Source: SAR86 cluster bacterium
GTDB taxonomy: Bacteria > Pseudomonadota > Gammaproteobacteria > Pseudomonadales > Pseudohongiellaceae
Assembly (NCBI GenBank): GCA_002746215.1
Contig: NVWI01000004.1
Location: 158,405-222,404, forward strand
Length of the DNA stretch: 64,000 bases
Reading direction: 5' to 3'
Shown here: piece after piece, positions 1 through 64,000 of the stretch
How the letters are laid out: each line of letters begins with the position of its first letter
Position numbering within the stretch: the stretch's first letter is position 1
The notes under the pieces: generated by a model
What the model was told of the DNA's origin: nothing
Database searches by the model: none
The model's input: only the letters and a program-made list of their open reading frames with translations
Position numbers and translations under genes: made by a program

Positions 1-309
1 GGCATTGCGCTAATGGCAATGCCTTTACTGAGCATGATACCTGGCGGCATTCGCTGGCTCCCTTTATTGATCTTACTCATGATCATCACCATCGCTATCA
101 GTAGCATTGTTCACCTGGTCACGTTGCCCGTGGAATTTGACGCCAGCTTTGGCCGCGCCTTACCAATTCTTAAACAGGGTCAATACATTAGTGATAGAGA
201 TATGCGCTCTGTTCGACATATACTACTTGCCTGTGCTTTTACTTACCTGGCCAGTTCTCTGGCTGGCTTATTAAATTTTTGGCGTTGGTTGCGTTTTTTG
301 CGTCGTTAA
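1..309 (+). CDS. C-terminal fragment of a membrane zinc metallopeptidase (YugP-type, Zn_peptidase_2-like). The 5' end lies outside the window.
   Basis: The frame is open from nt 1. It carries the motif LVTLPVEFDAS flanked by hydrophobic helices, as in YugP-type putative neutral zinc metallopeptidases. Confidence 0.55.
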   Translation, partial: GIALMAMPLLSMIPGGIRWLPLLILLMIITIAISSIVHLVTLPVEFDASFGRALPILKQGQYISDRDMRSVRHILLACAFTYLASSLAGLLNFWRWLRFLRR

Positions 310-327
310 ATCTAGGGAATAACTTGA

Positions 328-642
328 ATGAAACATTTATTTTTCAGCATGACCTTGCTCACTCTTTGTAGTTGTATTTGGGTAGACCTGAGTGAAGATG
401 GCAGTAATGTCCGAGTGCTTACACAAAACCAACTTGGTTCAAGTTGCGTGCAAACAGGCACAACGCATGTTGAGGTATTAAATAGAGTTATTTTAGAAAG
501 AGCCGCCAGCAATATTTTACTTGAGCTGCAAGCACTTGCCAGAAACCAGGCCGCAGAGCGTGGAGATGATACTGTTGTTGCAACAACGTCAGTCGTTGAT
601 GGGGAACAGGATTACGCGCTTTATCGCTGTATTCCAGAGTAA
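328..642 (+). CDS. Small putative lipoprotein of unknown function
   Basis: There is an N-terminal hydrophobic signal with a lipobox-like LTLCSC. The mature part is about 85 aa and contains conserved Cys residues. No family was recognised with certainty. Confidence 0.45.
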   Translation: MKHLFFSMTLLTLCSCIWVDLSEDGSNVRVLTQNQLGSSCVQTGTTHVEVLNRVILERAASNILLELQALARNQAAERGDDTVVATTSVVDGEQDYALYRCIPE

Positions 643-646
643 AATT

Positions 647-1408
647 TTATTGCTCTACCAATTTATGAGAAACTAAATCTTTCAAAGTAACAATCTGGAA
701 ATCTTTTTCTTTCGTTACTTTTTGCAGAATACTTTCTCCCACTTTTTGATATTCTGCATTCATACCCATAACATGGGGGTGCCAGATAAACACCAGGAAC
801 CCATCTCTCTCACGGGCTTGTTCAAGCAAGTTCAGCCAGGATAATTCCACTTCTTTTGCGGGTATATTTTTTTGCAGCCACTGCCGCGCGTCTATGGTGG
901 CTTCTAAATAAGGGACATGCCAAAGCGACTCGGTAAGCGCCTGAATTTCCCCGCCATCTTCACCCTGATCATTCATACTTGAATCAATCGTATAGCCTAA
1001 ATCAGAAAGTAATTTGACTGTATGTTTAGTACGCTTACCTCCCGGCGCTCTGAAAGCTGTTGGCTTAACCCCAGATGCCTGGTGTAAAGCATCAGTTGAT
1101 CTGCCCATTAATTCAATTTCCTGCTCCAAACTCAGCTCTGACCAGGCTTCATGCTGCCAGCCGTGCATGCCAACGCTATGCCCCATATTTAACAAATCTT
1201 CAACAATGTCTGGATGCGCCTCACCATTCCAGCCTTCCAGAAAATGTGTAACTTTTACTCCGTACCTATCATAAAGATTCAGCATGGCAGGAAAGCCCTG
1301 CTCTAAAGCAGGTCGCTGACCGGGCGGTCTAGGTTTATCAATCACACCCCTGCCTAAATCAGCGGCATCTGAAAGATTGTCCATGGTGAAGCATATTGTT
1401 GCTGTCAT
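647..1408 (-). CDS. Polysaccharide deacetylase (NodB-homology) family protein
   Basis: Motifs HSVGMHGWQHE and FRAPGG are typical of the carbohydrate esterase 4 / NodB domain. The ORF is full length. Confidence 0.75.
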   Translation of the reverse strand: MTATICFTMDNLSDAADLGRGVIDKPRPPGQRPALEQGFPAMLNLYDRYGVKVTHFLEGWNGEAHPDIVEDLLNMGHSVGMHGWQHEAWSELSLEQEIELMGRSTDALHQASGVKPTAFRAPGGKRTKHTVKLLSDLGYTIDSSMNDQGEDGGEIQALTESLWHVPYLEATIDARQWLQKNIPAKEVELSWLNLLEQARERDGFLVFIWHPHVMGMNAEYQKVGESILQKVTKEKDFQIVTLKDLVSHKLVEQ

Positions 1409-1452
1409 AATTTTTTAATTTTATTTTTTAAATTTTTCTTTATACATCGCAT

Positions 1453-1574
1453 CTTAGCGTAATCAACGCAGCTAAGACGAGGCAAAGATAAAATTTAAAG
1501 AAGGAGCTTACTTAAGAGTAAGTGACTGATTAAAATTTTATTTTTAACGACGCATTAGCAAGCGCAATAGCTAA
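1453..1574. repeat. Intergenic structured repeat element, copy 1 of a tandem pair
   Basis: This 122-bp unit shares blocks with copy 2 and with 33334-33453: CGAGGCAA, GGAGCTTAC..AGTAAGTGAC, TTAACGA(C/A)G and AGC..GCGCA. Internal inverted arms can form a long hairpin. Confidence 0.8.
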
Positions 1575-1577
1575 ATA

Positions 1578-1698
1578 CTTAGTGTAATGAGCGAAGCTAA
1601 GACGAGGCAAGGAAATAATTTGGAGAAGGAGCTTACAAACTGTAAGTGACTGATTCAAATTATTCCCTTAACGACGTATTAGCAAGCGCAATAGCTAA
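1578..1698. repeat. Intergenic structured repeat element, copy 2. It overlaps the stop codon of the aldehyde dehydrogenase gene.
   Basis: This 121-bp unit is directly adjacent to copy 1. Its hairpin arms differ from copy 1 but remain complementary (GGAAATAATTTGG / CAAATTATTCC). It ends in ATAGCTAA, which contains the minus-strand TAG stop at 1695-1697. Confidence 0.8.
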
Positions 1699-3122
1699 GA
1701 AGGGTTATAGCCGAGAAGAGATTTGTATTCCAGAAATTCGCCGAAGGCCTCATCACCAAATTCCCGTCCATTACCCGATTGTTTATATCCCCCAAACGGC
1801 ACACTAATATCCAGCCCCGCATTATTAATACTGATATAGCCGGCACGAATTTTAGACGCTATATTTCGAGCATGTTCAATATCCTGGCTTTGTACATAAC
1901 CGCCCAAGCCATATTCAGTATCGTTAGCAATTTCTATTGCTTCTTCCTCTGTGTCATAACCAATAATACTTAACACTGGGCCAAAGATTTCTTCACGCGC
2001 GATTTTCATATCATTTTTCACATGGCTAAACACCGTTGGTTTTATAAAATAACCTTGTTCCAGGCCTTCCGGTTTGCCTTCTCCTCCAGTAACCAGAGTC
2101 GCGCCTTCTTCAACACCGCTTTTAATTAATCCTTGTATCTTTTCCCAAGCTTGATCAGAAATAACCGGCCCCATTCGACTGTCTTGTTTTGGATCTCCAG
2201 GCGTCCAGCTTTCTGCCACATCTTTAGCAATCGCACTCACCTGATCCATTAATTTATTTGGCACTAACATGCGCGTTGGCGCGCGGCAGGATTGCCCTGA
2301 ATTCATCATTACGCCGTTAATGCCGCCTGTTACAGCCGCTTCAAGATCGGCATCTTCCAAAACAATATTAGGGCTTTTACCCCCTAGCTCCTGATGCACA
2401 CGTTTCACCGTAGGGGCCGCGGCTTGTGCAACGGCAATACCAGCACGAGTTGAGCCAGTGATTGAAACCATATCAACTAATGGATGTTTGGCGATAGCTT
2501 GCCCGACTTCAGGGCCTTCACCCTGCACCAGGTTAAATACACCGGCTGGAACACCTGCAGCGTGAATAATATCGGCAAATATCTTGGCAGAAAATGGTGC
2601 AATTTCTGAGGGTTTAAGCACCACTGTACAACCCACAGCCAATGCTGGCCCTACCTTCGCGCAGATCTGATGAATCGGCCAGTTCCAGGGTGTAATAAAC
2701 CCACAGACGCCGATTGGTTCACGGCTAATATGACTACTACCGCGATCCGTTTCAAATTCAAAACGCTCTAAGACAGCAACAGTGGTTTGGAAATGCTTCA
2801 CGCCAACCGCTGCCTGTGTCCCCTCTGCTAGCCAGGTCGGCGCGCCCATTTCTTCGGTAATAGCTTCACCTAGCTCAGGCACTCGTTTTTCAAATTCTTC
2901 GACAATCCGATTCAGTACTTGTAAGCGTTCTTCTTTGCTGGTTTGCGACCAGGTTTTGAATGCCTCTGCTGCCGCTGCAACGGCTTTATCTACATCGGCT
3001 TCACTACCAACATTAATATGCCCAGCAACTTCTTCTGTCGCTGGATCGATAACATCCAGTAGACGCGGTGTTATCGGGTCAACCCATTCACCATTAATAT
3101 AGAACTGTAAATACTCTTTCAT
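1695..3122 (-). CDS. NAD(P)-dependent aldehyde dehydrogenase family protein
   Basis: The 475-aa ORF has the catalytic Cys context GQSCRAP, the glutamate motif ELGGKSP and GSTRAG, all classical ALDH superfamily signatures. Confidence 0.9.
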   Translation of the reverse strand: MKEYLQFYINGEWVDPITPRLLDVIDPATEEVAGHINVGSEADVDKAVAAAAEAFKTWSQTSKEERLQVLNRIVEEFEKRVPELGEAITEEMGAPTWLAEGTQAAVGVKHFQTTVAVLERFEFETDRGSSHISREPIGVCGFITPWNWPIHQICAKVGPALAVGCTVVLKPSEIAPFSAKIFADIIHAAGVPAGVFNLVQGEGPEVGQAIAKHPLVDMVSITGSTRAGIAVAQAAAPTVKRVHQELGGKSPNIVLEDADLEAAVTGGINGVMMNSGQSCRAPTRMLVPNKLMDQVSAIAKDVAESWTPGDPKQDSRMGPVISDQAWEKIQGLIKSGVEEGATLVTGGEGKPEGLEQGYFIKPTVFSHVKNDMKIAREEIFGPVLSIIGYDTEEEAIEIANDTEYGLGGYVQSQDIEHARNIASKIRAGYISINNAGLDISVPFGGYKQSGNGREFGDEAFGEFLEYKSLLGYNPS

Positions 3123-3300
3123 GCCGATTTCCTGCTTTGTTTAAAGTTTGCTTATAAATACTTTTTAAGGCTGCCGAGTATAACGTAAGAAACAAAGTTG
3201 AAATACTTAAAAGAGGTATGAGGTATAATCCCCGCCCTATAAACAGATTACGTACAGAAAACACAATCAAAAATACATTCACAGCAGGACCATTACCTTA

Positions 3301-5172
3301 ATGCTTTTATTTCGTTTAACTGATATTCATCTTGCCTATGGGCCGCAGGTTTTACTTGAGAAAGTTTCACTATCCATACAAAGTGGCGAGCGCATCGGTT
3401 TGCTTGGCCGCAACGGCGCGGGCAAATCAACATTTTTAAAACTCCTCAGCCAACAATTTAAACCTGACGCCGGAGAACTTTGGCAACAACAAGGCATAAA
3501 AGTAGCTTTCCTGAACCAGGAACTCCCGACTGCCGATAATCGAAGTGTCTATGATTATATACTGGAAGGTCTGGCTGATGATGGCAAATTAATCCAACGC
3601 TACCATCAGTTTCTACAGGATGATGCCAACAATCAAAACATGGATAAACTTGCAGACTTACAAAAACAAATAGAAACAGCTGGGGCGTGGAATTTACAAC
3701 AAAAGGTCGATAGTGCACTCAGCAAATTAGGCGTTTCAGGCGAGACTTTAATGAACACCTTATCTGGCGGCTGGTTACGTCGAGTTTCTTTAGCAAAAAC
3801 TTTTATTAATGAGCCCGACGTACTGCTCTTGGATGAACCCACTAATCATCTGGATATTCCAACTATTGAGTATCTAGAGAAACAATTAAATCAATTCTCC
3901 GGTGCCATTTTGCTTATTACGCATGACCGGGCATTTCTGCAAAAAATTGCGAATAAAATCATGATTCTTGATCGGGGCGAAATTAGCGCGTGGGAATGTG
4001 ATTACCAGAATTTCTTAGTGTTCCGAGAACAACAATTAGCCGCTGAAGAAAAATCACAGGCAGAATTTGATAAAAAACTGGCACAAGAAGAAGTCTGGAT
4101 TCGGCAGGGTATTAAAGCCAGACGCACACGCAATGAAGGACGAGTTAGAGCTCTAAAGACCTTACGGGAAGAGTTCAGCCAACGTAGACAATTACAGGGC
4201 AAAGCAAAAATCACGCTTAACCAAGCTGAGTCATCGGGTAAGCTGGTCATTGAAGCTGAACACATTGAGCACAGTTTTGGTGAGGAAAAAATCATCGCTG
4301 ATTTTTCCAGTAGAATCATGCGCGGCGATAAAATCGGCTTTATCGGCGCTAATGGTGCGGGCAAAACAACTTTGTTGAAAATTTTATTGGGCGAATTAAA
4401 ACCCAGCTCAGGCAAAGTAAAAATTGGCAGCAAACTGGAAATTGCTTATTTTGACCAATTGCGCCTACAACTCGACCCCGATCAAAATGTTTATGACACC
4501 ATCGCTGAAGGCAGTGATTATGTTGAGGTCAATGGCAAATCGATACACGTCATGTCTTACTTGAGAAACTTTCTATTTGCGCCGGATCGCGCCCGCCAAA
4601 AAGTTCGCTCTTTATCTGGCGGCGAACAAAACCGTTTGATCCTCGCCTGCCTTTTCAGCAAGCCGGCTAATCTTTTGGTACTGGACGAACCCACTAATGA
4701 TCTTGATATGGAAACACTAGAACTATTAGAGGACTTGTTGATTAATTTCAATGGCACAGTTTTACTCGTCAGCCATGACCGTGAATTCCTGAATAATGTC
4801 GTCACCAGCAGTATTGCGTTTGAAGGTGATGGGGAAATTAATCAATACGTCGGCGGCTATGAAGACTGGCTCCGACAAGGAGGCGGTTTTGATGTTAGTA
4901 CACCCAACAAAAATTTGGAGAAAAAAACCAAAGAAAACAACACAAAACCAGCCGTAAAACTGAGCTATAAGTTAAAACGTGAATTGGAACAGTTACCAAT
5001 ACAGATTGAAGAATGCGAACAAGACATTAAAAAACTTGAGCAACAAATAAGCCAGCCAGCATTTTATGAGCAAGATCATGAGCAATCCAGTGTAATTCTG
5101 GAGCAGCTTGCCTCAACCCAACAACGTTTAGAACAACATTTCGAACGCTGGACTGAAATTGAGGAAAGTTAA
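3301..5172 (+). CDS. uup: ABC-F family ATPase Uup
   Basis: It has two ABC cassettes (GRNGAGKST and GANGAGKTT Walker A, LSGG signatures), no TM domain, and a C-terminal coiled-coil tail typical of Uup. Confidence 0.8.
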   Translation: MLLFRLTDIHLAYGPQVLLEKVSLSIQSGERIGLLGRNGAGKSTFLKLLSQQFKPDAGELWQQQGIKVAFLNQELPTADNRSVYDYILEGLADDGKLIQRYHQFLQDDANNQNMDKLADLQKQIETAGAWNLQQKVDSALSKLGVSGETLMNTLSGGWLRRVSLAKTFINEPDVLLLDEPTNHLDIPTIEYLEKQLNQFSGAILLITHDRAFLQKIANKIMILDRGEISAWECDYQNFLVFREQQLAAEEKSQAEFDKKLAQEEVWIRQGIKARRTRNEGRVRALKTLREEFSQRRQLQGKAKITLNQAESSGKLVIEAEHIEHSFGEEKIIADFSSRIMRGDKIGFIGANGAGKTTLLKILLGELKPSSGKVKIGSKLEIAYFDQLRLQLDPDQNVYDTIAEGSDYVEVNGKSIHVMSYLRNFLFAPDRARQKVRSLSGGEQNRLILACLFSKPANLLVLDEPTNDLDMETLELLEDLLINFNGTVLLVSHDREFLNNVVTSSIAFEGDGEINQYVGGYEDWLRQGGGFDVSTPNKNLEKKTKENNTKPAVKLSYKLKRELEQLPIQIEECEQDIKKLEQQISQPAFYEQDHEQSSVILEQLASTQQRLEQHFERWTEIEES

Positions 5173-5196
5173 GAAGCTTAACTCTATTCAAGCACT

Positions 5197-5901
5197 ATGG
5201 ACATTACAGCCAAACAAGCATTAACCGCTCTGCAAGAAAAGTCTGATAAAAAAATTGCTGAGCATTCAGCAAGGTTTTTTAAAACAGCTGAAGGGGAATA
5301 TGGCGAGGACGATATTTTCCTGGGCATAAGAGTCCCAGTTATTCGTAGTTTCGTAAAACGCTGGTTAACAATGCCTCTTTTACAAAACGAAAAACTACTG
5401 CATTCTCCTTATCATGAAGCCAGGCTCGCAGCAGTAATTTTATTATCTGAAAAATTTAAAAGAGCCGATTCAAAAACACAAAAAGCCATCTACCAACTTT
5501 ATTTGAATAATACTGCTTATATTAATAACTGGGATATTGTCGATAGCTCCTCACATAAGATTATTGGCCCTTATTTATTTGAAAAAAGTCACCAGCCACT
5601 ATTCAAACTCGTTAAATCTGACCAACTTTGGGAAAGACGTATAGCTATCATTACAACTTACTACTTCATTAAACGTCAAAAATTTGAAACTGCTCTTGAG
5701 CTCATTAGCCAAACATTGACCGACAAAGAAGATTTAATTCACAAAGCTAGTGGTTGGATGTTACGGGAAATCGGCAATAAAGACCGCAGTACAGAAGAAT
5801 CATTTCTCAATGAGCACTACCAAGTTATGCCTCGAACCATGCTACGTTATGCTATAGAAAAGTTTCCGCTAAGCAGACGAAAGTACTATCTTAAAAAATA
5901 A
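5197..5901 (+). CDS. DNA alkylation repair protein (AlkD/AlkC-like HEAT-repeat glycosylase family)
   Basis: The 234-aa all-helical protein carries WDIVDSS, LWERRIAI and GWMLREIG blocks characteristic of the DNA_alkylation family. Confidence 0.7.
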   Translation: MDITAKQALTALQEKSDKKIAEHSARFFKTAEGEYGEDDIFLGIRVPVIRSFVKRWLTMPLLQNEKLLHSPYHEARLAAVILLSEKFKRADSKTQKAIYQLYLNNTAYINNWDIVDSSSHKIIGPYLFEKSHQPLFKLVKSDQLWERRIAIITTYYFIKRQKFETALELISQTLTDKEDLIHKASGWMLREIGNKDRSTEESFLNEHYQVMPRTMLRYAIEKFPLSRRKYYLKK

Positions 5902-6146
5902 GTCAATGTGGATATTTCTGAAGTAAAAAGCAGGTATTCAAAAAATATAAATTTTCCTGAACCCCTTAAGTAGTTCGCTTACTAAAACTCCCCTCACACG
6001 CTGATCGGTCCAAGTTGTATGGTTTTCACACTAAATCACTAGCATCAATGTAGATTCATAGCTTATTCTATTGTTAAGCGTTACAATGCGCGCCCCCTCA
6101 GATTAGCCCTATATCTAAGGCACTTTATTTTATTTAGGCACCTTCA

Positions 6147-7907
6147 ATGACAGAAACATCCGCGACAAAAACGCCCACTGTAGCGTTTGAGCAACTTGTA
6201 GCTAACCCATCACTCTTAAAAATCTTAAATGAGTTAGGTTATGAGCATCCTACCCCTATACAGGCTGAAACTATTCCACTTATAGCCGAAGGTCATGATG
6301 TGCTGGGTCAGGCACAAACCGGAACGGGAAAAACTGCGGCTTTTGCCTTACCGCTTTTATCCAAACTAGACCTCAAACAAAAAGAGCCTCAAGTGTTGGT
6401 CCTGGCACCTACTCGTGAACTGGCCATACAAGTAGCAGAAGCTTTCCAACACTATGCTACTTATATAAAAGGTTTTCATGTCTTACCTGTTTATGGTGGA
6501 CAGGATTATTCAGCACAAATCCGCGCTCTGCGGCGTGGTGTTCATGTCGTTGTCGGCACGCCTGGTCGAGTAATGGATCATATGCGTAAAGGCACTCTCC
6601 AACTGCATAAACTTTCTACACTGGTATTGGACGAAGCTGATGAAATGCTGCGCATGGGTTTTATAGATGACGTTGAATGGATACTTGAACAATGTCCAGA
6701 ACAACACCAGACGGCTTTGTTTTCCGCCACCATGCCGAAACAAATTCGGCACATAGCCGAAAAATATTTAAATAACCCCAAACAGATCACGATTAAAGTT
6801 AAAACAAGTACTGCCGAAACCATCCGTCAACGTTACTGGCCTGTCAGTGGCCTGCATAAGCTGGATGCGCTGACTCGTATTCTTGAAGCAGAAACTTTTG
6901 ATGGCGTGATAATTTTTGTAAGAACCAGAATAGCAACAGTCGAGCTTGCTGAAAAACTCTCAGCACGTGGTTACATTGCTGCGGCTTTAAACGGGGATAT
7001 TCCACAAAACCAACGTGAACGTACAATACAGAATCTTAAACGAGGGAAAATAGATATCCTGGTCGCAACCGATGTCGCTGCCCGCGGCCTGGATGTCGAA
7101 CGTATCAGTCATGTCATTAATTATGATGTTCCTTATGACACCGAAGCCTATGTTCATCGAATAGGCAGAACCGGACGAGCCGGGCGCGAAGGCGATGCTA
7201 TTTTATTTGTCGCTCCGCGCGAAAGAAGAATGCTGCAAGCCATAGAAAGAGCAACACGCAGCAAAATCGAACTCATGGAATTACCATCCACAGAGATCAT
7301 CAACAACAAACGCATTGCAAAATTTAAACAAGACATCAGCGACACACTCGCTAATGATGATGATTTACAATTCTACCGAGATATTCTTGAGCAGTATCAG
7401 TTTGAACATAATGTTCCGGCGTTGGATGTTGCAACTGCCCTGGCTAAACTATTGCGAGGCGATAAACCCTTACTATTAAAAAAAGAACAGAAAAAAGAAT
7501 CCTTTAGAAAACAAGACAAAGAATTTCGAGAACATAACAAACCTCGCTCTAAGAGACGCACCAATGACGAACGCTTCATGAAATCAATTGAACCAGGGAT
7601 GCAGCGCTACCGACTTGAAGTCGGGCATAACCATAAAGTCAAACCCGGAAATATAGTTGGCGCGATTGCCAATGAAGCAGACATTGAAAGCAAACACATT
7701 GGGCGTATTAATATTTTTGAAGAATACAGTGTGGTTGATTTACCTGAAGGCATGCCTAAAGAAATTTTGCAGCATTTAAAGAACACTTATGTCTCTGGAA
7801 GAAAAATAGAAATATCTGAATATAAACCGGAAAAAGATCAGGGAAAACCAGTTAAGAGCAATTCAAAAAGAAAACCCAGAAGAGAAACAACTAAAAAAGA
7901 AAGTTAA
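6147..7907 (+). CDS. deaD: DEAD-box ATP-dependent RNA helicase DeaD/CsdA
   Basis: Motifs found are AQTGTGKT, PTRELA, DEAD (LDEADEML), SAT, and HRIGRTGRAG. There is a basic C-terminal extension with a DbpA-like RNA-binding domain, and a long untranslated leader of about 245 bp upstream. Confidence 0.9.
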   Translation: MTETSATKTPTVAFEQLVANPSLLKILNELGYEHPTPIQAETIPLIAEGHDVLGQAQTGTGKTAAFALPLLSKLDLKQKEPQVLVLAPTRELAIQVAEAFQHYATYIKGFHVLPVYGGQDYSAQIRALRRGVHVVVGTPGRVMDHMRKGTLQLHKLSTLVLDEADEMLRMGFIDDVEWILEQCPEQHQTALFSATMPKQIRHIAEKYLNNPKQITIKVKTSTAETIRQRYWPVSGLHKLDALTRILEAETFDGVIIFVRTRIATVELAEKLSARGYIAAALNGDIPQNQRERTIQNLKRGKIDILVATDVAARGLDVERISHVINYDVPYDTEAYVHRIGRTGRAGREGDAILFVAPRERRMLQAIERATRSKIELMELPSTEIINNKRIAKFKQDISDTLANDDDLQFYRDILEQYQFEHNVPALDVATALAKLLRGDKPLLLKKEQKKESFRKQDKEFREHNKPRSKRRTNDERFMKSIEPGMQRYRLEVGHNHKVKPGNIVGAIANEADIESKHIGRINIFEEYSVVDLPEGMPKEILQHLKNTYVSGRKIEISEYKPEKDQGKPVKSNSKRKPRRETTKKES

Positions 7908-8206
7908 CAATAGCTTTCTAAAAAATATCTTACCTTTCTTCTAAAGTAGCCCATGGCCACTGGGTTAGCAGCTAGTTCAACCTCAAAATGACAGACACTT
8001 TCTTGATGAAAAGCGTGCTGCCATCATAAAACAGGGTTTTTATTTAAAATCCATCGTCTGACTTCATATGATAGTCAGACGCTACTTTGACAGTTCTGAC
8101 CATGCTATATGTATAGCACTCGAAGGAAATACTTGAAGCATTAAACCTCTATATCGTATAGTCAATACGATGTTTCCAATACTCCTCAATTATCTGATGA
8201 AATTTC

Positions 8207-9115
8207 ATGTCCTCTGAAAAAATTATCAGCACTGTCATGTTTGCTGACATTTCAGGCAGCTCCCCGCTTTATAAACAATTGGGCGACAACAAAGCTAATT
8301 TTCTTATACAAAAGCTGCTTTCTATGATGACAAATATTACTACCAAGCATCATGGCAAAGTCATCAAGACCATCGGCGATGAAGTTATGACTTGTTTTGA
8401 TAAAACTGACAGCGCTACGGAGGCTGCACGTGAAATGCAAGACTCATGCAGAAAATTTCAATCAAACATGGCACTTAAATTACGTATCGGTATCGATACG
8501 GGTGGCATTATTTGTGAACACAATGACCTCTTTGGAGAAACCGTAAATAATGCTGCCTACCTGACGGGAATTGCAAAAAGCGGGAAAATATTGCTCTCTA
8601 AAAATGCATTCAACTCCTTAAACCTTAAGGCTCAAAAATTATGTTATGAATATGACAATGTTGTTTTGAAAGGACACACGCTTAAAACAAAAATTTTCCG
8701 TATGCACTGGGAACAGAAAACAGATGAAAACTTTAACGATGCTACTGTGCATATGGGCATTCAGAGTTTTACCCGAGCAGCAAAATTAAATAGATTAGAG
8801 TTAACATATCAAAGCCAAAAATATATTCTAACAACTGATATGGAACCCTTTACTATTGGCAGAAATACTGGAATTTCTTCACTTTTTATAAGCAATTCAT
8901 TTGTATCCAGAGATCATTGCCAGATTATTTTCAGACGTGGGAAATTTATACTGTGCGATACAAGCACCAACGGTACTTACGTCACTCAAAATAATCAAAG
9001 AGAGATATATTTAAGGCGCGAAGAATTACCACTGACAGGTCAAGGTATAGTTTCTATCGGCCAATCAGTCCGGCGGGCTGGTGATGATGTGCTTGGATAT
9101 ACTTTAAAAGTATAA
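8207..9115 (+). CDS. Class III adenylate/guanylate cyclase domain fused to a C-terminal FHA domain
   Basis: The N-terminal half has cyclase motifs FADISGSS, KTIGDEVM, LRIGIDTGG and GETVNNAAY. The C-terminal part reads FTIGRN..VSRDHCQI..DTSTNGTYV, which is the FHA signature (G-R, S-R-x-H, N-G-T). Confidence 0.8.
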   Translation: MSSEKIISTVMFADISGSSPLYKQLGDNKANFLIQKLLSMMTNITTKHHGKVIKTIGDEVMTCFDKTDSATEAAREMQDSCRKFQSNMALKLRIGIDTGGIICEHNDLFGETVNNAAYLTGIAKSGKILLSKNAFNSLNLKAQKLCYEYDNVVLKGHTLKTKIFRMHWEQKTDENFNDATVHMGIQSFTRAAKLNRLELTYQSQKYILTTDMEPFTIGRNTGISSLFISNSFVSRDHCQIIFRRGKFILCDTSTNGTYVTQNNQREIYLRREELPLTGQGIVSIGQSVRRAGDDVLGYTLKV

Positions 9116-9261
9116 ACTGATAATCCGCACCCGATTAAACACAAGGTGTCAGAGTAACTTTATGCCGCAGCTCGTAGTAAACCTTATAAAAAAGTGAATA
9201 AAAATCACCATTGGCTGGATTGATGTCTACTCTTAGACTTAAAAAAAGAAGAGCCAGCACC

Positions 9262-11691
9262 TCAGGAAAGGGATGAGGTTGGCCTGGAAATTGCCGCAAG
9301 TATTCCTTCAATAGCCTGAGCTTCCCCAATCGCATTGCCCTGCACAAAATCAATGCCTATCTCCTTTAGAATGGCGATAGATTTATCATCCTCAACAAAT
9401 TCTGCAATGGTCTCTAACCCTATAATATGACCTACTTCATTTATTGATTTAACCATCGCAAGGTCAATTGGATCATTCGCAATGTCTTTAACAAAAACAC
9501 CATCAATTTTTAAATAATCCACATCAAGGTTCTTTAAATAAGCAAAAGAAGATAAGCCGCTACCAAAATCATCCAGAGCAAATCGACAGCCTACTTCCTT
9601 AAGTGTTGTAATAAACTCTTTTGCGGAGTCAAAGTTCGAAATTACTGAGGTCTCGGTGATTTCAAAACAAATTTTATTCCCTTCGATTCCAAATTTTTCA
9701 AGCTGGACGAGAATAAAAGCAAGGAAATCAGCCTTCGTAATAGATTGCCCAGAAATATTAAAAGAACAAAAATCCACTTCTCCCATAAATTGAGGATTTT
9801 CAGATAGCAGGCGAAACACATTCTCAACAACCCAGTAATCAATTTTTGAAATAAGCCTATAACGTTCAGCTATGGGTAAAAAATTATCAGGTGTGAAAAT
9901 TCCACCTGTCTCACTCTTCATTCTGATCAGGAATTCATAGTGATTCATGGAATTATCTCGTAACAATGCTATCGGCTGGGCGTAAAGACAAAACAGGTCT
10001 TTCTCCAAGGCTTTATTAATACGGTTGACCCATTGCATGTGGCCATGACGATGAGCCGTTTCAATGTCCTCACTATGATAAATATGAATACGGTTTCTAC
10101 CTTGATCCTTAGCGATATAACAAGCGGTATCTGCTTGCTTAAATATTTCGATAAGATCTATTGGTGTCGCATGCGTAATCGCAACCAGACCAATACTAGC
10201 CCCAACCCTAAAAGAATAACTTTCCCAAATAAATTGATAATCCTGAACAGCCTTCAACATCGAACTGGCAACAGCATAAGCTTGATCAATTGAGCAATCT
10301 TCCATTAATACGGCAAATTCATCTCCGCCAAATCGAACCAGGACATCATTGTTTCTTATTACAGCTTGCAGTTCGACACTCAATTTTTTTAACAATTTAT
10401 CGCCAGCAATATGGCCACAACTATCATTAACCACCTTGAATTGATCCAGATCCAAAAAACACAAGACGTGTTCATCTGCATGTACCTGAAGCATTGAAAG
10501 TACTTGTTCAAGACGCTCTTCTATTCCTCTTCGATTCATTAACCCTGTCAGAGGATCATGGCTAGCATAATATAAAAGTTGAGCTTCCATTTTCCTCCGC
10601 TCATCAATTTCAATTTGCAGCTTACTATTCTTCTTCGCTAGATTTCCCAATAAGAGGTCAAATTCTGTTTCGAGGTCACCAATTTCATCATTACGATCGG
10701 TGAATAATCTTTTAAAAGACAAGGCATCTAGATGTGGTTCAATTTCAATTTCAGCAATTTTTTCGCGAAGATTGGTTAATGGCTTGGTCACTATATGACG
10801 TAACAACAAAAATAAAATTATCATTATGATGGTGAAAAAAATGATATTCGAGGTCAGCATAAGTCGAACAGTCGCGTTACCTATACTACTTATCAACCTT
10901 GGTGTCTCTACTCGAAACAGCAGCCCTCCTCCGTAAAGATAAGGAAGGTATGAATATGTCAAAAGAATATTTTCATCGCTGACATTAGTGATAATTTCAC
11001 CTTCACCTGGCAGAGTAGCCAAGCCTTCAATACCCAATACTGCACTATCAGAACCTTGCAAAGGCCAGTACGTTATATCCAATTGGGTTTGCTTCATCAG
11101 AGTTTCGAGCATCGAATCATTTAACAGCCGCCCCATCAAAAGAGCACCTCTCATCGTGCTTTCGCCATCATTGGTCGAAATGGCATTTGAAGCAATAAGC
11201 ATAGGGCCTAAATTAGTTGAAATAATTCCATTTTCATTATGGTCAAGGCTGGTTCGTGATAAGAAAGACTGAAGTAATGTATCAATTGAAGAGAAGAAAT
11301 AGGACAAATCGACCATTGATTCCGTCGCTGGGTCATATACTCTTCCCCAAGCAAGGTTGCCATCCATATCAACAAGAAAAATTAACTCTAATTTTTCGTC
11401 TTGAAAGAGACTCAAGGCAGGTAGATAATTATCCTGAATATAGTCTTCGTTGCGGTCATCCATATACTTGTAAGTTAGATTCCATTCTCCCCAGTCGATT
11501 GTAAAAGTGACAAGCGCCTCTATCTCATTATCAATAGTATTAATCAGTCGGGTATTATTGCGGCGGGCGTCCTCAACTTCCAGGTTATCAAATGCGGGAG
11601 TAATAGTTCGTATCAGAGAAAAGTAATCAAGCGTTATGTATGCGCCAAAAACAAAAAAGATGACTACAATAATTTTATTTCCTAAAAGCAT
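9262..11691 (-). CDS. Membrane sensor with GGDEF (diguanylate cyclase) and EAL (phosphodiesterase) domains
   Basis: An N-terminal TM helix and a periplasmic region of about 260 aa are followed by a second TM helix. Then come RFGGDEFAVL (GGDEF) and an EAL domain (EFLIR, EITE, DDFGSGLSS, KID). Confidence 0.9.
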   Translation of the reverse strand: MLLGNKIIVVIFFVFGAYITLDYFSLIRTITPAFDNLEVEDARRNNTRLINTIDNEIEALVTFTIDWGEWNLTYKYMDDRNEDYIQDNYLPALSLFQDEKLELIFLVDMDGNLAWGRVYDPATESMVDLSYFFSSIDTLLQSFLSRTSLDHNENGIISTNLGPMLIASNAISTNDGESTMRGALLMGRLLNDSMLETLMKQTQLDITYWPLQGSDSAVLGIEGLATLPGEGEIITNVSDENILLTYSYLPYLYGGGLLFRVETPRLISSIGNATVRLMLTSNIIFFTIIMIILFLLLRHIVTKPLTNLREKIAEIEIEPHLDALSFKRLFTDRNDEIGDLETEFDLLLGNLAKKNSKLQIEIDERRKMEAQLLYYASHDPLTGLMNRRGIEERLEQVLSMLQVHADEHVLCFLDLDQFKVVNDSCGHIAGDKLLKKLSVELQAVIRNNDVLVRFGGDEFAVLMEDCSIDQAYAVASSMLKAVQDYQFIWESYSFRVGASIGLVAITHATPIDLIEIFKQADTACYIAKDQGRNRIHIYHSEDIETAHRHGHMQWVNRINKALEKDLFCLYAQPIALLRDNSMNHYEFLIRMKSETGGIFTPDNFLPIAERYRLISKIDYWVVENVFRLLSENPQFMGEVDFCSFNISGQSITKADFLAFILVQLEKFGIEGNKICFEITETSVISNFDSAKEFITTLKEVGCRFALDDFGSGLSSFAYLKNLDVDYLKIDGVFVKDIANDPIDLAMVKSINEVGHIIGLETIAEFVEDDKSIAILKEIGIDFVQGNAIGEAQAIEGILAAISRPTSSLS

Positions 11692-11823
11692 ATCTACATA
11701 TCCACTATTTGGGAAGTCGTCGTTTTAGCGTTTTTTCTGGGCAAGGTCTAGAGAATCTATTAGTTTTAAAATGATGAGCTTTTATACAAGCTTTCCACTA
11801 AAGAAATTATTTCTACCATCAAT

Positions 11824-12279
11824 TTACTCTGACACCTTATGTTTTTGCAATATTCTGTCAAGGTGGTTCGCAAATTGTTGTCGATCATTTTGATTAAGAG
11901 GCGCCGGCCCTCCTGTGTGCTCACCACTGGCCCGCATAGTATCCATAAAATCACGCATATTTAGGCGACTTTTTATATTGCTGGAAGTATAGAGTTCTCC
12001 ACGAGGACTCAAGGCCTGTCCACCTTTTTCTATTACTTCGTCTGCTAATGGAATGTCAGAAGTAATAACCAGATCACCCTCTTGTAGCAATTTAACAATT
12101 TCATCATCTGCCACATCAAAACCTGCTTTCACTTGAATGGCATTGATATAACGAGAACCAGATACACGGATTGACTGATTCGCGACCAGGGTTAATTCCG
12201 TCTGAGTTCTTTCAGCTGCCTTAAATAAGATATCTTTGATTACTATGGGACAGGCATCTGCATCAATCCAGATTTTCAA
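11824..12279 (-). CDS. yaiI: YaiI/YqxD family protein (UPF0178)
   Basis: The motif [10 protein letters not shown] lies at the N-terminus. I place the start at a TTG overlapping the pgpA stop (TTGA), which gives the 152-aa length typical of YaiI. The ORF-track ATG at 12312 would add 11 non-conserved residues. Confidence 0.75.
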
Positions 12280-12788
12280 GCAGCAACCCCAATAGCGATT
12301 AACTGCAAACACAACCAGGCAAAGCTACCTGCAATGGCATCATCGAGCATAATTCCCAGGCCTCCGTGCACATGTTTATCAAACACATTAATCGGAAAGG
12401 GTTTCAAAATATCGAAAAGACGAAACAAAATAAAACCAATAATTATCCATTCCCAGCCGCTGGGAGCCACCAGCATGGTAATCCAGTAACCAACAAACTC
12501 ATCCCAGACTATGCCGCCATGATCATGCACACCGAGTAATTTTGAGCTACGGCCACAGATATAGATTCCCACTGCAAAAGTGACAAGTAACATCCCCAAA
12601 TAAGCTAACAGCGGCAATTGGGCTAGCAACAGATAGAGAATAACCGCAACAACAGTGCCTGCCGTACCTGGTGCTTTGGGCGATAAGCCACTACCAAAGC
12701 CGAATGCCAGGAAATGCACCGGATGAGTAAAAACCGTTTTTTTCAAGGAGGGCATGAGATGGAATTTATGCAATAACGAACAGAGCAT
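12276..12788 (-). CDS. pgpA: Phosphatidylglycerophosphatase A
   Basis: Motifs found are [26 protein letters not shown], and [10 protein letters not shown]. The start is uncertain: the ATG at 12788 overlaps the upstream desaturase gene, and an alternative ATG lies at 12755. Confidence 0.85.
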
Positions 12789-13545
12789 CCCTCATTAGTT
12801 TTTCAGGAATTTGATGTTTGATCTTTTCATGTAACGCGGGAAGTTTCGACCAATGCAAGCCTTGTTGGTAGTGATGCGCAGTGTGATAACCCAGATTGCC
12901 GGTCATCAGGTTAAAGAAGCGATTAGTATTGTTATAAGACGCTTGAAACTGATCATCCGTATCAAGACCAGCATGATGATCGTAAGTTACCCAAGCGGTA
13001 AACAGCAGGCTAATAATCATCGGCACTACAAACACTAGAAGAGCCGGAACCAGTCGGAACCAACACAGCAGGATAATGCCCAATAAGGTCAGTAGTGAAT
13101 AAAATACAAAATTGCGTTGTACTCGGGTAAATTTCTTGCCAACCTGGAATCCTCGGAAATATGCCGTAGCGGCAATTACCAGGGTGTATTTTAGAGCGCT
13201 CATTATTTTTCCGTCCTTAGACTGCCAGGCACTTTCATCGAGGGATTGATCCAGAAAATGTCTATGATGCCCGAGTACATGATGCAATACCCAGAGGTTG
13301 GTGGTCGCGCCAGTATGTAGCGCGTAGAAAAATTCAAGGATGTGATTGAGCGGTTTAGCATAAAAGGTGGGAGTATGCTGGTGATGATGATTCCAGGCAC
13401 AAATTAAGCTACGTGGAATAATCATGAGCAGCAAATAGCCGATCAGCCAGACCATATTATCGACCAGAAAATAGACGCTGAAATCGATCATACTAAATGC
13501 CAGGACAAGAAAAACCGGGAGTCTGTCAGGGGGAAATCTAAACAT
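12766..13545 (-). CDS. Membrane fatty acid desaturase family protein
   Basis: It has three histidine boxes (HHHQH, HHVLGHHRH, HTAHHYQ) and multiple TM helices. Confidence 0.7.
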   Translation of the reverse strand: MFRFPPDRLPVFLVLAFSMIDFSVYFLVDNMVWLIGYLLLMIIPRSLICAWNHHHQHTPTFYAKPLNHILEFFYALHTGATTNLWVLHHVLGHHRHFLDQSLDESAWQSKDGKIMSALKYTLVIAATAYFRGFQVGKKFTRVQRNFVFYSLLTLLGIILLCWFRLVPALLVFVVPMIISLLFTAWVTYDHHAGLDTDDQFQASYNNTNRFFNLMTGNLGYHTAHHYQQGLHWSKLPALHEKIKHQIPEKLMRDALFVIA

Positions 13546-13563
13546 AAAAAACGTGAGCCTATA

Positions 13564-13592
13564 AAATCAAGGGGTCATAAATCAAGGGGTCA
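13564..13592 (-). promoter_or_regulatory. Perfect 14-bp direct repeat (TGACCCCTTGATTT x2 on the minus strand) just upstream of the desaturase start. It is a candidate regulator-binding site.
   Basis: AAATCAAGGGGTCA occurs at 13564-13577 and again at 13579-13592, which is 19-47 nt upstream of the ATG at 13545. Confidence 0.2.
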
Positions 13593-13641
13593 GGTTGCTT
13601 GATTGCTAAATCACTCTGACACCCTCTGTTAATACTTATCA

Positions 13642-14760
13642 TCAATCCAGCCGTTTATTAAAACGCATTATAGCAATACTCAATGCTATGAAGGCGAACG
13701 CTAAAAGCGCCAGTATATCTGAACTCAAAAAATCAATCTCTGCCCCGCGCAACATTATATTTCGAATAATACGATTAAAATGCGTTAAAGGCAGTACTTC
13801 AGCTATAGCTTGAGCCGCTTTTGGCATGCCATCAAAGGGGAACATAAAACCAGAGAGCAAGATGGAAGGCAGAAAAAAGAAAAAAGTCATTTGCATTGCC
13901 TGAAACTGGGTTTGTGCTGACGTTGAAATCAATAAGCCCAGCGCGAGATTTGCTGCAATAAAGACCATGGTAGCTAGATACACATCAATTAGACTGCCTT
14001 GCACCGGCACCCTGAACAAAAACCAGCCTAATATTAAAATTAGGCTAACCTGGATAAAGCCAATTACGACATAAGGCAGTATTTTTCCTAGCATCAATTC
14101 CAGAGATTTAACCGGCGTATTGATTAAAAACTCCATATTGCCGCGCTCTTTCTCTCTTACTATAGCGACAGCTGTAAACAGCACCATTGTCATGGTTAAT
14201 ATAACGCCTATCAAACCCGGCACAATATTGACGGCTGAACGTCGCTCTGGATTATAAAAATTTCTGACCTCTAAACCGACCGAACCTTGTAATCGTCTTG
14301 TGCTGTCAAAGCTCACAGGAATATTCGCTAACTGTCGACCAACGCCAAGGATGATGGGATCAGTACCATCTACCAAAATCTGCGCTGCCGCTCTGTTGCC
14401 GCCGGCTCCGACTCTGTTTCTATCTAAAATACGCCGATCAAAATCTGGTGGTATATACAAACCAATGGAGATACTCCCTTGATCCATCAATGTAGTTAAC
14501 TCTTCAATTGTCGCGACTCGATACTGAAAATCAACAACCTGTGATGCCGTCATATCACTCACCATTTGGCGCGAAAGTGATGTATCAGCCTGGTCAACAA
14601 GCGCTGCCGTTAAATTGCGCACATCTGTATTTATTGCAAAACCAAAGAGCACTAATTGAATCAGGGGGATGCCGACGATCATGCCAAAAGTCAGCCTGTC
14701 TCTTAGTAGCTGAGTAAATTCCTTATGAAAAATAGCGTAGAGTCGCAGCAAAGATTTCAT
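13642..14760 (-). CDS. ABC-2 type transporter permease (YbhS/YbhR/YhhJ-like)
   Basis: It has an N-terminal TM helix, a large periplasmic loop and five C-terminal TM helices. Its start overlaps the stop of the upstream ATPase gene by 4 nt. Confidence 0.85.
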   Translation of the reverse strand: MKSLLRLYAIFHKEFTQLLRDRLTFGMIVGIPLIQLVLFGFAINTDVRNLTAALVDQADTSLSRQMVSDMTASQVVDFQYRVATIEELTTLMDQGSISIGLYIPPDFDRRILDRNRVGAGGNRAAAQILVDGTDPIILGVGRQLANIPVSFDSTRRLQGSVGLEVRNFYNPERRSAVNIVPGLIGVILTMTMVLFTAVAIVREKERGNMEFLINTPVKSLELMLGKILPYVVIGFIQVSLILILGWFLFRVPVQGSLIDVYLATMVFIAANLALGLLISTSAQTQFQAMQMTFFFFLPSILLSGFMFPFDGMPKAAQAIAEVLPLTHFNRIIRNIMLRGAEIDFLSSDILALLAFAFIALSIAIMRFNKRLD

Positions 14761-15746
14761 GAGACGACTTCCTGCCCTTTGCCTTTTGTACGTTCCTGCC
14801 TCTGTTCTTTTCTGTGTTTTTCCGTTACTGCTACAAAAACATCTTCCAGATTTGGTTCAATTTCAGCAACAGTTCCGGTTAATCCATTACGGTGTAAGAT
14901 TGCTTCCACTTTTTGTAAGGAATCAGCAACTGATTTTGGCATCAACACACGTAAATGTAGCCCCACCTGAGTCACACTGAATACTTCAGCTAATTTTAAT
15001 AAGGCGATTCTGGCTTCATTGGCCTTTTCAGTGATGACCTCATAAACATTCATATCAATGTTTTCACCCAGGTTTTTTGGTGTGTCATCAGCAACAATGA
15101 CGCCTTCATCCAAAATTGCCAGACGATGACAACGCTCAGCCTCATCCATGTAATGAGTAGAAACCAGAATAGTTGTTCCTTGCTCGGCAAGGGAAAATAA
15201 GGTCACCCAGAAATCACGCCGGTTTTGTGGATCAACGGCACTGGTTGGCTCGTCCAATAGCAGTAAACTCGGCTTATGTAAAATTGCAGCGGCCAAAGCT
15301 AAACGCTGACGCTGACCGCCACTAAGTGTTCCTGCACGTTGCTTCGCTTGAGATGAAAGCTCAAACTCTTCGAGCAATTCATTGACGCGTTGTTTTCTCT
15401 GTTTCCGCGGGATGGCATATATCTCGCCAACAAATGCCAGATTCTCTTTAACCGTTAAATCATCATAAAGTGAGAACTTCTGAGTCATATAGCCAATCTG
15501 ATGTTTTAAAATTTCTGCTTGTCTGGGAATTTGTAAACCCAGTACCTCTACCGTGCCTGAAGACGGTGTTAGCAAGCCACACAACATTCGAATGGTCGTC
15601 GATTTTCCCGAACCATTAGGCCCAAGAAAGCCATAAATAGAACCTGTCGGAATTTTTAAATTAATATTATTGACGGCAAGCAAGGAGCCAAAACGGCGGC
15701 TAAGCCCTGTTGCCGTGATTGCATAGTTTTCTTGTGAGGGATTCAA
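14757..15746 (-). CDS. ABC transporter ATP-binding protein (YbhF/CcmA-like)
   Basis: It carries Walker A GPNGSGKST, signature LSGGQRQR, and Walker B LLLLDEPT. Confidence 0.9.
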   Translation of the reverse strand: MNPSQENYAITATGLSRRFGSLLAVNNINLKIPTGSIYGFLGPNGSGKSTTIRMLCGLLTPSSGTVEVLGLQIPRQAEILKHQIGYMTQKFSLYDDLTVKENLAFVGEIYAIPRKQRKQRVNELLEEFELSSQAKQRAGTLSGGQRQRLALAAAILHKPSLLLLDEPTSAVDPQNRRDFWVTLFSLAEQGTTILVSTHYMDEAERCHRLAILDEGVIVADDTPKNLGENIDMNVYEVITEKANEARIALLKLAEVFSVTQVGLHLRVLMPKSVADSLQKVEAILHRNGLTGTVAEIEPNLEDVFVAVTEKHRKEQRQERTKGKGQEVVS

Positions 15747-15757
15747 AATAAAACCGT

Positions 15758-16696
15758 TTAAAAAATAACTTCTACTGGCACGCCGTCGGGCAACCTTTCC
15801 CTTTGCGTCTCAAGTGTTATCTCGGCAAGGTAACTCAGCCTGCCACGATCACTTTCTGTCAGGGAGTAATACGGGGTAAAAGAAGCTTCACTGGCAATTC
15901 TTCGCACTGTTCCAGCGAATGGTGTTTCTATACCATCAACCTTAATACTGACCTGAGTACCAGGTCTCACATTAATACGCAAAGCTTCAGGCACATAAAC
16001 ACGGGCGTAGGGTTGTTCCCCTGTTAGAAGAACGGCAACAACACTGCCCACGGGAGGGCGTTCTCCAATCTCAAAAGGCAAAGAATCTATAATTGCAGCG
16101 ACTGGAGCTAGACTGATTAAACGTGCTTTATCTATTGAAATTACGTCAAGTCTGGCATTTGCGCCGACTAAGAGCTGGCGAGTTTGTTCTATTTTTTCAA
16201 GCCTGGTTCCCGCTTCCAGTTCTCTTAATCTGGCACTGGCCTGTTCTATATTAGCTTGTGAAGCGTCGCGCTGCGAACGTGCAATATCGATTCTTTCCTG
16301 AGTCGCAACATCTGCTCCCAGGCGTTCGAGTCTGCCTAATTCCAAGAGGTTAATTTCGTATTGAACCTGTACAGCTCGGAGCGTTGCCTGAGCTGCTTCA
16401 ATAACTTCATTACGCGGGCCCGCTATCTGCTCGGCAAGTACCGCTTCCAGATTAGCAATCGACGCCCTGGCTTCTGCTTCTCTGGCAAGGATGCGGACAT
16501 TATCTTGCGCCAGTAAGACCTCTCCAGCGCTGACTGTCTGACCTTCAATAACATTTATTGCAATAATGGGCTCAAAACTTTCAACTGAAATTTCGACACG
16601 GTCTGATTCAAGCAAACCAACGGCAACAGGTACCATTTCTTCACAAGCCACCAGAAAAATGACTATGGGTAAAAGCATGCTTTTATGCATAAGCAC
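15758..16696 (-). CDS. HlyD-family periplasmic adaptor (YbhG-like)
   Basis: It has a signal/lipobox-like N-terminus (FLVAC), a coiled-coil middle and a beta-barrel C-terminus. It sits upstream of the ABC-2 ATPase and permease genes. Confidence 0.8.
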   Translation of the reverse strand: MLMHKSMLLPIVIFLVACEEMVPVAVGLLESDRVEISVESFEPIIAINVIEGQTVSAGEVLLAQDNVRILAREAEARASIANLEAVLAEQIAGPRNEVIEAAQATLRAVQVQYEINLLELGRLERLGADVATQERIDIARSQRDASQANIEQASARLRELEAGTRLEKIEQTRQLLVGANARLDVISIDKARLISLAPVAAIIDSLPFEIGERPPVGSVVAVLLTGEQPYARVYVPEALRINVRPGTQVSIKVDGIETPFAGTVRRIASEASFTPYYSLTESDRGRLSYLAEITLETQRERLPDGVPVEVIF

Positions 16697-16754
16697 TTCC
16701 TATCCTGTTGTTTAACTACCCAACTAACTATTCAAGCTATTGCTATGAAAATAA

Positions 16755-17750
16755 TTAACTAAAATGCCGATAGCCTGAATTCTTTATGTCAATTTCACGC
16801 CCATCACTATCCAGGCACTTAACCCTGCTACCCTTTACAACTCGACCTATTAGCGTCAATGGTACATTAATTTCTGCCGCTTTTTGTTGCAATTCTTCTT
16901 GTTGATCCTCGGCAACGGTTAGGGCTAATTCATATTCATCACCCGCCGTTAAAGCTAAATTCAAACCCTTACTTTTATCACCCATTGCACCCATGAAATT
17001 TTTCACTGCCTTCGAAATAGGAATAGCCTTTGCATTTAGTACAATGCCAACACCACTTTGTTCAGCAATATGCCCGAGATCAGCCATTAAACCATCAGAA
17101 ATATCGATAGCGGCTGAGGCTATCCCTGCAATACTTTGCCCCAGAATCACTCGCGGAACAGGCTGGTAGTATGCGCTGTGAAGCTCTTTGGTATCAGGCT
17201 TGTCCAAAGACATACCATTGCCCAGTAGACTCACAGCTAAACCTGCTGCACCTAACTCACCCGATACATAAACCAGTTCGCCGGGCCTGGCGCTGTCTCG
17301 CCTGAGTATTTTGCCTCTCTCAAGCAAGCCATGGACCTGTATCGTAATACTTAAAGGCCCTTTCGTAATATCCCCCCCGATAAGCGGGCAACGATACTTT
17401 TGAATCATTTGCTCCAGACCCAAGCTAAAGCCTTGTAGCCATGCCTCTTCTACTTTCGGCAAACTCAATGCAAGAGTAAATGCTAAAGGCTCAGCCCCCA
17501 TGGCAGCTAAATCACTTAAATTAACGGCCAAAGCGCGTTGAGCAATTAAGCCAGAATCAGCCTTGGCTGGGAAATGCACATCAGCGACTAAAGTGTCCAT
17601 GGATACGGCTAAAAGTCTTTCTGGAGGGAGGTCAATCACAGCGCAGTCATCGCCTATTCCCAAAGGGATTCTTGCAGACTGCTCCGTTGTTGGGATTAAA
17701 CCGGACTTATTAAAATAGTCCTTGATAAGATCAAATTCTGAAATGGCCAA
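16755..17750 (-). CDS. thiL: Thiamine-monophosphate kinase
   Basis: It has the AIR-synthase-like fold motifs IGDDCAV and DISDGL. Its position is the conserved one downstream of nusB. Confidence 0.9.
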   Translation of the reverse strand: MAISEFDLIKDYFNKSGLIPTTEQSARIPLGIGDDCAVIDLPPERLLAVSMDTLVADVHFPAKADSGLIAQRALAVNLSDLAAMGAEPLAFTLALSLPKVEEAWLQGFSLGLEQMIQKYRCPLIGGDITKGPLSITIQVHGLLERGKILRRDSARPGELVYVSGELGAAGLAVSLLGNGMSLDKPDTKELHSAYYQPVPRVILGQSIAGIASAAIDISDGLMADLGHIAEQSGVGIVLNAKAIPISKAVKNFMGAMGDKSKGLNLALTAGDEYELALTVAEDQQEELQQKAAEINVPLTLIGRVVKGSRVKCLDSDGREIDIKNSGYRHFS

Positions 17751-17855
17751 GATTCCTACCTCAACACTTCATTGAAGCGGGAGTTAGCGATTATTGAGGA
17801 ACCGTCTTCAGCATAATCACCAAGGATGTCTTTACGGCCTGTTCCGAAATAACGG

Positions 17856-18311
17856 CTAACTCTCGCTGGTTCTATTTATTTCCAAAGCCCGCAAATCTCT
17901 GGCAAGTTTATCTAAGACGCCATTGATATATTTATAGCTATCAGTAGCACCATATTTTTTTGCCAGATCAACATATTCATTGATCACGACCTTATAAGGC
18001 ACATCAATACGTTCTGAAAATTCTAAACTACCTAAGCGTAAAAGGGCCAGCTCAATAGGATCAATTTGATTTAACTTACGATCAAGCTTATCTGCAAAAG
18101 TCTGATCAACTTTCTCAGTATTAGTGATGATATGAACCAGCGCCTGGTGAAAAAAGTCCCAATCAATTTTAGCGGCATTATCTGCACGAAATTGTGCTTC
18201 TATATCGCTGCTTGAACCATCGGCCAGTTGCCATTGGTAAAGCGCTTGAACCAATAAATTTCTGGCTTTTTTTCGATGCGAAATCTTAGGCTGTGATGAA
18301 TCTTCAGACAT
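17856..18311 (-). CDS. nusB: Transcription antitermination factor NusB
   Basis: The 151-aa protein has the ARNLLVQALYQW motif and sits in the conserved ribH-nusB-thiL order. Confidence 0.9.
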   Translation of the reverse strand: MSEDSSQPKISHRKKARNLLVQALYQWQLADGSSSDIEAQFRADNAAKIDWDFFHQALVHIITNTEKVDQTFADKLDRKLNQIDPIELALLRLGSLEFSERIDVPYKVVINEYVDLAKKYGATDSYKYINGVLDKLARDLRALEINRTSES

Positions 18312-18315
18312 AGCG

Positions 18316-18786
18316 TTAAAGCTTACGTAACAGGCTGACCATTTCCATCGCGGTCATCGCAACATCAGCACCTTTATTCCCGGCCTTTGTTCCTGCCCGC
18401 TCAATAGCCTGCTCAATAGTATCAACCGTGAGCACGCCGAAAGCGACAGGTATATCAAATTCCAAACTGACTTGATTAAGCCCACGGCTACATTGCGTAC
18501 AAACATAATCAAAATGAGGCGTACTACCTTTGATGACGGCACCCAGCGCAATGATAGCGTCATACTGTTCTGTCTGAGCTATTTTTTGAGCCGCCAACGG
18601 TAATTCAAAGGCACCTGGCACCTTTATTACGGTAATTGCGCTGTCAGATACACCATGACGTTTTAAGCAAGAGATAGCCCCATCTTGCAGACTATTAACA
18701 ATAAACTCATTAAAACGGCTAACAACAATCGCGTAATTCGCACTTGCGCCACCAAACTCGCCTTCAATTGTTTTTATATCACTCAT
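18316..18786 (-). CDS. ribH: 6,7-dimethyl-8-ribityllumazine synthase
   Basis: The 156-aa protein has VPGAFELP and [14 protein letters not shown] motifs. Confidence 0.95.
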
Positions 18787-18836
18787 AATATTCTCTGACT
18801 CTGTCTGCTTATTTAGTGCTTTTTTAGTAGATTAGC

Positions 18837-19955
18837 TTATTCTTCACAAGGGATATATTCCACAACTTCCAAATCAAAACCTGAAATAGCATATTTTGTT
18901 GGGTAACTCATGAGTCGCATTTTCCCGACACCCAGATCTCTGAGAATCTGAGAGCCAGTACCTACATTCAAGAACATACCCTGAGACGTTTTTGCAGGCG
19001 CTCTGGTTTCCTCTAGTTCACTAATTCTGGCCAGCTGCTGCAAAAGGTCGGAGTTGCCTTGCTCACCCGCCAATATAACCACTACGCCTTTACCTTCTTC
19101 ACTAATTTTTTCCATTGCTTGATGTAATGACCAGCTTGAGCGTTTTGAGTTTTTTACGCCGAGCAGGTCTCTTACAGTATTAGTGACTAAAACCCGCACC
19201 AAAACAGGCTCCTCTGCTTTGATATCACCTTTCACTAAAGCCAGATGAGTGGGCTCACCTTCCTTTATGCTGTCGCGGTAGCAATAAATTTCAAAATCTC
19301 CATATTCAGTTAACAAAGAATATTGCTGAATACGTTCAACCGTTTGCTCATTAGCAATTCGATAATGCACCAGATCCATAATGGTGCCGATTTTTAATCC
19401 ATGCTCTTGCGCAAATTTTTCCAGATCAGCTCTTCGGGCCATGGAGCCATCAGCATTCATGACTTCACAAATTGCCGCTGCCGGTGTTAAACCTGCCATC
19501 CTGGCCAAATCACAACCGGCTTCAGTATGACCAGCCCTACGCAGAACACCGCCTTCTTTAGCCATCAAGGGGAATATATGCCCAGGTTGAACAATATCAG
19601 CGGGCACAGCACCTGGCGCAACAGCGGCTTGAATAGTGCGCGCCCTATCAGCGGCAGAAATACCTGTCGTGACACCTTCAGCGGCTTCAATAGAAACCGT
19701 AAAGTTGGTACCGAAAGAGGTCTGGTTAGCACTCACCATTAAGGGAAGTTGTAAGAACTGGCAACTTTCTTCTGTCAACGTCAAACAAATTAAACCGCGT
19801 GCATGTGTCGCCATGAAATTGATTTCTGCTGCAGTAACTTTATCAGCAGCGACAACAATATCACCTTCATTCTCCCTGTCCTCATCATCCATCAGGATGA
19901 CCATTTTTCCCTGGCGAATATCTTCAATCAGTTCTTGAGCAGTATTTAATTGCAT
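18837..19955 (-). CDS. ribBA: Bifunctional 3,4-dihydroxy-2-butanone-4-phosphate synthase / GTP cyclohydrolase II-like protein
   Basis: The N-terminal DHBP synthase motifs are [10 protein letters not shown] and GHTEA. A RibA-like C-terminal half follows. Confidence 0.9.
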
Positions 19956-20638
19956 TATTTTATAAAACCACTCGCCTGTAATTTTTCAATACTTAATCCT
20001 TCATTATTGCTTTCAACACCAGCAATAGAGTAATTTGCTGCAAGTTCATTTTTCTGTAATAAACGTTCCAGGTAACGACTAATCAAGTCAACTTCCAGAT
20101 TCACTTGCCGGCCCACTTCAAATTCATGCATGGTGGTTTCAACTGCTGTATGAGGAATAATATTAACTGAAAAGTTAATACCTTCTACTTCGTTAACGGT
20201 CAGACTTATACCATCGATACAAGCTGAGCCTTTTCGAGCAATATAGTGAGCAAGTTCAAGGGGGGCTGTAAAAACTAATTGCAGGCTTTCACCATCAACC
20301 TTTTTGCTATGGAGAGTTGCCAAGCCATCGACATGACCACTTACTATATGTCCGCCTAATGAGCTTTCGGGTTTTAAAGACTTTTCCAGATTGACTAAAG
20401 CTCCTTCTTCCAGACTTCCCAAATTAGTACACTGTAAAGTTTCATTTGAAACATCCGCACTGAATGTCGCATCGTCTAATTCGATTACCGTAAGGCAAAC
20501 GCCACTGACTGCAATGCTGTCGCCTATAACAACATCACTGAAATTCAGTTTTTTTGAACTTATACTTAAGCGACAATCACCCTCACCCTTGGTGAGCGAT
20601 TTAATCGTACCTGTCGCTTCAATTATTCCTGTAAACAT
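19955..20638 (-). CDS. ribE: Riboflavin synthase (alpha chain)
   Basis: The MFTGIIE start and a duplicated lumazine-binding repeat (GDSIAVSGVCLTV, GSACIDGISLTV) identify it. Confidence 0.9.
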   Translation of the reverse strand: MFTGIIEATGTIKSLTKGEGDCRLSISSKKLNFSDVVIGDSIAVSGVCLTVIELDDATFSADVSNETLQCTNLGSLEEGALVNLEKSLKPESSLGGHIVSGHVDGLATLHSKKVDGESLQLVFTAPLELAHYIARKGSACIDGISLTVNEVEGINFSVNIIPHTAVETTMHEFEVGRQVNLEVDLISRYLERLLQKNELAANYSIAGVESNNEGLSIEKLQASGFIK

Positions 20639-20669
20639 ATATTCCTGTAAAAGTAGTGAGAATTTTTTC

Positions 20670-21788
20670 TTACTGACTTTTTAAAACGCGGACGCGCATT
20701 CTACAGTCTTTACCCAGCAAAGACACATCTGAATATTCAAGATTGATTTGATCTGCCATACTTTCCAGGCCTGGAATAGTAAATAAGGGCAAGGCCTTAT
20801 GACCTAAAAGTTTAGGCGCCATATAAAGAATTATTTCATCCACCAAACCCGCCTTAATAAATGCACCCGCCAAGGTTGATCCAGCTTCAATTAGCACTTC
20901 ATTACATTCTTTTTCTTTAGCCAAATATTGCAACAAGGCATGTAAATAAATTTGATTATCATTGTTCGGCAAGCAAACTTGTTCAAGCGTCGTTATTGTA
21001 GATTCAGCCGTATTGAATTCTTTCTCTATGGCAGACACCAGTAATATTTCGCCAGGTGTTTGTAAGGTTTTAGCATCAGTAGGCAGACGTAAGTTTGAAT
21101 CACAAATAACCCGTAAAGGTTGTAAAACTTCTACCTCCTCCAACCTGACATTTAAAGATGGATCATCTGCTAATATCGTTTCTATTCCAGTGATTAAGGC
21201 GCTACTTCTAGCTCGCCACTGCTGCACATCCTGCCTGGATTCTTCGCCGGTTATCCATTTGCTTTCCCCATTGGCCATAGCCGTTCTACCATCTGAACTC
21301 ATCGCCATCTTACAACGAACATAAGGTAAGCCAGTTGTCATTCTTTTGATAAAACCAGGATTAAGTTCAGCGCATTTATCGGCTAACAAAGGCCCGACGA
21401 CTTCAATGCCAGCTGCTTTTAATTTATTAATACCCTTGCCCGCGACTGCTGGGTTTGGATCAATCATGCCATACACAACTTTACTGATGCCTGCGGCAAT
21501 AATGGCATCACAGCAAGGCGCCGTTTTGCCATGGTGCGAACAAGGCTCAAGTGTCACATATAAATTTGCACCAGCAACCTTTGCTTTTACTTGATTACTT
21601 TTTGCTTTTTCCAGGGCATGAACTTCCGCGTGCACTTCACCAGCAAATTGATGCCAGCCTTCAGCGATCACTTGCTCGTCTTTCACAATTACGCAGCCTA
21701 CACGGGGGTTTGGCTTGCTGCTGTATTCCCCTTTTAAAGCAAGCTCTATACAACGCTGCATGTAGGTAGTGTCAGTGTTCATTTTCAT
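20670..21788 (-). CDS. ribD: Bifunctional diaminohydroxyphosphoribosylaminopyrimidine deaminase / 5-amino-6-(5-phosphoribosylamino)uracil reductase
   Basis: It has the CMP/dCMP deaminase zinc motif HAEVHAL..PCSHHGKTAPC followed by a RibD C-terminal reductase domain. Confidence 0.95.
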   Translation of the reverse strand: MKMNTDTTYMQRCIELALKGEYSSKPNPRVGCVIVKDEQVIAEGWHQFAGEVHAEVHALEKAKSNQVKAKVAGANLYVTLEPCSHHGKTAPCCDAIIAAGISKVVYGMIDPNPAVAGKGINKLKAAGIEVVGPLLADKCAELNPGFIKRMTTGLPYVRCKMAMSSDGRTAMANGESKWITGEESRQDVQQWRARSSALITGIETILADDPSLNVRLEEVEVLQPLRVICDSNLRLPTDAKTLQTPGEILLVSAIEKEFNTAESTITTLEQVCLPNNDNQIYLHALLQYLAKEKECNEVLIEAGSTLAGAFIKAGLVDEIILYMAPKLLGHKALPLFTIPGLESMADQINLEYSDVSLLGKDCRMRVRVLKSQ

Positions 21789-21927
21789 TGATCTATATAA
21801 TTATTTTTCTGGCTTGGTTTTGGCAAACGCAATTACGATATGATAAAAATAAAATTAAGAAAGCGTTTTCATGAATGTTAATAAGCGAATTTAATTTCTT
21901 AATAACGTTTAGGTGTACGCAGTAGCT

Positions 21928-22395
21928 CTAGGCTTTATCTTTTGGTGTTTTTTCGATGCTATCAATTGCTTCTCTAAACTCATTTAAATCTTTAAAGCTT
22001 CTATAGACAGAAGCGAAACGTACATAAGCAACTTCATCCAGCTTACGTAATTCCTGCATTACCTTCTCTCCGACTAAATTACTGGAAACTTCTCGTTCAC
22101 CTAAAGCACGTAACGCATGATTAATATGCGTTAATGCTTCTTCAACCTGATCCATACTCACGGGTCTTTTTTCCAGCGCTTTTAAAATGCCTTTACGCAA
22201 CTTATCTTCATTAAATGGTTCCCTGTCACCATTTTGTTTGATCACTCGTGGCATTAATAATTCAGCGCCTTCAAAGGTCGTGAAGCGCTCATTACATGTT
22301 AAGCACTCACGCCGCCGACGCACCTGATTACCTTCGGTGACCAAGCGCGAATCGATTACCTTAGTATCTGTAGCATGACAAAAAGGACAATGCAT
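21928..22395 (-). CDS. nrdR: Transcriptional repressor NrdR
   Basis: MHCPFCH..C..C forms the zinc ribbon, and an ATP-cone domain follows. Confidence 0.95.
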
Positions 22396-22418
22396 CAGCC
22401 AATAACCCTTGATTTCAC

Positions 22419-23675
22419 TTATTTATAAACTGGAAAATTTGCGCATAAGGCTAGAACTTTCTCTTTTGTCGATTGGATAAGTTCTTCGTTATTAATGTCA
22501 TCCAGTATATCGCATATCCAATTCGACATATCACTGACTTCAGCCTCACCAAAACCCCGAGTCGTCACCGCAGGAGAACCTAAACGTAAGCCACTGGTAA
22601 TAAATGGTGAACGCGGATCATTTGGCACCGCATTTTTATTAACAGTAATGTTTGCCCGACCTAAAATTGCTTCAGCATCCTTACCCGTGACGTCTCTACC
22701 AACAAGACTCAAGAGGAAAAGATGGTCATCAGTACCTCCAGAAACTATTTCAAAACCACGAGACATAAAGACTTCAGCCATGGCTTGAGCATTTTTAACA
22801 ACCTGTTGTTGATAAGATTTAAATTCGTCAGACATTGCTTCCTTAAAGGCTACTGCTTTTGCCGCTATGACATGCATTAAAGGCCCACCCTGGCTTTCAG
22901 GGAAAATAGCAAAGTTCAGCCGTTTATTAAGTTCTGCATCATCACCCGGTGTCAGTATCAAGCCGCCACGCGGACCTCTTAAGGTTTTATGGGTAGTAGA
23001 TGTTGTTACATGCGCAATGTTGACCGGACTTGGATAAACACCTGCTGCAACAAGACCTGCTACGTGCGCCATATCTACCATCAGGTAAGCACCTATCTTA
23101 TCGGCGATATCACGCATCAGTTGCCAATTGACTATTCTTGAATACGCTGAAAAACCCGCAATAATTAATTTAGGCTTATGTTGTAGTGCCAGTGCTTCTA
23201 CTTGTTCATAATCAATTTCACCCGTCTCACTATGAAGACCGTACTGAACCGCATTATAAATGCGTCCAGAAAAAGACACCGCAGCACCATGAGTAAGGTG
23301 CCCCCCATCTGCCAGGCTCATACCCAGCAAAGTATCGCCAGGCTTTAACAATGCCATAAATACAGCTGCATTAGCCTGTGATCCTGAATGTGCTTGCACA
23401 TTGGCATAGCCAGCATTAAAAAGCGTCTTGGCTCTGTCGATTGCCAGGGTTTCGACCACATCCACATGCTCGCAGCCGCCGTAATAACGCTTACCCGGAT
23501 AACCTTCTGCGTATTTATTGGTTAGTACAGAACCCTGCGCCTCCTGTACACGAGGACTGGCATAGTTTTCAGAGGCAATCAGTTCTATATGTTCCTGTTG
23601 ACGTAGGGATTCTGCAGCCATCGCTGCTTCCAGTTCATCATCAAAACCAGCGATAGTCATATCTTTAGTTAACAT
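22419..23675 (-). CDS. glyA: Serine hydroxymethyltransferase
   Basis: Motifs found are LIASENY, the PLP-lysine context [13 protein letters not shown], and an overall length of 418 aa. Confidence 0.95.
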
Positions 23676-23824
23676 TTTTTCCCTCAGGCTTGTGTAAATT
23701 AGTCGGACGAATTAAGAAGCGTAAGCTGGGCTGTGTAAAAAAGCGCTATTCTACCTTACTTTCCTCCTCGGTAAGAATAGAATAGTCAGCTAAATATTCC
23801 CATAAAGCAGCAGGTTGTAAATTA

Positions 23825-25489
23825 ATGGCTCAATTTGTTTATACCATGAACCGGGTTGGTAAAGTCGTGCCGCCCAAGCGTGAAATTCTCAAAGACATCT
23901 CCCTATCTTTCTTTCCTGGCGCCAAAATTGGGGTGCTGGGATTGAACGGTTCTGGTAAATCGACCTTACTTCGAATCATGGCGGGTGTGGACAAAGAGTT
24001 CCATGGTGAAGCCAGGCCACAGCCGGATCTTAAAGTGGGTTATTTGCCTCAGGAACCGGAACTTGATGCCAGCAAAGATGTTAAAGGCAATGTTGAAGAC
24101 GGCGTTCGAGAAATTAAAGACTTAGTAGATGAATTCAATAGCATCAGTGATAAATTCGCCGAACCCATGAGTGATGATGCAATGAATGCTTTATTGGAAA
24201 AGCAAGGTGAATTGCAGACACAAATTGATGCAACTGGTGGCTGGGATCTTGACCGCACGCTTGAAATTGCTGCTGATGCGTTGCGTCTCCCGCCCTGGGA
24301 TGCCGATGTCACCAAACTATCTGGTGGAGAAAAACGTAGAGTCGCGCTTTGCCGCTTATTATTGTCTAAGCCTGACATGCTCTTATTAGACGAACCAACC
24401 AACCATCTGGATGCAGGCTCAGTCGCCTGGATGGAAAAATTCTTACAGGATTATCCTGGCACTGTTGTCGCAATTACGCATGATCGCTATTTTCTGGATC
24501 AGGCCGCTAACTGGATTCTGGAGCTCGATCGCGGGTACGGCATTCCCTATGAAGGAAATTACAGCGACTGGCTTGAAGCAAAAGAAAAGCGCCTGGAAAT
24601 TGAAGAAAAGCAACAGTCGTCAATAGCAAAAACCATTAAAAACGAACTGGAATGGGTTAGAACCAACCAAAAAGGACGTCAATCCAAAAGCAAAGCCCGC
24701 CTCGCTCGCTTCGAAGAATTATCCTCCAAGGAATTCCAGACGCGCAACGAAACGCTGGAACTCTATATCCCCCCCGGCCCCCGTTTGGGAGAACTGGTTA
24801 TAGAAGTTAATAAGGTCAGCAAAAGTTTTGGCGATAAAGCGCTGATTGAAAACCTCAGCCTGACTATCCCTCGAGGCAGCATTGTCGGCATAATCGGCGG
24901 CAACGGTGCTGGTAAGACGACTTTTCTGAAGATGCTTATGGATCAAGAACAACCTGATTCAGGCTCTATCCGTATCGGCGAAACAGTCGATATGGCTTAC
25001 GTTGATCAAAGCCGGGATGAACTGAATGGTGACAATACAGTGTGGCAGGAAGTTTCCGGCGGCCTTGATACGCTGAAAATTGGCAACTATGAAATTTCTT
25101 CTCGCGCTTATGTCAGCCGCTTCAATTTCAAAGGCAGTGATCAACAAAAAATTGTTAAACACTTATCGGGTGGTGAACGTAATCGACTACATCTAGCCAA
25201 GCTCTTAAAACGCGGCGCCAATGTTCTCTTATTAGATGAACCGACAAATGATCTTGATATCGAAACCCTGCGCGCATTAGATGAAGGCTTACTGGCTTTC
25301 CCCGGCACAGTGATCGTGGTTTCACATGACCGCTGGTTTCTTGACAGAATTTCCACACACATTCTGGCTTTTGAAGGCGACAGTGAAGTAGTTTTTCACG
25401 AAGGCAATTATTCAGATTACGAAGAAGATCGAAAGAAGCGTAAAGGGGATGGGGAACCTACTCGTGTCAAATACAAGAAACTCGGTTAA
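23825..25489 (+). CDS. ettA: Energy-dependent translational throttle protein EttA (ABC-F)
   Basis: The N-terminus MAQFVYTMNRVGKVVPPKR is typical. It has two ABC cassettes and is 554 aa long. Confidence 0.95.
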   Translation: MAQFVYTMNRVGKVVPPKREILKDISLSFFPGAKIGVLGLNGSGKSTLLRIMAGVDKEFHGEARPQPDLKVGYLPQEPELDASKDVKGNVEDGVREIKDLVDEFNSISDKFAEPMSDDAMNALLEKQGELQTQIDATGGWDLDRTLEIAADALRLPPWDADVTKLSGGEKRRVALCRLLLSKPDMLLLDEPTNHLDAGSVAWMEKFLQDYPGTVVAITHDRYFLDQAANWILELDRGYGIPYEGNYSDWLEAKEKRLEIEEKQQSSIAKTIKNELEWVRTNQKGRQSKSKARLARFEELSSKEFQTRNETLELYIPPGPRLGELVIEVNKVSKSFGDKALIENLSLTIPRGSIVGIIGGNGAGKTTFLKMLMDQEQPDSGSIRIGETVDMAYVDQSRDELNGDNTVWQEVSGGLDTLKIGNYEISSRAYVSRFNFKGSDQQKIVKHLSGGERNRLHLAKLLKRGANVLLLDEPTNDLDIETLRALDEGLLAFPGTVIVVSHDRWFLDRISTHILAFEGDSEVVFHEGNYSDYEEDRKKRKGDGEPTRVKYKKLG

Positions 25490-25522
25490 AAACTACGACA
25501 CTTGACAAGACTTCGTTAAAAA

Positions 25523-25554
25523 TTGGTTTGGGGAAACTCATTTTCCCAAACCAA
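25523..25554. terminator. Stem-loop between convergent genes, likely an intrinsic terminator
   Basis: TTGGTTTGGGGAAA-ctca-TTTTCCCAAACCAA forms a 14-bp stem with one G-T pair. T-rich sequence follows. It lies between the ettA stop and the stop of the minus-strand gene at 25568. Confidence 0.5.
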
Positions 25555-25567
25555 CTTTCTTGAATTT

Positions 25568-26263
25568 TTAAACTATTTTTAAACTATCTTTTAACGCTTG
25601 CAGGTGAGACTGGTTTTCTTTTGCGCTTAGCGGTATATCCACCGTTTCAGGCAGGGGTGTGGGTATATTCACCGTTAATTCTTCACCGTGCAAAACACGC
25701 TGCACCAACTGTGCATAATGATATTCAAATAAGGGAAAAATTTTTCCTTCTGCTTGATTGGCCAATTCAAACCAGCCAGTTGCCTTTCCTGCCATATACA
25801 CGGCAGAGTGGCTCCAGTTCTGAACCGCTTTTGGTGCTGGCATACGGCAAGCTTCAAGGTAGGCATCATGTGCGCTCGGCAACCCAAATAAAGCCACGCC
25901 TGATTTACAGGAGTCCACAACATTGGCAATAGTTGGTAAAAATGGTTGCTTGTGCACAAGCTCACGAGTAGCGGCTAAAACTAGTTCAGGCAAAAAAGCA
26001 GCAAGACTGGTTAACCAGTACTTCTTGGCAAGATTTAGGGTGCCTTCATCAGGAAAAGCCTTGTGATACTGATTATGGTACGCCAATTCAAATTCGGCGA
26101 ACATTTGATTGATGACATCAACGTGATCTTTGGAAAACTTTGCTTTAGAACTAGACCTGGAGTTAGCGTTATAAGCACTATCTCCCCCACTACCTTCTCC
26201 AGCCTCTATCCCCCGCTTAATATGATCGGGCACAACAAGCTGATCAATTTTTTTCATGGTCAC
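25568..26263 (-). CDS. Phage lambda replication protein P-like protein (orphan)
   Basis: By eye, blocks align to lambda P: KQPFLPTIANVVDSCK versus NRPFLPSPGQFVAWCR, GLPSAHDAYLEACR versus GLPNVSELVDMVYEYCR, and WSHSAVYMAG versus WKSNAHYWLV. Confidence 0.5.
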   Translation of the reverse strand: MTMKKIDQLVVPDHIKRGIEAGEGSGGDSAYNANSRSSSKAKFSKDHVDVINQMFAEFELAYHNQYHKAFPDEGTLNLAKKYWLTSLAAFLPELVLAATRELVHKQPFLPTIANVVDSCKSGVALFGLPSAHDAYLEACRMPAPKAVQNWSHSAVYMAGKATGWFELANQAEGKIFPLFEYHYAQLVQRVLHGEELTVNIPTPLPETVDIPLSAKENQSHLQALKDSLKIV

Positions 26264-26287
26264 TTCTTTTCCAACAAGATTAATTAA

Positions 26288-27418
26288 TTACGACAAATCA
26301 CTACTGCGCAAACCAAACTCCTGCTGCTCAATAATGTCCTTATCGGGACTCTCTGCTTTGATTTTGCCATAACTGATAACAGTATTACGGCCAGCTTTTT
26401 TACTTTCGTAAAGCGTTTCATCAGCTTTTTCTAATAGCTCTTCTGCAATAAGCACATCATCAGGATAGGTTGCTATACCAATGCTGACGGTTGTTGAAAT
26501 TCTTTGCCCATCCACATCAAAAGACGTATTTTCAACAGCGCTGCGTAAACGCTCAGCAGTTTCAATAGCTCTATCAGATGGCAGCTGGGGTAACAAGGCA
26601 ACAAATTCGTCTCCCCCATAACGGCAAATAATGTCTGAAGTACGTAAGCAATCCTGAATTGTGCTGGCGATTGTTAAAATCAGTTTATCTCCAGCCTTAT
26701 GGCCATAGGTGTCATTGACCTTTTTTAAATTATCAGCATCGATCATCATGGCCGATAGGGGTTGTGAATACTGTATCGCTACCTCAGTTGCCTTATGTAG
26801 CATAGGGCTAAATGAGCGCTTATTTAGCAAGCCTGTCATTTCATCTGTTTCAGAAAGAACCTTAAACACCTTCTTACCATAATTGACATCAGCAGCAAGC
26901 ATCGTGGTGATATAGGCAACCAACATAAAAGGTAAAAAGAAAATAAGAAATTCTGTGTATTCAACTAATGAATATTCAACCCCACTGCGGGACGCCAGAA
27001 GAACATATACTGCTGAAATTAAAACAATTTCAGCAATGGTGATCGCTTTTCCTAGTGTTATAGAGCTGGAGATAATGACCAATAAATAAAGATTAAGTAA
27101 GGGGCTGTCAACATTGCCTGTATTCCAGACTGCCAGCGTAATAAAAAGAATCATTACCCAGGTTTCAACCGCTAACTTCCATTTGAAGTGCGGCAGATTA
27201 AAATTCACATAATGAAAACCCAGAATAAAAGCCCCAAAAAGCTCCATACAAATCAATAATCCTGCTGGACTAGCAATTTGCGCATCTGGCGACATGTAAT
27301 AAAGCAACACGATCAATAAGAGCAGCCATTCAATCTCCGCAATACTGCGTGCAAATCCCTTTAGCTCGACCTGGTCTATATCCAGATCATCAAATAATTG
27401 AATGTCATTCTTTTTCAC
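26288..27418 (-). CDS. Membrane-bound diguanylate cyclase (GGDEF domain)
   Basis: About six N-terminal TM helices are followed by RYGGDEFVALL and the typical GGDEF domain context. Confidence 0.85.
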   Translation of the reverse strand: MKKNDIQLFDDLDIDQVELKGFARSIAEIEWLLLLIVLLYYMSPDAQIASPAGLLICMELFGAFILGFHYVNFNLPHFKWKLAVETWVMILFITLAVWNTGNVDSPLLNLYLLVIISSSITLGKAITIAEIVLISAVYVLLASRSGVEYSLVEYTEFLIFFLPFMLVAYITTMLAADVNYGKKVFKVLSETDEMTGLLNKRSFSPMLHKATEVAIQYSQPLSAMMIDADNLKKVNDTYGHKAGDKLILTIASTIQDCLRTSDIICRYGGDEFVALLPQLPSDRAIETAERLRSAVENTSFDVDGQRISTTVSIGIATYPDDVLIAEELLEKADETLYESKKAGRNTVISYGKIKAESPDKDIIEQQEFGLRSSDLS

Positions 27419-27720
27419 TGTGCGCTCCTGCTTTATCCGTCACTGTGCTCTATACCCAGAAACCTCTCAAACCAGATGCTAGAAGGGCTTCTTGCAACTA
27501 CTTAGGTAAATATAGAGATATCCTACTCCCATAATTTCGTAGCTTAGCATAGCAAGCAACTATCACGACATTGTTGCAGTACTTAACTTTTAGTCAAAAA
27601 TATTTACCTTTGCTCAATGTGCAAATATTATGAAACGTGCCGTATATCGCACTAAGCCGCTCTGATATTATAAAAAGCCGCAGTATAGTTAGGTATATAT
27701 AGTAAAAAACACAGAGAAAG

Positions 27721-29253
27721 ATGAAGTTAACAATTAAATACAAACTGCTACTGGCGATCCTTTCGGGACACATCATTGTTTATATTTCAATGTACAGCCT
27801 CGGTCGCGCACAATTTAACGATGGCTTTATCGACTATATCAGCCGTATTGAAGAGCAGCAGGTCCCTGCATTAATTGATGGATTAGAGTCCTGGTATGAA
27901 GCTCGAGACCGTTGGGATCTACTTCGGGACAATGTCAGTCTCTGGAATATCATTATAAGAGACAGTGTTGCCCGTACAGCAGAACCCGGTCAGTTGCTCG
28001 AAATTCGGCAAGTGACCAATTTTCGTTTAATTGAGTCGGCAGTCGAAGACAGGAATATTCTGACTAATAACACCAGTGCTATTGACGCATTCCGCCGCCC
28101 AGCCTTATTGGCGGATGATGACTGGTATTTTTCTTCTGAATACAGCCCTGCCAGGCCTCACTTACTTTTATTGGATGCTGATCATGACATTATGTTCGGC
28201 GACCCTGAAGCCTTACCACTAGCGAACCTTTATCCCCTGAATTTCATGGGAGAAACCGTTGGTTATTTGGCCGTCACCAGCAGACAGGAATTATCTGAAC
28301 GCGCTGATCAACTTTTTGTTGAAAGCCAAATTAATTCGTTCTTTCTCATTGGCATTGTACTGGTTGTCATCTCGATACTGGTTGCCATTCCGGCGGCAAG
28401 CTATCTGGTTCGCCCCATTCGAGATTTAGTCAATGGAACTCGTGCCCTGACTGCGGGCGATTACAACTCAAGAATAAAAGTCAGAAGCTCTGATGAATTA
28501 GGCCTATTGTCCGAAGATTTCAACACCTTGGCCAATACACTGGATCAAAATCAAACAGCCAGAAGGCAATGGATTGCGGATATTTCACACGAGCTCAGAA
28601 CCCCCCTTGCGATATTACGCGGTGAACTTGAAGCTGCACAGGATGGCATAAGGCCACTTGATCCCGCGAGTCTCAATTCCTGGCACCACGAAGTGGTGCA
28701 TTTGAACACCCTGGTAAATGATTTGCATGAGTTATCCATGTCAGATAACGGTGCGTTAGTTTATGAAAAAGAAAAAATTGATGTGAAACCTTTGTTAGAA
28801 CAAACTCTGGAACTGCATCAAAATTTAATCGCACAAAACAATATAAAAGTATCAACCGTTATATCTGGATCCAGGCGTAAAAATAAGAAGGCCATCAATA
28901 TATTTGGCGACCCAAAACGTCTCAAACAACTTTTCGATAACCTGCTGCAAAACACCTGTCGCTATACTGATGAGGGTGGTGAGCTCAAAATCACCCTTAA
29001 AGAATATCCCGACAAGGTTGCTATAGACTGGATAGATTCAGAACCCGGTGTCAGCGATGAAGACCTACACAAATTATTTGATCGCCTTTACCGCGTAGAA
29101 TCTTCTCGCAATCGTGAGAAAGGCGGTTCTGGCCTGGGCCTGGCTATTTGCAAAAACATTGTTGAAGCCCATGAAGGTTGCATTACGGCAGAGCACTCTG
29201 AACTTGGCGGTTTGAAGCTCAGGATCGAATTACCCAAACGGCAAAAATCTTAA
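27721..29253 (+). CDS. Sensor histidine kinase (BaeS/CpxA-like: periplasmic loop, HAMP, HisKA, HATPase_c)
   Basis: It has the H-box ISHELRTPL, the N box LLQNTCRYT and the G boxes DSEPGV and GGSGLGLAI. Two TM helices flank a loop of about 180 aa. Confidence 0.9.
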   Translation: MKLTIKYKLLLAILSGHIIVYISMYSLGRAQFNDGFIDYISRIEEQQVPALIDGLESWYEARDRWDLLRDNVSLWNIIIRDSVARTAEPGQLLEIRQVTNFRLIESAVEDRNILTNNTSAIDAFRRPALLADDDWYFSSEYSPARPHLLLLDADHDIMFGDPEALPLANLYPLNFMGETVGYLAVTSRQELSERADQLFVESQINSFFLIGIVLVVISILVAIPAASYLVRPIRDLVNGTRALTAGDYNSRIKVRSSDELGLLSEDFNTLANTLDQNQTARRQWIADISHELRTPLAILRGELEAAQDGIRPLDPASLNSWHHEVVHLNTLVNDLHELSMSDNGALVYEKEKIDVKPLLEQTLELHQNLIAQNNIKVSTVISGSRRKNKKAINIFGDPKRLKQLFDNLLQNTCRYTDEGGELKITLKEYPDKVAIDWIDSEPGVSDEDLHKLFDRLYRVESSRNREKGGSGLGLAICKNIVEAHEGCITAEHSELGGLKLRIELPKRQKS

Positions 29254-29327
29254 GCACGGAAATATTTGCCCCTTGGCCCATGAGGACTTAAACTGCTTCA
29301 ATTCAATAGTAGCCTGGAAAGATAAAT

Positions 29328-29996
29328 ATGCAGCATGTTTTGATCCTTGAAGACGAAGTAAAACTGGCAACTCTGCTAAAGGATTATCTCGACCGTAACG
29401 GTTTTAAAACATCTATGCTGCATAATGGCAATGAAGTAATGCCCTGGCTTGAAAACCATCAACCAGACTTGGTTTTGCTAGATTTAATGCTGCCGGGTGT
29501 TGATGGCATGGATATCTGCAAGGATATTCGCCGTAATTCTCAACTACCTGTGATTATGGTGACAGCAAAAGTCGAAGAAATTGACCGTTTACTTGGACTC
29601 GAACTCGGTGCTGATGATTATATCTGCAAACCTTTTAGTCCGCGGGAAGTCGTTGCTCGTGTTAAAGCGGTACTGCGTCGCAGTGAAGGTTCAGACAAGC
29701 TTGAAGAAAAAGGTCTGAATCTGGATACTGATACTTATAAAGTAAGCATCAACGGTAATGACCTTGGTCTGACAGCTGTGGAATTTCAGTTATTAAAAGT
29801 TTTATCGGATCACCCCGGTCGCATATTTTCTCGTGCGGTTCTGGTCGATAAAATATACTCCGATGGACGTATAGTGAGTGACCGCACTATCGACAGCCAT
29901 ATTAAAAAATTACGTAAAAAAATTGCAACGGAGCTGCCTGATACAGAGTTAATTCATTCTCTTTACGCGGTGGGATACAAATTTGAGTGGAACTAA
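29328..29996 (+). CDS. OmpR/PhoB-family response regulator (BaeR-like)
   Basis: The receiver domain has the DLVLLDLMLPG phospho-acceptor context. A winged-helix trans_reg_C domain (VGYKFEW) follows. Confidence 0.9.
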   Translation: MQHVLILEDEVKLATLLKDYLDRNGFKTSMLHNGNEVMPWLENHQPDLVLLDLMLPGVDGMDICKDIRRNSQLPVIMVTAKVEEIDRLLGLELGADDYICKPFSPREVVARVKAVLRRSEGSDKLEEKGLNLDTDTYKVSINGNDLGLTAVEFQLLKVLSDHPGRIFSRAVLVDKIYSDGRIVSDRTIDSHIKKLRKKIATELPDTELIHSLYAVGYKFEWN

Positions 29997-31233
29997 TTTA
30001 CCGAGCTTGCTAATTAAGTCTTTACAGAGCTTCACACTGGCTTCTTGCCTGATTCTAGGCACCTTGCTGAGCACCAGCAGCTATGCTCAAGAACAACAGC
30101 CTTTTGCCGATTGGTTAGCCGATTTACGCAATGAAGCACTTGCAGAAGGCATTAGTGAAAGCCTTTTAGATGAAGCATTGAGTGTCATTGAAGAACCCAT
30201 TCCCAGAGTCATTGAACTGGACAAAAGCCAACCTGAGTTTGTACAAACATTCTCAAATTACATGAATAACCGGCTTAGCCAGGCTCGCATAGAAAGGGGA
30301 CAGGCGCTTCTACAGGAACACAGCGAGCTATTTAGCCGCATTTATCGCGAATACGGCGTACAACCTCACTACCTAGTCTCATTTTGGGCATTAGAAAGTA
30401 ACTTTGGCGATTACACCGGCGGCTTTTCAGTGCTAAATGCACTTGCGACCCTGGCCTATGACCCACGCCGCAGTGGCTTTTTTCGTAATGAATTATTAAC
30501 CGCACTGAAAATTCTGGATGCAGGACATATTAGCGTGGAAGACATGTCTGGATCATGGGCTGGAGCAATGGGCCAATGCCAGTTTATGCCTTCAACCTTT
30601 GAGCACTATGCCGTAGATGGCGACAATGATGGGCGTATAGACATCTGGAACAGTTTGCCGGATGTCTTTGCATCTGCTGCCAACTTCCTATCTGAATCAG
30701 GCTGGCGCTCCGATGAACGTTGGGGGCGTGAAGTCACTCTTCCACAAGAATTTGATTTTACTCAATCAGGCACTGCTAACCGTAAAACAGTCAGTGAATG
30801 GAATGCCCTGGGTGTCATGCGCGCTAATGGCAACCCCCTCGGCAACTCCTCCATACAAGGCTCTATCGTCTTGCCCGCTGGTGCCTCTGGCCCGGTCTTT
30901 TTAGCCTACAATAATTTTAGAACAACCATGGTCTGGAACCGCTCGACTTATTACGCAATCTCCGTTGGACACCTCGCAGACCGTTTTGTTGGTGGAGGAG
31001 AAATTCAACACTGGCCAGATACTGAAGAACGTGCCTTAAGCCGCATTGAAGTCATCGAATTACAGGAAATCCTAAATTCTATGGGTATTGATGTCGGCAG
31101 CCCCGACGGCATCTTAGGTTCAAGAACCAGAGGCGCTATTAGAACCTTCCAGGAAGAAAGTGGCTTGCCGACAGACGGCTATGCTTCCTACGACCTGTTA
31201 GACATGATGCGAATCATGGCCATATCTGAATAG
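29983..31233 (+). CDS. Lytic murein transglycosylase (MltB/Slt35-like) with a C-terminal peptidoglycan-binding domain
   Basis: It has a signal peptide, the motifs ESNFG and GAMGQCQFMPSTF, and a C-terminal PG_binding_1 repeat (DGILGSRTRGAIRTFQ). The only in-frame start is a TTG overlapping the response-regulator stop. Confidence 0.8.
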   Translation: MSGTNLPSLLIKSLQSFTLASCLILGTLLSTSSYAQEQQPFADWLADLRNEALAEGISESLLDEALSVIEEPIPRVIELDKSQPEFVQTFSNYMNNRLSQARIERGQALLQEHSELFSRIYREYGVQPHYLVSFWALESNFGDYTGGFSVLNALATLAYDPRRSGFFRNELLTALKILDAGHISVEDMSGSWAGAMGQCQFMPSTFEHYAVDGDNDGRIDIWNSLPDVFASAANFLSESGWRSDERWGREVTLPQEFDFTQSGTANRKTVSEWNALGVMRANGNPLGNSSIQGSIVLPAGASGPVFLAYNNFRTTMVWNRSTYYAISVGHLADRFVGGGEIQHWPDTEERALSRIEVIELQEILNSMGIDVGSPDGILGSRTRGAIRTFQEESGLPTDGYASYDLLDMMRIMAISE

Positions 31234-31265
31234 TTTATTTGGTTAAGCCTGCTTACTGCGCTTGC

Positions 31266-31859
31266 TTACTCTTCGTTAAACTCATTTTCTTTCATTGCTG
31301 AAGCTAATGAAACCGACCCTTTTGCGTCTAACTGATTTATCACTTCTTTTCGATCTGCTTCTGAACAATTTTGATTTAACTTAAACTGGCATTGTATCTC
31401 TGTGACTTGCACTTTTATGCCTACAATTCCTCTTAGCATTCTCTCATCATATTGAGGAATCCAAGGCTGATAAAATTGTGATTCATAAGTTGAAGTCAGC
31501 TCATCCACTATATTTTTTAATTCTTTTAAATCATGAATTACAGTGCAATTTCCATAGACATGAACTGTTTGATAGCTCCATGTTGGCACTCCTGGAGAGC
31601 TGTACCATGAAGGAGAAATATAATCATGCGAACCTTGAAAAGTGATTAGCACTTCTTGATTCTCTATGCTTCCCCATTGCGGATTAGATTTGGCTAAATG
31701 ACCCAAAAGAATGGAGCCATCAGTGCTGGTAAGAAAAGGTATATGTGAAGCAAACAGTTTTCCATCCAGTATAGAAGTTAACTGACCGAAAGCGTTTTTT
31801 CTCAAAAATGAGAGAACTTTATTTTTATCGGTCACTTCAAAGTGTTTCGGGATATACAT
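31266..31859 (-). CDS. FMN-binding negative transcriptional regulator (PaiB family)
   Basis: MYIPKHF, GHLAKSNPQW, and FKLNQN are typical of PaiB-like proteins. Confidence 0.75.
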   Translation of the reverse strand: MYIPKHFEVTDKNKVLSFLRKNAFGQLTSILDGKLFASHIPFLTSTDGSILLGHLAKSNPQWGSIENQEVLITFQGSHDYISPSWYSSPGVPTWSYQTVHVYGNCTVIHDLKELKNIVDELTSTYESQFYQPWIPQYDERMLRGIVGIKVQVTEIQCQFKLNQNCSEADRKEVINQLDAKGSVSLASAMKENEFNEE

Positions 31860-31969
31860 GTTTTACCTTGAGGCATTGAAAATATACAAAGTAATTTGGT
31901 GCGGCTCTAAAACTGACCTGATAGCGAACCTTAGGGTGTCGAAGTCATGGCTCCGACACCGAGCATAAG

Positions 31970-32635
31970 CTATATTTTTGACTGCTCGCGGGATTGCTTT
32001 AGAAAAACAAATCTTAGAATTGCCTGCTGACTTATAGTGACTAATGTTGAGGTTCCCCAGTACAGCCCAAGAGCTGATGGGAAACTTATAAGCATAAAGA
32101 CTGCAATTAATACCGGGACCAAATAAAGTATTTCCATATTTTGATCTGCGTTAGTTGGCAACATCGCCATGCTTATATACGTTAATACCCCAACAAGTAT
32201 CGCAAGCAATAGATCCGGGTTCGCAATATTAGAAATCCACAAAAATTTAGAATTTAATGTTGTATTTCTTATAGCTTGGTAAGTCCCTAGCCCAAAGAAG
32301 ATTTGAAATACCAAGTTAAGAGCCGTAAATTTAGAAAATATCTTAATACCATTTTCCTTATAAAGAGACATAGTTTTCTGCATTACTTCACTTGGCTGAT
32401 CAGCATATTTCTCTTTAATTACGTCTAGTTCAGGCTTTAGCTTTTCCATAGCAATTTTATTTTTCTGTGAGTTGTATGCCGTGTTGTAGGAAAGTGGAAA
32501 AAGCAGAATTCTTATAACCAAGGTCAACAGTATTATTGAGACTGCTTCAGTAAGCCCAAATTGCAAAGCAAAGAAATCAATACAACTCGCTAAAAAATTT
32601 GTCCATATTGCCCAAAGTTCCATATTTATCTCCAA
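31970..32635 (-). CDS. Short YidC/Oxa1-family membrane insertase-like protein
   Basis: TLVIRILLFPLS..KLKPELDVIKEKYADQPSEVMQKTMSLYKENGI matches the conserved core of the 60-kDa inner-membrane-protein family. It has five predicted TM helices and is 221 aa long. Confidence 0.55.
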   Translation of the reverse strand: MEINMELWAIWTNFLASCIDFFALQFGLTEAVSIILLTLVIRILLFPLSYNTAYNSQKNKIAMEKLKPELDVIKEKYADQPSEVMQKTMSLYKENGIKIFSKFTALNLVFQIFFGLGTYQAIRNTTLNSKFLWISNIANPDLLLAILVGVLTYISMAMLPTNADQNMEILYLVPVLIAVFMLISFPSALGLYWGTSTLVTISQQAILRFVFLKQSREQSKI

Positions 32636-32705
32636 ATTTTAAAAAACTTATGATCAGGTTACTCTGACCCTTTTGGTTTCATTTCTGTGATTTACTTTGA
32701 CGCTT

Positions 32706-33314
32706 TTAATTTCTTCTTAATTCTTGCAGTAAAACACTCACTTCTTGCTGGAGGGCTTTATGAGATTCTTTTAATGAAGCAGCATACGTAACAAGATTAG
32801 CGTAATGGGCAACAGCATGATTTTTATGCACTTCAAGATTTGTTTCTGCATATAGCTTTTCTGAAAATTCGTATCTTGAAACTAAATCATTATTCATTCT
32901 GAAGGAGTCAACCATACCTTTAGATAAGGTATATGTCTTAATAATTTGCTTTCTTAAATCATGATCAGGAACTCGGCCAATCAAAGAACTATTCCCGTTA
33001 TAAACAGTAAAAAAATCACTTACAATAGGATAGTACATAAGAAGAGCCTGATCAGGCTGAAGACTATCTAAATAAGCCCCCATTGTTTCTTGGTATCTAT
33101 CAAAAACTGTTTCAATCTCATCATAGATAGCTTGCAGCAACCCTTTTATAATTTTTTCTTCGTTTTCTTCAGATTGCTGCCTTTGGTTATCAAAAGAATG
33201 ACGAACAGCCATCAAGGCAAATAAGCCAGTAATTAATCCACCGACTATAGCTCCTGTGATAGATGACCCAAAAGAATTCCATTCCATAAACTCCACCTGA
33301 AACCTAATCGCCAA
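32706..33314 (-). CDS. Hypothetical single-pass membrane protein with a helical cytoplasmic domain
   Basis: It has a Gly-rich TM helix (SSITGAIVGGLITGLFALMAV) followed by about 160 aa of helical sequence. No family was recognised. The start may be the internal MEWNS. Confidence 0.4.
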   Translation of the reverse strand: MAIRFQVEFMEWNSFGSSITGAIVGGLITGLFALMAVRHSFDNQRQQSEENEEKIIKGLLQAIYDEIETVFDRYQETMGAYLDSLQPDQALLMYYPIVSDFFTVYNGNSSLIGRVPDHDLRKQIIKTYTLSKGMVDSFRMNNDLVSRYEFSEKLYAETNLEVHKNHAVAHYANLVTYAASLKESHKALQQEVSVLLQELRRN

Positions 33315-33333
33315 TTAACGTTATATTCCAAGG

Positions 33334-33453
33334 CCGTAGCGAGCGAAGGCTAGTCGAGGCAAAAGTTTTTCCCAGAGGCGGGAGCTTACGATCAGTAAGT
33401 GACCGTTTTGGGAAAAACTTTTAACGAAGGATAGCCGAGCGCAGCAGGCCTAA
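33334..33453. repeat. Intergenic structured repeat element, third copy of the 1453-1698 family
   Basis: It shares the blocks CGAGGCAA, GGAGCTTAC..AGTAAGTGAC, TTAACGAAG and GAGCGCA. It has perfect 14-bp inverted arms, AAAAGTTTTTCCCA (33361-33374) and TGGGAAAAACTTTT (33409-33422). It ends 2 nt from the stop of the minus-strand gene at 33456. Confidence 0.75.
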
Positions 33454-33455
33454 AA

Positions 33456-34151
33456 CTACTCCGATAAAAACTCATTCACCATCTGAATCATCTCACTGGC
33501 GGTTCTGGGATTCGCCATAATCTCCCCATTAAAAAACATCGTCGGCGTACTCCTAACCCCTGCCCTATTCCCACCACGCTGATCAGCCAGAATTTTTTCT
33601 CTGATTTCCGGCAGACCTGCATCAGCACGCAATTGTTCAATATCCAACCCGAGCTGAGCGGCATAATCCTCAAAGGCTACTGTTGCATCCGGTAATACTG
33701 CCCATGAACCCTGGTCGCTATAGAGCATGTTATACAATTCCCAGAACATTCCTTGCCTTCCCGCAGCTTCAGCGTAGCGCGCTGCTTCAAAAGAGTGTGG
33801 ATAGGTATCCAGGGGGTAATGTCGAAATACCAGGCGTGAACGTTGCCCAATCTGTTGCCAGGCCTGCGCAATCAAAGTCGCTTCATTTGCACAGTTAGGG
33901 CATTGGAAATCCCCATAAACCGTGATGGTCAGTGGGGCATCTGCCTCGCCTCTTACATGATCGGTACTGGCGATTTGATCAGGCGGATAAACCGGTGCGC
34001 CACCAAAGAGACCTTGATAGAATACATACAAAGCGATCGGAATCATCAACACCACAAAGGCTGTAACCAGTGATTTCTGTAACTGTTGACGGCGTTTAGC
34101 CTGTTGTTTCTTTTCTTCTCGCTTGAGTTTCTTTTCTGAGCTTTTTGTCAT
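33456..34151 (-). CDS. DsbA-family thioredoxin-fold protein, membrane anchored
   Basis: It has a Lys-rich N-terminus, a TM helix and the CPNC redox motif in a thioredoxin-like context (FRHYPL). Confidence 0.7.
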   Translation of the reverse strand: MTKSSEKKLKREEKKQQAKRRQQLQKSLVTAFVVLMIPIALYVFYQGLFGGAPVYPPDQIASTDHVRGEADAPLTITVYGDFQCPNCANEATLIAQAWQQIGQRSRLVFRHYPLDTYPHSFEAARYAEAAGRQGMFWELYNMLYSDQGSWAVLPDATVAFEDYAAQLGLDIEQLRADAGLPEIREKILADQRGGNRAGVRSTPTMFFNGEIMANPRTASEMIQMVNEFLSE

Positions 34152-34354
34152 GAACCTGTTATTCCTGGATATTCAAATTTTAATCAGCAGCGAAACAATG
34201 CCAAAATAACTCTGCTATAGCAATGTTTCCTTGTAGATTGCTATAATGCGCCCCCTGATTTTCTAGCTCCTTCTTCTGACTTCCTGCTAGCTGATAGGCA
34301 GTTTACATTCCCAGAATCTATCTGGTCTGGCTGAAAGAGTAGTAATTGAGATAT

Positions 34355-36199
34355 ATGAATATGGCTGTAGAAGCTGAACAACATCAAAATATCGTTGTCC
34401 GTTTTGCCGGAGACTCCGGTGACGGCATGCAGTTAACCGGCACTAGCTTCACGCTGGCAACTGCTTTGCATGGCAATAATCTTTCAACTTTCCCGGATTT
34501 TCCGGCTGAAATTCGTGCCCCAATTGGCGCAACCTTTGGTGTATCTGCCTTCCAGATTTATTTCGGCTCAGAAGATGTCACCACTGCTGGCGATGAGGTT
34601 GAAGTGCTGGTTGCGATGAACCCTGCGGCGCTGATCACCAACTTGCAATATTTAGTATCAGGCGGTCTGGTCATTGTCGATACCGGCGCTTTTAATAAAA
34701 AAAATCTGGCTAAGGCTAAATATGCAAGCAATCCTTTAGAAGATGGTTCATTAGGTGCCTACAGAGTATTGGCCATCGACATCCATTCCCAGGTGATTGC
34801 TGCGGTCGAAGAATTTGGTTTAAGCCATAAAATGGCCTTGCGCTGCAAAAACATGTGGACTCTCGGATTAGTTTTATGGCTTTTTGATCGTGATAAGCAA
34901 AGTACCGTTGAAAGCTTACTAACTAAGTTCGCCAATAAGCCTGATATTGCCAATGCCAACGTTGCGGCTCTGAATGCCGGCAACGCCTATGGTGAAACGG
35001 CCGAATTACCCAGTGGTATTGCGGTATATAAAGTACCAAAGGCAAAACAGGCACCTGGTACTTATCGAAATGTGGATGGTGCCACGGCTCTGTCCTGGGG
35101 TTTACTCGCTGGCGGACAGCTGGCAAATCTAGGTATTTTATTTGCCTCGTATCCGATCACGCCAGCCTCAAACCTCTTGCACACCCTGGCAGCGCGTAAA
35201 GATTTCGATGTCATCACTTTTCAGGCCGAAGACGAAATTGCAGCAGTATGTGCCGCTATCGGCGCATCATTTGCCGGCTCACTAGGTGTCACATCCAGTG
35301 CCGGGCCTGGTATAGCGTTGAAACAGGAGGCTATTTCCCTGGCCGTATCGGCGGAATTACCTTTGGTCGTCGTTAATACGCAACGTGGCGGCCCATCAAC
35401 AGGCTTGCCCACCAAAACTGAACAATCCGATTTATTACAGGCTATTTATGGTCGTCATGGCGACACGCCACTTCCTGTCGTCGCTTCAAGTCACCCGGGC
35501 GACTGCTTCGACAGTGCCATAGAAGCCGTAAGGCTCGCCACCAAGTATATGACGCCTGTTATGTTGCTATCTGATGGTTATATCGCCAATGCCTCCGAGC
35601 CCTGGTTAATTCCTGACTTTGATGACTATGAAGCTTTCCCGGTGTCTTTCCATGACAAGCCTGAAGGATTTAAACCTTCATTGCGTGATGCTGAAACCCT
35701 GGCACGCGTCTGGGCCAAACCAGGCACAGCAGGCCTGGAACATCGTATCGGTGGTATTGAGAAAAGTTATGACACCGGTGATATCAGCTATGACCCTGAT
35801 AATCATCAAAAAATGACTGATACCCGTAAAGCCAAAATCGACAATATTGCCGCTGATATTCCCTTGCAGGACGTTCATCTGGGTAATGACAGCGGTAAGT
35901 TGGCTGTCGTCGGTTGGGGTTCTACTTATGGCGCTATCCATCAGGCCGTTAAAAGAAGCATTAGAGAAGGCTTGGACGTCGCTCATATCCATATTCGGCA
36001 TATGTGGCCCTTACCTGCGAATTTACAGGAGTTGCTATCAGGCTATGACAATATCCTGATACCAGAAATGAATACTGGCCAGTTAGTAAAAATCATACGT
36101 GCAGAATACCTGATCGATGCCAAAGCCTTGAATAAAGTATCTGGACAACCTTTTAAAATTAGTGAAATAGAGGATGCGATTAAATCCCAGCTCAGTTAG
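34355..36199 (+). CDS. korA: 2-oxoglutarate/2-oxoacid:ferredoxin oxidoreductase alpha subunit
   Basis: A fused gamma-alpha arrangement is typical of KorA (GDSGDGMQ, YPITPAS, GGPSTGLPTK). The start is ambiguous: TTG at 34346, or ATG at 34355 or 34361. Confidence 0.8.
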   Translation: MNMAVEAEQHQNIVVRFAGDSGDGMQLTGTSFTLATALHGNNLSTFPDFPAEIRAPIGATFGVSAFQIYFGSEDVTTAGDEVEVLVAMNPAALITNLQYLVSGGLVIVDTGAFNKKNLAKAKYASNPLEDGSLGAYRVLAIDIHSQVIAAVEEFGLSHKMALRCKNMWTLGLVLWLFDRDKQSTVESLLTKFANKPDIANANVAALNAGNAYGETAELPSGIAVYKVPKAKQAPGTYRNVDGATALSWGLLAGGQLANLGILFASYPITPASNLLHTLAARKDFDVITFQAEDEIAAVCAAIGASFAGSLGVTSSAGPGIALKQEAISLAVSAELPLVVVNTQRGGPSTGLPTKTEQSDLLQAIYGRHGDTPLPVVASSHPGDCFDSAIEAVRLATKYMTPVMLLSDGYIANASEPWLIPDFDDYEAFPVSFHDKPEGFKPSLRDAETLARVWAKPGTAGLEHRIGGIEKSYDTGDISYDPDNHQKMTDTRKAKIDNIAADIPLQDVHLGNDSGKLAVVGWGSTYGAIHQAVKRSIREGLDVAHIHIRHMWPLPANLQELLSGYDNILIPEMNTGQLVKIIRAEYLIDAKALNKVSGQPFKISEIEDAIKSQLS

Positions 36200-36257
36200 G
36201 CTTTAGTAGAGACTGAAATGCGCGAGATTTAAGTCGAGGATAGTGTAGGAGATAGTT

Positions 36258-37283
36258 ATGAACCAGGCAATCAACAAATTGACGCTTAAAGACTACACCT
36301 CTGACCAGGAAGTCCGTTGGTGCCCAGGCTGTGGTGACTATGCCATTCTGAAAACCATTCAGAAACTGATGCCTGAATTTGATCAACCAAAAGAAAATCA
36401 GGTTTTTATTTCAGGCATTGGTTGCTCATCACGTTTTCCTTATTACATGAATACTTATGGTTTTCATACTATTCACGGACGAGCACCAGCAATTGCTACC
36501 GGCGTTAAACTGGCCAACCCGGAACTCGACGTGTGGGTCATAACCGGAGACGGTGATGCCTTAAGTATTGGTGGCAACCACACTTTGCACGTCTTACGTC
36601 GTAACGTAGATCTGAACATACTCTTATTCAACAATGAAATTTATGGACTGACCAAAGGGCAATATTCACCGACGTCTAAAGTCGGCACACGTTCACCCTC
36701 TACACCACAAGGTTCAATCGACTTGCCGCTTTCCCCTTGCGCCGTCGCATTAGGTTCTGGCGCTGCCTTTGTTGCCCGTTCTATTGATACCGAGATGAAA
36801 CATCTAAGCGCTGTGATAAAAATAGCTCACGCGCATAAGGGTGCATCCTTTGTCGAAATTTTACAAAACTGCCCAATCTATAACGATGGTATTTTTGAAA
36901 ACATAAAAAACAAAAAAATTGCTGCCGATTTCAGAGTTGAAATTGAACATGGTCAACCCTTGATATTTGGTAAAGAAAATACCAAAGGCATTCGACTGAA
37001 CCGAGAAACGCTGGCACTGGAAGTTGTCACTATTGGGGAGGACTGTCCCTTGGAAGATGTACTGATTCATGACCAAACCAATCTCACCTTAGCCCAGTTA
37101 ATAGGCGCAATGGGCAGCACGAATGATGAAGGTTTTCCTGTGGCAGTCGGTGTGATTTATCACAACCCTAAACCGAATTACGTTGATGACTTATTCATCC
37201 AACGTGAGCGCTTACGTCAGGACAAGGATAAGGGCAATCTGAACGCATTATTGCGCAGTGGTCATACCTGGGAAGTTGCCTGA
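36258..37283 (+). CDS. korB: 2-oxoglutarate/2-oxoacid:ferredoxin oxidoreductase beta subunit
   Basis: It has the TPP-binding motif GDGDALSIGGNH and the CPGCGD cysteine motif. It lies directly downstream of korA. Confidence 0.85.
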   Translation: MNQAINKLTLKDYTSDQEVRWCPGCGDYAILKTIQKLMPEFDQPKENQVFISGIGCSSRFPYYMNTYGFHTIHGRAPAIATGVKLANPELDVWVITGDGDALSIGGNHTLHVLRRNVDLNILLFNNEIYGLTKGQYSPTSKVGTRSPSTPQGSIDLPLSPCAVALGSGAAFVARSIDTEMKHLSAVIKIAHAHKGASFVEILQNCPIYNDGIFENIKNKKIAADFRVEIEHGQPLIFGKENTKGIRLNRETLALEVVTIGEDCPLEDVLIHDQTNLTLAQLIGAMGSTNDEGFPVAVGVIYHNPKPNYVDDLFIQRERLRQDKDKGNLNALLRSGHTWEVA

Positions 37284-37301
37284 GCACAGCCTTGAGCTGT
37301 A

Positions 37302-37377
37302 GTTGAAGTCGTTATATAAAGCTGAAGTCGTTATATAAAGCTGAAGTCGTTATATAAAGCTGAAGTAATTATATGAA
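37302..37377. repeat. 19-bp tandem repeat, four units, the last one degenerate
   Basis: G(C/T)TGAAGTCGTTATATAAA occurs at 37302, 37321 and 37340, with a degenerate unit at 37359. The array lies between the convergent 3' ends of korB and the first cluster gene. Confidence 0.9.
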
Positions 37378-37418
37378 ATTGCCTAAGCATAGGCATAGAT
37401 AGTTGTCGTTAGATCAGC

Positions 37419-38798
37419 TCATTCAAAATTTGGAATATCCATGATGGATGAAACAACCTGCAGCGCGTATTCACCCGTTTCCTCTTCAAAGTAAGACGTC
37501 ACTTGAATGTCAAAAGTGCCAAATTCAGCAGCTTCAATTTCCAGCAAGCTGTTAGACCCAAAGCCAAGACTGTCATCATCTGAAAAAAATTCTCCCGAAG
37601 GACTTTTTACGATTAAGTAAGTATCAAAATCCTCTGATTTCAGGCTTATCGTAAGAAGCTGCCCAGGCAAGGCAACTATTTCAAAGCTATCAATAAATTC
37701 ACCTGAGGCCTGTACTTCATCACCCGCTTCCAAACGGCCAATTTCGTCTAACGTGACTTCCCCCTCAAGCTCATCTTCAGTATTTATTTCAAGCGTATAA
37801 GCACCTGTCTCACCACTGCCAAAACTCGTTACCAGCACTTCATAAGCACCACTAAGCGTTAAATCCAACGACAGGCGTGAGCGATTTAAATCACCTTCAT
37901 AATCATCGTTTTCAAACTCTTCACCATTTGGAGCAATAACGATCAAGTAAGTATCAAAGTCTACTGAACGCAATTCAAACACAGTCCTTTGATTTGCAGA
38001 TCCTTCAAAAAAATAAGAATCAAGATACTTGCCTGTTTCGTCATCAACGTCGTCTTCAAATTCAAGCACGCCTCTTTCAATAATGCCGGCATTGTCCCAC
38101 GTGTCTCCGACATAAAATATCTCACCTGCGGCATATAAGGCACTGCAATCCGCGGCATCGTGCAAAGCATCCTCATCAAGTAAAGTAGTCGCTGAACCAC
38201 CCCCACCAAAACGCGGATCATCACATTCTCCATCGTTAGCCCAGTCACTTAAATCATCGCCAAAATCTATGTCTGCCAAGACTGGATCATCGTCGAATTC
38301 ATCCGCAGGCGGGATATTATCTTCTCCGACAAAATTCACACTGCCTTGATAGAGTAACGTTCTACAATCTGTTGCATCTTGCCGGACGTCATCGGCACTA
38401 GAAGCCACCGCTTCACCGTCAAAACGCGGATCATCACACTCCCCGTCTTCAGGCCAGCCGCCCTCATCATCACCAAACTCAATAGCTCTCAAAGCCAGAT
38501 TTGCTGACTCACTGGCAAGAAAGATCAAGCCTTGATCAAATAAACTGCTGCAGTCACTGGCATCGTTTTCGATACTCATTTCAACACCGATACCAGCAGA
38601 AATATTTCCCATACCTGGCCCACGGAAACGGGTATCAGAGCATTCGCCATTAACAGAAAATTCACTACTGTCATCGCCAAACATTAAAGCCGTTGTTTTT
38701 CCGCTATTAAAAGCAATAAAAAATATCAAAAAGCAAAGCGCCACCAGCAAAGCAATAGACAAGTGCTGATAAACACGCACGGCATTCATTTCACTCAC
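37419..38798 (-). CDS. Signal-anchored extracytoplasmic protein with three Cys-containing repeats and two PPC-like (pre-peptidase C-terminal-like) modules
   Basis: It has an N-terminal hydrophobic anchor (LSIALLVALCFLIFFIAF). Three repeats of about 50 aa read FGDD...W..DGECDDPRF.G...DA.DC..L. Two acidic modules contain DFDTYLIV..P.GE.F..DD. Confidence 0.7.
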   Translation of the reverse strand: MSEMNAVRVYQHLSIALLVALCFLIFFIAFNSGKTTALMFGDDSSEFSVNGECSDTRFRGPGMGNISAGIGVEMSIENDASDCSSLFDQGLIFLASESANLALRAIEFGDDEGGWPEDGECDDPRFDGEAVASSADDVRQDATDCRTLLYQGSVNFVGEDNIPPADEFDDDPVLADIDFGDDLSDWANDGECDDPRFGGGGSATTLLDEDALHDAADCSALYAAGEIFYVGDTWDNAGIIERGVLEFEDDVDDETGKYLDSYFFEGSANQRTVFELRSVDFDTYLIVIAPNGEEFENDDYEGDLNRSRLSLDLTLSGAYEVLVTSFGSGETGAYTLEINTEDELEGEVTLDEIGRLEAGDEVQASGEFIDSFEIVALPGQLLTISLKSEDFDTYLIVKSPSGEFFSDDDSLGFGSNSLLEIEAAEFGTFDIQVTSYFEEETGEYALQVVSSIMDIPNFE

Positions 38799-38852
38799 TT
38801 TAGTACCTCACTCATAACTGGCTCCCAGTACTCTTTATTACAGCGCTTTTTG

Positions 38853-41201
38853 TTAACCACTTAAATCACAAGTGAATTGAATCCCAGCAATTTCAATCCT
38901 GTCGCCCTGGTTCACAACAGTCCTGGAAAATGGCTGAACTTTATTACCATTCACTGAGGTGCCATGAGTAGAACTCAAGTCTTCCAACACAACAATTTGG
39001 CCCTCTTTACGCAAACGACAATGCCGTCGAGATACTCTGGAATCGTTAAGCACCACATGATTCAGCGTTGCTGAGCGGCCAATCACCAGGCCTTCTTTTG
39101 AACTCAGTAAGGCGTCATCCAATTCAATAGAGTTACTGGTTCCAGAACCAACTAGACGGCCAGCAACTCGGCTTCTGTTGACCGATACCTGTTGTGGGCT
39201 CACTCTGGCTTCTGGTTCTGCTGACGGCGCTGGTGTTGCAGCGGATGCTCGATATTCTGGCCCTGCTGTGCTGTATTCAGGGCGCAAGCGACTCAAGCCG
39301 AATAAAGCCAATAATACAAAGGCGAGACCAAGACCAATATAGAGCGCATTGTTATTTGCCGCCTCAGTTGTCGGAGTAGAAATTGGATCACCGGGAGTTG
39401 GCGTAGCAACCGGGCCAGATGAAGGGTCCGGTGGTGTTGGTGCCGGACTGGGTGTCGGCACAGGTGTTGGCACTGGTGTCGGGTCAGATTGAGGAATTGG
39501 CGTTGGCGTAATTACTGGCGGTGGTGTTGGAGCTTGTCGTCGCCATGCGCCAGAAATACCTACTGCATCCATCGCTTCATGCACCGCAATCCAGTTATCA
39601 GAATACTCGCCATAGAGAATTTCTGCAGCTAGAGCAAAAGCGTTTCTACCTGCCTCAAAATCGGCATAAGGCGTTAATAATTGAGATCCGGCTAAACCAA
39701 AAATGGCGGCAGCATTGGCAATGCCAATTCCCTGTACATTTGGTCCTGTACCTAATCGAGGATGTCGACCACCTTCAACCAAGATATAGAACGCCTGATT
39801 AATGATGGATGAATTTGAGTGCACGCCACCCTGGTCATTTTCGATTGGCACAGAATAAAATTGATCATAGTGATCAGGGTTATTATCAATCCTGTTAGGG
39901 TTTCTCATATCCCGTAGGGGGCCAACAGGACTGTCCATAGTCCATAAATTCGAATAAGTTGGTATAGACGAAGGGTTCTGTCCAAGTGCTCCCCCGGCTT
40001 CACGCCAGGCCTTAAATGAAACACCAATAGCATCCGCTATGCCTTCATCCATTGCACCAGATTCAAATTCATAGATAAGCCCACTGCCCGTGGAAATAAT
40101 GCCATGCGTCAGTTCATGCGCAATAACTTCAATATAGGGTATAGCGCTGGCCGGAATGTGAAGCTCATTCCAACCCGAATACCATGAAGCATTAAACGCG
40201 TCGCCTACACATTCACTCCAGCCATTTCCGGGATAGAAACGAATGCCAGAATACGCTTCTAGCGCAAGACCCTGATTATCAACACTGTCCATGTTTAAAA
40301 CGCTGGACATAAATTGATAGGCATCGCCTAGAATATTATAGAGCTGATCAACATGCCCCACTCCACTCGATGCGTCACCCTCATTTCGTGTAAACGTATC
40401 ATCTTGCTCCATCAAGTTTTGAATTTCTAATGACCTATCTGAGTCAATCGGATAGTCGACACCGACTGATCTGCACGCTGCTTCCATATCTCTTACTAAG
40501 CGCCTAAGTGCCCCTCGAGCCATCGGATATTTTGCAAGAAGCTCACCATTCACCGCATCAATATAAATATTTTCTGCCACTCCAGTGCTGGTAAATCCGT
40601 TAACTGACCAACTTAAGCGTAGATTCCCCGCATCATCTACGAAATAAACAGGCGCACTCGGCGTATCTAAACTTTCAGCGATATCAGCAATCACCCTGGC
40701 TTGTTCAAAAGAAATTTGAGAAAGAGTAGGCGCATCTGCAGTAAATCCCTGATGCTGACCAAGCAAACTTATTTGATTGCCTTGGGAATCAAGTATAAGC
40801 CTGGATTCGTATCCAACTATTGAGATGCCCTGGTGAGTTTGCTGCAACGAACGAATGTTGAAATTATTAACGGTACTACTCTGCTCAGACAGACTAAGCT
40901 CATCAGCAGGACCAAGATTGAGTTGCTGTTTTAATTCACTACCAAGCCAACTTACAATTGCCTCATCACTGGTTAGTCTTTTGCTATTTTCACCAAAGCC
41001 ATCAACAAACACAGCGTTAGCATCACTCGCACCTTCTTCAGTGCTTATAGGAGCCTCAGCGTCATTAATAAGAGCCTCAGCGTCATTAATAAGAGCCTCA
41101 GCGTCATTAATAAGAGCCTCAGCGTCATCAATAAGAGCCTCAGCGCCCATAAGAGCGCCCGATATTACTAACAGTAAGGAGCAAGCAAAAAATCTACACA
41201 T
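38853..41201 (-). CDS. Thermolysin-like M4 metalloprotease (FTP-PepSY propeptide plus M4 catalytic domains) joined by a Pro/Thr linker and one TM helix to a cytoplasmic FHA domain
   Basis: - N-terminus: signal peptide, then EALI(N/D)DA heptads
- Propeptide: FTP motif LQQTHQGISIVG and a PepSY-like block
- Catalytic domain: zinc site VIAHELTHGI plus GAMDEGIADAIG, and GGVHSNSSIINQAFY
- Linker: PTPPPVITPTPIPQSDPTPVPTPVPTPSPAPTPP
- TM helix: LYIGLGLAFVLLALFGL
- C-terminal FHA: VIGRS..VSRRHCRL..LSSTHGTSVNG. Confidence 0.8.
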   Translation of the reverse strand: MCRFFACSLLLVISGALMGAEALIDDAEALINDAEALINDAEALINDAEAPISTEEGASDANAVFVDGFGENSKRLTSDEAIVSWLGSELKQQLNLGPADELSLSEQSSTVNNFNIRSLQQTHQGISIVGYESRLILDSQGNQISLLGQHQGFTADAPTLSQISFEQARVIADIAESLDTPSAPVYFVDDAGNLRLSWSVNGFTSTGVAENIYIDAVNGELLAKYPMARGALRRLVRDMEAACRSVGVDYPIDSDRSLEIQNLMEQDDTFTRNEGDASSGVGHVDQLYNILGDAYQFMSSVLNMDSVDNQGLALEAYSGIRFYPGNGWSECVGDAFNASWYSGWNELHIPASAIPYIEVIAHELTHGIISTGSGLIYEFESGAMDEGIADAIGVSFKAWREAGGALGQNPSSIPTYSNLWTMDSPVGPLRDMRNPNRIDNNPDHYDQFYSVPIENDQGGVHSNSSIINQAFYILVEGGRHPRLGTGPNVQGIGIANAAAIFGLAGSQLLTPYADFEAGRNAFALAAEILYGEYSDNWIAVHEAMDAVGISGAWRRQAPTPPPVITPTPIPQSDPTPVPTPVPTPSPAPTPPDPSSGPVATPTPGDPISTPTTEAANNNALYIGLGLAFVLLALFGLSRLRPEYSTAGPEYRASAATPAPSAEPEARVSPQQVSVNRSRVAGRLVGSGTSNSIELDDALLSSKEGLVIGRSATLNHVVLNDSRVSRRHCRLRKEGQIVVLEDLSSTHGTSVNGNKVQPFSRTVVNQGDRIEIAGIQFTCDLSG
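41051..41152 (-). repeat. In-frame 21-bp tandem repeat (4.8 units) inside the M4-FHA gene
   Basis: GAGCCTCAGCGTCATTAATAA repeats perfectly at 41051, 41072 and 41093, with one mismatch at 41114 and a partial unit at 41135. It encodes EALINDA/EALIDDA heptads directly after the signal peptide. Confidence 0.9.
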
Positions 41202-41202
41202 C

Positions 41203-42951
41203 TTATGCCTCCCCTATATTTACTGGCAAACGCATCAGGACCGCCCCATCTTGAGCATCCAAAAATACACGCTCTTGAGCACCTTCAATGACTACTTCGA
41301 TATACCAGGCTAGATGGTAAGTACCTTCCACCTCGACAATAATTAACTGCGCCGCATCAGTTTCGGCTCTGGGACTAACGGCCATTGCCAGGCTCTGGTT
41401 TGCAAGATCCAGAGCTTGGTCAAAACTAAGTTCAGGTTCAACATTAATCTCAATATCATTGCCTGTTGAGCCGCTGATATTAAACACATTGCCATTGATC
41501 TCTACCGCAACAACTTCTGCACCGAAAACCGGAATACCAAGATGAGTCTGCTCCAGTCGAATTATGCGATTGCCATTAACCTCACCTTCTGTGCTGATGG
41601 ATAAGGCATCATTAGGACCAAGCCGATCATTTAATAACAGCATGTCTGTGATTTCCGCTATCAGCTCTTCATTGCTACTGACTTCTATAGCGGTTTCTAG
41701 TTGAATGGAATCTAGAACTCTGTCTTCTCGCACGGCCCCTTCACTATTTGTAGCCGGCGTAGTGTCCTGGGTAACAGGCAGCCCTTCCCCGCCTTCACCA
41801 TTTGCTTGATTGGCAGTGCTTTCTGCCTCCTCCAAGGTCCCATCTGCTCCCTGAGACTGATCATTATTCTCAGACTGGTTTGTATTCTGAGAACCAGCTT
41901 CCTCAGAGCCTCCAGACATAATCATTACCAGCCCCGCAAGAACAACAATCACACCGGCAATTAACAACCATTTTTTAGTAGACCCAGCATTAGAGCTAGC
42001 ATCAGAGCTGATAGTAGCGCTGGGTCTTGTTGCTTGAGAATCAGGAGAGCTAGCGGAATCCACACGGGACTCAGTAACCGCTTCTCGCTTTCCTGGATTG
42101 GTTATTGGATCTTCAACTTCTGGCATTGGCTGATGCTCATTGTCGTCTTGATTAGAATTTGTCATAAGAGAATCCTGATTACTTGCGTTTATTTCTACCA
42201 TTATTACCGTTGTGTTGTCATGTTTTGGTCGCTCTTTCATCTTTTCCAGCAAAGCAGCCTCAATTATTGCGTCTGCTTCTTTCGAATCTGTATCAAATAA
42301 TGCCAGCACCTCTTCGGTGCTGAAAATTTCCCAGAAGCCATCACTGCATACCGTAAACCGCTCCCCCTTTGCCAAATCCCAGTGGGTAATTTCAGGGTCA
42401 GGTAAATCCTGACCGCCAATATTAGAAATAACCGTGCCCTGATCTGGGTCTTCAGCTAACTCTTCTTCCGTAATTTTCCCTTGTAACACTTTCAGCTGTG
42501 CCAACGAATGATCAAAGGACTGTGCAATTTTTTGAGTATTCGAATATTGAGTGATGCGACTATCACCAGCATGAATGGATATGGCTTTGTCGTGTTCACC
42601 ATCTTTATAAAGGTAGAGCGCAGCAAGAGTTGACCGAGGTTCCAACCCATTAGCTTCTCCAACCTTATTAACCGCCAGGTGACTCTCAGAAACCAGCTTA
42701 TACAAGAAGCTTTCTACACCTTCTATATCAATACTTGCCCGTAGGAGCTGTTCTTGCCATAACGTATTTGCTGTCTCGATCACAGTCTGCGCAGCCAGCG
42801 CGCTGCCTTTATGGCCGCCCATACCATCGGCAACCACACAAAGCAGGCTTTGCTGCTCGGAATTTTGCAAAACGCTAAAACGATCCTGATTTTCTTCGCG
42901 ATGACCAATATGCGAAAAAGAAGTGATGCTGCACTTATTTTGGGAAGGCAT
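41203..42951 (-). CDS. PP2C-family Ser/Thr phosphatase joined by one TM helix to an extracytoplasmic FTP/PepSY (thermolysin-propeptide-like) module
   Basis: - N-terminal PP2C motifs: VVADGMGGHKGS, AGDSR, FTVCSDGFW, DNTTVIMV
- Ser/Thr-rich linker
- TM helix: WLLIAGVIVVLAGLVMIM
- Acidic low-complexity spacer
- C-terminal module: LEQTHLGIPVFGAEVV (FTP) and a PepSY-like block (YHLAWYIEV..VFLDAQDGAVL)
- Its stop is 1 nt from the ATG of the M4-FHA gene (TAAgATG). Confidence 0.8.
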   Translation of the reverse strand: MPSQNKCSITSFSHIGHREENQDRFSVLQNSEQQSLLCVVADGMGGHKGSALAAQTVIETANTLWQEQLLRASIDIEGVESFLYKLVSESHLAVNKVGEANGLEPRSTLAALYLYKDGEHDKAISIHAGDSRITQYSNTQKIAQSFDHSLAQLKVLQGKITEEELAEDPDQGTVISNIGGQDLPDPEITHWDLAKGERFTVCSDGFWEIFSTEEVLALFDTDSKEADAIIEAALLEKMKERPKHDNTTVIMVEINASNQDSLMTNSNQDDNEHQPMPEVEDPITNPGKREAVTESRVDSASSPDSQATRPSATISSDASSNAGSTKKWLLIAGVIVVLAGLVMIMSGGSEEAGSQNTNQSENNDQSQGADGTLEEAESTANQANGEGGEGLPVTQDTTPATNSEGAVREDRVLDSIQLETAIEVSSNEELIAEITDMLLLNDRLGPNDALSISTEGEVNGNRIIRLEQTHLGIPVFGAEVVAVEINGNVFNISGSTGNDIEINVEPELSFDQALDLANQSLAMAVSPRAETDAAQLIIVEVEGTYHLAWYIEVVIEGAQERVFLDAQDGAVLMRLPVNIGEA

Positions 42952-43134
42952 ATACTGCTTCTTTATAGCTAACCAATGGGTCTAAACCATAGCTGTTTTG
43001 ACTTTCTTGTTCAATAGGTGGAACCAGTAGAATTAATAATCTTAACTTTTCAGGGACTAAAGTTGCCTCTTTTGAAAATTATTCTATAGAATGAATCCCT
43101 GCAAGATTATTATGTGTATTAATGAGTAGTAACT

Positions 43135-43416
43135 ATGCCATCTAAAACGTCATTTAAAACCTACAGCGTTGGTCGCGGCTCAGATGTCGATATTCAGATA
43201 AGTGGTCAAAGCGTATCCAGGCACCATCTTGAACTCACCGCAACGAATGACGGTAGATACTATCTGATTGATGCCAACTCTAGCAGTGGAACCCAGATTC
43301 AACGAGGTGGAAACTGGGAATCAATCAATCAAGGCTTTGTCACTGCAAACGACACCTTATTACTCGGTAAAGAAAGCATCCAAATACAACAATTGCTCTC
43401 AAAAATGAAACATTAG
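43135..43416 (+). CDS. Stand-alone FHA-domain protein (93 aa)
   Basis: YSVGRGSDVDIQI..VSRHHLEL..SSSGTQI matches the FHA core. It is the first gene of the plus-strand operon. Confidence 0.75.
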   Translation: MPSKTSFKTYSVGRGSDVDIQISGQSVSRHHLELTATNDGRYYLIDANSSSGTQIQRGGNWESINQGFVTANDTLLLGKESIQIQQLLSKMKH

Positions 43417-43515
43417 ATAGCTGCAATAATCGTAATAGCACTAGTTAGCAGCCTAGCAGCCAATTGAGCCACATCTTAACGAACAGAAAGATTTAACAAA
43501 GGTGAATAAACCAGC

Positions 43516-44331
43516 ATGAATAATCTAGAACAACAAGAAACTAATTTTCGCATAGTCGTAGCGCTGGTTGCGTCAATCATTGCTGCGGTTTTTATTGGCG
43601 TTATGTCTCTAGTATTTTCGCCTAGCGAAGGTGCCGTTGGTCAATTAGCCATGGGCGATATTTTGTTTGATCGTTCTACCGATGTCTTCCCTTACCCGCT
43701 GACTATTCAGAATATGATGTGGTTACTATTCATGGTTGGCTTCGGCGAATTGTGGATCAGGTTTGATCGAGGCACAAAAGAAATGGCGCAATTAAAAAGA
43801 GGTTTATTGCCTGAGGATGATAGCACTATGTTGCGCGCCAAGGAGTTAGTGCCTATATTCAGTTCTGTTGTAGACAACACTAAAACCCGTTACTTTTTCT
43901 TACCACGCTTGATGCACCGTATTATTTTACAGTTTCAGAATAGCCAGTCCATCAATCAATCCAATAGCTTAATGAATTCCAGTCTGGAATTAATGCAACA
44001 TGAAATAGATTTGAAATATAATATGGTGCGTTATTTAGTCTGGTTGATCCCAACTATCGGCTTTATTGGAACTGTTATTGGTATCGCACTTTCTTTATCG
44101 GAAGCGGCAAACATGCCAGACCTGGGTCAAAGCGACGCTATCAGAGTTTGGATGGGCGTGTTAACAACCAAGTTGGGTGTTGCCTTTAACACAACCTTAT
44201 TAGCATTGGTTATGTCAGCCATCCTGGTTTTTTTCATGCACCTGGCGCAAGGTCGTGAAGAAAGCGCGCTTAACAATACTGGGCAATATTGCATGGATAA
44301 TTTAATCAACAGACTTTATGAAGAAAAATAA
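43516..44331 (+). CDS. MotA/TolQ/ExbB-family proton-channel-like membrane protein (orphan)
   Basis: It has four predicted TM helices. LIPTIGFIGTVIGI and LGVAFNTTLLALVMSAILVFF resemble the conserved last two helices of ExbB/TolQ/MotA. No ExbD/TolR/MotB-like partner lies nearby. Confidence 0.55.
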   Translation: MNNLEQQETNFRIVVALVASIIAAVFIGVMSLVFSPSEGAVGQLAMGDILFDRSTDVFPYPLTIQNMMWLLFMVGFGELWIRFDRGTKEMAQLKRGLLPEDDSTMLRAKELVPIFSSVVDNTKTRYFFLPRLMHRIILQFQNSQSINQSNSLMNSSLELMQHEIDLKYNMVRYLVWLIPTIGFIGTVIGIALSLSEAANMPDLGQSDAIRVWMGVLTTKLGVAFNTTLLALVMSAILVFFMHLAQGREESALNNTGQYCMDNLINRLYEEK

Positions 44332-44357
44332 AGAGTCATCTTTCCTGGAGGTTTATT

Positions 44358-45050
44358 ATGGCAGTTAAAAGAGGACCAGACGGTATACCTATCGATGTGC
44401 CATCCGTCATGCACGAAAAGTCCAAACACGCATCACCGGCCAGTGATGCGCCTACATCATTATTTGATAACACTGGCCATGTAAACGCCGATAATGATAA
44501 GCCAACTGAATTAAATCCGAATCAGTCCAGTAGTTTATTCGGAGACGAACCGCCTACGGTTAAAGCTGATCAAAGTGGTGCTGCAACGCCAAATCAATCT
44601 GCTGCTGCAGTTGATGAGCCAGCAACGGTTATTGCTGGAGGAGCCGGTCGTCCCAGTCACGCAACAAAAGATGACTCTGGAAACCAACAAATTGATGCAA
44701 TGGCAGACCCTGTCGTTGGTTGGTTGGTTGTTGTCGATGGCCCTGGTAAAGGCAATTATTTAAAATTAGGTAACGGCCAAAACAGTATAGGCCGCGGCAA
44801 CTCTGAACGCATAAAACTGGATTTCGGTGACGATCAAATTTCACGCGCTAATCATGCAATGTTGACGTTTGATCCGCGTGGTGGAGGATTTTATATCCAA
44901 CAGGGATCAGGCACTAACCTGGCTTACCTTGATAACAGCCCGGTCCTGTCACCGACTAAACTAAGTGCGGGTAGTCGTATCACTCTCGGTGATACAACGC
45001 TGATGTTTGCCCCATTATGTGGAGAAAATTTCAGCTGGGATGAGGAATAA
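44358..45050 (+). CDS. FHA-domain protein with a long disordered N-terminal region
   Basis: About 125 aa of Ser/Thr/Pro/Ala-rich low-complexity sequence (SLFDNT / SLFGDEPPT motifs) comes first. Then SIGRG..ISRANHAML..GSGTNLAYLDN gives the FHA signature. No TM helix is present. Confidence 0.75.
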   Translation: MAVKRGPDGIPIDVPSVMHEKSKHASPASDAPTSLFDNTGHVNADNDKPTELNPNQSSSLFGDEPPTVKADQSGAATPNQSAAAVDEPATVIAGGAGRPSHATKDDSGNQQIDAMADPVVGWLVVVDGPGKGNYLKLGNGQNSIGRGNSERIKLDFGDDQISRANHAMLTFDPRGGGFYIQQGSGTNLAYLDNSPVLSPTKLSAGSRITLGDTTLMFAPLCGENFSWDEE

Positions 45051-45056
45051 CACTGC

Positions 45057-45893
45057 ATGAGTGCTGAAGAAGCGAGCACCTTGAAAAGCCTGGTTATAGA
45101 TTCTGGCTGGGGCCAGATTATTGGCACTAGAAAATCGCAGCAAGACCATGCTGTTATTGTTAATTGGCCTACTGGTTTTGCCCTTTCAATATTAGCCGAT
45201 GGTATGGGCGGTCACGCTGGTGGAGCAGAGGCTAGCCACTTAGTCGTAGATACATTTCGACAAAGTTTTGTAGACTCGACTGAAAGCAATATTCGGCAAC
45301 GCTTTCTGGAAGGCTTATCTGCCGCTAATCTTGCAGTTTATGAACACGCTAAAAACAATCCGGAACTCGAAGGTATGGGCTCTACTTTTTTAGCAGTCAC
45401 TTTCGATGGTTCTGCTATCCAGTGGATCAGCGTCGGTGATAGCCCACTTTGGTTATTCCGTGATGGAGAAATTCGCCAAATAAATGAAAATCATTCCATG
45501 GCGGCGGTGCTGGCTAAACAAGTTGAAGAAGGGCTTATCAGCAAAGAAGAAGCTGCAAGCTCTCCTGAACGCAGCCAATTACTCGATGCCGTGTTGGGCA
45601 AAGACATCAAAATGGTTGATGCCCCCGAAGAAGCGCTACAAGTACAAAACGGTGACATTATTATTTTAGCCAGTGACGGCGTTGAAACCTGCTCACTAGA
45701 AGAGCTACAGGAATTGCTCACAAGTGAAACACAGGATGCTGCCAGCAGCGCAAAACAAATCGTTGCGAAAATTTTAACAAAGGTTGAAGAGCATCAACGC
45801 AAGTCTCAGGATAACTCTACTGTTAATGTACTGCGTATCCTCAACGACCAGGAACAAATAAATACTGTACAGAATAAGAATAGCGAAGCTTAA
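45057..45893 (+). CDS. Cytoplasmic PP2C-family Ser/Thr phosphatase
   Basis: Motifs found are ILADGMGGHAGG, GSTFLAV, VGDSPLWLFRDG, IILASDGV, and DNSTVNVL. It starts 6 nt after the preceding FHA gene. Confidence 0.85.
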   Translation: MSAEEASTLKSLVIDSGWGQIIGTRKSQQDHAVIVNWPTGFALSILADGMGGHAGGAEASHLVVDTFRQSFVDSTESNIRQRFLEGLSAANLAVYEHAKNNPELEGMGSTFLAVTFDGSAIQWISVGDSPLWLFRDGEIRQINENHSMAAVLAKQVEEGLISKEEAASSPERSQLLDAVLGKDIKMVDAPEEALQVQNGDIIILASDGVETCSLEELQELLTSETQDAASSAKQIVAKILTKVEEHQRKSQDNSTVNVLRILNDQEQINTVQNKNSEA

Positions 45894-45942
45894 GTCATAA
45901 AATAAAAAACAAGTTTTGGTTCAAATTATTGGAAATATTAAG

Positions 45943-55337: not shown

Positions 55338-55806
55338 ATGAAACGTATCATTCTAATCGGCGTTGCTATATTCAGCACGCTAATTTCCTTTAACACTATG
55401 GCTCAGCGCAATATGACGCCAGAACAAATGGCTGGCATGTCTGTTGCAAACAGACAGGCAGTATTTAAATTACTTGGCTTCAGCATGGGTCCTTTACAGG
55501 GCATGGCGCGTGGCGGTGATTTTGATCAGGCTGTTGCTATTCGAGCTCTAGAACGTATTCAAACTTTAGCCCCAATGATTCCTGAATTATTTGCCAGTGA
55601 TACCACTGCCTATGATTTTGAAACTCGTGCCTTAAATGGTATCTGGAGTGATATGGATGGCTTTGCTAATGCCGCTAATGATCTGGTTATGGGTGCTTGC
55701 AGCTATAGACTTAATCAATTCTCAAGGCGCTGACGGCGTCCGTAGTGCTATACAGCAAGTTGGCCCAACTTGTGGTGCTTGCCACGATGCGTATCGTGCA
55801 GAATAG
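55338..55806 (+). pseudogene. Cytochrome c' (class II c-type cytochrome) gene interrupted by a frameshift near 55690-55700
   Basis: The ORF 55338-55733 encodes a signal peptide plus a four-helix-bundle-like sequence but ends without a heme site. The +1 frame continues as ..AAIDLINSQGADGVRSAIQQVGPTCGACHDAYRAE*, ending at 55806. That supplies the C-terminal CxxCH expected for this family. The total span of 469 nt is not a multiple of 3. Confidence 0.65.
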
Positions 55807-55827
55807 ATCTTCTGAAAAACTAAAAAA

Positions 55828-55849
55828 GGCAGCCTAGGCTGCCTTTTTT
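55828..55849. terminator. Bidirectional intrinsic terminator
   Basis: AAAAAA-GGCAGCC-TA-GGCTGCC-TTTTTT is a GC-rich palindrome flanked by A and T runs. It lies between the convergent cytochrome genes. Confidence 0.75.
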
Positions 55850-55926
55850 ATTGATCATTTTTTAAGCTCAAACTAACTCATTATTAACCAGAACTTCCGT
55901 AATTTATTTTTATGAACTCTTATAAG

Positions 55927-56787
55927 TTAGTCTTCACGAAAGAAGAAAGCAGCCAAGGCTTCTCTATCTTCTTGAGTTAATTTACTGGTATGGTCAATCA
56001 CATCCAGCATTTCCCCACCAACTTGCTCAAAGTTAGCGGTGAAACCATCTTCAAGAAAGTAGACAAAGTCTTCATAACTATAGGCACCTAAGCCATCTGC
56101 TGTTAGGGCCGCAGATGCGACACCTTCTTGCCCGGCGAATTCATTATTAAAATTTGAAATACCCAGAACATTTCTTGGTGTATGACATTCTCCACAATGA
56201 CTGAAACTTCTTGCTAGATAAGCACCACGTTGTACTTGCTCATCATTACCTACCGCCGAAAGTTCACCTTCCAGAAAGTCTGCCATGATGTTCCAACCAC
56301 TCATCATCCAACTGAACTGCCATGCCGGTAATTCATGCTCTGGGGCTTCACTATTAACAGGAGGCAAAGTCACCATATAAGCGGCAATATCAAGAACATC
56401 TTCGTCCGTCATGCCTTGATAAGAACGATATGGAAAAGCGGGCCAATAAAATCCACCAGTCGGACTACGACCATGTTTAATTGCCAAAAGAAAATCACGC
56501 CCACTCCAGCCACCAATACCCGTTTCTGTATCAGGCGTAATATTTGGCGTGGAAAAAGAGCCACCAAAGGGTGATTCAATTTCATATCCACCGACTGGAC
56601 CTTCTGCCCCATCTACTTGGTGGCAAGCTGCACAACCAGCAGCATTATAAAGGTATTCGCCATTCGCCATTGCCTGTGTAGAAGCTGGAATTTCTGGATC
56701 ACCCACTCTAGGGAGTCCAAAAGCCCAGTACAACCCAGCAACAACAACTATTAACACTACTAGCAATGAAATGAATTTCTTATTCAT
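55927..56787 (-). CDS. Membrane-anchored di-heme c-type cytochrome
   Basis: It has an N-terminal TM anchor and two CxxCH motifs (CAACH, CGECH). Confidence 0.8.
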   Translation of the reverse strand: MNKKFISLLVVLIVVVAGLYWAFGLPRVGDPEIPASTQAMANGEYLYNAAGCAACHQVDGAEGPVGGYEIESPFGGSFSTPNITPDTETGIGGWSGRDFLLAIKHGRSPTGGFYWPAFPYRSYQGMTDEDVLDIAAYMVTLPPVNSEAPEHELPAWQFSWMMSGWNIMADFLEGELSAVGNDEQVQRGAYLARSFSHCGECHTPRNVLGISNFNNEFAGQEGVASAALTADGLGAYSYEDFVYFLEDGFTANFEQVGGEMLDVIDHTSKLTQEDREALAAFFFRED

Positions 56788-56875
56788 GTATTTACCTATT
56801 TCTATCTATTGTTTTTATCAATACAGCTAAAAATTTGAGAATGATTCTACCATTAAAATTTGAATTAATTTTGAT

Positions 56876-57871
56876 CTAGGTTGCTTCATTAAGCGCTTTC
56901 TGTTTTTCTTTCAACGCCAGCTTTGAAGCCTTACGCTTTAAAATAGTTTGAGCCACTTCAGATCCAAGATGTTCTTCCCCTCTTGCCACTGCAAGTTCAA
57001 TCTGTTTTTGTCTTTCCTTAAATGCAGTTTTTTGTTCATCACTTAACTTATGGTAACAACGTGAGCAACTCACTCCTTTTTCATAGAGTTCACTTTGCTT
57101 ATCTGCCTCTGTAATTGGCAAGCGACAAGCATGACATTGGTCATAATCACCTTTTTCTAAAGAATGATTTACCGCGACTCGATTATCAAAAACGAAACAC
57201 TCGCCTTGCCACATGGAATCTTCTTCTGGAACCTCTTCAAGGTACTTAAGAATTCCACCTTGCAAATGATACACCTCATCAAAGCCTTTCTCTTTTAAGT
57301 AAGCAGTAGATTTCTCACAACGAATACCACCCGTACAATACATAGCAACTTTTTTATGCTTATTTGGATCAAGGTTCTTTTCAACATAGGTAGGAAATTC
57401 TCGAAAAGAAGTTGTATTGGGGTTTATTGCATTCTTGAAAGAACCTATTTCAACTTCATAATCATTACGTGTATCAATTAATAGCACATCCGGATCAGCA
57501 ATCAGAGCATTCCATTCTTGAGGTGGAATATGCGTTCCAACTTTTTGATTAGGATCGATGCCCTCCACGCCCATTGTGACAATTTCTTTTTTCAGTTTCA
57601 CCTTGCTGCGATAAAAAGGATAACTGTCATCATAGGATTCTTTATGATTCAGATCCTGCAATCGTGAATCTAACTTTAGCCAGTTAAGCACTGCATCAAC
57701 GCCCACTCGATCGCCAGCAATTGTGCCATTGATTCCTTCACTGGCAAGCAGCAAAGTACCTTTGACACGATTTTTTAGCATTATATCCAGCAGGGGTTGC
57801 TGTAGAGTTTGGTAATCATCTAGCCTGACAAAATGATACAGCGCACAGACGACAATTTTTGAGATAGTCAT
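56876..57871 (-). CDS. trhO: Rhodanese-domain protein YceA/TrhO (tRNA uridine(34) hydroxylase family, UPF0176)
   Basis: N-terminal ALYHF, EGINGT and the rhodanese active-site loop [10 protein letters not shown] are present, with a C-terminal Cys-rich tail. Confidence 0.8.
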
Positions 57872-58379
57872 AATTGGTTTCCATTGCGAATCGGAACGTA
57901 AATCCGGAGCAAAAAATATCGAATGCGATTATAACAAAATAATTCCAGCTGAAAAGATTTTAAGTGAATTCAATGCCTATGAGACAAATCAAGCAGCCTG
58001 CATGAGTTGTTGATAATAGCTCATAGGCGCAGGCCGATAGTGATTGTAGTACTACTGGTAGCCTGCCAAAGCTTTATTCACCTCGTCAAGCGGCCTTCGT
58101 AAAATGGGTAAAACTGGGCCATTAACGCATTCAACACAAGCACTCCATCATGGTTTTCTAAGTGGCAGTACAAATAATGGAAAACCGTCTGTTTGGTTGT
58201 AACGACTACCAGCTTTTCTGCCCCCAGCATAAATTTTTTTCGCCCACTTAAGAACGGGGAAATATTAAAAATACTCACACTCCATAGGATTATCCAATAA
58301 GTAAATCATGCTCAATATCATTCAGTACAAAGCGTTCACACTTGTAGAAAAATCATTCTTTAGTATGTTTTTAACCCCA

Positions 58380-58405
58380 AATTTTCTTGCTAGAGTAAGA
58401 AAATT
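58380..58405 (+). promoter_or_regulatory. 9-bp inverted repeat (AATTTTCTT-n8-AAGAAAATT) upstream of a small ORF. It is a candidate operator.
   Basis: This is a perfect palindrome with arms at 58380-58388 and 58397-58405, about 45 nt upstream of the ATG at 58452. Confidence 0.2.
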
Positions 58406-58451
58406 AAATCTCCATCAGGAGTCAGCTTAATGCTTAAGAGGGGGAAAAATA

Positions 58452-58622
58452 ATGGCCACTAAAAAAAGAGTTCTACAGCCGCAAAATAGAGAGAATGTAA
58501 ACAAGGAAAGTGAGCATAAATCCGACACTCCCCGCAGAGCAGCAGAAACATCCCCACTCTCAAAATGGTTACGAACATGGGGAGTCCCGCAACAGCCAGA
58601 GAATACGAACCAGGAAATTTAG
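58452..58622 (+). CDS. Possible small basic protein (56 aa), below the ORF-track cutoff
   Basis: The ATG is preceded by a strong purine-rich RBS (TAAGAGGGGGAAAAATAATG). The product is hydrophilic (MATKKRVLQPQNRENVNKESEHKSDTPRRAAETSPLSKWLRTWGVPQQPENTNQEI) and matches no recognisable family. Its TAG stop overlaps the first unit of the tandem array by 2 nt. Confidence 0.3.
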   Translation: MATKKRVLQPQNRENVNKESEHKSDTPRRAAETSPLSKWLRTWGVPQQPENTNQEI

Positions 58623-58818
58623 TACAGCTTTTTAGTACAACTTTTTAGTACAACTTTTTAGTACAACTTTTTAGTACAACTTTTTAGTACAGTTTTTTAG
58701 TACAGTTTTTTAGTACAACTTTTTAGTACAAAAAACTTTCTAATACAAAAAACTTTTTAGTACAAATAGCTTTCTAGTACAAACAACTTTTTAATACAAA
58801 ACAACTTTCTAGTACAAC
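58621..58818. repeat. Compound AT-rich tandem array: eight 13-bp units followed by five 17-18-bp units
   Basis: AGTACA(A/G)(C/T)TTTTT occurs eight times (58621-58724). Then AGTACAAAAAACTTTCT-type units of 17-18 bp occur five times (58725-58810), followed by a partial unit. Confidence 0.9.
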
Positions 58819-58974
58819 AGGCTTAACAGCAGAACACAGGCGTATAACAGACGTAGGACGTAGAAAATCTCTAAGTTTTTTCTCAAAAGAGGTCAATTCC
58901 TTCTCTAAAAGTATTATCGGTAAAGCCACTCACATTCTTTACCCGCCCTCTACTAAATAGTTAATCTATAGAGC

Positions 58975-60162
58975 CTAGTGTACAGCCCCTGAGAAAGTCT
59001 TCGCAATAGGGCTATAAAGATAATTCAATACTGTTTTTGAGCCGGTTCTTATATCTATCGTCGCCTTCATTCCTGGCTTTAACACCACCGAAGACAGGTT
59101 TGATTCTCTCGCCATATGCTCTTCATCAATCCCTATCTGAGCCAAATAAAACTCTTCATCACGCCCACTGGCATCACGCTCGGTCAAGGTGCCTGAACTT
59201 ATATATTCAAGCGTTCCTTGCAGATTCCCATAAATACTGAAATCAAAAGCATCCAGCTTGATAAAAACCAGCATTCCCAACTCCAACTTCCCTATATCAG
59301 CAGGCATTATTTTTGCTTCAATCACCACGCCACCTTCTGATGGAGAAATTTGCATCAGCTCATCACCAGCCCGCAAAACCCCACCCAAAGTTGTAACTGT
59401 AAGATATTTAACTACTCCGGCTACAGGTGAAACAATTTCTGTATGATCTAAAATATTACTGGCCGAATTCAATTTATAGCGAAGGGATTCCAGCTCAGCC
59501 TCTGTCCTGGTAATTTCCTGATGCGCCTCTTCCAAGTAATCATTACGTATTTCTAGCATTTGTCCGCGAACATCATTCACTTGACGCTCAGCTCTCATTA
59601 CTTCAATAGCGCTAACATCACCCGTTTCCAAAAGACGCTCATTCATCTGCAGCTCTACAGATGCCATGTCCAAATTAGTCTGCAATGTCCCCAATTCTTC
59701 CTGCAAACCCCGCTTCCGCTGATCGTAGTATTCTCTCTGAGCTCTTACAACCCCTGGTATTTCTTCCTGATAGGCACCAAAATCCAGCGTTTCATCATCG
59801 TAGATTTCAGTGCGCGCTCTCAACAAAGCAACTTCTAAAGCCGTAACTCGCGCACGCTCTTCCTGATACCCTGCCGATGCTCGCTCTTTTTCCATCACGG
59901 ACAGCAATTCACCTTCTGCAACTACACTTCCCTCTCTGACTAACAGCTCTGATAACACGCCACCATCTGCCGCCTGAATCACTTGCGTGCGAGCACGAGG
60001 AATTACGTCCCCCATCGCTCTTATAGTAGTATCAAACTCAAAAAGTGCTGCCCAGATTAAAAAAACGCCAAGTAGCACCGCCAACACCAATATCATAGGA
60101 ACTCTACGCTCCTCTTGATATTCATTCTGTTTACTCCCTACCAATACTCCCTGGGTACTCAC
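58975..60162 (-). CDS. Type I secretion membrane fusion protein (HlyD family)
   Basis: It has an N-terminal TM helix, a long coiled coil, and barrel-sandwich and beta-barrel regions. Its GTG start overlaps the ABC gene stop (GTGA). Confidence 0.85.
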   Translation of the reverse strand: MSTQGVLVGSKQNEYQEERRVPMILVLAVLLGVFLIWAALFEFDTTIRAMGDVIPRARTQVIQAADGGVLSELLVREGSVVAEGELLSVMEKERASAGYQEERARVTALEVALLRARTEIYDDETLDFGAYQEEIPGVVRAQREYYDQRKRGLQEELGTLQTNLDMASVELQMNERLLETGDVSAIEVMRAERQVNDVRGQMLEIRNDYLEEAHQEITRTEAELESLRYKLNSASNILDHTEIVSPVAGVVKYLTVTTLGGVLRAGDELMQISPSEGGVVIEAKIMPADIGKLELGMLVFIKLDAFDFSIYGNLQGTLEYISSGTLTERDASGRDEEFYLAQIGIDEEHMARESNLSSVVLKPGMKATIDIRTGSKTVLNYLYSPIAKTFSGAVH

Positions 60163-62282
60163 GAGACAGCCACTCCACGATTATTACTTTCCACGGAGGA
60201 GTCTTTTACATTATTGAGCTGTTTCAGCACCTCATCCTTTGGGCCATCCAGCGCAATAGAGTGATTAACCACCACTAGAATACGATTAACCAAGGCCAGC
60301 ATTTCCGGTTTATGTGTCACAATCACTAAAGTATCCTCTGCCTTAATTGACGTCATTAAACTCTCTCTTACTTGTCTCTCGAGCTGTCTATCCATAGATG
60401 CTGTAGGCTCATCAAGCAGCCAGATACGCGGCTTAGCTAAATAAACCCGGGTCAAATTAACAAGCTGACGCTGCCCGCCTGATAAACCCGTACCACCCTC
60501 ATGTATTTGCTGATTCAAGCCTTCCGGATGAGGAAGTATCACTGCTTGCATTAAACCTGTAACCCGTGCGGCATCAAGAATCACATCATCACCTGGGTCA
60601 AGCAGACCTAATATCAGGTTTTCTCTTACTGTTCCCGCGAACAGCCGTCCTTCCTGCTGAAGAAAACCCATACTTTCTGCCAAAATGGGCTTCGAAATAT
60701 GGGACAAATCAATATCATCCAATAATATTCGCCCTTGTTGAGGCTTATACATTCCTGTCAAAAGCCTTAATAAAGTAGTTTTACCTGCACCAACCGGCCC
60801 TAACACACCAATTTTTTCCCCTGCCCGAATCCTTAACTTCGGTATTGAAAGAGCCTTGTTTTCACCATACTGTGAAACAACCTCTGAAAATGAGTAATCC
60901 CCCCTGACAGCCTCTAACGTAATTGGCTTCTCCTGCCCATGATGATCATCCTGCAAAGCCCATAATCTATCCAAGCCCTGAAGAGCCGCTTTTGTATGCG
61001 CCCACTGCACAAGCATTCTTGGAATACTCGCCACAGGTGCAAGAATTCTCCCAGACAGTATAGAGCAGGCAATCAGCCCCCCCATTGTCACCTCGCCAAT
61101 GGTGATAAGTAGCGCTCCTGATGCGACTAAAGTGATATACGAAACCTGCTGTAGAGAGGCTACAAGATGTTGAGAGTGCTCACTTACCCGCTGCATTTCC
61201 TGTTCATATTCACGCGCCTCATCCGTTACATTCATCCAGCGCGACAGCATACGCCAACCCGCCTGTCCGGACTTGATAGTTTCAGCCCCTTCGACAGTTT
61301 CAACCAACATACCCGTTTTAAAATTAGCAGCAGCAGTGGCCTTTTCAGCCAACACATCAACTGACTTCCTGAAGTGCAAACCGATAAAGACACACACCAC
61401 AAAAAAAGCTATTGGGATCATTGCCAGCCAGCCACCAATGGAAAAAATAACCACGCCATAAAGCAAAGAAAAAGGCGCATCAATCATTAGGTGCGTTGTC
61501 ACAGTGGTTAAAAAGCTCCGGACAGTTTCATAACCACGCATCTGTGTTGCCAAACTTCCTACACTTTGCGGCATCTGATCCAGGCGTATGGACAGAAATC
61601 GCATAAAAACAGTACGCGACAGACGCTGATCAACCAGCGCCACCAGCTTTTCATACAGCTTCATGCGTATTGTTTTTGTAGAAAGCTCAAAAAGAATTGC
61701 AACAAACACACCTAAACTAAGCACCAGAAGCGTTTGTTTTGCACCAGTAGGAACAACTCTGTTATACACTTGCATGGTGTACAGTGATGTTGCAAGTGCA
61801 ACCAAATTGATTATTATGCCGCCTAAAAGAGCCTCAAAGAGCAGACTCTTATTGGCAAATATTTCTCCACGTATCAGACTGTAAACAGGACTTTTACTGG
61901 CCTTAAAAGACTTAAAAAAATTAACCGTAAAAACAAAAAAACCAGCCAACGAACTATACTTTTTCTCCTGCCACTGATTCGACTCATCATCCCATACTTC
62001 AATTATCCATTCACCGAAAGCATCATGCCCACGTAATACTCCCCACTCGTTATTATCCAGAAAAACCAACGCAAGCATTGTCGACTTATCAGGGGACTTC
62101 AAATATTTAGCCACAGGCAATGCAAGATGACGCATCACAACTGCCAATTGATCTTTTGCTCTATCGCTACTGCTTACTGACTCTACAGCCTCTTGAAGCT
62201 CCAACCGATCAACAGTCACTTTTTGTAACTGGGCCACCTTAAATAAGGATAGTAATAATTTATTATTCATTTCAGGTAACAA
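60159..62282 (-). CDS. Type I secretion system ABC transporter permease/ATPase (HlyB/LapB-like) with a non-catalytic N-terminal C39-like domain
   Basis: The protein is 707 aa long. An N-terminal domain of about 130 aa has no Cys, so it is not an active C39 peptidase. Six TM helices follow, then Walker A GPVGAGKTT, signature LSGGQRQ and Walker B IWLLDEPT. Confidence 0.85.
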   Translation of the reverse strand: MLPEMNNKLLLSLFKVAQLQKVTVDRLELQEAVESVSSSDRAKDQLAVVMRHLALPVAKYLKSPDKSTMLALVFLDNNEWGVLRGHDAFGEWIIEVWDDESNQWQEKKYSSLAGFFVFTVNFFKSFKASKSPVYSLIRGEIFANKSLLFEALLGGIIINLVALATSLYTMQVYNRVVPTGAKQTLLVLSLGVFVAILFELSTKTIRMKLYEKLVALVDQRLSRTVFMRFLSIRLDQMPQSVGSLATQMRGYETVRSFLTTVTTHLMIDAPFSLLYGVVIFSIGGWLAMIPIAFFVVCVFIGLHFRKSVDVLAEKATAAANFKTGMLVETVEGAETIKSGQAGWRMLSRWMNVTDEAREYEQEMQRVSEHSQHLVASLQQVSYITLVASGALLITIGEVTMGGLIACSILSGRILAPVASIPRMLVQWAHTKAALQGLDRLWALQDDHHGQEKPITLEAVRGDYSFSEVVSQYGENKALSIPKLRIRAGEKIGVLGPVGAGKTTLLRLLTGMYKPQQGRILLDDIDLSHISKPILAESMGFLQQEGRLFAGTVRENLILGLLDPGDDVILDAARVTGLMQAVILPHPEGLNQQIHEGGTGLSGGQRQLVNLTRVYLAKPRIWLLDEPTASMDRQLERQVRESLMTSIKAEDTLVIVTHKPEMLALVNRILVVVNHSIALDGPKDEVLKQLNNVKDSSVESNNRGVAVS

Positions 62283-62590
62283 CGTCCAATAGGTTTTCTT
62301 AACTTTTTATATACAATCAACTGACCATAAACACTAAAATTTAACGGAAGGTAATGCCCCTTAGACGTCTTTCCGCATTAACTAAAAACTTCTCCATTCG
62401 CCAAAATTCAACACGAAATTTTCCTGACCTCATCGGAGTAAGCTACAGAGTTTTGGAATTACAGAGAAAATCTGATCATTACACTGACTTCATTCAGCCC
62501 TGTAAGCTCCAAAACCGAAAAAACAGTCACAGCCGCCTCTTCCCCTGAGGCTATACAGGCTCTTCCCTGCCTAGCTGTTCTTCTCCCACA

Positions 62591-63886
62591 TTAATGAACC
62601 AGCTCATTTAATGAGTTTGTTAATATAGCGAGTCTCCAGGTAGTGACCAGATACGCAGCCTCTGCATCAGCTAATAGATTACTGCTTTGCGCCAGATCAC
62701 GAGCAGAATTCAATAGGTCAAACCAAGTCTTTCTTCCTTCAAGAAATTGACGCCTATACGAAGCAAAGACCTCTTCACTTGAACTTAAAGAATCTCTCAA
62801 TGACTGTAATCGGCTTTCGAACGAACTCTTCAGAAAATACTCTCTTTGCACCTGCTCCCGCACTATCCGCCGACTAGCTTCCAGAGCAGAAAGGCTCGAC
62901 TGATAAGTCGCTCGAGAAGAGTCAGCAGCAGAAAAACTTGAAAGCCCCGCGCCAAATGCCGTTCTTACACCAAATAAAATACGGGAATCTTTAAAAGACT
63001 GTTGACTTACAGAGGTTCCAAATTCATGTTCAATTCTCACAAAAAAAGCAGGTTTCGTACTCGACCGTTGCACTAAAACATCAGCCTGAGCTACTTCAGT
63101 CTGCGCCTGAGCTTGAGTAACAGCAGGGCTCAAACTCAGTGCCGCCTCAATCAGCCCCTCAATATCTTCGGACGTTTCCGGCAATATATCCTCAATATCA
63201 ATCGAGCTACTAGCCATTTCCCTGCCAACTAACTGAGAAAGTGAAGACAATGCTACGCGCTCCCCTGCCTGAGCCTCAACCAAATCGGCAACAACCGAAT
63301 TCAGACGACTTTCAGCCAGCAGGCGATCACTATTTGACGCCAAACCCTCCTCAAATCGACGGGTCACTGTGGCTATCAGCTCTCGGTGTATTGCAAGACT
63401 TTCCTGCCAACCCTTTACGCGAAGAATAGCGGATAACCAATCCCCATAGGCCTGAACAATTTCTAGCGCCACATTTTGCCTGGACTGTTCCAACCCTCCA
63501 GACGCATCCCTAAAGGCAGCGTTGGCTCTGTCGAGCCCCCCCCTAAGTCTTCCTCCTGTCCATAAAGGCTGCTCCAAACTCACAGTAGTCGTATTATTAT
63601 CATCAAGATCTTCAAAAGAATCAGAAAACGAACGCTCTGAGAACGCACTTGACCGATCTCCTGTGTTGAATTGCAAAGCCAATGTCGGATAATACTGCCA
63701 CCGTGCAGTTTTCATATCCGCCTCTCCACTTGCAACGCGATACTCTTCAGCACTAACCGATGGGTGAGATTGCAGACCGACCTCAATCAACTCCCTTAGC
63801 GATTCAGCAGAAGCCGAAAAAGACAAAAGAAACACAATCAAAAAGGTTGATATTTTTTCAAGCACAGTGAAAGGCGTAACATCCAA
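62591..63886 (-). CDS. TolC-family outer membrane channel of the type I secretion system
   Basis: It has a signal peptide and a duplicated helix-rich OEP repeat architecture. It lies upstream of the ABC and HlyD genes on the same strand. Confidence 0.8.
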   Translation of the reverse strand: MDVTPFTVLEKISTFLIVFLLSFSASAESLRELIEVGLQSHPSVSAEEYRVASGEADMKTARWQYYPTLALQFNTGDRSSAFSERSFSDSFEDLDDNNTTTVSLEQPLWTGGRLRGGLDRANAAFRDASGGLEQSRQNVALEIVQAYGDWLSAILRVKGWQESLAIHRELIATVTRRFEEGLASNSDRLLAESRLNSVVADLVEAQAGERVALSSLSQLVGREMASSSIDIEDILPETSEDIEGLIEAALSLSPAVTQAQAQTEVAQADVLVQRSSTKPAFFVRIEHEFGTSVSQQSFKDSRILFGVRTAFGAGLSSFSAADSSRATYQSSLSALEASRRIVREQVQREYFLKSSFESRLQSLRDSLSSSEEVFASYRRQFLEGRKTWFDLLNSARDLAQSSNLLADAEAAYLVTTWRLAILTNSLNELVH

Positions 63887-64000
63887 GAAATAGTAAAATA
63901 TTGCAGCATTCTCTCTGGAAACTCAGACCAAAACATCATCCTTTAGAATGAATTTATGTGCCACTAACACAAAAGCAGCCAAGGCCATTAGCAAACATAT

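Follow-up and report, generated by a model that had tools for sequence, protein, structure and literature searches.

The 64,000-nucleotide stretch of DNA that we analysed (the window) encodes a thermolysin-family (M4) metalloprotease joined through a single transmembrane (TM) helix to an FHA domain and, immediately upstream, a partner protein that joins a PP2C phosphatase to what appears to be a paralogue of the protease's own propeptide. The TAA stop of the partner gene lies 1 nt from the ATG of the M4-FHA gene, an arrangement from which we predict that the two are translationally coupled and co-transcribed. The pair suggests that Ser/Thr phospho-signalling within the cell is tied to protease activation outside it, a connection so far unstudied. 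The parts of the two genes are as follows.

38853 to 41201, minus strand: M4-TM-FHA gene, 782 aa; intact ORF, Pfam M4_C and FHA matches, orthologues
41136 to 41201, minus strand: signal peptide, residues 1-22 (MCRFFACSLLLVISGALMGAEA); hydropathy and AxA motif
41047 to 41145, minus strand: tandem repeat, 21 nt x 4.7, encoding (DAEALIN)x4; TRF score 184, 97% matches
40506 to 40979, minus strand: cis propeptide (FTP/PepSY-type fold), residues 75-232; pLDDT 84-94, Foldseek, pro-elastase alignment
39546 to 40499, minus strand: M4 catalytic domain, residues 235-552; Pfam, PDB alignment, orthologue alignment, Foldseek
39351 to 39539, minus strand: Pro/Thr stalk, residues 555-617, predicted disordered; AlphaFold2 model, composition
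39291 to 39347, minus strand: TM helix, residues 619-637; hydropathy, AlphaFold2 model
39207 to 39290, minus strand: disordered cytoplasmic juxtamembrane linker, residues 638-665; model, alignment (no conserved Thr)
38862 to 39206, minus strand: cytoplasmic FHA domain, residues 666-780; Pfam, Foldseek, invariant residues
41203 to 42951, minus strand: partner gene, 582 aa, PP2C-TM-propeptide; Pfam PP2C_2 and FTP, BLASTP, model, Foldseek
42187 to 42939, minus strand: cytoplasmic PP2C of the partner
41914 to 41979, minus strand: TM helix of the partner
41224 to 41712, minus strand: periplasmic propeptide paralogue of the partner

The M4-FHA frame starts at an ATG and contains no frameshift and no internal stop. 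Its product is ordered as signal peptide, FTP/PepSY-type propeptide, M4 domain, Pro/Thr stalk, one TM helix and cytoplasmic FHA domain, and the AlphaFold2 model (mean pLDDT 75) places the propeptide at residues 75-230, the catalytic domain at 235-550, the disordered stalk at 555-617, a helix at 618-638 and the FHA fold at 666-780. Hydropathy predicts signal-peptide cleavage between AEA and L, and all aligned orthologues have a comparable N-terminus. The single TM helix claimed in the preliminary description was found by both hydropathy and the structure model; RLRPEY follows it directly, with a Lys/Arg count of 0 before the helix and 3 after it (positive-inside). Together, sequence and model indicate a type-I inner-membrane protein, with a predicted periplasmic zymogen of the thermolysin family and a cytoplasmic FHA domain, and hydropathy predicts that it faces the periplasm from the inner membrane and is not exposed on the cell surface.

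An assembly or annotation artefact, in which a sequencing error joined a secreted M4 gene to a downstream TM-FHA gene, had been raised as a worry at the outset. We rejected it, found no support for it and now give it next to no credence, since the frame is unbroken across 39250-39560, the identical protein occurs on 3 contigs from several sources, and the conserved architecture recurs on independent contigs from different phyla, co-linear in ~65 divergent representatives. These correspond to ~65 clusters at 50% identity, and the co-linear architecture is present in 16 clusters at 90% identity; the apparent splits at two loci (L084, L085) are exceptions and lie on low-coverage contigs. Hosts are found among Acidobacteriota and Gammaproteobacteria, the latter including Halioxenophilus sp. 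WMMB6, which is in culture. Profile scores slide from ~1200 to ~330 bits among FHA-bearing proteins and stand at 300 or below for ordinary M4 proteases, so that there is no sharp gap between the two.

The active-site hallmarks proposed earlier, namely HELTH (40104-40118 in this minus-strand gene), a downstream Glu and GGVHSNS, were borne out by alignment with thermolysin, which pairs HELTH with HELTH, MDEGIADAIG with INEAISDIFG and GGVHSNS with GGVHINS (phmmer against PDB, E 1.4e-25, residues 284-549). The zinc motif H362-E363-L-T-H366 corresponds to thermolysin H142-E143-x-x-H146, and an ExxxD motif ~20 residues past HExxH supplies the third zinc ligand, E386, together with D390. H461 and D456 are the equivalents of His231 and Asp226, and N337/A338 the equivalent of the N112-A113 substrate strand. 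None of these residues varies among 13 orthologues (36-81% identity), and a Cys pair, C243/C331, is invariant as well. The equivalent of thermolysin Tyr157, Y377, is present here and lost in 2 of the 13 (P0005, P0007). Pfam matched Peptidase_M4_C at residues 373-549 (E 3.6e-34, 118.5 bits, cut-off 24.4), while the N-lobe profile scored 19.9-21.2 bits, just below its cut-off of 22.4, with no match over its first 48 positions; the N-terminal beta-sheet portion of this lobe is shortened. Foldseek matched the domain to thermolysin and gentlyase (E ~1e-17, TM 0.7). By these comparisons the M4 domain is catalytically complete and a predicted protease.

The FTP and PepSY blocks of the propeptide stood at the level of fold and PDB alignment but not in Pfam, where PepSY (E 0.005) and FTP (E 0.23) both fell under their cut-offs. 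Foldseek matched the propeptide chains of vibriolysin MCP-02 (3nqz_A, 3nqy_A; E ~2e-6, TM 0.6), and a phmmer alignment to pro-elastase in PDB covers residues 93-476. Thermolysin, vibriolysin MCP-02 and LasB are likewise built from a signal peptide, an FTP/PepSY-type propeptide and a two-lobed catalytic domain, and HExxH, ExxxD, the Asp226/His231 equivalents and the NAxW substrate strand are common to M4-FHA and the secreted enzymes (TM ~0.7). M4 proteases are normally released from the cell. Here, in contrast, stalk, TM helix and FHA domain stand where PPC (pre-peptidase C-terminal) or other secretion-related C-terminal domains usually are; the beta-sheet of the N-lobe is shorter; a PPC-bearing protein has a gene of its own, downstream of M4-FHA; and a second propeptide is supplied by a separate, phosphatase-bearing protein.

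The stalk is indeed rich in Pro and Thr (23 and 12 residues, respectively), although at 63 residues it is longer than the ~50 first estimated. The juxtamembrane segment was described as Ser/Thr-rich, and only the Ser half of this holds: residues 639-700, from the TM helix to the FHA core, are rich in Ser, Ala and Pro and contain just 3 Thr, none conserved. The FHA assignment itself is significant (PF00498, residues 706-771, E 3.5e-18, 66.2 bits, cut-off 20.7), and, with the fold defined as an 11-stranded beta-sandwich, Foldseek matched the FHA domains of DgcB, EmbR and FhaA (TM 0.8, rmsd about 2 A). G708, R709, S724, R725, R726 and H727 are invariant in 13 orthologues; G708-R709 corresponds to the Gly-Arg of Rad53 (R70) and S724-R-R-H727 to its Ser-x-x-His (S85/H88), which are predicted pThr contacts. 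The domain is not canonical throughout, however, since the Asn of the S-(T/S)-N-G loop (Rad53 N107) is replaced in a loop that reads STHGT (H746). Orthologues carry H, Y, K or Q at this position, and two paralogues at the Bryobacterales locus (L005) carry G or V, whereas the other TM-FHA protein of the cluster retains SANGT. Given this replacement, pThr recognition could be weakened or altered. Since its own linker lacks a conserved Thr, the FHA domain probably recognises a pThr site in trans.

The partner gene does not appear in the preliminary description. Its PP2C_2 match (PF13672) reaches 53.7 bits (cut-off 24), the metal ligands D23, D42-G43, D204-G205 and D245-N246 (motifs I, II, VIII and XI) are invariant in 22 homologues, and Foldseek matched the domain to Stp1 and PstP (TM ~0.85). 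The predicted topology mirrors that of M4-FHA, with PP2C in the cytoplasm and the propeptide in the periplasm. The partner propeptide aligns with the cis propeptide over ~166 aa (BLASTP, 27% identity, E 2e-14), matches Pfam FTP (E 3.4e-7 in the full protein, 1.3e-7 for the ectodomain alone), and is modelled with its secondary-structure elements in the same order (pLDDT 85-94). Alignment and model thus agree in indicating that the partner ectodomain is a true paralogue of the protease propeptide.

This adjacency recurs in Gammaproteobacteria (L002-L004 and the Halioxenophilus locus L083), in Acidobacteriota (L005, Bryobacterales) and at further metagenomic loci; the sole examined locus with M4-FHA and no PP2C partner, L001, has IS elements on either side of the gene. 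Fusion of the two proteins into a single polypeptide, PP2C-TM-propeptide-M4-TM-FHA, occurs in three independent lineages (P0185, P0188, P0193), and P0188 and P0193 each fill exactly the two-gene slot on their contigs. The single propeptide of the fusion is of the PP2C-partner type in P0185 and P0188 and of the cis type in P0193, which suggests that either paralogue can serve in cis on the M4 protease.

Downstream of M4-FHA lies a third operon gene, and a divergent core cluster begins on the other side of the pair.

37419 to 38798, minus strand: third operon gene, with N-terminal TM, three 'DGECDDPRF' repeats and two PPC domains (Pfam PPC)
43135 to 43416, plus strand: small FHA protein, 93 aa, first gene of the divergent core cluster; position conserved
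43516 to 44331, plus strand: MotA/ExbB-like membrane protein, 271 aa
44358 to 45050, plus strand: FHA protein, 230 aa, disordered N-terminus
45057 to 45893, plus strand: soluble PP2C phosphatase, 278 aa
45916 to 47871, plus strand: signal peptide, Cys-rich domain, trypsin-like pseudo-protease, coiled coil, TM and FHA, 651 aa
47874 to 48743, plus strand: vWA protein, 289 aa, N-terminal anchor
48820 to 50787, plus strand: Hanks-type Ser/Thr kinase, TM and periplasmic FGE-sulfatase-like domain, 655 aa
50808 to 51803, plus strand: secreted protein, 331 aa, two copies of a Cys-rich domain

Next to the pair are thus encoded a Hanks kinase, another PP2C and three further FHA proteins. The pseudo-protease of the 651-aa protein has lost its catalytic His and Ser, and the Cys-rich domain of the secreted protein also heads this protein. 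Hydropathy gives the TM anchor of the vWA protein an N-in orientation, which would put its vWA domain in the periplasm, and no MotB/ExbD-type partner for the MotA/ExbB-like protein is evident among the cluster ORFs. The third operon gene is confined to close relatives (tblastn matches in L003, L004 and L088 only). In clusters without M4, the same slot is predicted to encode a PP2C and an apparently active trypsin-like protease-TM-FHA protein, and P0084 is one fusion with Trypsin_2, PP2C and FHA domains. Gene content across loci identifies the M4-FHA/PP2C pair as an optional accessory module of a widespread Hanks kinase, PP2C, FHA, vWA and MotA-like cluster. The earlier idea that the protease is coupled to kinase/phosphatase state gains independent support from the coupled PP2C gene, the adjacency of the pair at other loci, the fusions in three lineages and the kinase/FHA neighbourhood.

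These features also bear on whether M4-FHA is a nutritional protease that is retained at the cell surface and breaks down peptides for uptake, with FHA as a passive anchor or localisation tag and no signalling role. M4 enzymes are typically degradative, the nearest relatives come from marine oligotroph-type MAGs, where cell-bound hydrolases would be economical, and the FHA domain lacks the canonical Asn. We nevertheless consider this very improbable, given the predicted periplasmic orientation, the invariant pThr-contacting Arg, Ser and His, the embedding in a kinase/phosphatase/FHA cluster, a PP2C linkage kept in nearly all examined loci with fusions that arose independently several times, and the serine protease-TM-FHA proteins that replace it in M4-less clusters.

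Our preferred reading, to which we give even chances, is that the propeptide-protease pair acts as a periplasmic switch, with FHA as its address and PP2C as the eraser. The kinase would create pThr sites in its own chain or in partner proteins, and FHA would dock the protease subunit onto them. In the periplasm, the partner's propeptide domain would grip the M4 catalytic domain, and this binding would carry the phosphatase to the FHA-bound phospho-complex, which it would reset. Breaking the contact would both free periplasmic proteolysis and uncouple the phosphatase, after which the cytoplasmic phospho-signal would persist; the contact might be broken as the zymogen matures, as the activated protease degrades the propeptide, or by a competing substrate. 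According to an excerpt from PMC6490944, citing Kessler & Safrin 1994, M4 propeptides are chaperones that remain bound as inhibitors once cleaved. Counting against such a switch, M4-FHA keeps its own cis propeptide, and the model does not explain why a second one should be needed in trans; the partner ectodomain may rather serve as a substrate or decoy, or bind something else. The replaced FHA Asn, the loss of Y377 in two orthologues, the shortened N-lobe and the partnerless L001 are further points against it.

Alternatively, the same domain and neighbourhood facts could describe an inside-out effector, in which the protease is the output and kinase-made pThr, through FHA docking or clustering, triggers trans-maturation of the zymogen. 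Its periplasmic targets might include the vWA, Cys-rich secreted or PPC proteins or envelope components, and the PP2C partner would merely end the response and hold the protease in its inhibited state until the need arises. The cluster encodes several predicted periplasmic proteins that are possible substrates, and variants with two or three FHA domains (P0211, P0212, P0215) suggest multivalent docking or assembly. However, no substrate is identifiable, and this reading, which we regard as rather unlikely, leaves unexplained why a phosphatase, and not any membrane anchor, is joined to the propeptide. A lone TM helix between disordered linkers would pass clustering rather than conformational signals. 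This is as compatible with inward as with outward signalling, and sequence does not tell the two apart.

Parallels to the periplasmic switch exist in part. Actinobacterial PknB/PstP/FhaA/FhaB(FipA) likewise combines a Hanks kinase whose sensor domain is extracytoplasmic, a PP2C that is anchored in the membrane and has a domain outside the cell (PstP, also a fold match) and an FHA protein anchored by a TM segment (residues 637-771 match the FhaB/FipA model, E 3e-12, below cut-off). The extracytoplasmic parts here are protease and propeptide, however, not PASTA or unknown domains, and the cluster is not beside rodA/pbpA-type cell-wall genes; since all NCBIfam scores are far below equivalog cut-offs, these proteins are not orthologues of that module. 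As described in an excerpt from PMC6490944, RhpP/RhpC of Pseudomonas savastanoi also comprises an M4 protease that is not released into the medium, is regulatory and not nutritional, and relies on a dedicated co-encoded partner, but RhpP is without signal peptide and classical propeptide, and that excerpt mentions no TM, FHA or PP2C. Among stand-alone propeptide-like inhibitors, a subtilisin propeptide-like protein of Plasmodium inhibits SUB1 (excerpt from PMC6993865), which is the role that we propose for the partner ectodomain, that of a separately encoded paralogue acting in trans; it belongs, however, to the subtilase clan and not M4, and is soluble, untethered and unfused to a signalling enzyme.

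The T6SS PpkA/PppA/Fha1 pathway also has a periplasm-facing Hanks kinase, a PP2C eraser (PppA, a Foldseek match to the partner PP2C) and FHA-dependent assembly on pThr, although its vWA domain is part of the kinase and here is a separate protein. We rejected this pathway, since the TagH/VI_FHA model TIGR03354 scored 27 bits against a cut-off of 120 and Pfam and NCBIfam detected no T6SS components among 11 cluster proteins.

We also considered a device for envelope surveillance or conflict (anti-phage, anti-predator), with a logic akin to the TerY-P triad and, in its MotA-like sensor, to Zorya; tethered periplasmic proteases would be sensors or effectors against invading particles. Anantharaman et al. 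2012 reportedly described the triad as vWA, PP2C and Ser/Thr kinase. It is mentioned in an excerpt from PMC10542128, and the same three kinds of protein are co-encoded here. The MotA-like protein weakly matches ZorA (E 1.9e-6, 89/505 profile positions), a PP2C matches the candidate-defence model PDC-M21C (E 6e-18), module content differs between genomes, and several related loci adjoin integrases, transposases, a GmrSD-type restriction enzyme, HipA or reverse transcriptase. In the window, however, the cluster has housekeeping genes for neighbours (2-oxoglutarate:ferredoxin oxidoreductase, dxs, ispA), the PADLOC matches concern generic catalytic domains, and ZorB, ZorC, ZorD, a nuclease and any other abortive-infection effector are all missing. 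The vWA protein, unlike TerY, is N-terminally anchored and predicted periplasmic, FHA, MotA-like and protease-TM-FHA components are additional to the triad, and no tellurite-resistance genes were found among 11 cluster genes. We therefore think a conflict device quite unlikely; Zorya (ZorABCD) itself was rejected, since the ZorA match is weak and partial and none of 10 cluster proteins matched ZorB, ZorC or ZorD.

More tentatively, and with more doubt than confidence, we suggest that the pair, its fusions and the serine-protease counterpart may form a class of trans-envelope switch not recognised before, in which zymogen-propeptide engagement of a membrane-tethered periplasmic protease is the sensory event. 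If so, engagement would physically couple the phosphatase to, or uncouple it from, an FHA-addressed Hanks-kinase complex, and in the fused forms autoprocessing would sever the phosphatase from the FHA-bearing protease, an irreversible, proteolysis-gated phospho-switch. With the MotA-like and vWA components, such a switch might guard the envelope against phage, predators or wall damage. The earlier statement that no M4-FHA fusion had been characterised agrees with a full-text search of open-access PMC and bioRxiv, in which no paper combined 'FHA domain' with thermolysin or PepSY. The sequences are already in databases, where they go by 'hypothetical', 'FHA domain-containing protein' or 'neutral peptidase B'. 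Finally, the (DAEALIN)x4 repeat sits right behind the signal peptide and is an insertion in P0001 only, the aligned orthologues being without it.

The M4-TM-FHA protein had been described, from the DNA sequence, as a thermolysin-family (M4) protease tethered through one transmembrane (TM) helix to a cytoplasmic FHA domain. It is encoded with two neighbors on the minus strand, and its gene contains a short repeat:

37419..38798, minus strand: membrane-anchored PPC protein (two PPC domains, 'W..DGECDDPRF' repeated three times); lineage-specific
38853..41201, minus strand: M4-TM-FHA protein, 782 aa, encoded in one ATG-started frame
41047-41145, minus strand: tandem repeat (21-nt unit x 4.7, 97% matches), encoding DAEALIN x4 directly past the signal-peptide cleavage site
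41203..42951, minus strand: PP2C-TM-propeptide partner, upstream of the M4-TM-FHA gene and ending 1 nt before its start codon

The reading frame, Pfam, alignment to PDB sequences, a structural model, Foldseek, and predicted topology all confirm the M4-TM-FHA architecture. Peptidase_M4_C (residues 373-549, E 3.6e-34) and FHA (residues 706-771, E 3.5e-18) both scored far over their curated Pfam cut-offs, so the FHA profile match is significant, and an artifactual fusion or frameshift is ruled out because the frame runs without a break and many other sequences share the architecture. When we searched PDB sequences with phmmer, thermolysin aligned to residues 284-549 (E 1.4e-25), pairing HELTH, MDEGIADAIG, and GGVHSNS with its own HELTH, INEAISDIFG, and GGVHINS, and pro-elastase aligned to residues 93-476, covering both propeptide and catalytic domain. 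Across an alignment of 13 family members, all M4 catalytic residues were invariant, as were the FHA Gly-Arg and Ser-Arg-Arg-His; the full catalytic set reported for the ectodomain is thus present. The cysteines C243 and C331 were invariant in the same alignment, and a disulfide between them would fit an oxidizing periplasm.

We built an AlphaFold2 model from 13 orthologues (mean pLDDT 75) and verified the coordinates of every part through translation. The model shows three folded modules, namely the propeptide (75-230), the catalytic domain (235-550), and an FHA sandwich (666-780). Between the last two run a disordered Pro/Thr stalk (555-617), one helix (618-638), and a further disordered linker. 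Foldseek recognized each module on its own: the catalytic domain resembles those of thermolysin and of gentlyase (E about 1e-17, TM 0.7), the propeptide resembles the chains cleaved from vibriolysin MCP-02 as its propeptide (E 2e-6, TM 0.6), and the FHA module resembles the FHA domains of DgcB, FhaA, and EmbR (TM 0.8). Hydropathy and charge predict a signal peptide at residues 1-22, with the protease outside and the FHA domain inside; there are no Lys or Arg residues in the 15 positions before the TM segment and three after it. By sequence and fold, the ectodomain passes as a family M4 protease, the exceptions being Pfam scores under the cut-off for the N-lobe (slightly) and the propeptide. 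The FTP and PepSY blocks named in the preliminary description were therefore sub-threshold as Pfam matches, although Foldseek and the pro-elastase alignment uphold a propeptide fold. The tail likewise passes as an FHA domain, but it is not fully canonical, since His replaces the loop Asn. The stalk is 63 aa rather than about 50. The juxtamembrane segment had been called Ser/Thr-rich, but from the TM helix to the FHA core (639-700) the abundant residues are Ser, Ala, and Pro; the orthologue alignment revealed no conserved Thr in this linker that could act as an FHA self-ligand. The DAEALIN repeat was absent from all 12 aligned orthologues, which marks it as a recent, possibly length-variable insertion.

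The key point of the locus is the partner gene, which the preliminary description had missed. Pfam recognizes a PP2C phosphatase domain in its product (E 2.6e-14) and matches FTP to the C-terminal domain (E 3.4e-7), with a single TM helix between the two; the charge distribution predicts a cytoplasmic phosphatase and a periplasmic C-terminal domain. BLASTP identified the latter as a full-length paralogue of the M4-TM-FHA protein's own (cis) propeptide (27% identity, E 2e-14), and it was modeled at pLDDT 85-94 with strands and helices in the same order. The phosphatase metal ligands were invariant across 22 homologues, and the PP2C fold matched Stp1, PstP, and PppA in Foldseek. The best 50 Foldseek matches to the partner model were all to PP2C, with none to the ectodomain, so the propeptide identity of this domain rests on BLASTP, the Pfam FTP match, and secondary structure. 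Given the domain order and predicted topology, the operon encodes two mirror-image membrane proteins, one predicted to place a phosphatase inside and a propeptide outside and the other a protease with its own propeptide outside and a phosphothreonine (pThr) reader inside. A promoter and terminator scan of 37200-43600 was uninformative, returning fewer promoter-like sites than shuffled sequence.

The two genes travel together. The partner lies directly upstream of the M4-TM-FHA gene in L002, L003, L004, L005, L083 (Halioxenophilus), L084, and L085, and in most M4-bearing metagenomic loci among L088-L114, with its propeptide region undetected in L091 and L102. Among the loci examined, it was missing solely at L001, where IS elements abut the M4-FHA gene. 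In three mutually divergent proteins of 1028-1128 aa (P0185, P0188, and P0193), both genes are joined into a single PP2C-TM-propeptide-M4-stalk-TM-FHA chain, and the two fusions located on contigs (P0188 and P0193) fill exactly the slot of the two separate genes. The sole propeptide is of the partner type in P0185 (112 vs 40 bits) and P0188 (65.5 vs 45) and of the cis type in P0193 (64.7 vs 32.3), so either paralogue can be the covalent propeptide of the M4 protease. Of the available evidence, this argues most strongly that the M4 domain is engaged by the partner's ectodomain.

How might such a pair work? M4 propeptides are described in PMC6490944, citing Kessler & Safrin 1994, as folding chaperones that stay bound as inhibitors after cleavage. 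We propose that the FHA domain would dock the protease subunit onto pThr sites produced by the cluster kinase, while the partner's propeptide domain would grip the M4 domain in the periplasm and thereby deliver PP2C to the same complex. If this grip were lost, whether to maturation, to degradation of the propeptide, or to competition, the protease would be freed and the phosphatase uncoupled, so that phosphorylation would persist; in the fused forms, autoprocessing itself would cut the phosphatase from the FHA-bearing protease. We give this scheme as a whole an even chance of being correct. Its main rival runs in the reverse direction, with phosphorylation-driven FHA clustering triggering protease maturation and the protease as the output, and we consider it unlikely. 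The earlier interpretation, which linked kinase and phosphatase state to the protease across the membrane, is supported and extended by the partner, the fusions, and the surrounding kinase, phosphatase, and FHA genes.

We also assessed how widespread the family is. An identical protein (COA71_02715, 'hypothetical protein' / 'FHA domain-containing protein') was already deposited from a 'SAR86 cluster bacterium' MAG, and the same Pfam architecture occurred in 15 more clusters at 90% identity, as low as 35% identical to the query. A 100% identical copy of the partner (P0042) is labeled 'Haliea sp. AH-315-K21' in NCBI, making the taxonomic label of the source MAG inconsistent. The word-indexed profile search added no further M4-FHA members, a null result that reflects its sensitivity limit; exhaustive HMMER and neighborhood look-ups overturned the 16-cluster figure, and we do not claim extreme rarity. 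The exhaustive search, against 1.84 billion representatives, placed about 65 clusters (50% identity) above 330 bits, most extending to the FHA end of the profile, with ordinary M4 enzymes at or below 300 bits; by Pfam, M4_C and FHA were both present in 9/9 sampled members, and the first protein below the score break lacked FHA. A GTDB scan contributed at least three full-length genomic relatives (L003, L004, and L005). Members are encoded, among others, by uncultured marine Gammaproteobacteria, by a Bryobacterales genome (Acidobacteriota) whose chromosome is complete, and by a cultured bacterium, Halioxenophilus sp. WMMB6 (GCA_033283405.1), which makes genetics and biochemistry feasible. P0211, P0212, and P0215 carry two or three tandem FHA domains past the TM helix, a sign that pThr docking may be multivalent.

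Divergent from the operon is a core cluster:

from 43135, plus strand: small FHA protein
43516-44331, plus strand: MotA/ExbB-like protein
following, plus strand: FHA protein, then soluble PP2C
45916-47871, plus strand: trypsin-like-coiled-coil-TM-FHA protein, catalytic His (TNAAL) and Ser (GEYGAAL) replaced
47874-48743, plus strand: anchored vWA protein
48820-50787, plus strand: Hanks kinase, one TM helix, periplasmic FGE-sulfatase-like domain (E 7.8e-46)
50808-51803, plus strand: secreted Cys-rich repeat protein, 331 aa

This core and the M4 pair also occur jointly in distant loci. The cluster is abundant in marine metagenomes, where a scan found at least 447 relatives of the MotA-like protein, so the biology may be ecologically widespread. 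Among the matches listed, the M4 pair was present in 7 of the 20 loci with ample flanks and absent from 13, making it an accessory module. In the M4-less loci L142 and L150, the equivalent slot holds a partner-type PP2C and a signal peptide-trypsin-like protease-TM-FHA protein in which the His motif (TNxHV) and the Ser motif (GNSGGPL) are both intact and the long coiled coil is lacking, and P0084 combines Trypsin_2, PP2C, and FHA domains in one chain. The trypsin-like-TM-FHA protein of the window and other M4-bearing loci has lost the catalytic His and Ser and is thus a pseudo-protease. Judged from these domain orders, the recurring design is a predicted periplasmic protease-TM-cytoplasmic FHA protein beside a PP2C, with the protease class interchangeable. 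The repeated fusions and the serine protease in the same slot make the arrangement look selected, not accidental.

Could the whole cluster be a conflict or defense system? A vWA, PP2C, and kinase triad is present, the MotA-like protein weakly and partially matches the Zorya protein ZorA (E 1.9e-6), and several related clusters adjoin transposases, tyrosine integrases, a reverse transcriptase, ArdC, a GmrSD-type restriction enzyme, or a HipA toxin (L001 5153-9191 and 15379-16710; L084 14370-21476; L086 17015-19520; L087 808-1789), a hint that genomic islands may carry the cluster in some lineages. However, in the window it is flanked by the housekeeping genes korAB, dxs, and ispA, and PADLOC matched no known defense model, returning generic kinase and PP2C matches and the weak ZorA match. 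Membership in a known defense system is therefore unsupported, and we regard a defense role as unlikely.

Within the core, the MotA-like protein is highly conserved across all related clusters (83 invariant positions in seven sequences), and no MotB/ExbD-type partner was evident among the cluster ORFs. The vWA domain is predicted to be periplasmic from charge bias; its N-terminal anchor, MKIRSREVNIFSMSALDLFASALGAFMILTVVALPFFPNTGDSP, is nearly identical in Bryobacterales L005 (6795-7658) despite 46% overall identity, suggesting a specific intramembrane contact. The kinase ectodomain is replaced in related loci by PEGA, Sel1, YARHG, or WD-like repeats, or none. The secreted protein has two copies of a roughly 140-aa Cys-containing domain that lacks a Pfam match and is also conserved in L002 and L004; a further copy lies at the N terminus of the pseudo-trypsin-FHA protein (46010-46450, plus strand). 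The 10 cluster proteins tested against NCBIfam all stayed below the cut-offs of its equivalog models. In L005, two M4-TM-FHA paralogues (3-2330, 7890-9404, and 9437-12103 for these and the PP2C gene) and three near-identical TM-anchored kinases (3078-4502, 5497-6624, and 12745-13920) surround one PP2C-TM-propeptide gene, a local amplification of the module.

In their logic, two known systems come closest: the actinobacterial PknB/PstP/FhaA/FipA module and the T6SS PpkA/PppA/Fha1 pathway. Among M4 enzymes that are not secreted, act in regulation, and depend on a dedicated partner, RhpP/RhpC, as portrayed in PMC6490944, is the nearest precedent, and subtilases have stand-alone propeptide-like inhibitors (PMC6993865). 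None of these four links FHA and PP2C across a membrane to a protease-propeptide pair. Full-text searches of open-access PMC and bioRxiv found no paper pairing 'FHA domain' with thermolysin or PepSY, and searches for the architecture or the cluster turned up general kinase, FHA, or vWA papers and no description of either, in line with the earlier remark that no M4-FHA fusion had been characterized. The domains are known; the architecture, propeptide-bearing phosphatase partner, fusions, and protease-class swapping are undescribed in the searched papers.

To our knowledge, how Hanks kinases sense the cell exterior is understood in very few cases, mainly that of PASTA domains and muropeptides. 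M4 proteases are usually viewed as secreted degradative enzymes or virulence factors, and the chemistry of protease-propeptide binding and cleavage is well understood. Hard-wiring protease and propeptide across the membrane to a reader (FHA) and an eraser (PP2C) of Ser/Thr phosphorylation would offer a concrete, testable route from periplasmic proteolysis to cytoplasmic phospho-signaling, and would add membrane-tethered signaling to the roles of M4 proteases.

The third operon gene, encoding the PPC protein, is confined to the close relatives L003, L004, and L088. PPC is the usual C-terminal extension of secreted M4 proteases (vibriolysins) and other proteases, and thus the modules found in one classical vibriolysin precursor are spread over the three operon proteins, each of which has its own membrane tether.

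Follow-up and report, generated by a model that had tools for sequence, protein, structure and literature searches.

Why would a membrane phosphatase carry what looks like the propeptide of a protease, immediately beside a protease gene encoding a propeptide of its own? Propeptides of secreted proteases are usually viewed as disposable folding aids and inhibitors. Those of the thermolysin (M4) family both help the enzyme to fold and inhibit it once mature (PMC13576997, PMC6490944). In the window, a 64,000-nucleotide stretch of a SAR86 cluster bacterium contig (NVWI01000004.1, positions 158,405 to 222,404), such a module forms part of a separate, upstream-encoded polypeptide and is not contiguous with the M4 catalytic domain. 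The features of the locus are collected in Table 1. An initial annotation had read the upstream product as a PP2C domain, a transmembrane (TM) helix and a module of about 170 residues, the gene ending 1 nt before the protease ATG; the open reading frames, the Pfam matches and the junction all agree.

Table 1. Features of the phosphatase-protease locus, in window coordinates.
Feature	Coordinates	Strand	Remarks
Divergent conserved cluster	43135..50787	+	Adjoins the pair; Pfam. Genes by position: FHA (43135), MotA/ExbB (43516), FHA (44358), soluble PP2C (45057), trypsin-like - TM - FHA (45916), VWA (47874), Ser/Thr kinase with FGE-sulfatase ectodomain (48820)
Bitopic PP2C - TM - FTP/PepSY gene	41203..42951	-	582 aa; identical to Haliea sp. 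AH-315-K21 / SAR86 MAG protein P0001
Cytoplasmic PP2C (PPM) phosphatase domain (predicted)	42190..42915	-	Residues 13-254; metal-binding motifs intact
Short linear motif EVEDPITNPGK	42088..42120	-	Residues 278-288; in the cytoplasmic linker, otherwise variable
Transmembrane helix	41911..41976	-	Residues 326-347; Kyte-Doolittle maximum 2.68; predicted N-in / C-out
Periplasmic FTP+PepSY propeptide-like ectodomain (predicted)	41206..41712	-	Residues 414-582 (~170 aa); Pfam FTP, BLASTP, AF2, Foldseek
Gene junction	41199..41214	-	GGAGG Shine-Dalgarno within the PP2C gene end, TAA, 1 nt, protease ATG
M4 - TM - FHA protease gene	38853..41201	-	782 aa; signal peptide 1-21, DAEALIN repeats 22-50, FTP/PepSY propeptide ~75-230, catalytic domain 231-552, Pro-rich tether 553-618, TM 619-641, FHA 701-776
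Protease's own (cis) propeptide	40512..40979	-	Paralogue of the PP2C ectodomain
Cytoplasmic FHA domain of the protease	38874..39101	-	Pfam FHA (PF00498) at residues 706-771, E 3.5e-18
PPC-domain protein gene	37419..38798	-	459 aa; Pfam PPC; downstream, same strand

By its profile matches and metal motifs, the 582-residue protein belongs to the PPM/PP2C family and is a putative Ser/Thr phosphatase. Pfam PP2C_2 matched residues 13-216 (E 2.6e-14, 53.7 bits for a threshold of 24), and the NCBIfam Stp1 family matched the domain at E 1.3e-31, below its equivalog cut-off. The metal-binding motifs ENQD20, ADGMGGH41, SDGFWE203 and HDNTT244 were found, and among 40 homologues D42, G43, D204, G205, D245 and N246 are invariant. 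The protein has no N-terminal signal peptide and a single strongly hydrophobic segment (residues 329-347), flanked by KK on its N-terminal and by EE on its C-terminal side. Because of this one helix, the charges of its flanks and the absence of a signal peptide, the PP2C domain is predicted to be cytoplasmic and the C-terminal module periplasmic, the orientation on which the initial annotation depended. The cytoplasmic linker is no more than 26-44% identical over its length, but the motif EVEDPITNPGK is invariant in P0001-P0005 as well as in homologues that have no PP2C domain (P0304-P0311), and may be a site of Thr phosphorylation or a ligand of FHA domains.

The C-terminal module is a paralogue of the thermolysin-family propeptides. 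It aligned with the cis propeptide of the neighbouring protease at 27% identity over 166 aa (BLASTP, E 3e-14), so that the parallel sequence blocks noticed at the outset reflect real homology, and the top phmmer matches in the PDB were exclusively M4 precursors and propeptides. Of the FTP/PepSY assignment, the first half holds at profile level, with FTP (PF07504) recognised at residues 458-495 (30.4 bits versus a gathering score of 21), and the second does not, PepSY (PF03413) giving no Pfam match in the PP2C protein at E <= 0.1; it is the predicted fold alone that points to a PepSY half. The AF2 model of the ectodomain has a pLDDT of 91.3 and a pTM of 0.85. Its best Foldseek matches were the MCP-02 propeptide chains 3nqz_A and 3nqy_A (TM-score 0.66 in both directions, E 1.5e-7), the match spanning the whole two-domain propeptide chain of the autoprocessed vibriolysin; the fungalysin propeptide 4k90_B also matched (E 9e-7). 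The protein ends 9 residues past its last PepSY strand, and the MCP-02 propeptide chain 7 residues past the equivalent strand.

The partner gene, judged by the same kind of evidence, encodes a thermolysin-family (M4) metallopeptidase. Peptidase_M4_C was matched with E 3.6e-34 and thermolysin itself with E 1.4e-25 (phmmer), and the active-site motifs are present: HELTH at 362, the Glu zinc ligand in GAMDE at 382-386, and GGVHSNS at 458. Its cis propeptide gave a weak PepSY match (E 0.016); cis propeptides and PP2C-tethered modules fall into two separate clades on a simple neighbour-joining tree without support values. The C-terminus of the protease, with TM helix (hydrophobic segment 619-637) and FHA domain, matches NCBIfam FhaB_Rv0019c (E 3e-12). 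The FHA domain keeps GR and SxxH (SRRH), with His in place of the canonical Asn of SxNGT, and this Asn is replaced by H, R, V or Y throughout the M4-FHA family. Given the missing Asn, pThr binding by these FHA domains may be altered.

The junction of the two genes reads ...GGGGAGGCATAAgATG: TAA, one base, ATG, the GGAGG lying 6 nt upstream of the ATG. The same order, a PP2C-ectodomain gene followed on the same strand by an M4(-FHA) gene, was found in 11/11 further loci (L081-L091), which are those examined starting from the PP2C side, at identities down to about 30%. Across other loci the intergenic gap varies from -14 to +183 nt, on the same strand every time. Several loci (L084, L085, L088) were taken from long-read assemblies of low coverage, in which frameshifts are evident. 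L083 belongs to a cultivable bacterium, Halioxenophilus sp. WMMB6. When metagenome contigs were searched with a narrow ectodomain alignment, the true family loci were L090 and L091 only, the rest being ordinary M4 zymogens. Candidates L001-L080, from a scan of genome contigs with the full-length family alignment, were discarded: the patterns scanned for are generic PP2C motifs, and all 80 loci are unrelated PP2Cs.

The divergent cluster is kept beside the pair in L081-L083, L085, L087-L091 and L107. The whole makes up a locus of about 10 conserved genes in marine Gammaproteobacteria, which comprises a kinase, two PP2Cs, four FHA proteins, two tethered proteases, a VWA protein and a MotA/ExbB protein. 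PADLOC detected no known anti-phage defence system there; the cluster proteins gave generic PP2C, kinase and MotA-like matches only.

Not every protease of the family has a propeptide of its own. Among 69 family representatives, 5 to 7 are without one. The L082 and L088 proteases pass straight from signal peptide to catalytic domain, with the HExxH motif at residue 151 and not at about 340, and in L108 a propeptide-less protease lies behind a 242-aa protein consisting of anchor and ectodomain. On a simple neighbour-joining (NJ) tree of the catalytic domains, without support values, such members turn up in at least 5 scattered positions. Several lineages have thus lost the cis propeptide and kept the tethered module next door.

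Natural fusions place the module exactly where a propeptide belongs. In P0136 and P0186, which have no PP2C domain, TM helix, linker and ectodomain are in frame with the catalytic domain; residues 1-295 score 114-172 bits against the C-terminal halves of PP2C-ectodomain proteins and 34-42 bits against propeptides of the protease's own type. In P0167 and P0192 a complete PP2C-TM-ectodomain protein runs, from its last residue, directly into M4-TM-FHA; P0167 was located on an Illumina TARA scaffold, within the same gene cluster. In P0177 it is a pro-type module that follows the PP2C-TM part. The AF2 model of P0136 (pTM 0.65, despite some 200 disordered residues) gives pLDDT values of 96-98 for the ectodomain and 90-98 for the catalytic domain, with only residues 295-300 disordered between them. 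Foldseek comparison of this model with the PDB confirms domain identities only, since the autoprocessed propeptide complexes deposited there are separate chains. Single chains of the type PP2C-TM-propeptide-M4-TM-FHA make a functional unit of phosphatase and protease very likely.

Because of adjacency, loss of the cis propeptide and fusions in the propeptide position, the pair behaves as a split zymogen. We therefore favour, as the probable explanation, that the ectodomain serves the co-transcribed M4-TM-FHA protease as a propeptide supplied in trans and tethered to the membrane, the two proteins being the halves of one zymogen. The trans-acting periplasmic module proposed in the initial annotation is in this respect strongly supported; calling it a decoy turned out to be too weak, as it is the sole propeptide in several lineages. 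The module would bind the periplasmic catalytic domain as an autoprocessed propeptide does, and would act as an inhibitor, and also as a foldase for those proteases that lack a cis propeptide. One half of the zymogen would then carry a cytoplasmic phosphatase, and the other a cytoplasmic, pThr-reading FHA domain. As the periplasmic complex forms or is destroyed, PP2C would be brought to, or removed from, FHA-bound phosphoproteins of the kinase/FHA/VWA/MotA cluster; in the opposite direction, contacts between pThr and FHA in the cytoplasm could make the inhibited complex more stable. We infer binding, inhibition, cleavage by the protease and the direction of signalling, and likewise a link between proteolysis and dephosphorylation of FHA-read pThr marks. 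The window protease comes with a cis propeptide, so that its folding would not require the tethered module; a regulatory role would be left for the latter, and it is here that the proposal has been tested least.

A more elaborate version is offered tentatively, and we hold it to be possible rather than probable. The pair would be a new kind of transmembrane switch, a split zymogen with its propeptide half on PP2C and its protease half on a pThr reader, clamped on both sides of the membrane by the periplasmic complex and by a cytoplasmic pThr-FHA contact, possibly through EVEDPITNPGK. Either phosphorylation by the cluster kinase and dephosphorylation by the tethered PP2C would gate activation of the protease from inside, or destruction of the propeptide on the outer side would irreversibly take the phosphatase out of the complex.

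The competing explanation that survives best, although we think it unlikely, is that the ectodomain is primarily bait or substrate: on a periplasmic cue the protease, or its trypsin-like neighbour, would degrade it and so release or destabilise PP2C, inhibition being secondary, much as in the regulated proteolysis of anti-sigma factors. Classical M4 enzymes do degrade their propeptides once autoprocessed (PMC6490944, PMC13576997). The periplasmic tether of the PP2C protein, about 65 residues long and disordered, would be accessible, and the cluster encodes a further protease that is tethered to the membrane and carries FHA as its tail. Taken alone, however, this leaves unexplained why the module is always kept next door, or fused in the propeptide position, when the cis propeptide is lost. 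We regard it as a refinement of the split zymogen and not as an alternative to it.

Could the tethered module simply help the protease to fold, the PP2C fusion serving merely as an anchor or for co-expression, with no signalling? Propeptide-less M4 proteases depend on some chaperone (PMC13576997), and PP2C is not always there: at least 8 clusters of close homologues (P0304-P0311), with ectodomains 62-81% identical, have no PP2C domain. Because of these, coupling to PP2C is common and not obligatory, being dispensable in some genomes, and the pairing with a phosphatase claimed earlier is frequent and not universal. Nevertheless, the PP2C fusion spans the whole family diversity (40 clusters), three independent single-chain forms unite PP2C, propeptide, M4 and FHA, and the kinase/PP2C/FHA cluster adjoins the pair. 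Moreover, the window protease and those of about 48 of the 69 representatives possess a cis propeptide, yet the tethered module is conserved. Folding assistance as the sole function is thus quite improbable.

Less probable again is an FTP/PepSY domain that, as a product of old duplication, serves a PstP-like phosphatase as generic sensor or anchor and never contacts a protease. PepSY domains do occur in many non-peptidase membrane proteins, such as YpeB, which keeps the Bacillus spore enzyme SleB inactive (PMC13556211; PDB 5BOI) and is a structural neighbour of our ectodomain (Foldseek match 5boi). YpeB is itself a membrane-anchored PepSY protein acting in trans on a hydrolase; its target, however, is a cell-wall lytic enzyme and not an M4 protease, and it has neither FTP nor a phospho-signalling domain. 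Membrane PP2Cs with ectodomains are also known: PstP of Actinobacteria shares the order PP2C - TM - extracytoplasmic domain (PMC12088040), and FhaB/FipA-type TM-FHA proteins of the same phylum resemble the TM+FHA C-terminus of the protease. Both systems, as well as the pair here, are encoded with Ser/Thr kinases. In contrast to our pair, the PstP ectodomain is no protease propeptide and FhaB lacks any protease ectodomain; organisms and gene cluster are different as well. An ectodomain independent of the protease is difficult to reconcile with its strict adjacency to an M4 gene in every locus examined, with its substitution for a lost cis propeptide and with in-frame fusions at the propeptide position. 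Finally, that the module is a functionless, decaying remnant of a duplication or rearrangement, as frameshifts and transposons in some loci might suggest, is scarcely credible and was already disfavoured, because the module has a confidently predicted fold, is retained in at least 40 clusters at identities down to 28%, and appears to be under purifying selection, being as conserved as the PP2C domain (56-70% versus 61-71% identity, compared with 26-45% in the linkers).

The split zymogen has its closest relatives among M4 and M36 zymogens (MCP-02 3NQY/3NQZ, LasB pro-elastase, thermolysin, fungalysin), which share the FTP+PepSY fold and the FTP family. The likeness extends to position: the module ends where an autoprocessed propeptide ends, and in the fused relatives it sits likewise before the catalytic domain. 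In these zymogens, however, the propeptide is in cis and the protease secreted, whereas the module described here belongs to a polypeptide of its own, anchored in the inner membrane and bearing a cytoplasmic PP2C, and the protease is membrane-tethered with an FHA tail, a second, cis propeptide being present in the window. A propeptide acting from another polypeptide has a parallel in Pseudomonas savastanoi, where RhpP, an M4 protease without propeptide, is encoded beside the small protein RhpC (PMC6490944). RhpC stabilises and inhibits RhpP, and was called a functional mimic of a propeptide by its authors (PMC6490944). Its description sets it apart, as small, cytoplasmic and acidic, without membrane tether, PP2C or FHA (PMC6490944), and the likeness of the PP2C ectodomain to RhpC is one of functional analogy only.

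The flanking cluster, with VWA, Ser/Thr kinase, PP2C and FHA, resembles other gene sets. The 'TerY-P triad' of Anantharaman et al. 2012 is said to consist of vWA - Ser/Thr kinase - PP2C operons. Deinococcus DRA0331-0334 is a vWA - Ser/Thr kinase - PP2C (- FHA) operon of this type (bioRxiv 10.64898/2026.01.23.701218). Neither is known to have membrane-tethered proteases, a propeptide module or MotA/ExbB, all of which are present here. Literature searches on PP2C with PepSY/FTP, on M4 with FHA and on a kinase/FHA/VWA/FGE-sulfatase cluster returned no description of this architecture, and the novelty initially claimed for the design holds as far as these searches reach.

In this locus a propeptide persists as a separate domain anchored in the membrane and apparently connected to Ser/Thr phospho-signalling, and its protease bears a putative phosphopeptide reader. 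This suggests an undescribed link between extracytoplasmic proteolysis and cytoplasmic phospho-signalling. If the two halves interact, as the comparison of genomes suggests, bacteria could couple proteolysis outside the cytoplasm, in one direction or the other, to Hanks-type kinase/phosphatase signalling; to our knowledge, no such connection has emerged from the small number of bacterial Ser/Thr signalling systems studied in depth. The natural variants, from two propeptides to the tethered one only and to fused forms, with or without phosphatase, amount to a ready-made experiment on trans-acting propeptides.

Two smaller observations concern the ends of the pair. The homologues without PP2C begin at the position of M263, a conceivable second start inside the 582-aa ORF; in the window this codon is preceded, at 8 nt, by no more than a weak AGGA. 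Downstream of the protease, the PPC-domain gene, found only in the close relatives L090 and L091, is probably the last of the operon; a terminator-like site lies at 37395-37380.

The phosphatase gene, coding for a membrane PP2C with a C-terminal FTP/PepSY module (PP2C-ecto), lies next to the gene of the M4-FHA protease. At their junction, GGGGAGGCATAAgATG, the TAA stop is separated from the protease ATG by one base, the 1-nt gap that the initial annotation had claimed, and a GGAGG ribosome-binding site is found 6 nt 5' of this ATG. The two genes form one transcription unit, and their translation could be coupled. The PP2C-ecto protein is identical to a protein of Haliea sp. AH-315-K21, the same also being deposited as a SAR86-cluster MAG.

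The order proposed for PP2C-ecto, a PP2C domain, a transmembrane (TM) helix and a C-terminal module, was recovered: Pfam placed PP2C_2 at residues 13-216 (E 2.6e-14), with all metal-binding motifs intact, and FTP at residues 458-495 (30.4 bits, threshold 21), and a single hydrophobic helix spans residues 329-347. Because this helix has Lys-Lys on its N-side and Glu-Glu on its C-side, and no signal peptide was found in the 582-aa protein, the phosphatase is predicted to be cytoplasmic and the module periplasmic, the side first assigned to it. The FTP half of the FTP/PepSY assignment thus stands at the profile level; PepSY was not detected by Pfam in the protein sequence, and this half is assigned from the modelled fold.

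The resemblance seen between this module and the protease's own propeptide is true homology (27% identity over 166 residues, E 3e-14). When an AlphaFold2 model of residues 408-582 (28-sequence alignment, pLDDT 91.3, pTM 0.85) was compared with the PDB by Foldseek, the first group of matches consisted of the autoprocessed vibriolysin MCP-02 propeptide chains 3nqz_A/3nqy_A (E 1.5e-7), matched over the entire chain, since the TM-score is 0.66 under either normalisation. Other leading groups were the fungalysin propeptide 4k90_B and the PepSY protein YpeB, and a PDB sequence search ranked the thermolysin precursor and the MCP-02 propeptide highest. In the same alignment, 9 residues follow the last PepSY strand in PP2C-ecto, versus 7 in the autoprocessed MCP-02 propeptide. 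On a neighbour-joining (NJ) tree, which carries no support values, FTP/PepSY modules form three clades: the PP2C-tethered ones (ecto), those of the M4-FHA proteases themselves (pro), and ordinary M4 propeptides.

Compared with close relatives (P0002-P0005), the ectodomain is conserved to the same degree as the phosphatase domain (56-70% and 61-71% identity), versus 26-45% for the linkers. A Thr-containing motif of the cytoplasmic linker, EVEDPITNPGK, is kept even in PP2C-less homologues, and is a candidate phospho-Thr site or FHA ligand. 'TNP'-like motifs are seen again N-terminal to the TM helix in other clades (P0021, P0036). In some clades (loci L082, L084, L088 and L089), the membrane segment of PP2C-ecto is weakly hydrophobic (Kyte-Doolittle 1.3-1.6), with an Arg-rich N-side, e.g. 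ALRRRAFVFAALPAAW, and AxA-like sequences after it. By sequence, such segments look less like a stable anchor than like a cleavable or Tat-like signal, so that the ectodomain might be released there.

In the protease, a signal peptide and the cis propeptide precede a catalytic domain whose thermolysin-type active site is complete; a Pro-rich tether then leads to a TM helix and, on the cytoplasmic side, the FHA domain. In the FHA domains of this family (loci L081-L089), the canonical Asn of SxNGT is changed to H, R, V or Y, GR and SxxH being kept; the small FHA protein encoded nearby has SSSGT. Directly after the signal peptide, a 21-nt tandem repeat codes for (D)AEALIN heptads, absent from the aligned protease homologues.

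Coordinates of features in the window and in loci of relatives
Feature	Sequence	Coordinates	Strand	Remarks
PP2C-ecto ORF	window	41203..42951	-	582 aa
M4-FHA protease ORF	window	38853..41201	-	782 aa
FHA domain of protease	window	38874-39101	-	Asn of SxNGT loop replaced
Motif [ED]VED[PS][IV]TNPG[KRN]	window	42088-42120	-	invariant amid highly variable cytoplasmic linker; P0002-P0005, P0304-P0311
Codon of M263	window	42163-42165		
21-nt tandem repeat	window	41047-41145	-	4.7 copies, 97% matching, within M4-FHA gene
Small FHA protein	window	43135		
Second FHA-tethered periplasmic protease	window	45916-47871	+	signal peptide, trypsin-like, coiled coil, TM, canonical FHA (SANGT)
PPC-domain protein	window	37419-38798	-	459 aa; N-terminal anchor, PPC (pre-peptidase C-terminal) domains
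Terminator-like hairpin	window	37395-37380		adjoins 19-nt repeat
19-nt tandem repeat TGAAGTCGTTATATAAAGC	window	37304-37374		3.7 copies, 96% matching, intergenic, just 3' of PPC gene
Two large ORFs	window	34346-37283	+	just past operon
PP2C-ecto, weak membrane segment	L082	8001-9452		
PP2C-ecto, weak membrane segment	L084	8001-9527		
Transposase and reverse-transcriptase genes	L106	3153-7191, 13379-14710		locus of fusion P0136
AAA_15 ATPase + DUF4276 gene pairs	L107	3985-6033, 16461-17428		both sides of the cluster of fusion P0167
Alpha-2-macroglobulin gene; MoxR/DUF58/transglutaminase set	L087	1-2618, 15324-17563		
M4-FHA and Ser/Thr kinase genes	L086	1-2402, 9509-12175		

The PP2C - TM - variable linker - FTP/PepSY architecture is common to about 40 clusters (90% identity), down to 28% identity. 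Eleven contexts were examined: nine were looked up starting from PP2C genes, and a metagenome scan added two. In every one, as in the window, an M4 gene comes next on the same strand (gaps of -14 to +183 nt), and it has TM and FHA wherever its reading frame is intact; some loci come from error-prone assemblies, with frameshifts in L084, L085 and L088. Conserved beside the pair are genes for a small FHA protein, MotA/ExbB, FHA, a soluble PP2C, a trypsin-like-TM-FHA protein, VWA, and a Ser/Thr kinase, usually with an FGE-sulfatase ectodomain.

Relatives depart from the arrangement of the window in four ways. First, the catalytic domain of the L082 and L088 proteases follows the signal peptide directly (HExxH at residue 151 rather than about 340), and the PP2C-ecto gene is still present, 4 nt upstream of the propeptide-less protease; at the sister locus L089, the protease still has its cis propeptide. 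The window protease was used in an exhaustive HMMER search covering 1.84 billion representatives, and the 69 above about 200 bits were classified locally: 48 have their own propeptide and 5-7 have none. One propeptide-less protease, P0173, is encoded on a TARA scaffold immediately after a 242-aa anchor-plus-ecto protein. Second, in P0136 and its relative P0186, an ecto-type module is fused in frame to the catalytic domain. Residues 1-295 of P0136 (P0186 alike) are homologous throughout to TM-linker-ecto halves (114-172 bits, versus 34-42 bits to pro-type modules), and no PP2C is encoded upstream. The many transposase and reverse-transcriptase genes at the P0136 locus suggest a rearrangement there. 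Third, in P0167 (1093 aa) and P0192 (1128 aa), the last residue of a full PP2C-TM-ecto continues straight into M4-TM-FHA, and in P0177 (1028 aa) PP2C-TM stands ahead of a pro-type module. P0167, from an Illumina TARA scaffold, lies inside the same kinase/VWA/FHA/PP2C/MotA cluster, in which a separate PP2C-ecto gene is absent. Fourth, eight clusters of close homologues (P0304-P0311), 62-81% identical to the window ectodomain, are without the PP2C domain. They start at a Met equivalent to window M263, whose ATG has only a weak AGGA 8 nt upstream, and keep EVEDPITNPGK, TM and ectodomain; four are on contigs of exactly the same lengths as contigs bearing M4-FHA orthologues. Coupling to PP2C is therefore not universal in the family. 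Propeptide loss and fusion recurred, since such forms are scattered among ordinary ones in at least five places on the catalytic-domain NJ tree (no support values).

In the AlphaFold2 model of P0136, pLDDT is 96-98 over the ecto module and 90-98 over the catalytic domain, and the only disorder between them is at residues 295-300, the junction at which an autoprocessing site would be expected. The pTM of 0.65, reached despite some 200 of 855 residues being disordered, suggests that the modelled mutual placement of these domains is confident. Foldseek confirmed the three domain identities.

The tethered module is able both to stand in for the propeptide of the protease and to turn into it, which supports the original proposal tying the phosphatase module to its neighbour. 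Read most simply, PP2C-TM-propeptide and M4-TM-FHA make up a single unit in two halves, a split zymogen, a sharper term than the initial 'decoy', of which the propeptide-like partnership is retained. Autoprocessing of the single-chain forms would yield exactly the two membrane proteins encoded separately in the window. Propeptides of M4 enzymes are well known to act as chaperones in folding and to inhibit the mature protease (PMC13576997, PMC6490944); from this we infer binding of the ectodomain to the catalytic domain, with the free C-terminal tail of the ectodomain close to the active-site cleft. As the window protease retains its own propeptide, the tethered module most likely serves there not as a foldase but as a regulated inhibitor or a docking partner. 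Such a periplasmic complex would hold the phosphatase beside the FHA domain in the cytoplasm, and information could pass either way: phosphorylation may gate the protease, or proteolysis may remove the phosphatase.

PPM phosphatases, M4 propeptides, M4 peptidases and FHA domains are all known singly; what seems new is their combination. PstP is, like the window phosphatase, a membrane PP2C with an ectodomain (PMC12088040), and FhaB is a TM-FHA protein like the C-terminal part of the protease. RhpC, encoded by a gene of its own, functionally mimics an M4 propeptide (PMC6490944), and YpeB is a PepSY protein restraining a hydrolase in trans (PMC13556211). None of the four joins a phosphatase-tethered homologous propeptide with a protease that is itself attached to a phosphopeptide reader. 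Our literature searches found no description of the combination, neither FTP nor PepSY is named in a 2025 survey covering the domain architectures of bacterial PP2Cs, and PADLOC gave no matching system, so that the novelty first suspected holds within these sources.

The PPC gene, 54 nt 3' of the protease gene, is conserved at that place in close relatives only (L090, L091). Its product, with three copies of a motif GDD..W..DGECDDPRF.., may be either a substrate of the protease or an accessory to it. By eye, from their translations, the two large ORFs past the operon look like alpha and beta subunits of a 2-oxoacid:ferredoxin oxidoreductase. The second FHA-tethered protease shares the design logic of M4-TM-FHA and is conserved across loci. 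At L086, two M4-FHA genes lie within 10 kb, with several additional Ser/Thr kinase genes, and at L087 the cluster is flanked by the gene of a bacterial alpha-2-macroglobulin, a protease inhibitor, and by the MoxR/DUF58/transglutaminase set.

Follow-up and report, generated by a model that had tools for sequence, protein, structure and literature searches.

A candidate 5:2 ion motor with a vWA-fused partner helix in a kinase/phosphatase/FHA gene cluster of a SAR86 cluster bacterium

The 64,000-nt stretch of SAR86 cluster bacterium DNA analysed here (hereafter, the window) encodes at positions 43516–44331 of the forward strand a genuine motor subunit of the MotA/ExbB/TolQ type, 271 aa long and with four transmembrane (TM) helices. 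The original prediction had called this protein an orphan channel subunit. That description was wrong, since an Asp-bearing partner helix is fused to a vWA protein encoded four genes downstream, with which the motor gene co-occurs perfectly. The motor function remains that of a computationally predicted candidate: the 271-aa protein probably forms the pentameric A subunit of a 5:2 ion motor, in which the transpore helix of the vWA protein would act as B subunit and which would be regulated by FHA proteins, a kinase and a PP2C phosphatase.

Results

Residues 139–249 of the 271-aa protein aligned to the Pfam family MotA_ExbB (PF01618) with an E-value of 2e-10 and 41 bits, the curated cut-off being 22.9 bits, and the same domain was carried by all of the at least 120 listed homologues. 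An AlphaFold2 single-chain model (pLDDT 89.2, pTM 0.81) displayed the fold of an A subunit, with long TM and cytoplasmic helices and a C-terminal pore hairpin. The top 50 matches in a Foldseek search of the PDB with this model were exclusively ExbB, TolQ, MotA, PomA and ZorA chains (E-values only ~0.01, probabilities ~1.0), the best being A. baumannii TolQ (8vlw_B, TM-score 0.59/0.71). Family membership, as originally proposed, was therefore confirmed by both the domain profile and the fold. Sequence similarity to solved ExbB, TolQ and MotA chains was not significant: a profile of the motor subfamily retrieved nothing from PDB sequences at E ≤ 0.01, with MotA and TolQ heading the list at E = 0.2–0.6 and ATP synthase c subunits intermixed.

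Three segments of the protein passed the Kyte-Doolittle threshold, and a weaker fourth helix (residues 64–82) aligned to TM1 of TolQ; counting the latter gives the four TM helices that had been read from the sequence and a MotA-like topology, with one N-terminal TM helix more than in ExbB or TolQ. The two C-terminal helices which had suggested an ion-conducting function are real and correspond to TM3 (residues 173–195) and TM4 (residues 219–242). The pore-helix motif LIPTIGFIGTVIGI includes T186 (codon 44071–44073), and a second pore motif, FNTT, contains T226 and T227 (44191–44196). Across 51 homologues P179, G182, G185, T186 and T227 were invariant and T226 nearly so, and the GTV motif paired with GTVWGI of TolQ in a profile alignment. 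A-subunit fold, Pfam family and Pro/Gly/Thr pore motif are thus all held in common with the ExbB-ExbD, TolQ-TolR and MotA-MotB systems (PDB 5sv0, 8vlw and 6ysl). Homologues of the motor protein are annotated in isolates of Alteromonas, Ketobacter and Halioxenophilus.

Nothing in the window matched the Pfam ExbD profile, even with the threshold relaxed to E ≤ 1, and no small ExbD-like ORF was found in the gaps on either side of the motor gene (43417–43515 and 44332–44357) or elsewhere in the cluster. While the reported lack of a canonical ExbD, TolR or MotB gene nearby thus holds, the broader statement that the cluster encodes no partner with the conserved Asp is contradicted by the vWA gene at 47874–48743 (forward strand), a candidate B subunit of 289 aa (Pfam VWA, E = 3e-12). 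Its product starts with a single near-invariant TM helix, REVNIFSMSALDLFASALGAF, bearing Asp17 (codon 47922–47924). AlphaFold2 secondary structure and fold matches predicted a TM helix at residues 14–36, a second helix of 48 residues (44–91) and then the vWA fold, which forms a MIDAS-type head. The helix is preceded by a positive segment (KIRSRE) and followed by an acidic one, with D17 located ~10 residues past E7. Judged from sequence and predictions, the protein shares with partners of the ExbD/TolR/MotB type a single N-terminal TM helix, an N-terminus inside the cell and an Asp near the cytoplasmic end. It differs from them in the periplasm, where a coiled coil and a vWA head take the place of the ExbD/TolR fold or of an OmpA-like peptidoglycan-binding domain.

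Conservation of the vWA protein was concentrated at its N-terminus. In the 120 best of 863 proteins, the N-terminal 45 residues were 76–96% identical, despite identities of about 34–50% for the whole proteins. F11, S14, L16, D17, L18, F19, A20, S21, G24, A25 and F26 were invariant, with 51 sequences showing no change at D17. No His occurs in the helix, and the SHLS/His motif is absent. The first 60 residues of the vWA protein and of each paralogue matched neither ExbD (PF02472) nor MotB at E ≤ 10, and the vWA protein was not among the matches when the whole genome was scanned for ExbD. Alignment of the helix to the N-termini of the genome's five ExbD/TolR proteins with hhalign was not significant (probability <1%), so homology to ExbD cannot be claimed from sequence statistics; by profile methods, the helix is not detectably homologous to ExbD/TolR. 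Such helix-bearing proteins are labelled ‘TatA’ by one source.

When all 7,202 ORFs of the genome were compared with an HMM of the vWA helix, the matches were the window copy and an unlinked paralogue of 232 aa with a non-vWA head (C5:157440–158138), and no ExbD was among them. Weak matches (E = 0.4 and 1.5) were given by two paired vWA proteins of a paralogous operon (C17:353007–357191), which consists of a motor gene 32% identical to that of the window together with two TM-Asp/coiled-coil/vWA genes; a 420-aa protein of this operon had no Pfam match even at E ≤ 10. The paired arrangement is that of the transpore-helix vWA (TPH-vWA) proteins described in Mol Biol Evol 2025;42:msaf138 (PMC12204202), with an exemplar from Idiomarina, and is therefore present in this SAR86 genome. 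An apparent second copy of the whole cluster on contig C17 was rejected, as it proved to be a 75-kb, 99.98%-identical overlap of two contig ends and no duplication.

Synteny was assessed in 15 intact loci from Gammaproteobacteria, Bryobacterales and Rhodothermales, plus four more distant loci. The order motor, FHA, PP2C, trypsin-like/FHA and vWA on one strand was kept in 14 of the 15, the single exception (L005) having its vWA gene on the opposite strand; in all four distant loci the helix-bearing gene lay downstream of the motor gene and on the same strand. An FHA gene directly 3′ of the motor gene was found in every one of the 19 loci (15/15 and 4/4). One further locus (L016), which seemed to hold a motor gene without partners, was rejected as a partial second copy whose FHA gene is interrupted by a transposase-like ORF. 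About 400 genomes of the class were compared, and eight of them, belonging to eight different genera, had the motor type (E ≤ 1e-30). The vWA helix module (E ≤ 1e-6) was found in exactly the same eight, neither occurring in any of the others. In five of the seven other carrier genomes the two genes were located on one strand, 1.4–8 kb apart.

The remaining genes of the cluster are rich in signalling domains. Both FHA neighbours named in the original prediction were recognised by Pfam. The larger of these (44358–45050, forward strand, 230 aa) starts 26 nt after the motor gene and encodes a disordered tail followed by a C-terminal FHA domain (Pfam FHA, E = 2e-8; NCBIfam FhaB/FipA-like, E = 2.9e-11). 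Two Thr residues of the tail, Thr67 (PPT, 44556–44558) and Thr90 (EPxT, 44625–44627), were invariant in an alignment from 16 loci, and the protein is probably a kinase substrate and a candidate regulator of the cytoplasmic face of the motor. The smaller, stand-alone FHA protein of 93 aa (43135–43416, forward strand; Pfam FHA, E = 5e-14) is encoded upstream of the motor gene in gammaproteobacterial and Bryobacterales loci. Co-occurrence of the motor with its flanking FHA genes, put forward as a check in the original prediction, holds throughout for the 230-aa gene (19 of 19 loci) and fails for the 93-aa gene, which is not found upstream in the Rhodothermales loci.

Further downstream on the same strand lies a gene for a cytoplasmic PP2C phosphatase of 278 aa (45057–45893; Pfam PP2C_2, E = 4.7e-12), a conserved-core gene that is syntenic in all intact loci. 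It is followed by a 651-aa trypsin-like/FHA protein (45916–47871), whose gene stops 2 nt short of the vWA gene and which combines a periplasmic trypsin-like domain, a coiled coil, one TM segment (residues 486–509) and a cytoplasmic FHA domain (Pfam FHA, E = 6e-17; Trypsin_2, E = 1e-5, below the cut-off). Beyond the vWA gene is a Hanks-type Ser/Thr kinase of 655 aa (48820–50787, forward strand; Pkinase, E = 2e-35) with one TM segment (residues 330–357) and a periplasmic FGE-sulfatase-like domain (E = 8e-46), probably the sensor kinase of the cluster. The next gene (50808–51803, forward strand) encodes a secreted protein with a signal-like TM at residues 6–28 and two copies of a Cys-containing domain, which according to tblastn cross-hits recurs at the N-terminus of the trypsin-like/FHA protein. 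On the reverse strand, Pfam and synteny delineated a divergent operon of three accessory genes (37419–42951), encoding a PP2C-TM-FTP propeptide protein (41203–42951), an M4 peptidase-TM-FHA protein (38853–41201) and a PPC-domain protein (37419–38798); this operon is kept in gammaproteobacterial and Bryobacterales loci. The single TM segments of the M4-FHA, trypsin-FHA, PP2C-FTP and kinase proteins were also considered as a TolA/TonB-like side partner and were rejected, as none carries a His/SHLS motif.

Discussion

As a member of the MotA/ExbB/TolQ superfamily, the motor would be driven by protons or other ions. A dimer of the vWA helix would insert into the pentamer, with Asp17 directed towards a ring formed by Thr186 and Thr226/227, and ion flow would turn or pull this dimer. 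Given such a 5:2 assembly and the topology predicted for the vWA protein, the dimer would extend through an invariant collar and a ~7-nm helical stalk to a periplasmic MIDAS vWA head; because the helices would continue into the head, the motor could apply force to the head's presumed target.

The proposed regulation is less certain. The 230-aa FHA adaptor may control the cytoplasmic face of the pentamer, and signalling would run from the sensor kinase, which may phosphorylate the adaptor's two invariant Thr residues, to the adaptor, with PP2C clearing them again. Reversible Thr phosphorylation could then clutch or release the motor, or recruit it to FHA-anchored ectodomain proteins. By analogy with the Agl-Glt machinery of Myxococcus xanthus (AglR5QS and GltG), where the AglR pentamer is predicted to bear the FHA domain of GltG on its cytoplasmic side (PMC11761067), docking of FHA proteins onto the cytoplasmic loop of the motor is plausible.

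A more far-reaching version of this scheme is offered tentatively, and we think it somewhat doubtful as a whole. It would make this the first 5:2 ion motor to be engaged via reversible Ser/Thr phosphorylation, with a kinase reading the periplasm through its FGE-like sensor, acting on the Thr residues of the adaptor and thereby allowing FHA docking to clutch or release rotation. The vWA head would pull the FHA-anchored (pseudo)protease ectodomains or an envelope ligand, and the transpore helix would serve as a plug that can also be fitted with other heads, such as that of the 232-aa C5 protein. If the helix is portable in this manner, one motor could drive interchangeable tools.

The patchy distribution of the cluster, in eight genera but only eight of about 400 genomes of the class, together with identities of >50% across three phyla, which suggest horizontal transfer, would also be expected of a Zorya-type conflict or defence system. 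In such a system the motor would detect perturbation of the envelope, as by an entering phage, and the effectors would be membrane-tethered proteases engaged via kinase/FHA signalling; a role in conflict has been proposed for vWA/kinase/PP2C systems (PMC7159879), and Zorya ZorAB likewise employs a 5:2 motor of the MotA/TolQ type outside motility and import. We regard this role as unlikely. The weak match of the motor to ZorA2 (E = 1.9e-6) is limited to the generic MotA domain (residues 163–258 against positions 38–126 of a 505-position profile), and the cluster differs from Zorya in having no peptidoglycan-binding ZorB partner, no long ZorA tail and no ZorC or ZorD. Moreover, the flanking genes look like housekeeping genes, no integrase was seen nearby, a nuclease or other classic effector is absent, and PADLOC found no known defence system. 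A defence role would address what the cluster does for the cell and does not conflict with the motor model.

The original reading, a stand-alone channel or scaffold with no Asp partner and with its cytoplasmic loop as FHA docking site, has become quite improbable. It draws on the FHA genes that flank the motor gene, one of them always directly 3′, and on the loop itself, of which residues 139–163 were highly conserved in the 51 homologues. FHA domains, however, read phospho-Thr, and a search of the same homologues for an invariant Thr in the cytoplasmic loop as their target found none, Thr104 being variable and often replaced by Ala, Val or Ser. Invariance of the pore-lining Thr, Pro and Gly residues, which serve a partner's Asp, and the existence of a perfectly co-occurring Asp helix both argue against a stand-alone protein.

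That the partner is encoded elsewhere, as had also been suggested, is very improbable: the genome does hold one unpaired canonical ExbD (C22:99200–99622, 140 aa) with a classic NIDLTPMLDVVF helix, all its other ExbD/MotB genes adjoining MotA_ExbB genes, but this ExbD is not syntenic with the motor gene, and the data can be accounted for without it. It is common for genomes to carry additional ExbD genes that work with ordinary ExbB systems. A vWA TM helix acting as membrane anchor only would not be expected to remain unchanged from phylum to phylum when the remaining sequence has diverged to 40% identity, nor to be found with the motor type in exactly the same eight of about 400 genomes.

The proposed motor with a vWA-borne B subunit has close relatives in print. 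Pairing of a TolQ-like motor with TPH-vWA proteins was predicted in 2025, with AF3 models of TolQ-like pentamers and TPH-vWA dimers placing the Asp inside a Thr ring (PMC12204202, section 8, Fig. 4c-d); these complex models cover another subfamily than that of the window motor. Both types, each known from computation only, share a tolQ-like gene without tolR or exbD, an N-terminal vWA TM helix with a conserved Asp and no SHLS/His motif, a tight co-occurrence of the two genes and conserved Thr residues in the pore helices. In the predominant published form, two heterologous TPH-vWA genes adjoin the motor gene, whereas the window type has a single one, separated from the motor gene by the FHA, PP2C and trypsin-like/FHA genes, and always lies within a kinase/phosphatase/FHA cluster, which is absent from PMC12204202.

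Compared with the Ton and Tol systems, the window has no third component of the TonB or TolA kind bearing an SHLS helix. Agl-Glt resembles it in associating a TolQ-type motor with FHA-domain proteins and in including a vWA adhesin (CglB). The two differ in that GltG, an FHA-TM-TonB-C protein, is attached laterally to the motor, AglQ and AglS are ordinary TolR-like subunits, the vWA protein is a lipoprotein of the outer membrane, and neither a kinase nor a PP2C belongs to the core machine. Triads of a TerY-type vWA protein, a Ser/Thr kinase and a PP2C were reportedly described by Anantharaman et al. in 2012. These triads and the vWA/kinase/PP2C/FHA operon DRA0331-0334 of Deinococcus (bioRxiv 10.64898/2026.01.23.701218) are likewise operons that bring together genes for vWA, Hanks kinase, PP2C and FHA proteins. 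They include no MotA/TolQ gene, and their vWA proteins are soluble proteins of the cytoplasm, in contrast to the window, where the vWA domain is predicted to be periplasmic and carried on a motor-inserted helix.

Conclusions

The 5:2 motors (Mot, Ton, Tol, Agl, Gld and Zorya) are the main route by which bacteria bring energy from the inner membrane to the envelope, and every member that came to be understood has brought a new cellular process to light. In the subfamily found in the window, the small B subunit is replaced by a stalk-and-vWA protein, and its motor genes are easily taken for ‘orphans’, an annotation trap, as that protein conceals the partner helix at its N-terminus. The original prediction had noted that coupling of proton-motive force to a phospho-signalling cluster would be unusual; this still holds, as our literature search found no paper describing phospho-signalling control of a proton-driven 5:2 motor. 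With a four-gene core and culturable carriers, the system is compact and testing it is feasible. The motor is invariably passed on together with genes for an FHA adaptor, a PP2C phosphatase and Hanks kinases, which points to eukaryote-like phospho-signalling control of a proton-driven machine.

The motor protein and its putative partner

The motor gene (43516-44331, + strand) is real, and its assignment to the MotA/ExbB/TolQ family, made in the original prediction, is correct. Pfam MotA_ExbB (PF01618) aligned to residues 139-249 of the 271-aa product (E = 2e-10, 41 bits, gathering score 22.9), while NCBIfam gave only a faint ExbB match. Of the four TM helices originally called, three were recovered as strong hydropathy segments (12-34, 173-195 and 219-242) and the fourth as a weaker helix (64-82) aligned with TolQ TM1 by profile; taken together with AlphaFold2 secondary structure, these predict a MotA-like four-TM layout with a cytoplasmic region at ~83-170. 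The AlphaFold2 model was confident (mean pLDDT 89.2, pTM 0.81), and its best 50 PDB fold matches were all A subunits of 5:2 motors (ExbB, TolQ, MotA, PomA, ZorA), with probabilities of ~1.0 and a top TM-score of 0.59/0.71 to Acinetobacter baumannii TolQ (8vlw_B). Foldseek E-values were only ~0.01, and at the sequence level the subfamily is remote from the solved chains. Residues P179, G182, F183, G185, T186, V187, G189 and T227 were invariant across 51 homologues; they belong to the family's Pro/Gly/Thr pore motifs.

The genes flanking the motor gene encode FHA proteins of 93 aa and 230 aa, the two short gaps beside it contain no ExbD-like ORF, and an ExbD profile had no match in the whole window even at E ≤ 1. 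The original observation thus holds in all but one point, the supposed lack of an Asp-bearing partner in the cluster: the vWA protein (47874-48743, + strand, 289 aa; VWA E = 3e-12), with N-terminus MKIRSREVNIFSMSALDLFASALGAFMILTVVALPFFPNTGDS, carries a TM helix with an invariant Asp17. Reading the motor protein as an orphan was wrong, since its probable partner helix forms part of the vWA protein. Asp17 (47922-47924) lies near the cytoplasmic end of this 'transpore helix', as in TolR, ExbD and MotB (TolR of the same genome, for comparison, reads AEINVVPLIDVML). The N-terminus is predicted to be cytoplasmic because basic residues precede the helix and an acidic stretch follows it. By profile statistics, homology of the transpore helix to ExbD/TolR was not demonstrable.

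Across 15 related loci (Gammaproteobacteria, Bryobacterales and Rhodothermales) this N-terminus hardly varied, the whole proteins being 39-85% identical. In an alignment of 51 vWA proteins with a mean column identity of only 34%, F11, S14, L16, D17, L18, F19, A20, S21, G24, A25, F26, P35, F37, P38, N39 and T40 were invariant, and a search with residues 1-45 alone retrieved 863 proteins, the best 120 of which were 73-96% identical over that piece. In the AlphaFold2 model residues 14-36 are helical, residues 37-43 make up a collar of low confidence, and residues 44-91 form one 48-residue helix that leads to a vWA fold with MIDAS residues D104, S108 and D215, whose fold neighbours were generic vWA domains. 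Two transpore-helix vWA proteins, P0126 and P0127, are labelled 'Sec-independent protein translocase protein TatA' by JGI; the label is probably mistaken and prompted by their N-terminal helix.

Conservation and distribution of the cluster

The one-strand order of motor gene, FHA230 gene (44358-45050), PP2C gene (45057-45893), trypsin-like/TM/FHA gene (45916-47871) and vWA gene was found in 14 of 17 reference-genome loci. Locus L005 has all five genes, but its vWA gene is on the opposite strand and farther downstream, and L003 runs into the end of its contig. L016 (Rhodothermales OZ253559.1; L016:10819-12570) is a partial second copy with the motor gene and an FHA gene that breaks off near residue 129 and gives way to a 388-aa transposase-like ORF. 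The same genome has an intact copy (L017). Four more distant loci (43-52% identity), from the genome survey described below, again contained the motor gene, FHA, (kinase), PP2C and, further on, a helix-bearing protein. A gene similar to FHA230 came directly after the motor gene in 15 of 15 and 4 of 4 intact loci, and the minimal core thus consists of the motor gene, FHA adaptor, PP2C and transpore-helix protein.

A survey of ~400 genomes from the window's class found the motor type (E ≤ 1e-30) in eight, each of a different genus, and the 60-residue helix module (E ≤ 1e-6) in the identical eight and no others. In five of the seven other genomes both genes shared a strand and were separated by 1.4-8 kb; the last two assemblies are fragmented. 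This sparse distribution, together with 53-61% identity of the motor protein between Gammaproteobacteria, Bryobacterales (Acidobacteriota) and Rhodothermales (loci L007 and L009-L017), suggests that the whole cluster has moved horizontally.

Related genes elsewhere in the genome

What looks like a second cluster copy on contig C17 was rejected as such: the ends of two contigs overlap there over 75 kb at 99.98% identity (C4:148231-223323 versus C17:541873-616878, reverse complement). The overlap takes in the whole window, and every window gene appears twice in whole-genome searches through assembly redundancy, not duplication.

The 3.13-Mb genome (22 contigs) gave 11 MotA_ExbB matches and five clear ExbD matches, and its ordinary ExbB/TolQ/MotA genes all adjoin an ExbD or MotB gene. 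The proposal that the partner is encoded elsewhere has one finding in its favour, an unpaired canonical ExbD (C22:99200-99622, - strand, 140 aa) with no ExbB/TolQ neighbour; the genes next to it encode a small MAPEG-like membrane protein and a TetR-like regulator.

The nearest paralogue of the motor protein (C17:356376-357191, 271 aa, TolQ-like, 32% identity) belongs to an operon (C17:353007-357191, - strand) that continues with a 420-aa protein without a Pfam match and with two proteins of 367 and 332 aa. Both of these contain a coiled coil and a vWA domain along with a TM helix that carries an Asp (FLDVMSCGFGA). On the other strand, 2 kb away, are a trypsin-like peptidase (427 aa) and an FHA/multi-TM protein (329 aa). 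A third helix-bearing protein, unlinked (C5:157440-158138, - strand, 232 aa), has a coiled coil besides its transpore helix, MKIRSREINIFSMSALDLFASALGAF; it shares the N-terminus of the window's vWA protein and has a different, non-vWA head. The search with residues 1-45 found many metagenomic proteins of this class (232-245 aa), one named 'DUF2135' by UniRef. The transpore helix thus seems to be a portable plug on which various periplasmic heads can be mounted.

The FHA adaptor

In FHA230 a disordered tail precedes the FHA domain, which is C-terminal and has the G-R, S-x-x-H and N/T residues typical of such domains. Sixteen loci from three phyla retained an N-terminal M..K..DG.P.DVP[ST] motif, invariant Thr67 (PPT, 44556-44558) and Thr90 (EPxT, 44625-44627) in Pro-rich acidic contexts, and an LC..F.W motif past the FHA domain. 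OdhI/GarA and FhaB/FipA are FHA regulators with phospho-acceptor tails, and FHA230 resembles this pattern, a comparison that draws in part on its NCBIfam match (FhaB/FipA-like).

Discussion

The motor design itself was already predicted in 2025: pentamer AF3 models (PMC12204202, Mol Biol Evol 2025, section 8, Fig. 4c-d; prediction only, no experiments being reported) put the Asp inside the Thr ring, the genes occurring 'predominantly in heterologous pairs', a description that the C17 operon fits exactly. The sole 'FHA' match in that paper is the name FhaC, so it draws no link between the motor family and FHA proteins. Full-text searches that combined MotA/TolQ/ExbB with vWA, FHA, PP2C and kinase turned up no account of the window's cluster type, and the variant seen here, with one vWA gene and embedded among kinase, FHA and PP2C genes, appears to be undescribed. 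That an FHA domain may sit on the cytoplasmic side of TolQ-type pentamers has a predicted precedent in the Myxococcus Agl-Glt model, where GltG contacts AglR (PMC11761067). Candidate roles for the cluster are envelope maintenance, protease control, adhesion and defence. PADLOC did not find a known defence system.

In the proposed mechanism, whose motor part is the better supported, five 271-aa proteins would ring a dimer of transpore helices, ion flow through an Asp17/Thr186/Thr227 site producing relative rotation that the stalk and MIDAS vWA head would carry into the periplasm. For regulation, we infer that the probable sensor kinase (Hanks-type Ser/Thr; 48820-50787, + strand), with its periplasmic FGE-sulfatase-like domain, and PP2C would control how far FHA230, and perhaps other cluster members, are phosphorylated. 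Contacts between FHA domains and phosphoThr would then couple the cytoplasmic face of the motor to FHA-anchored ectodomain proteins, and the motor would thereby be either gated or positioned.
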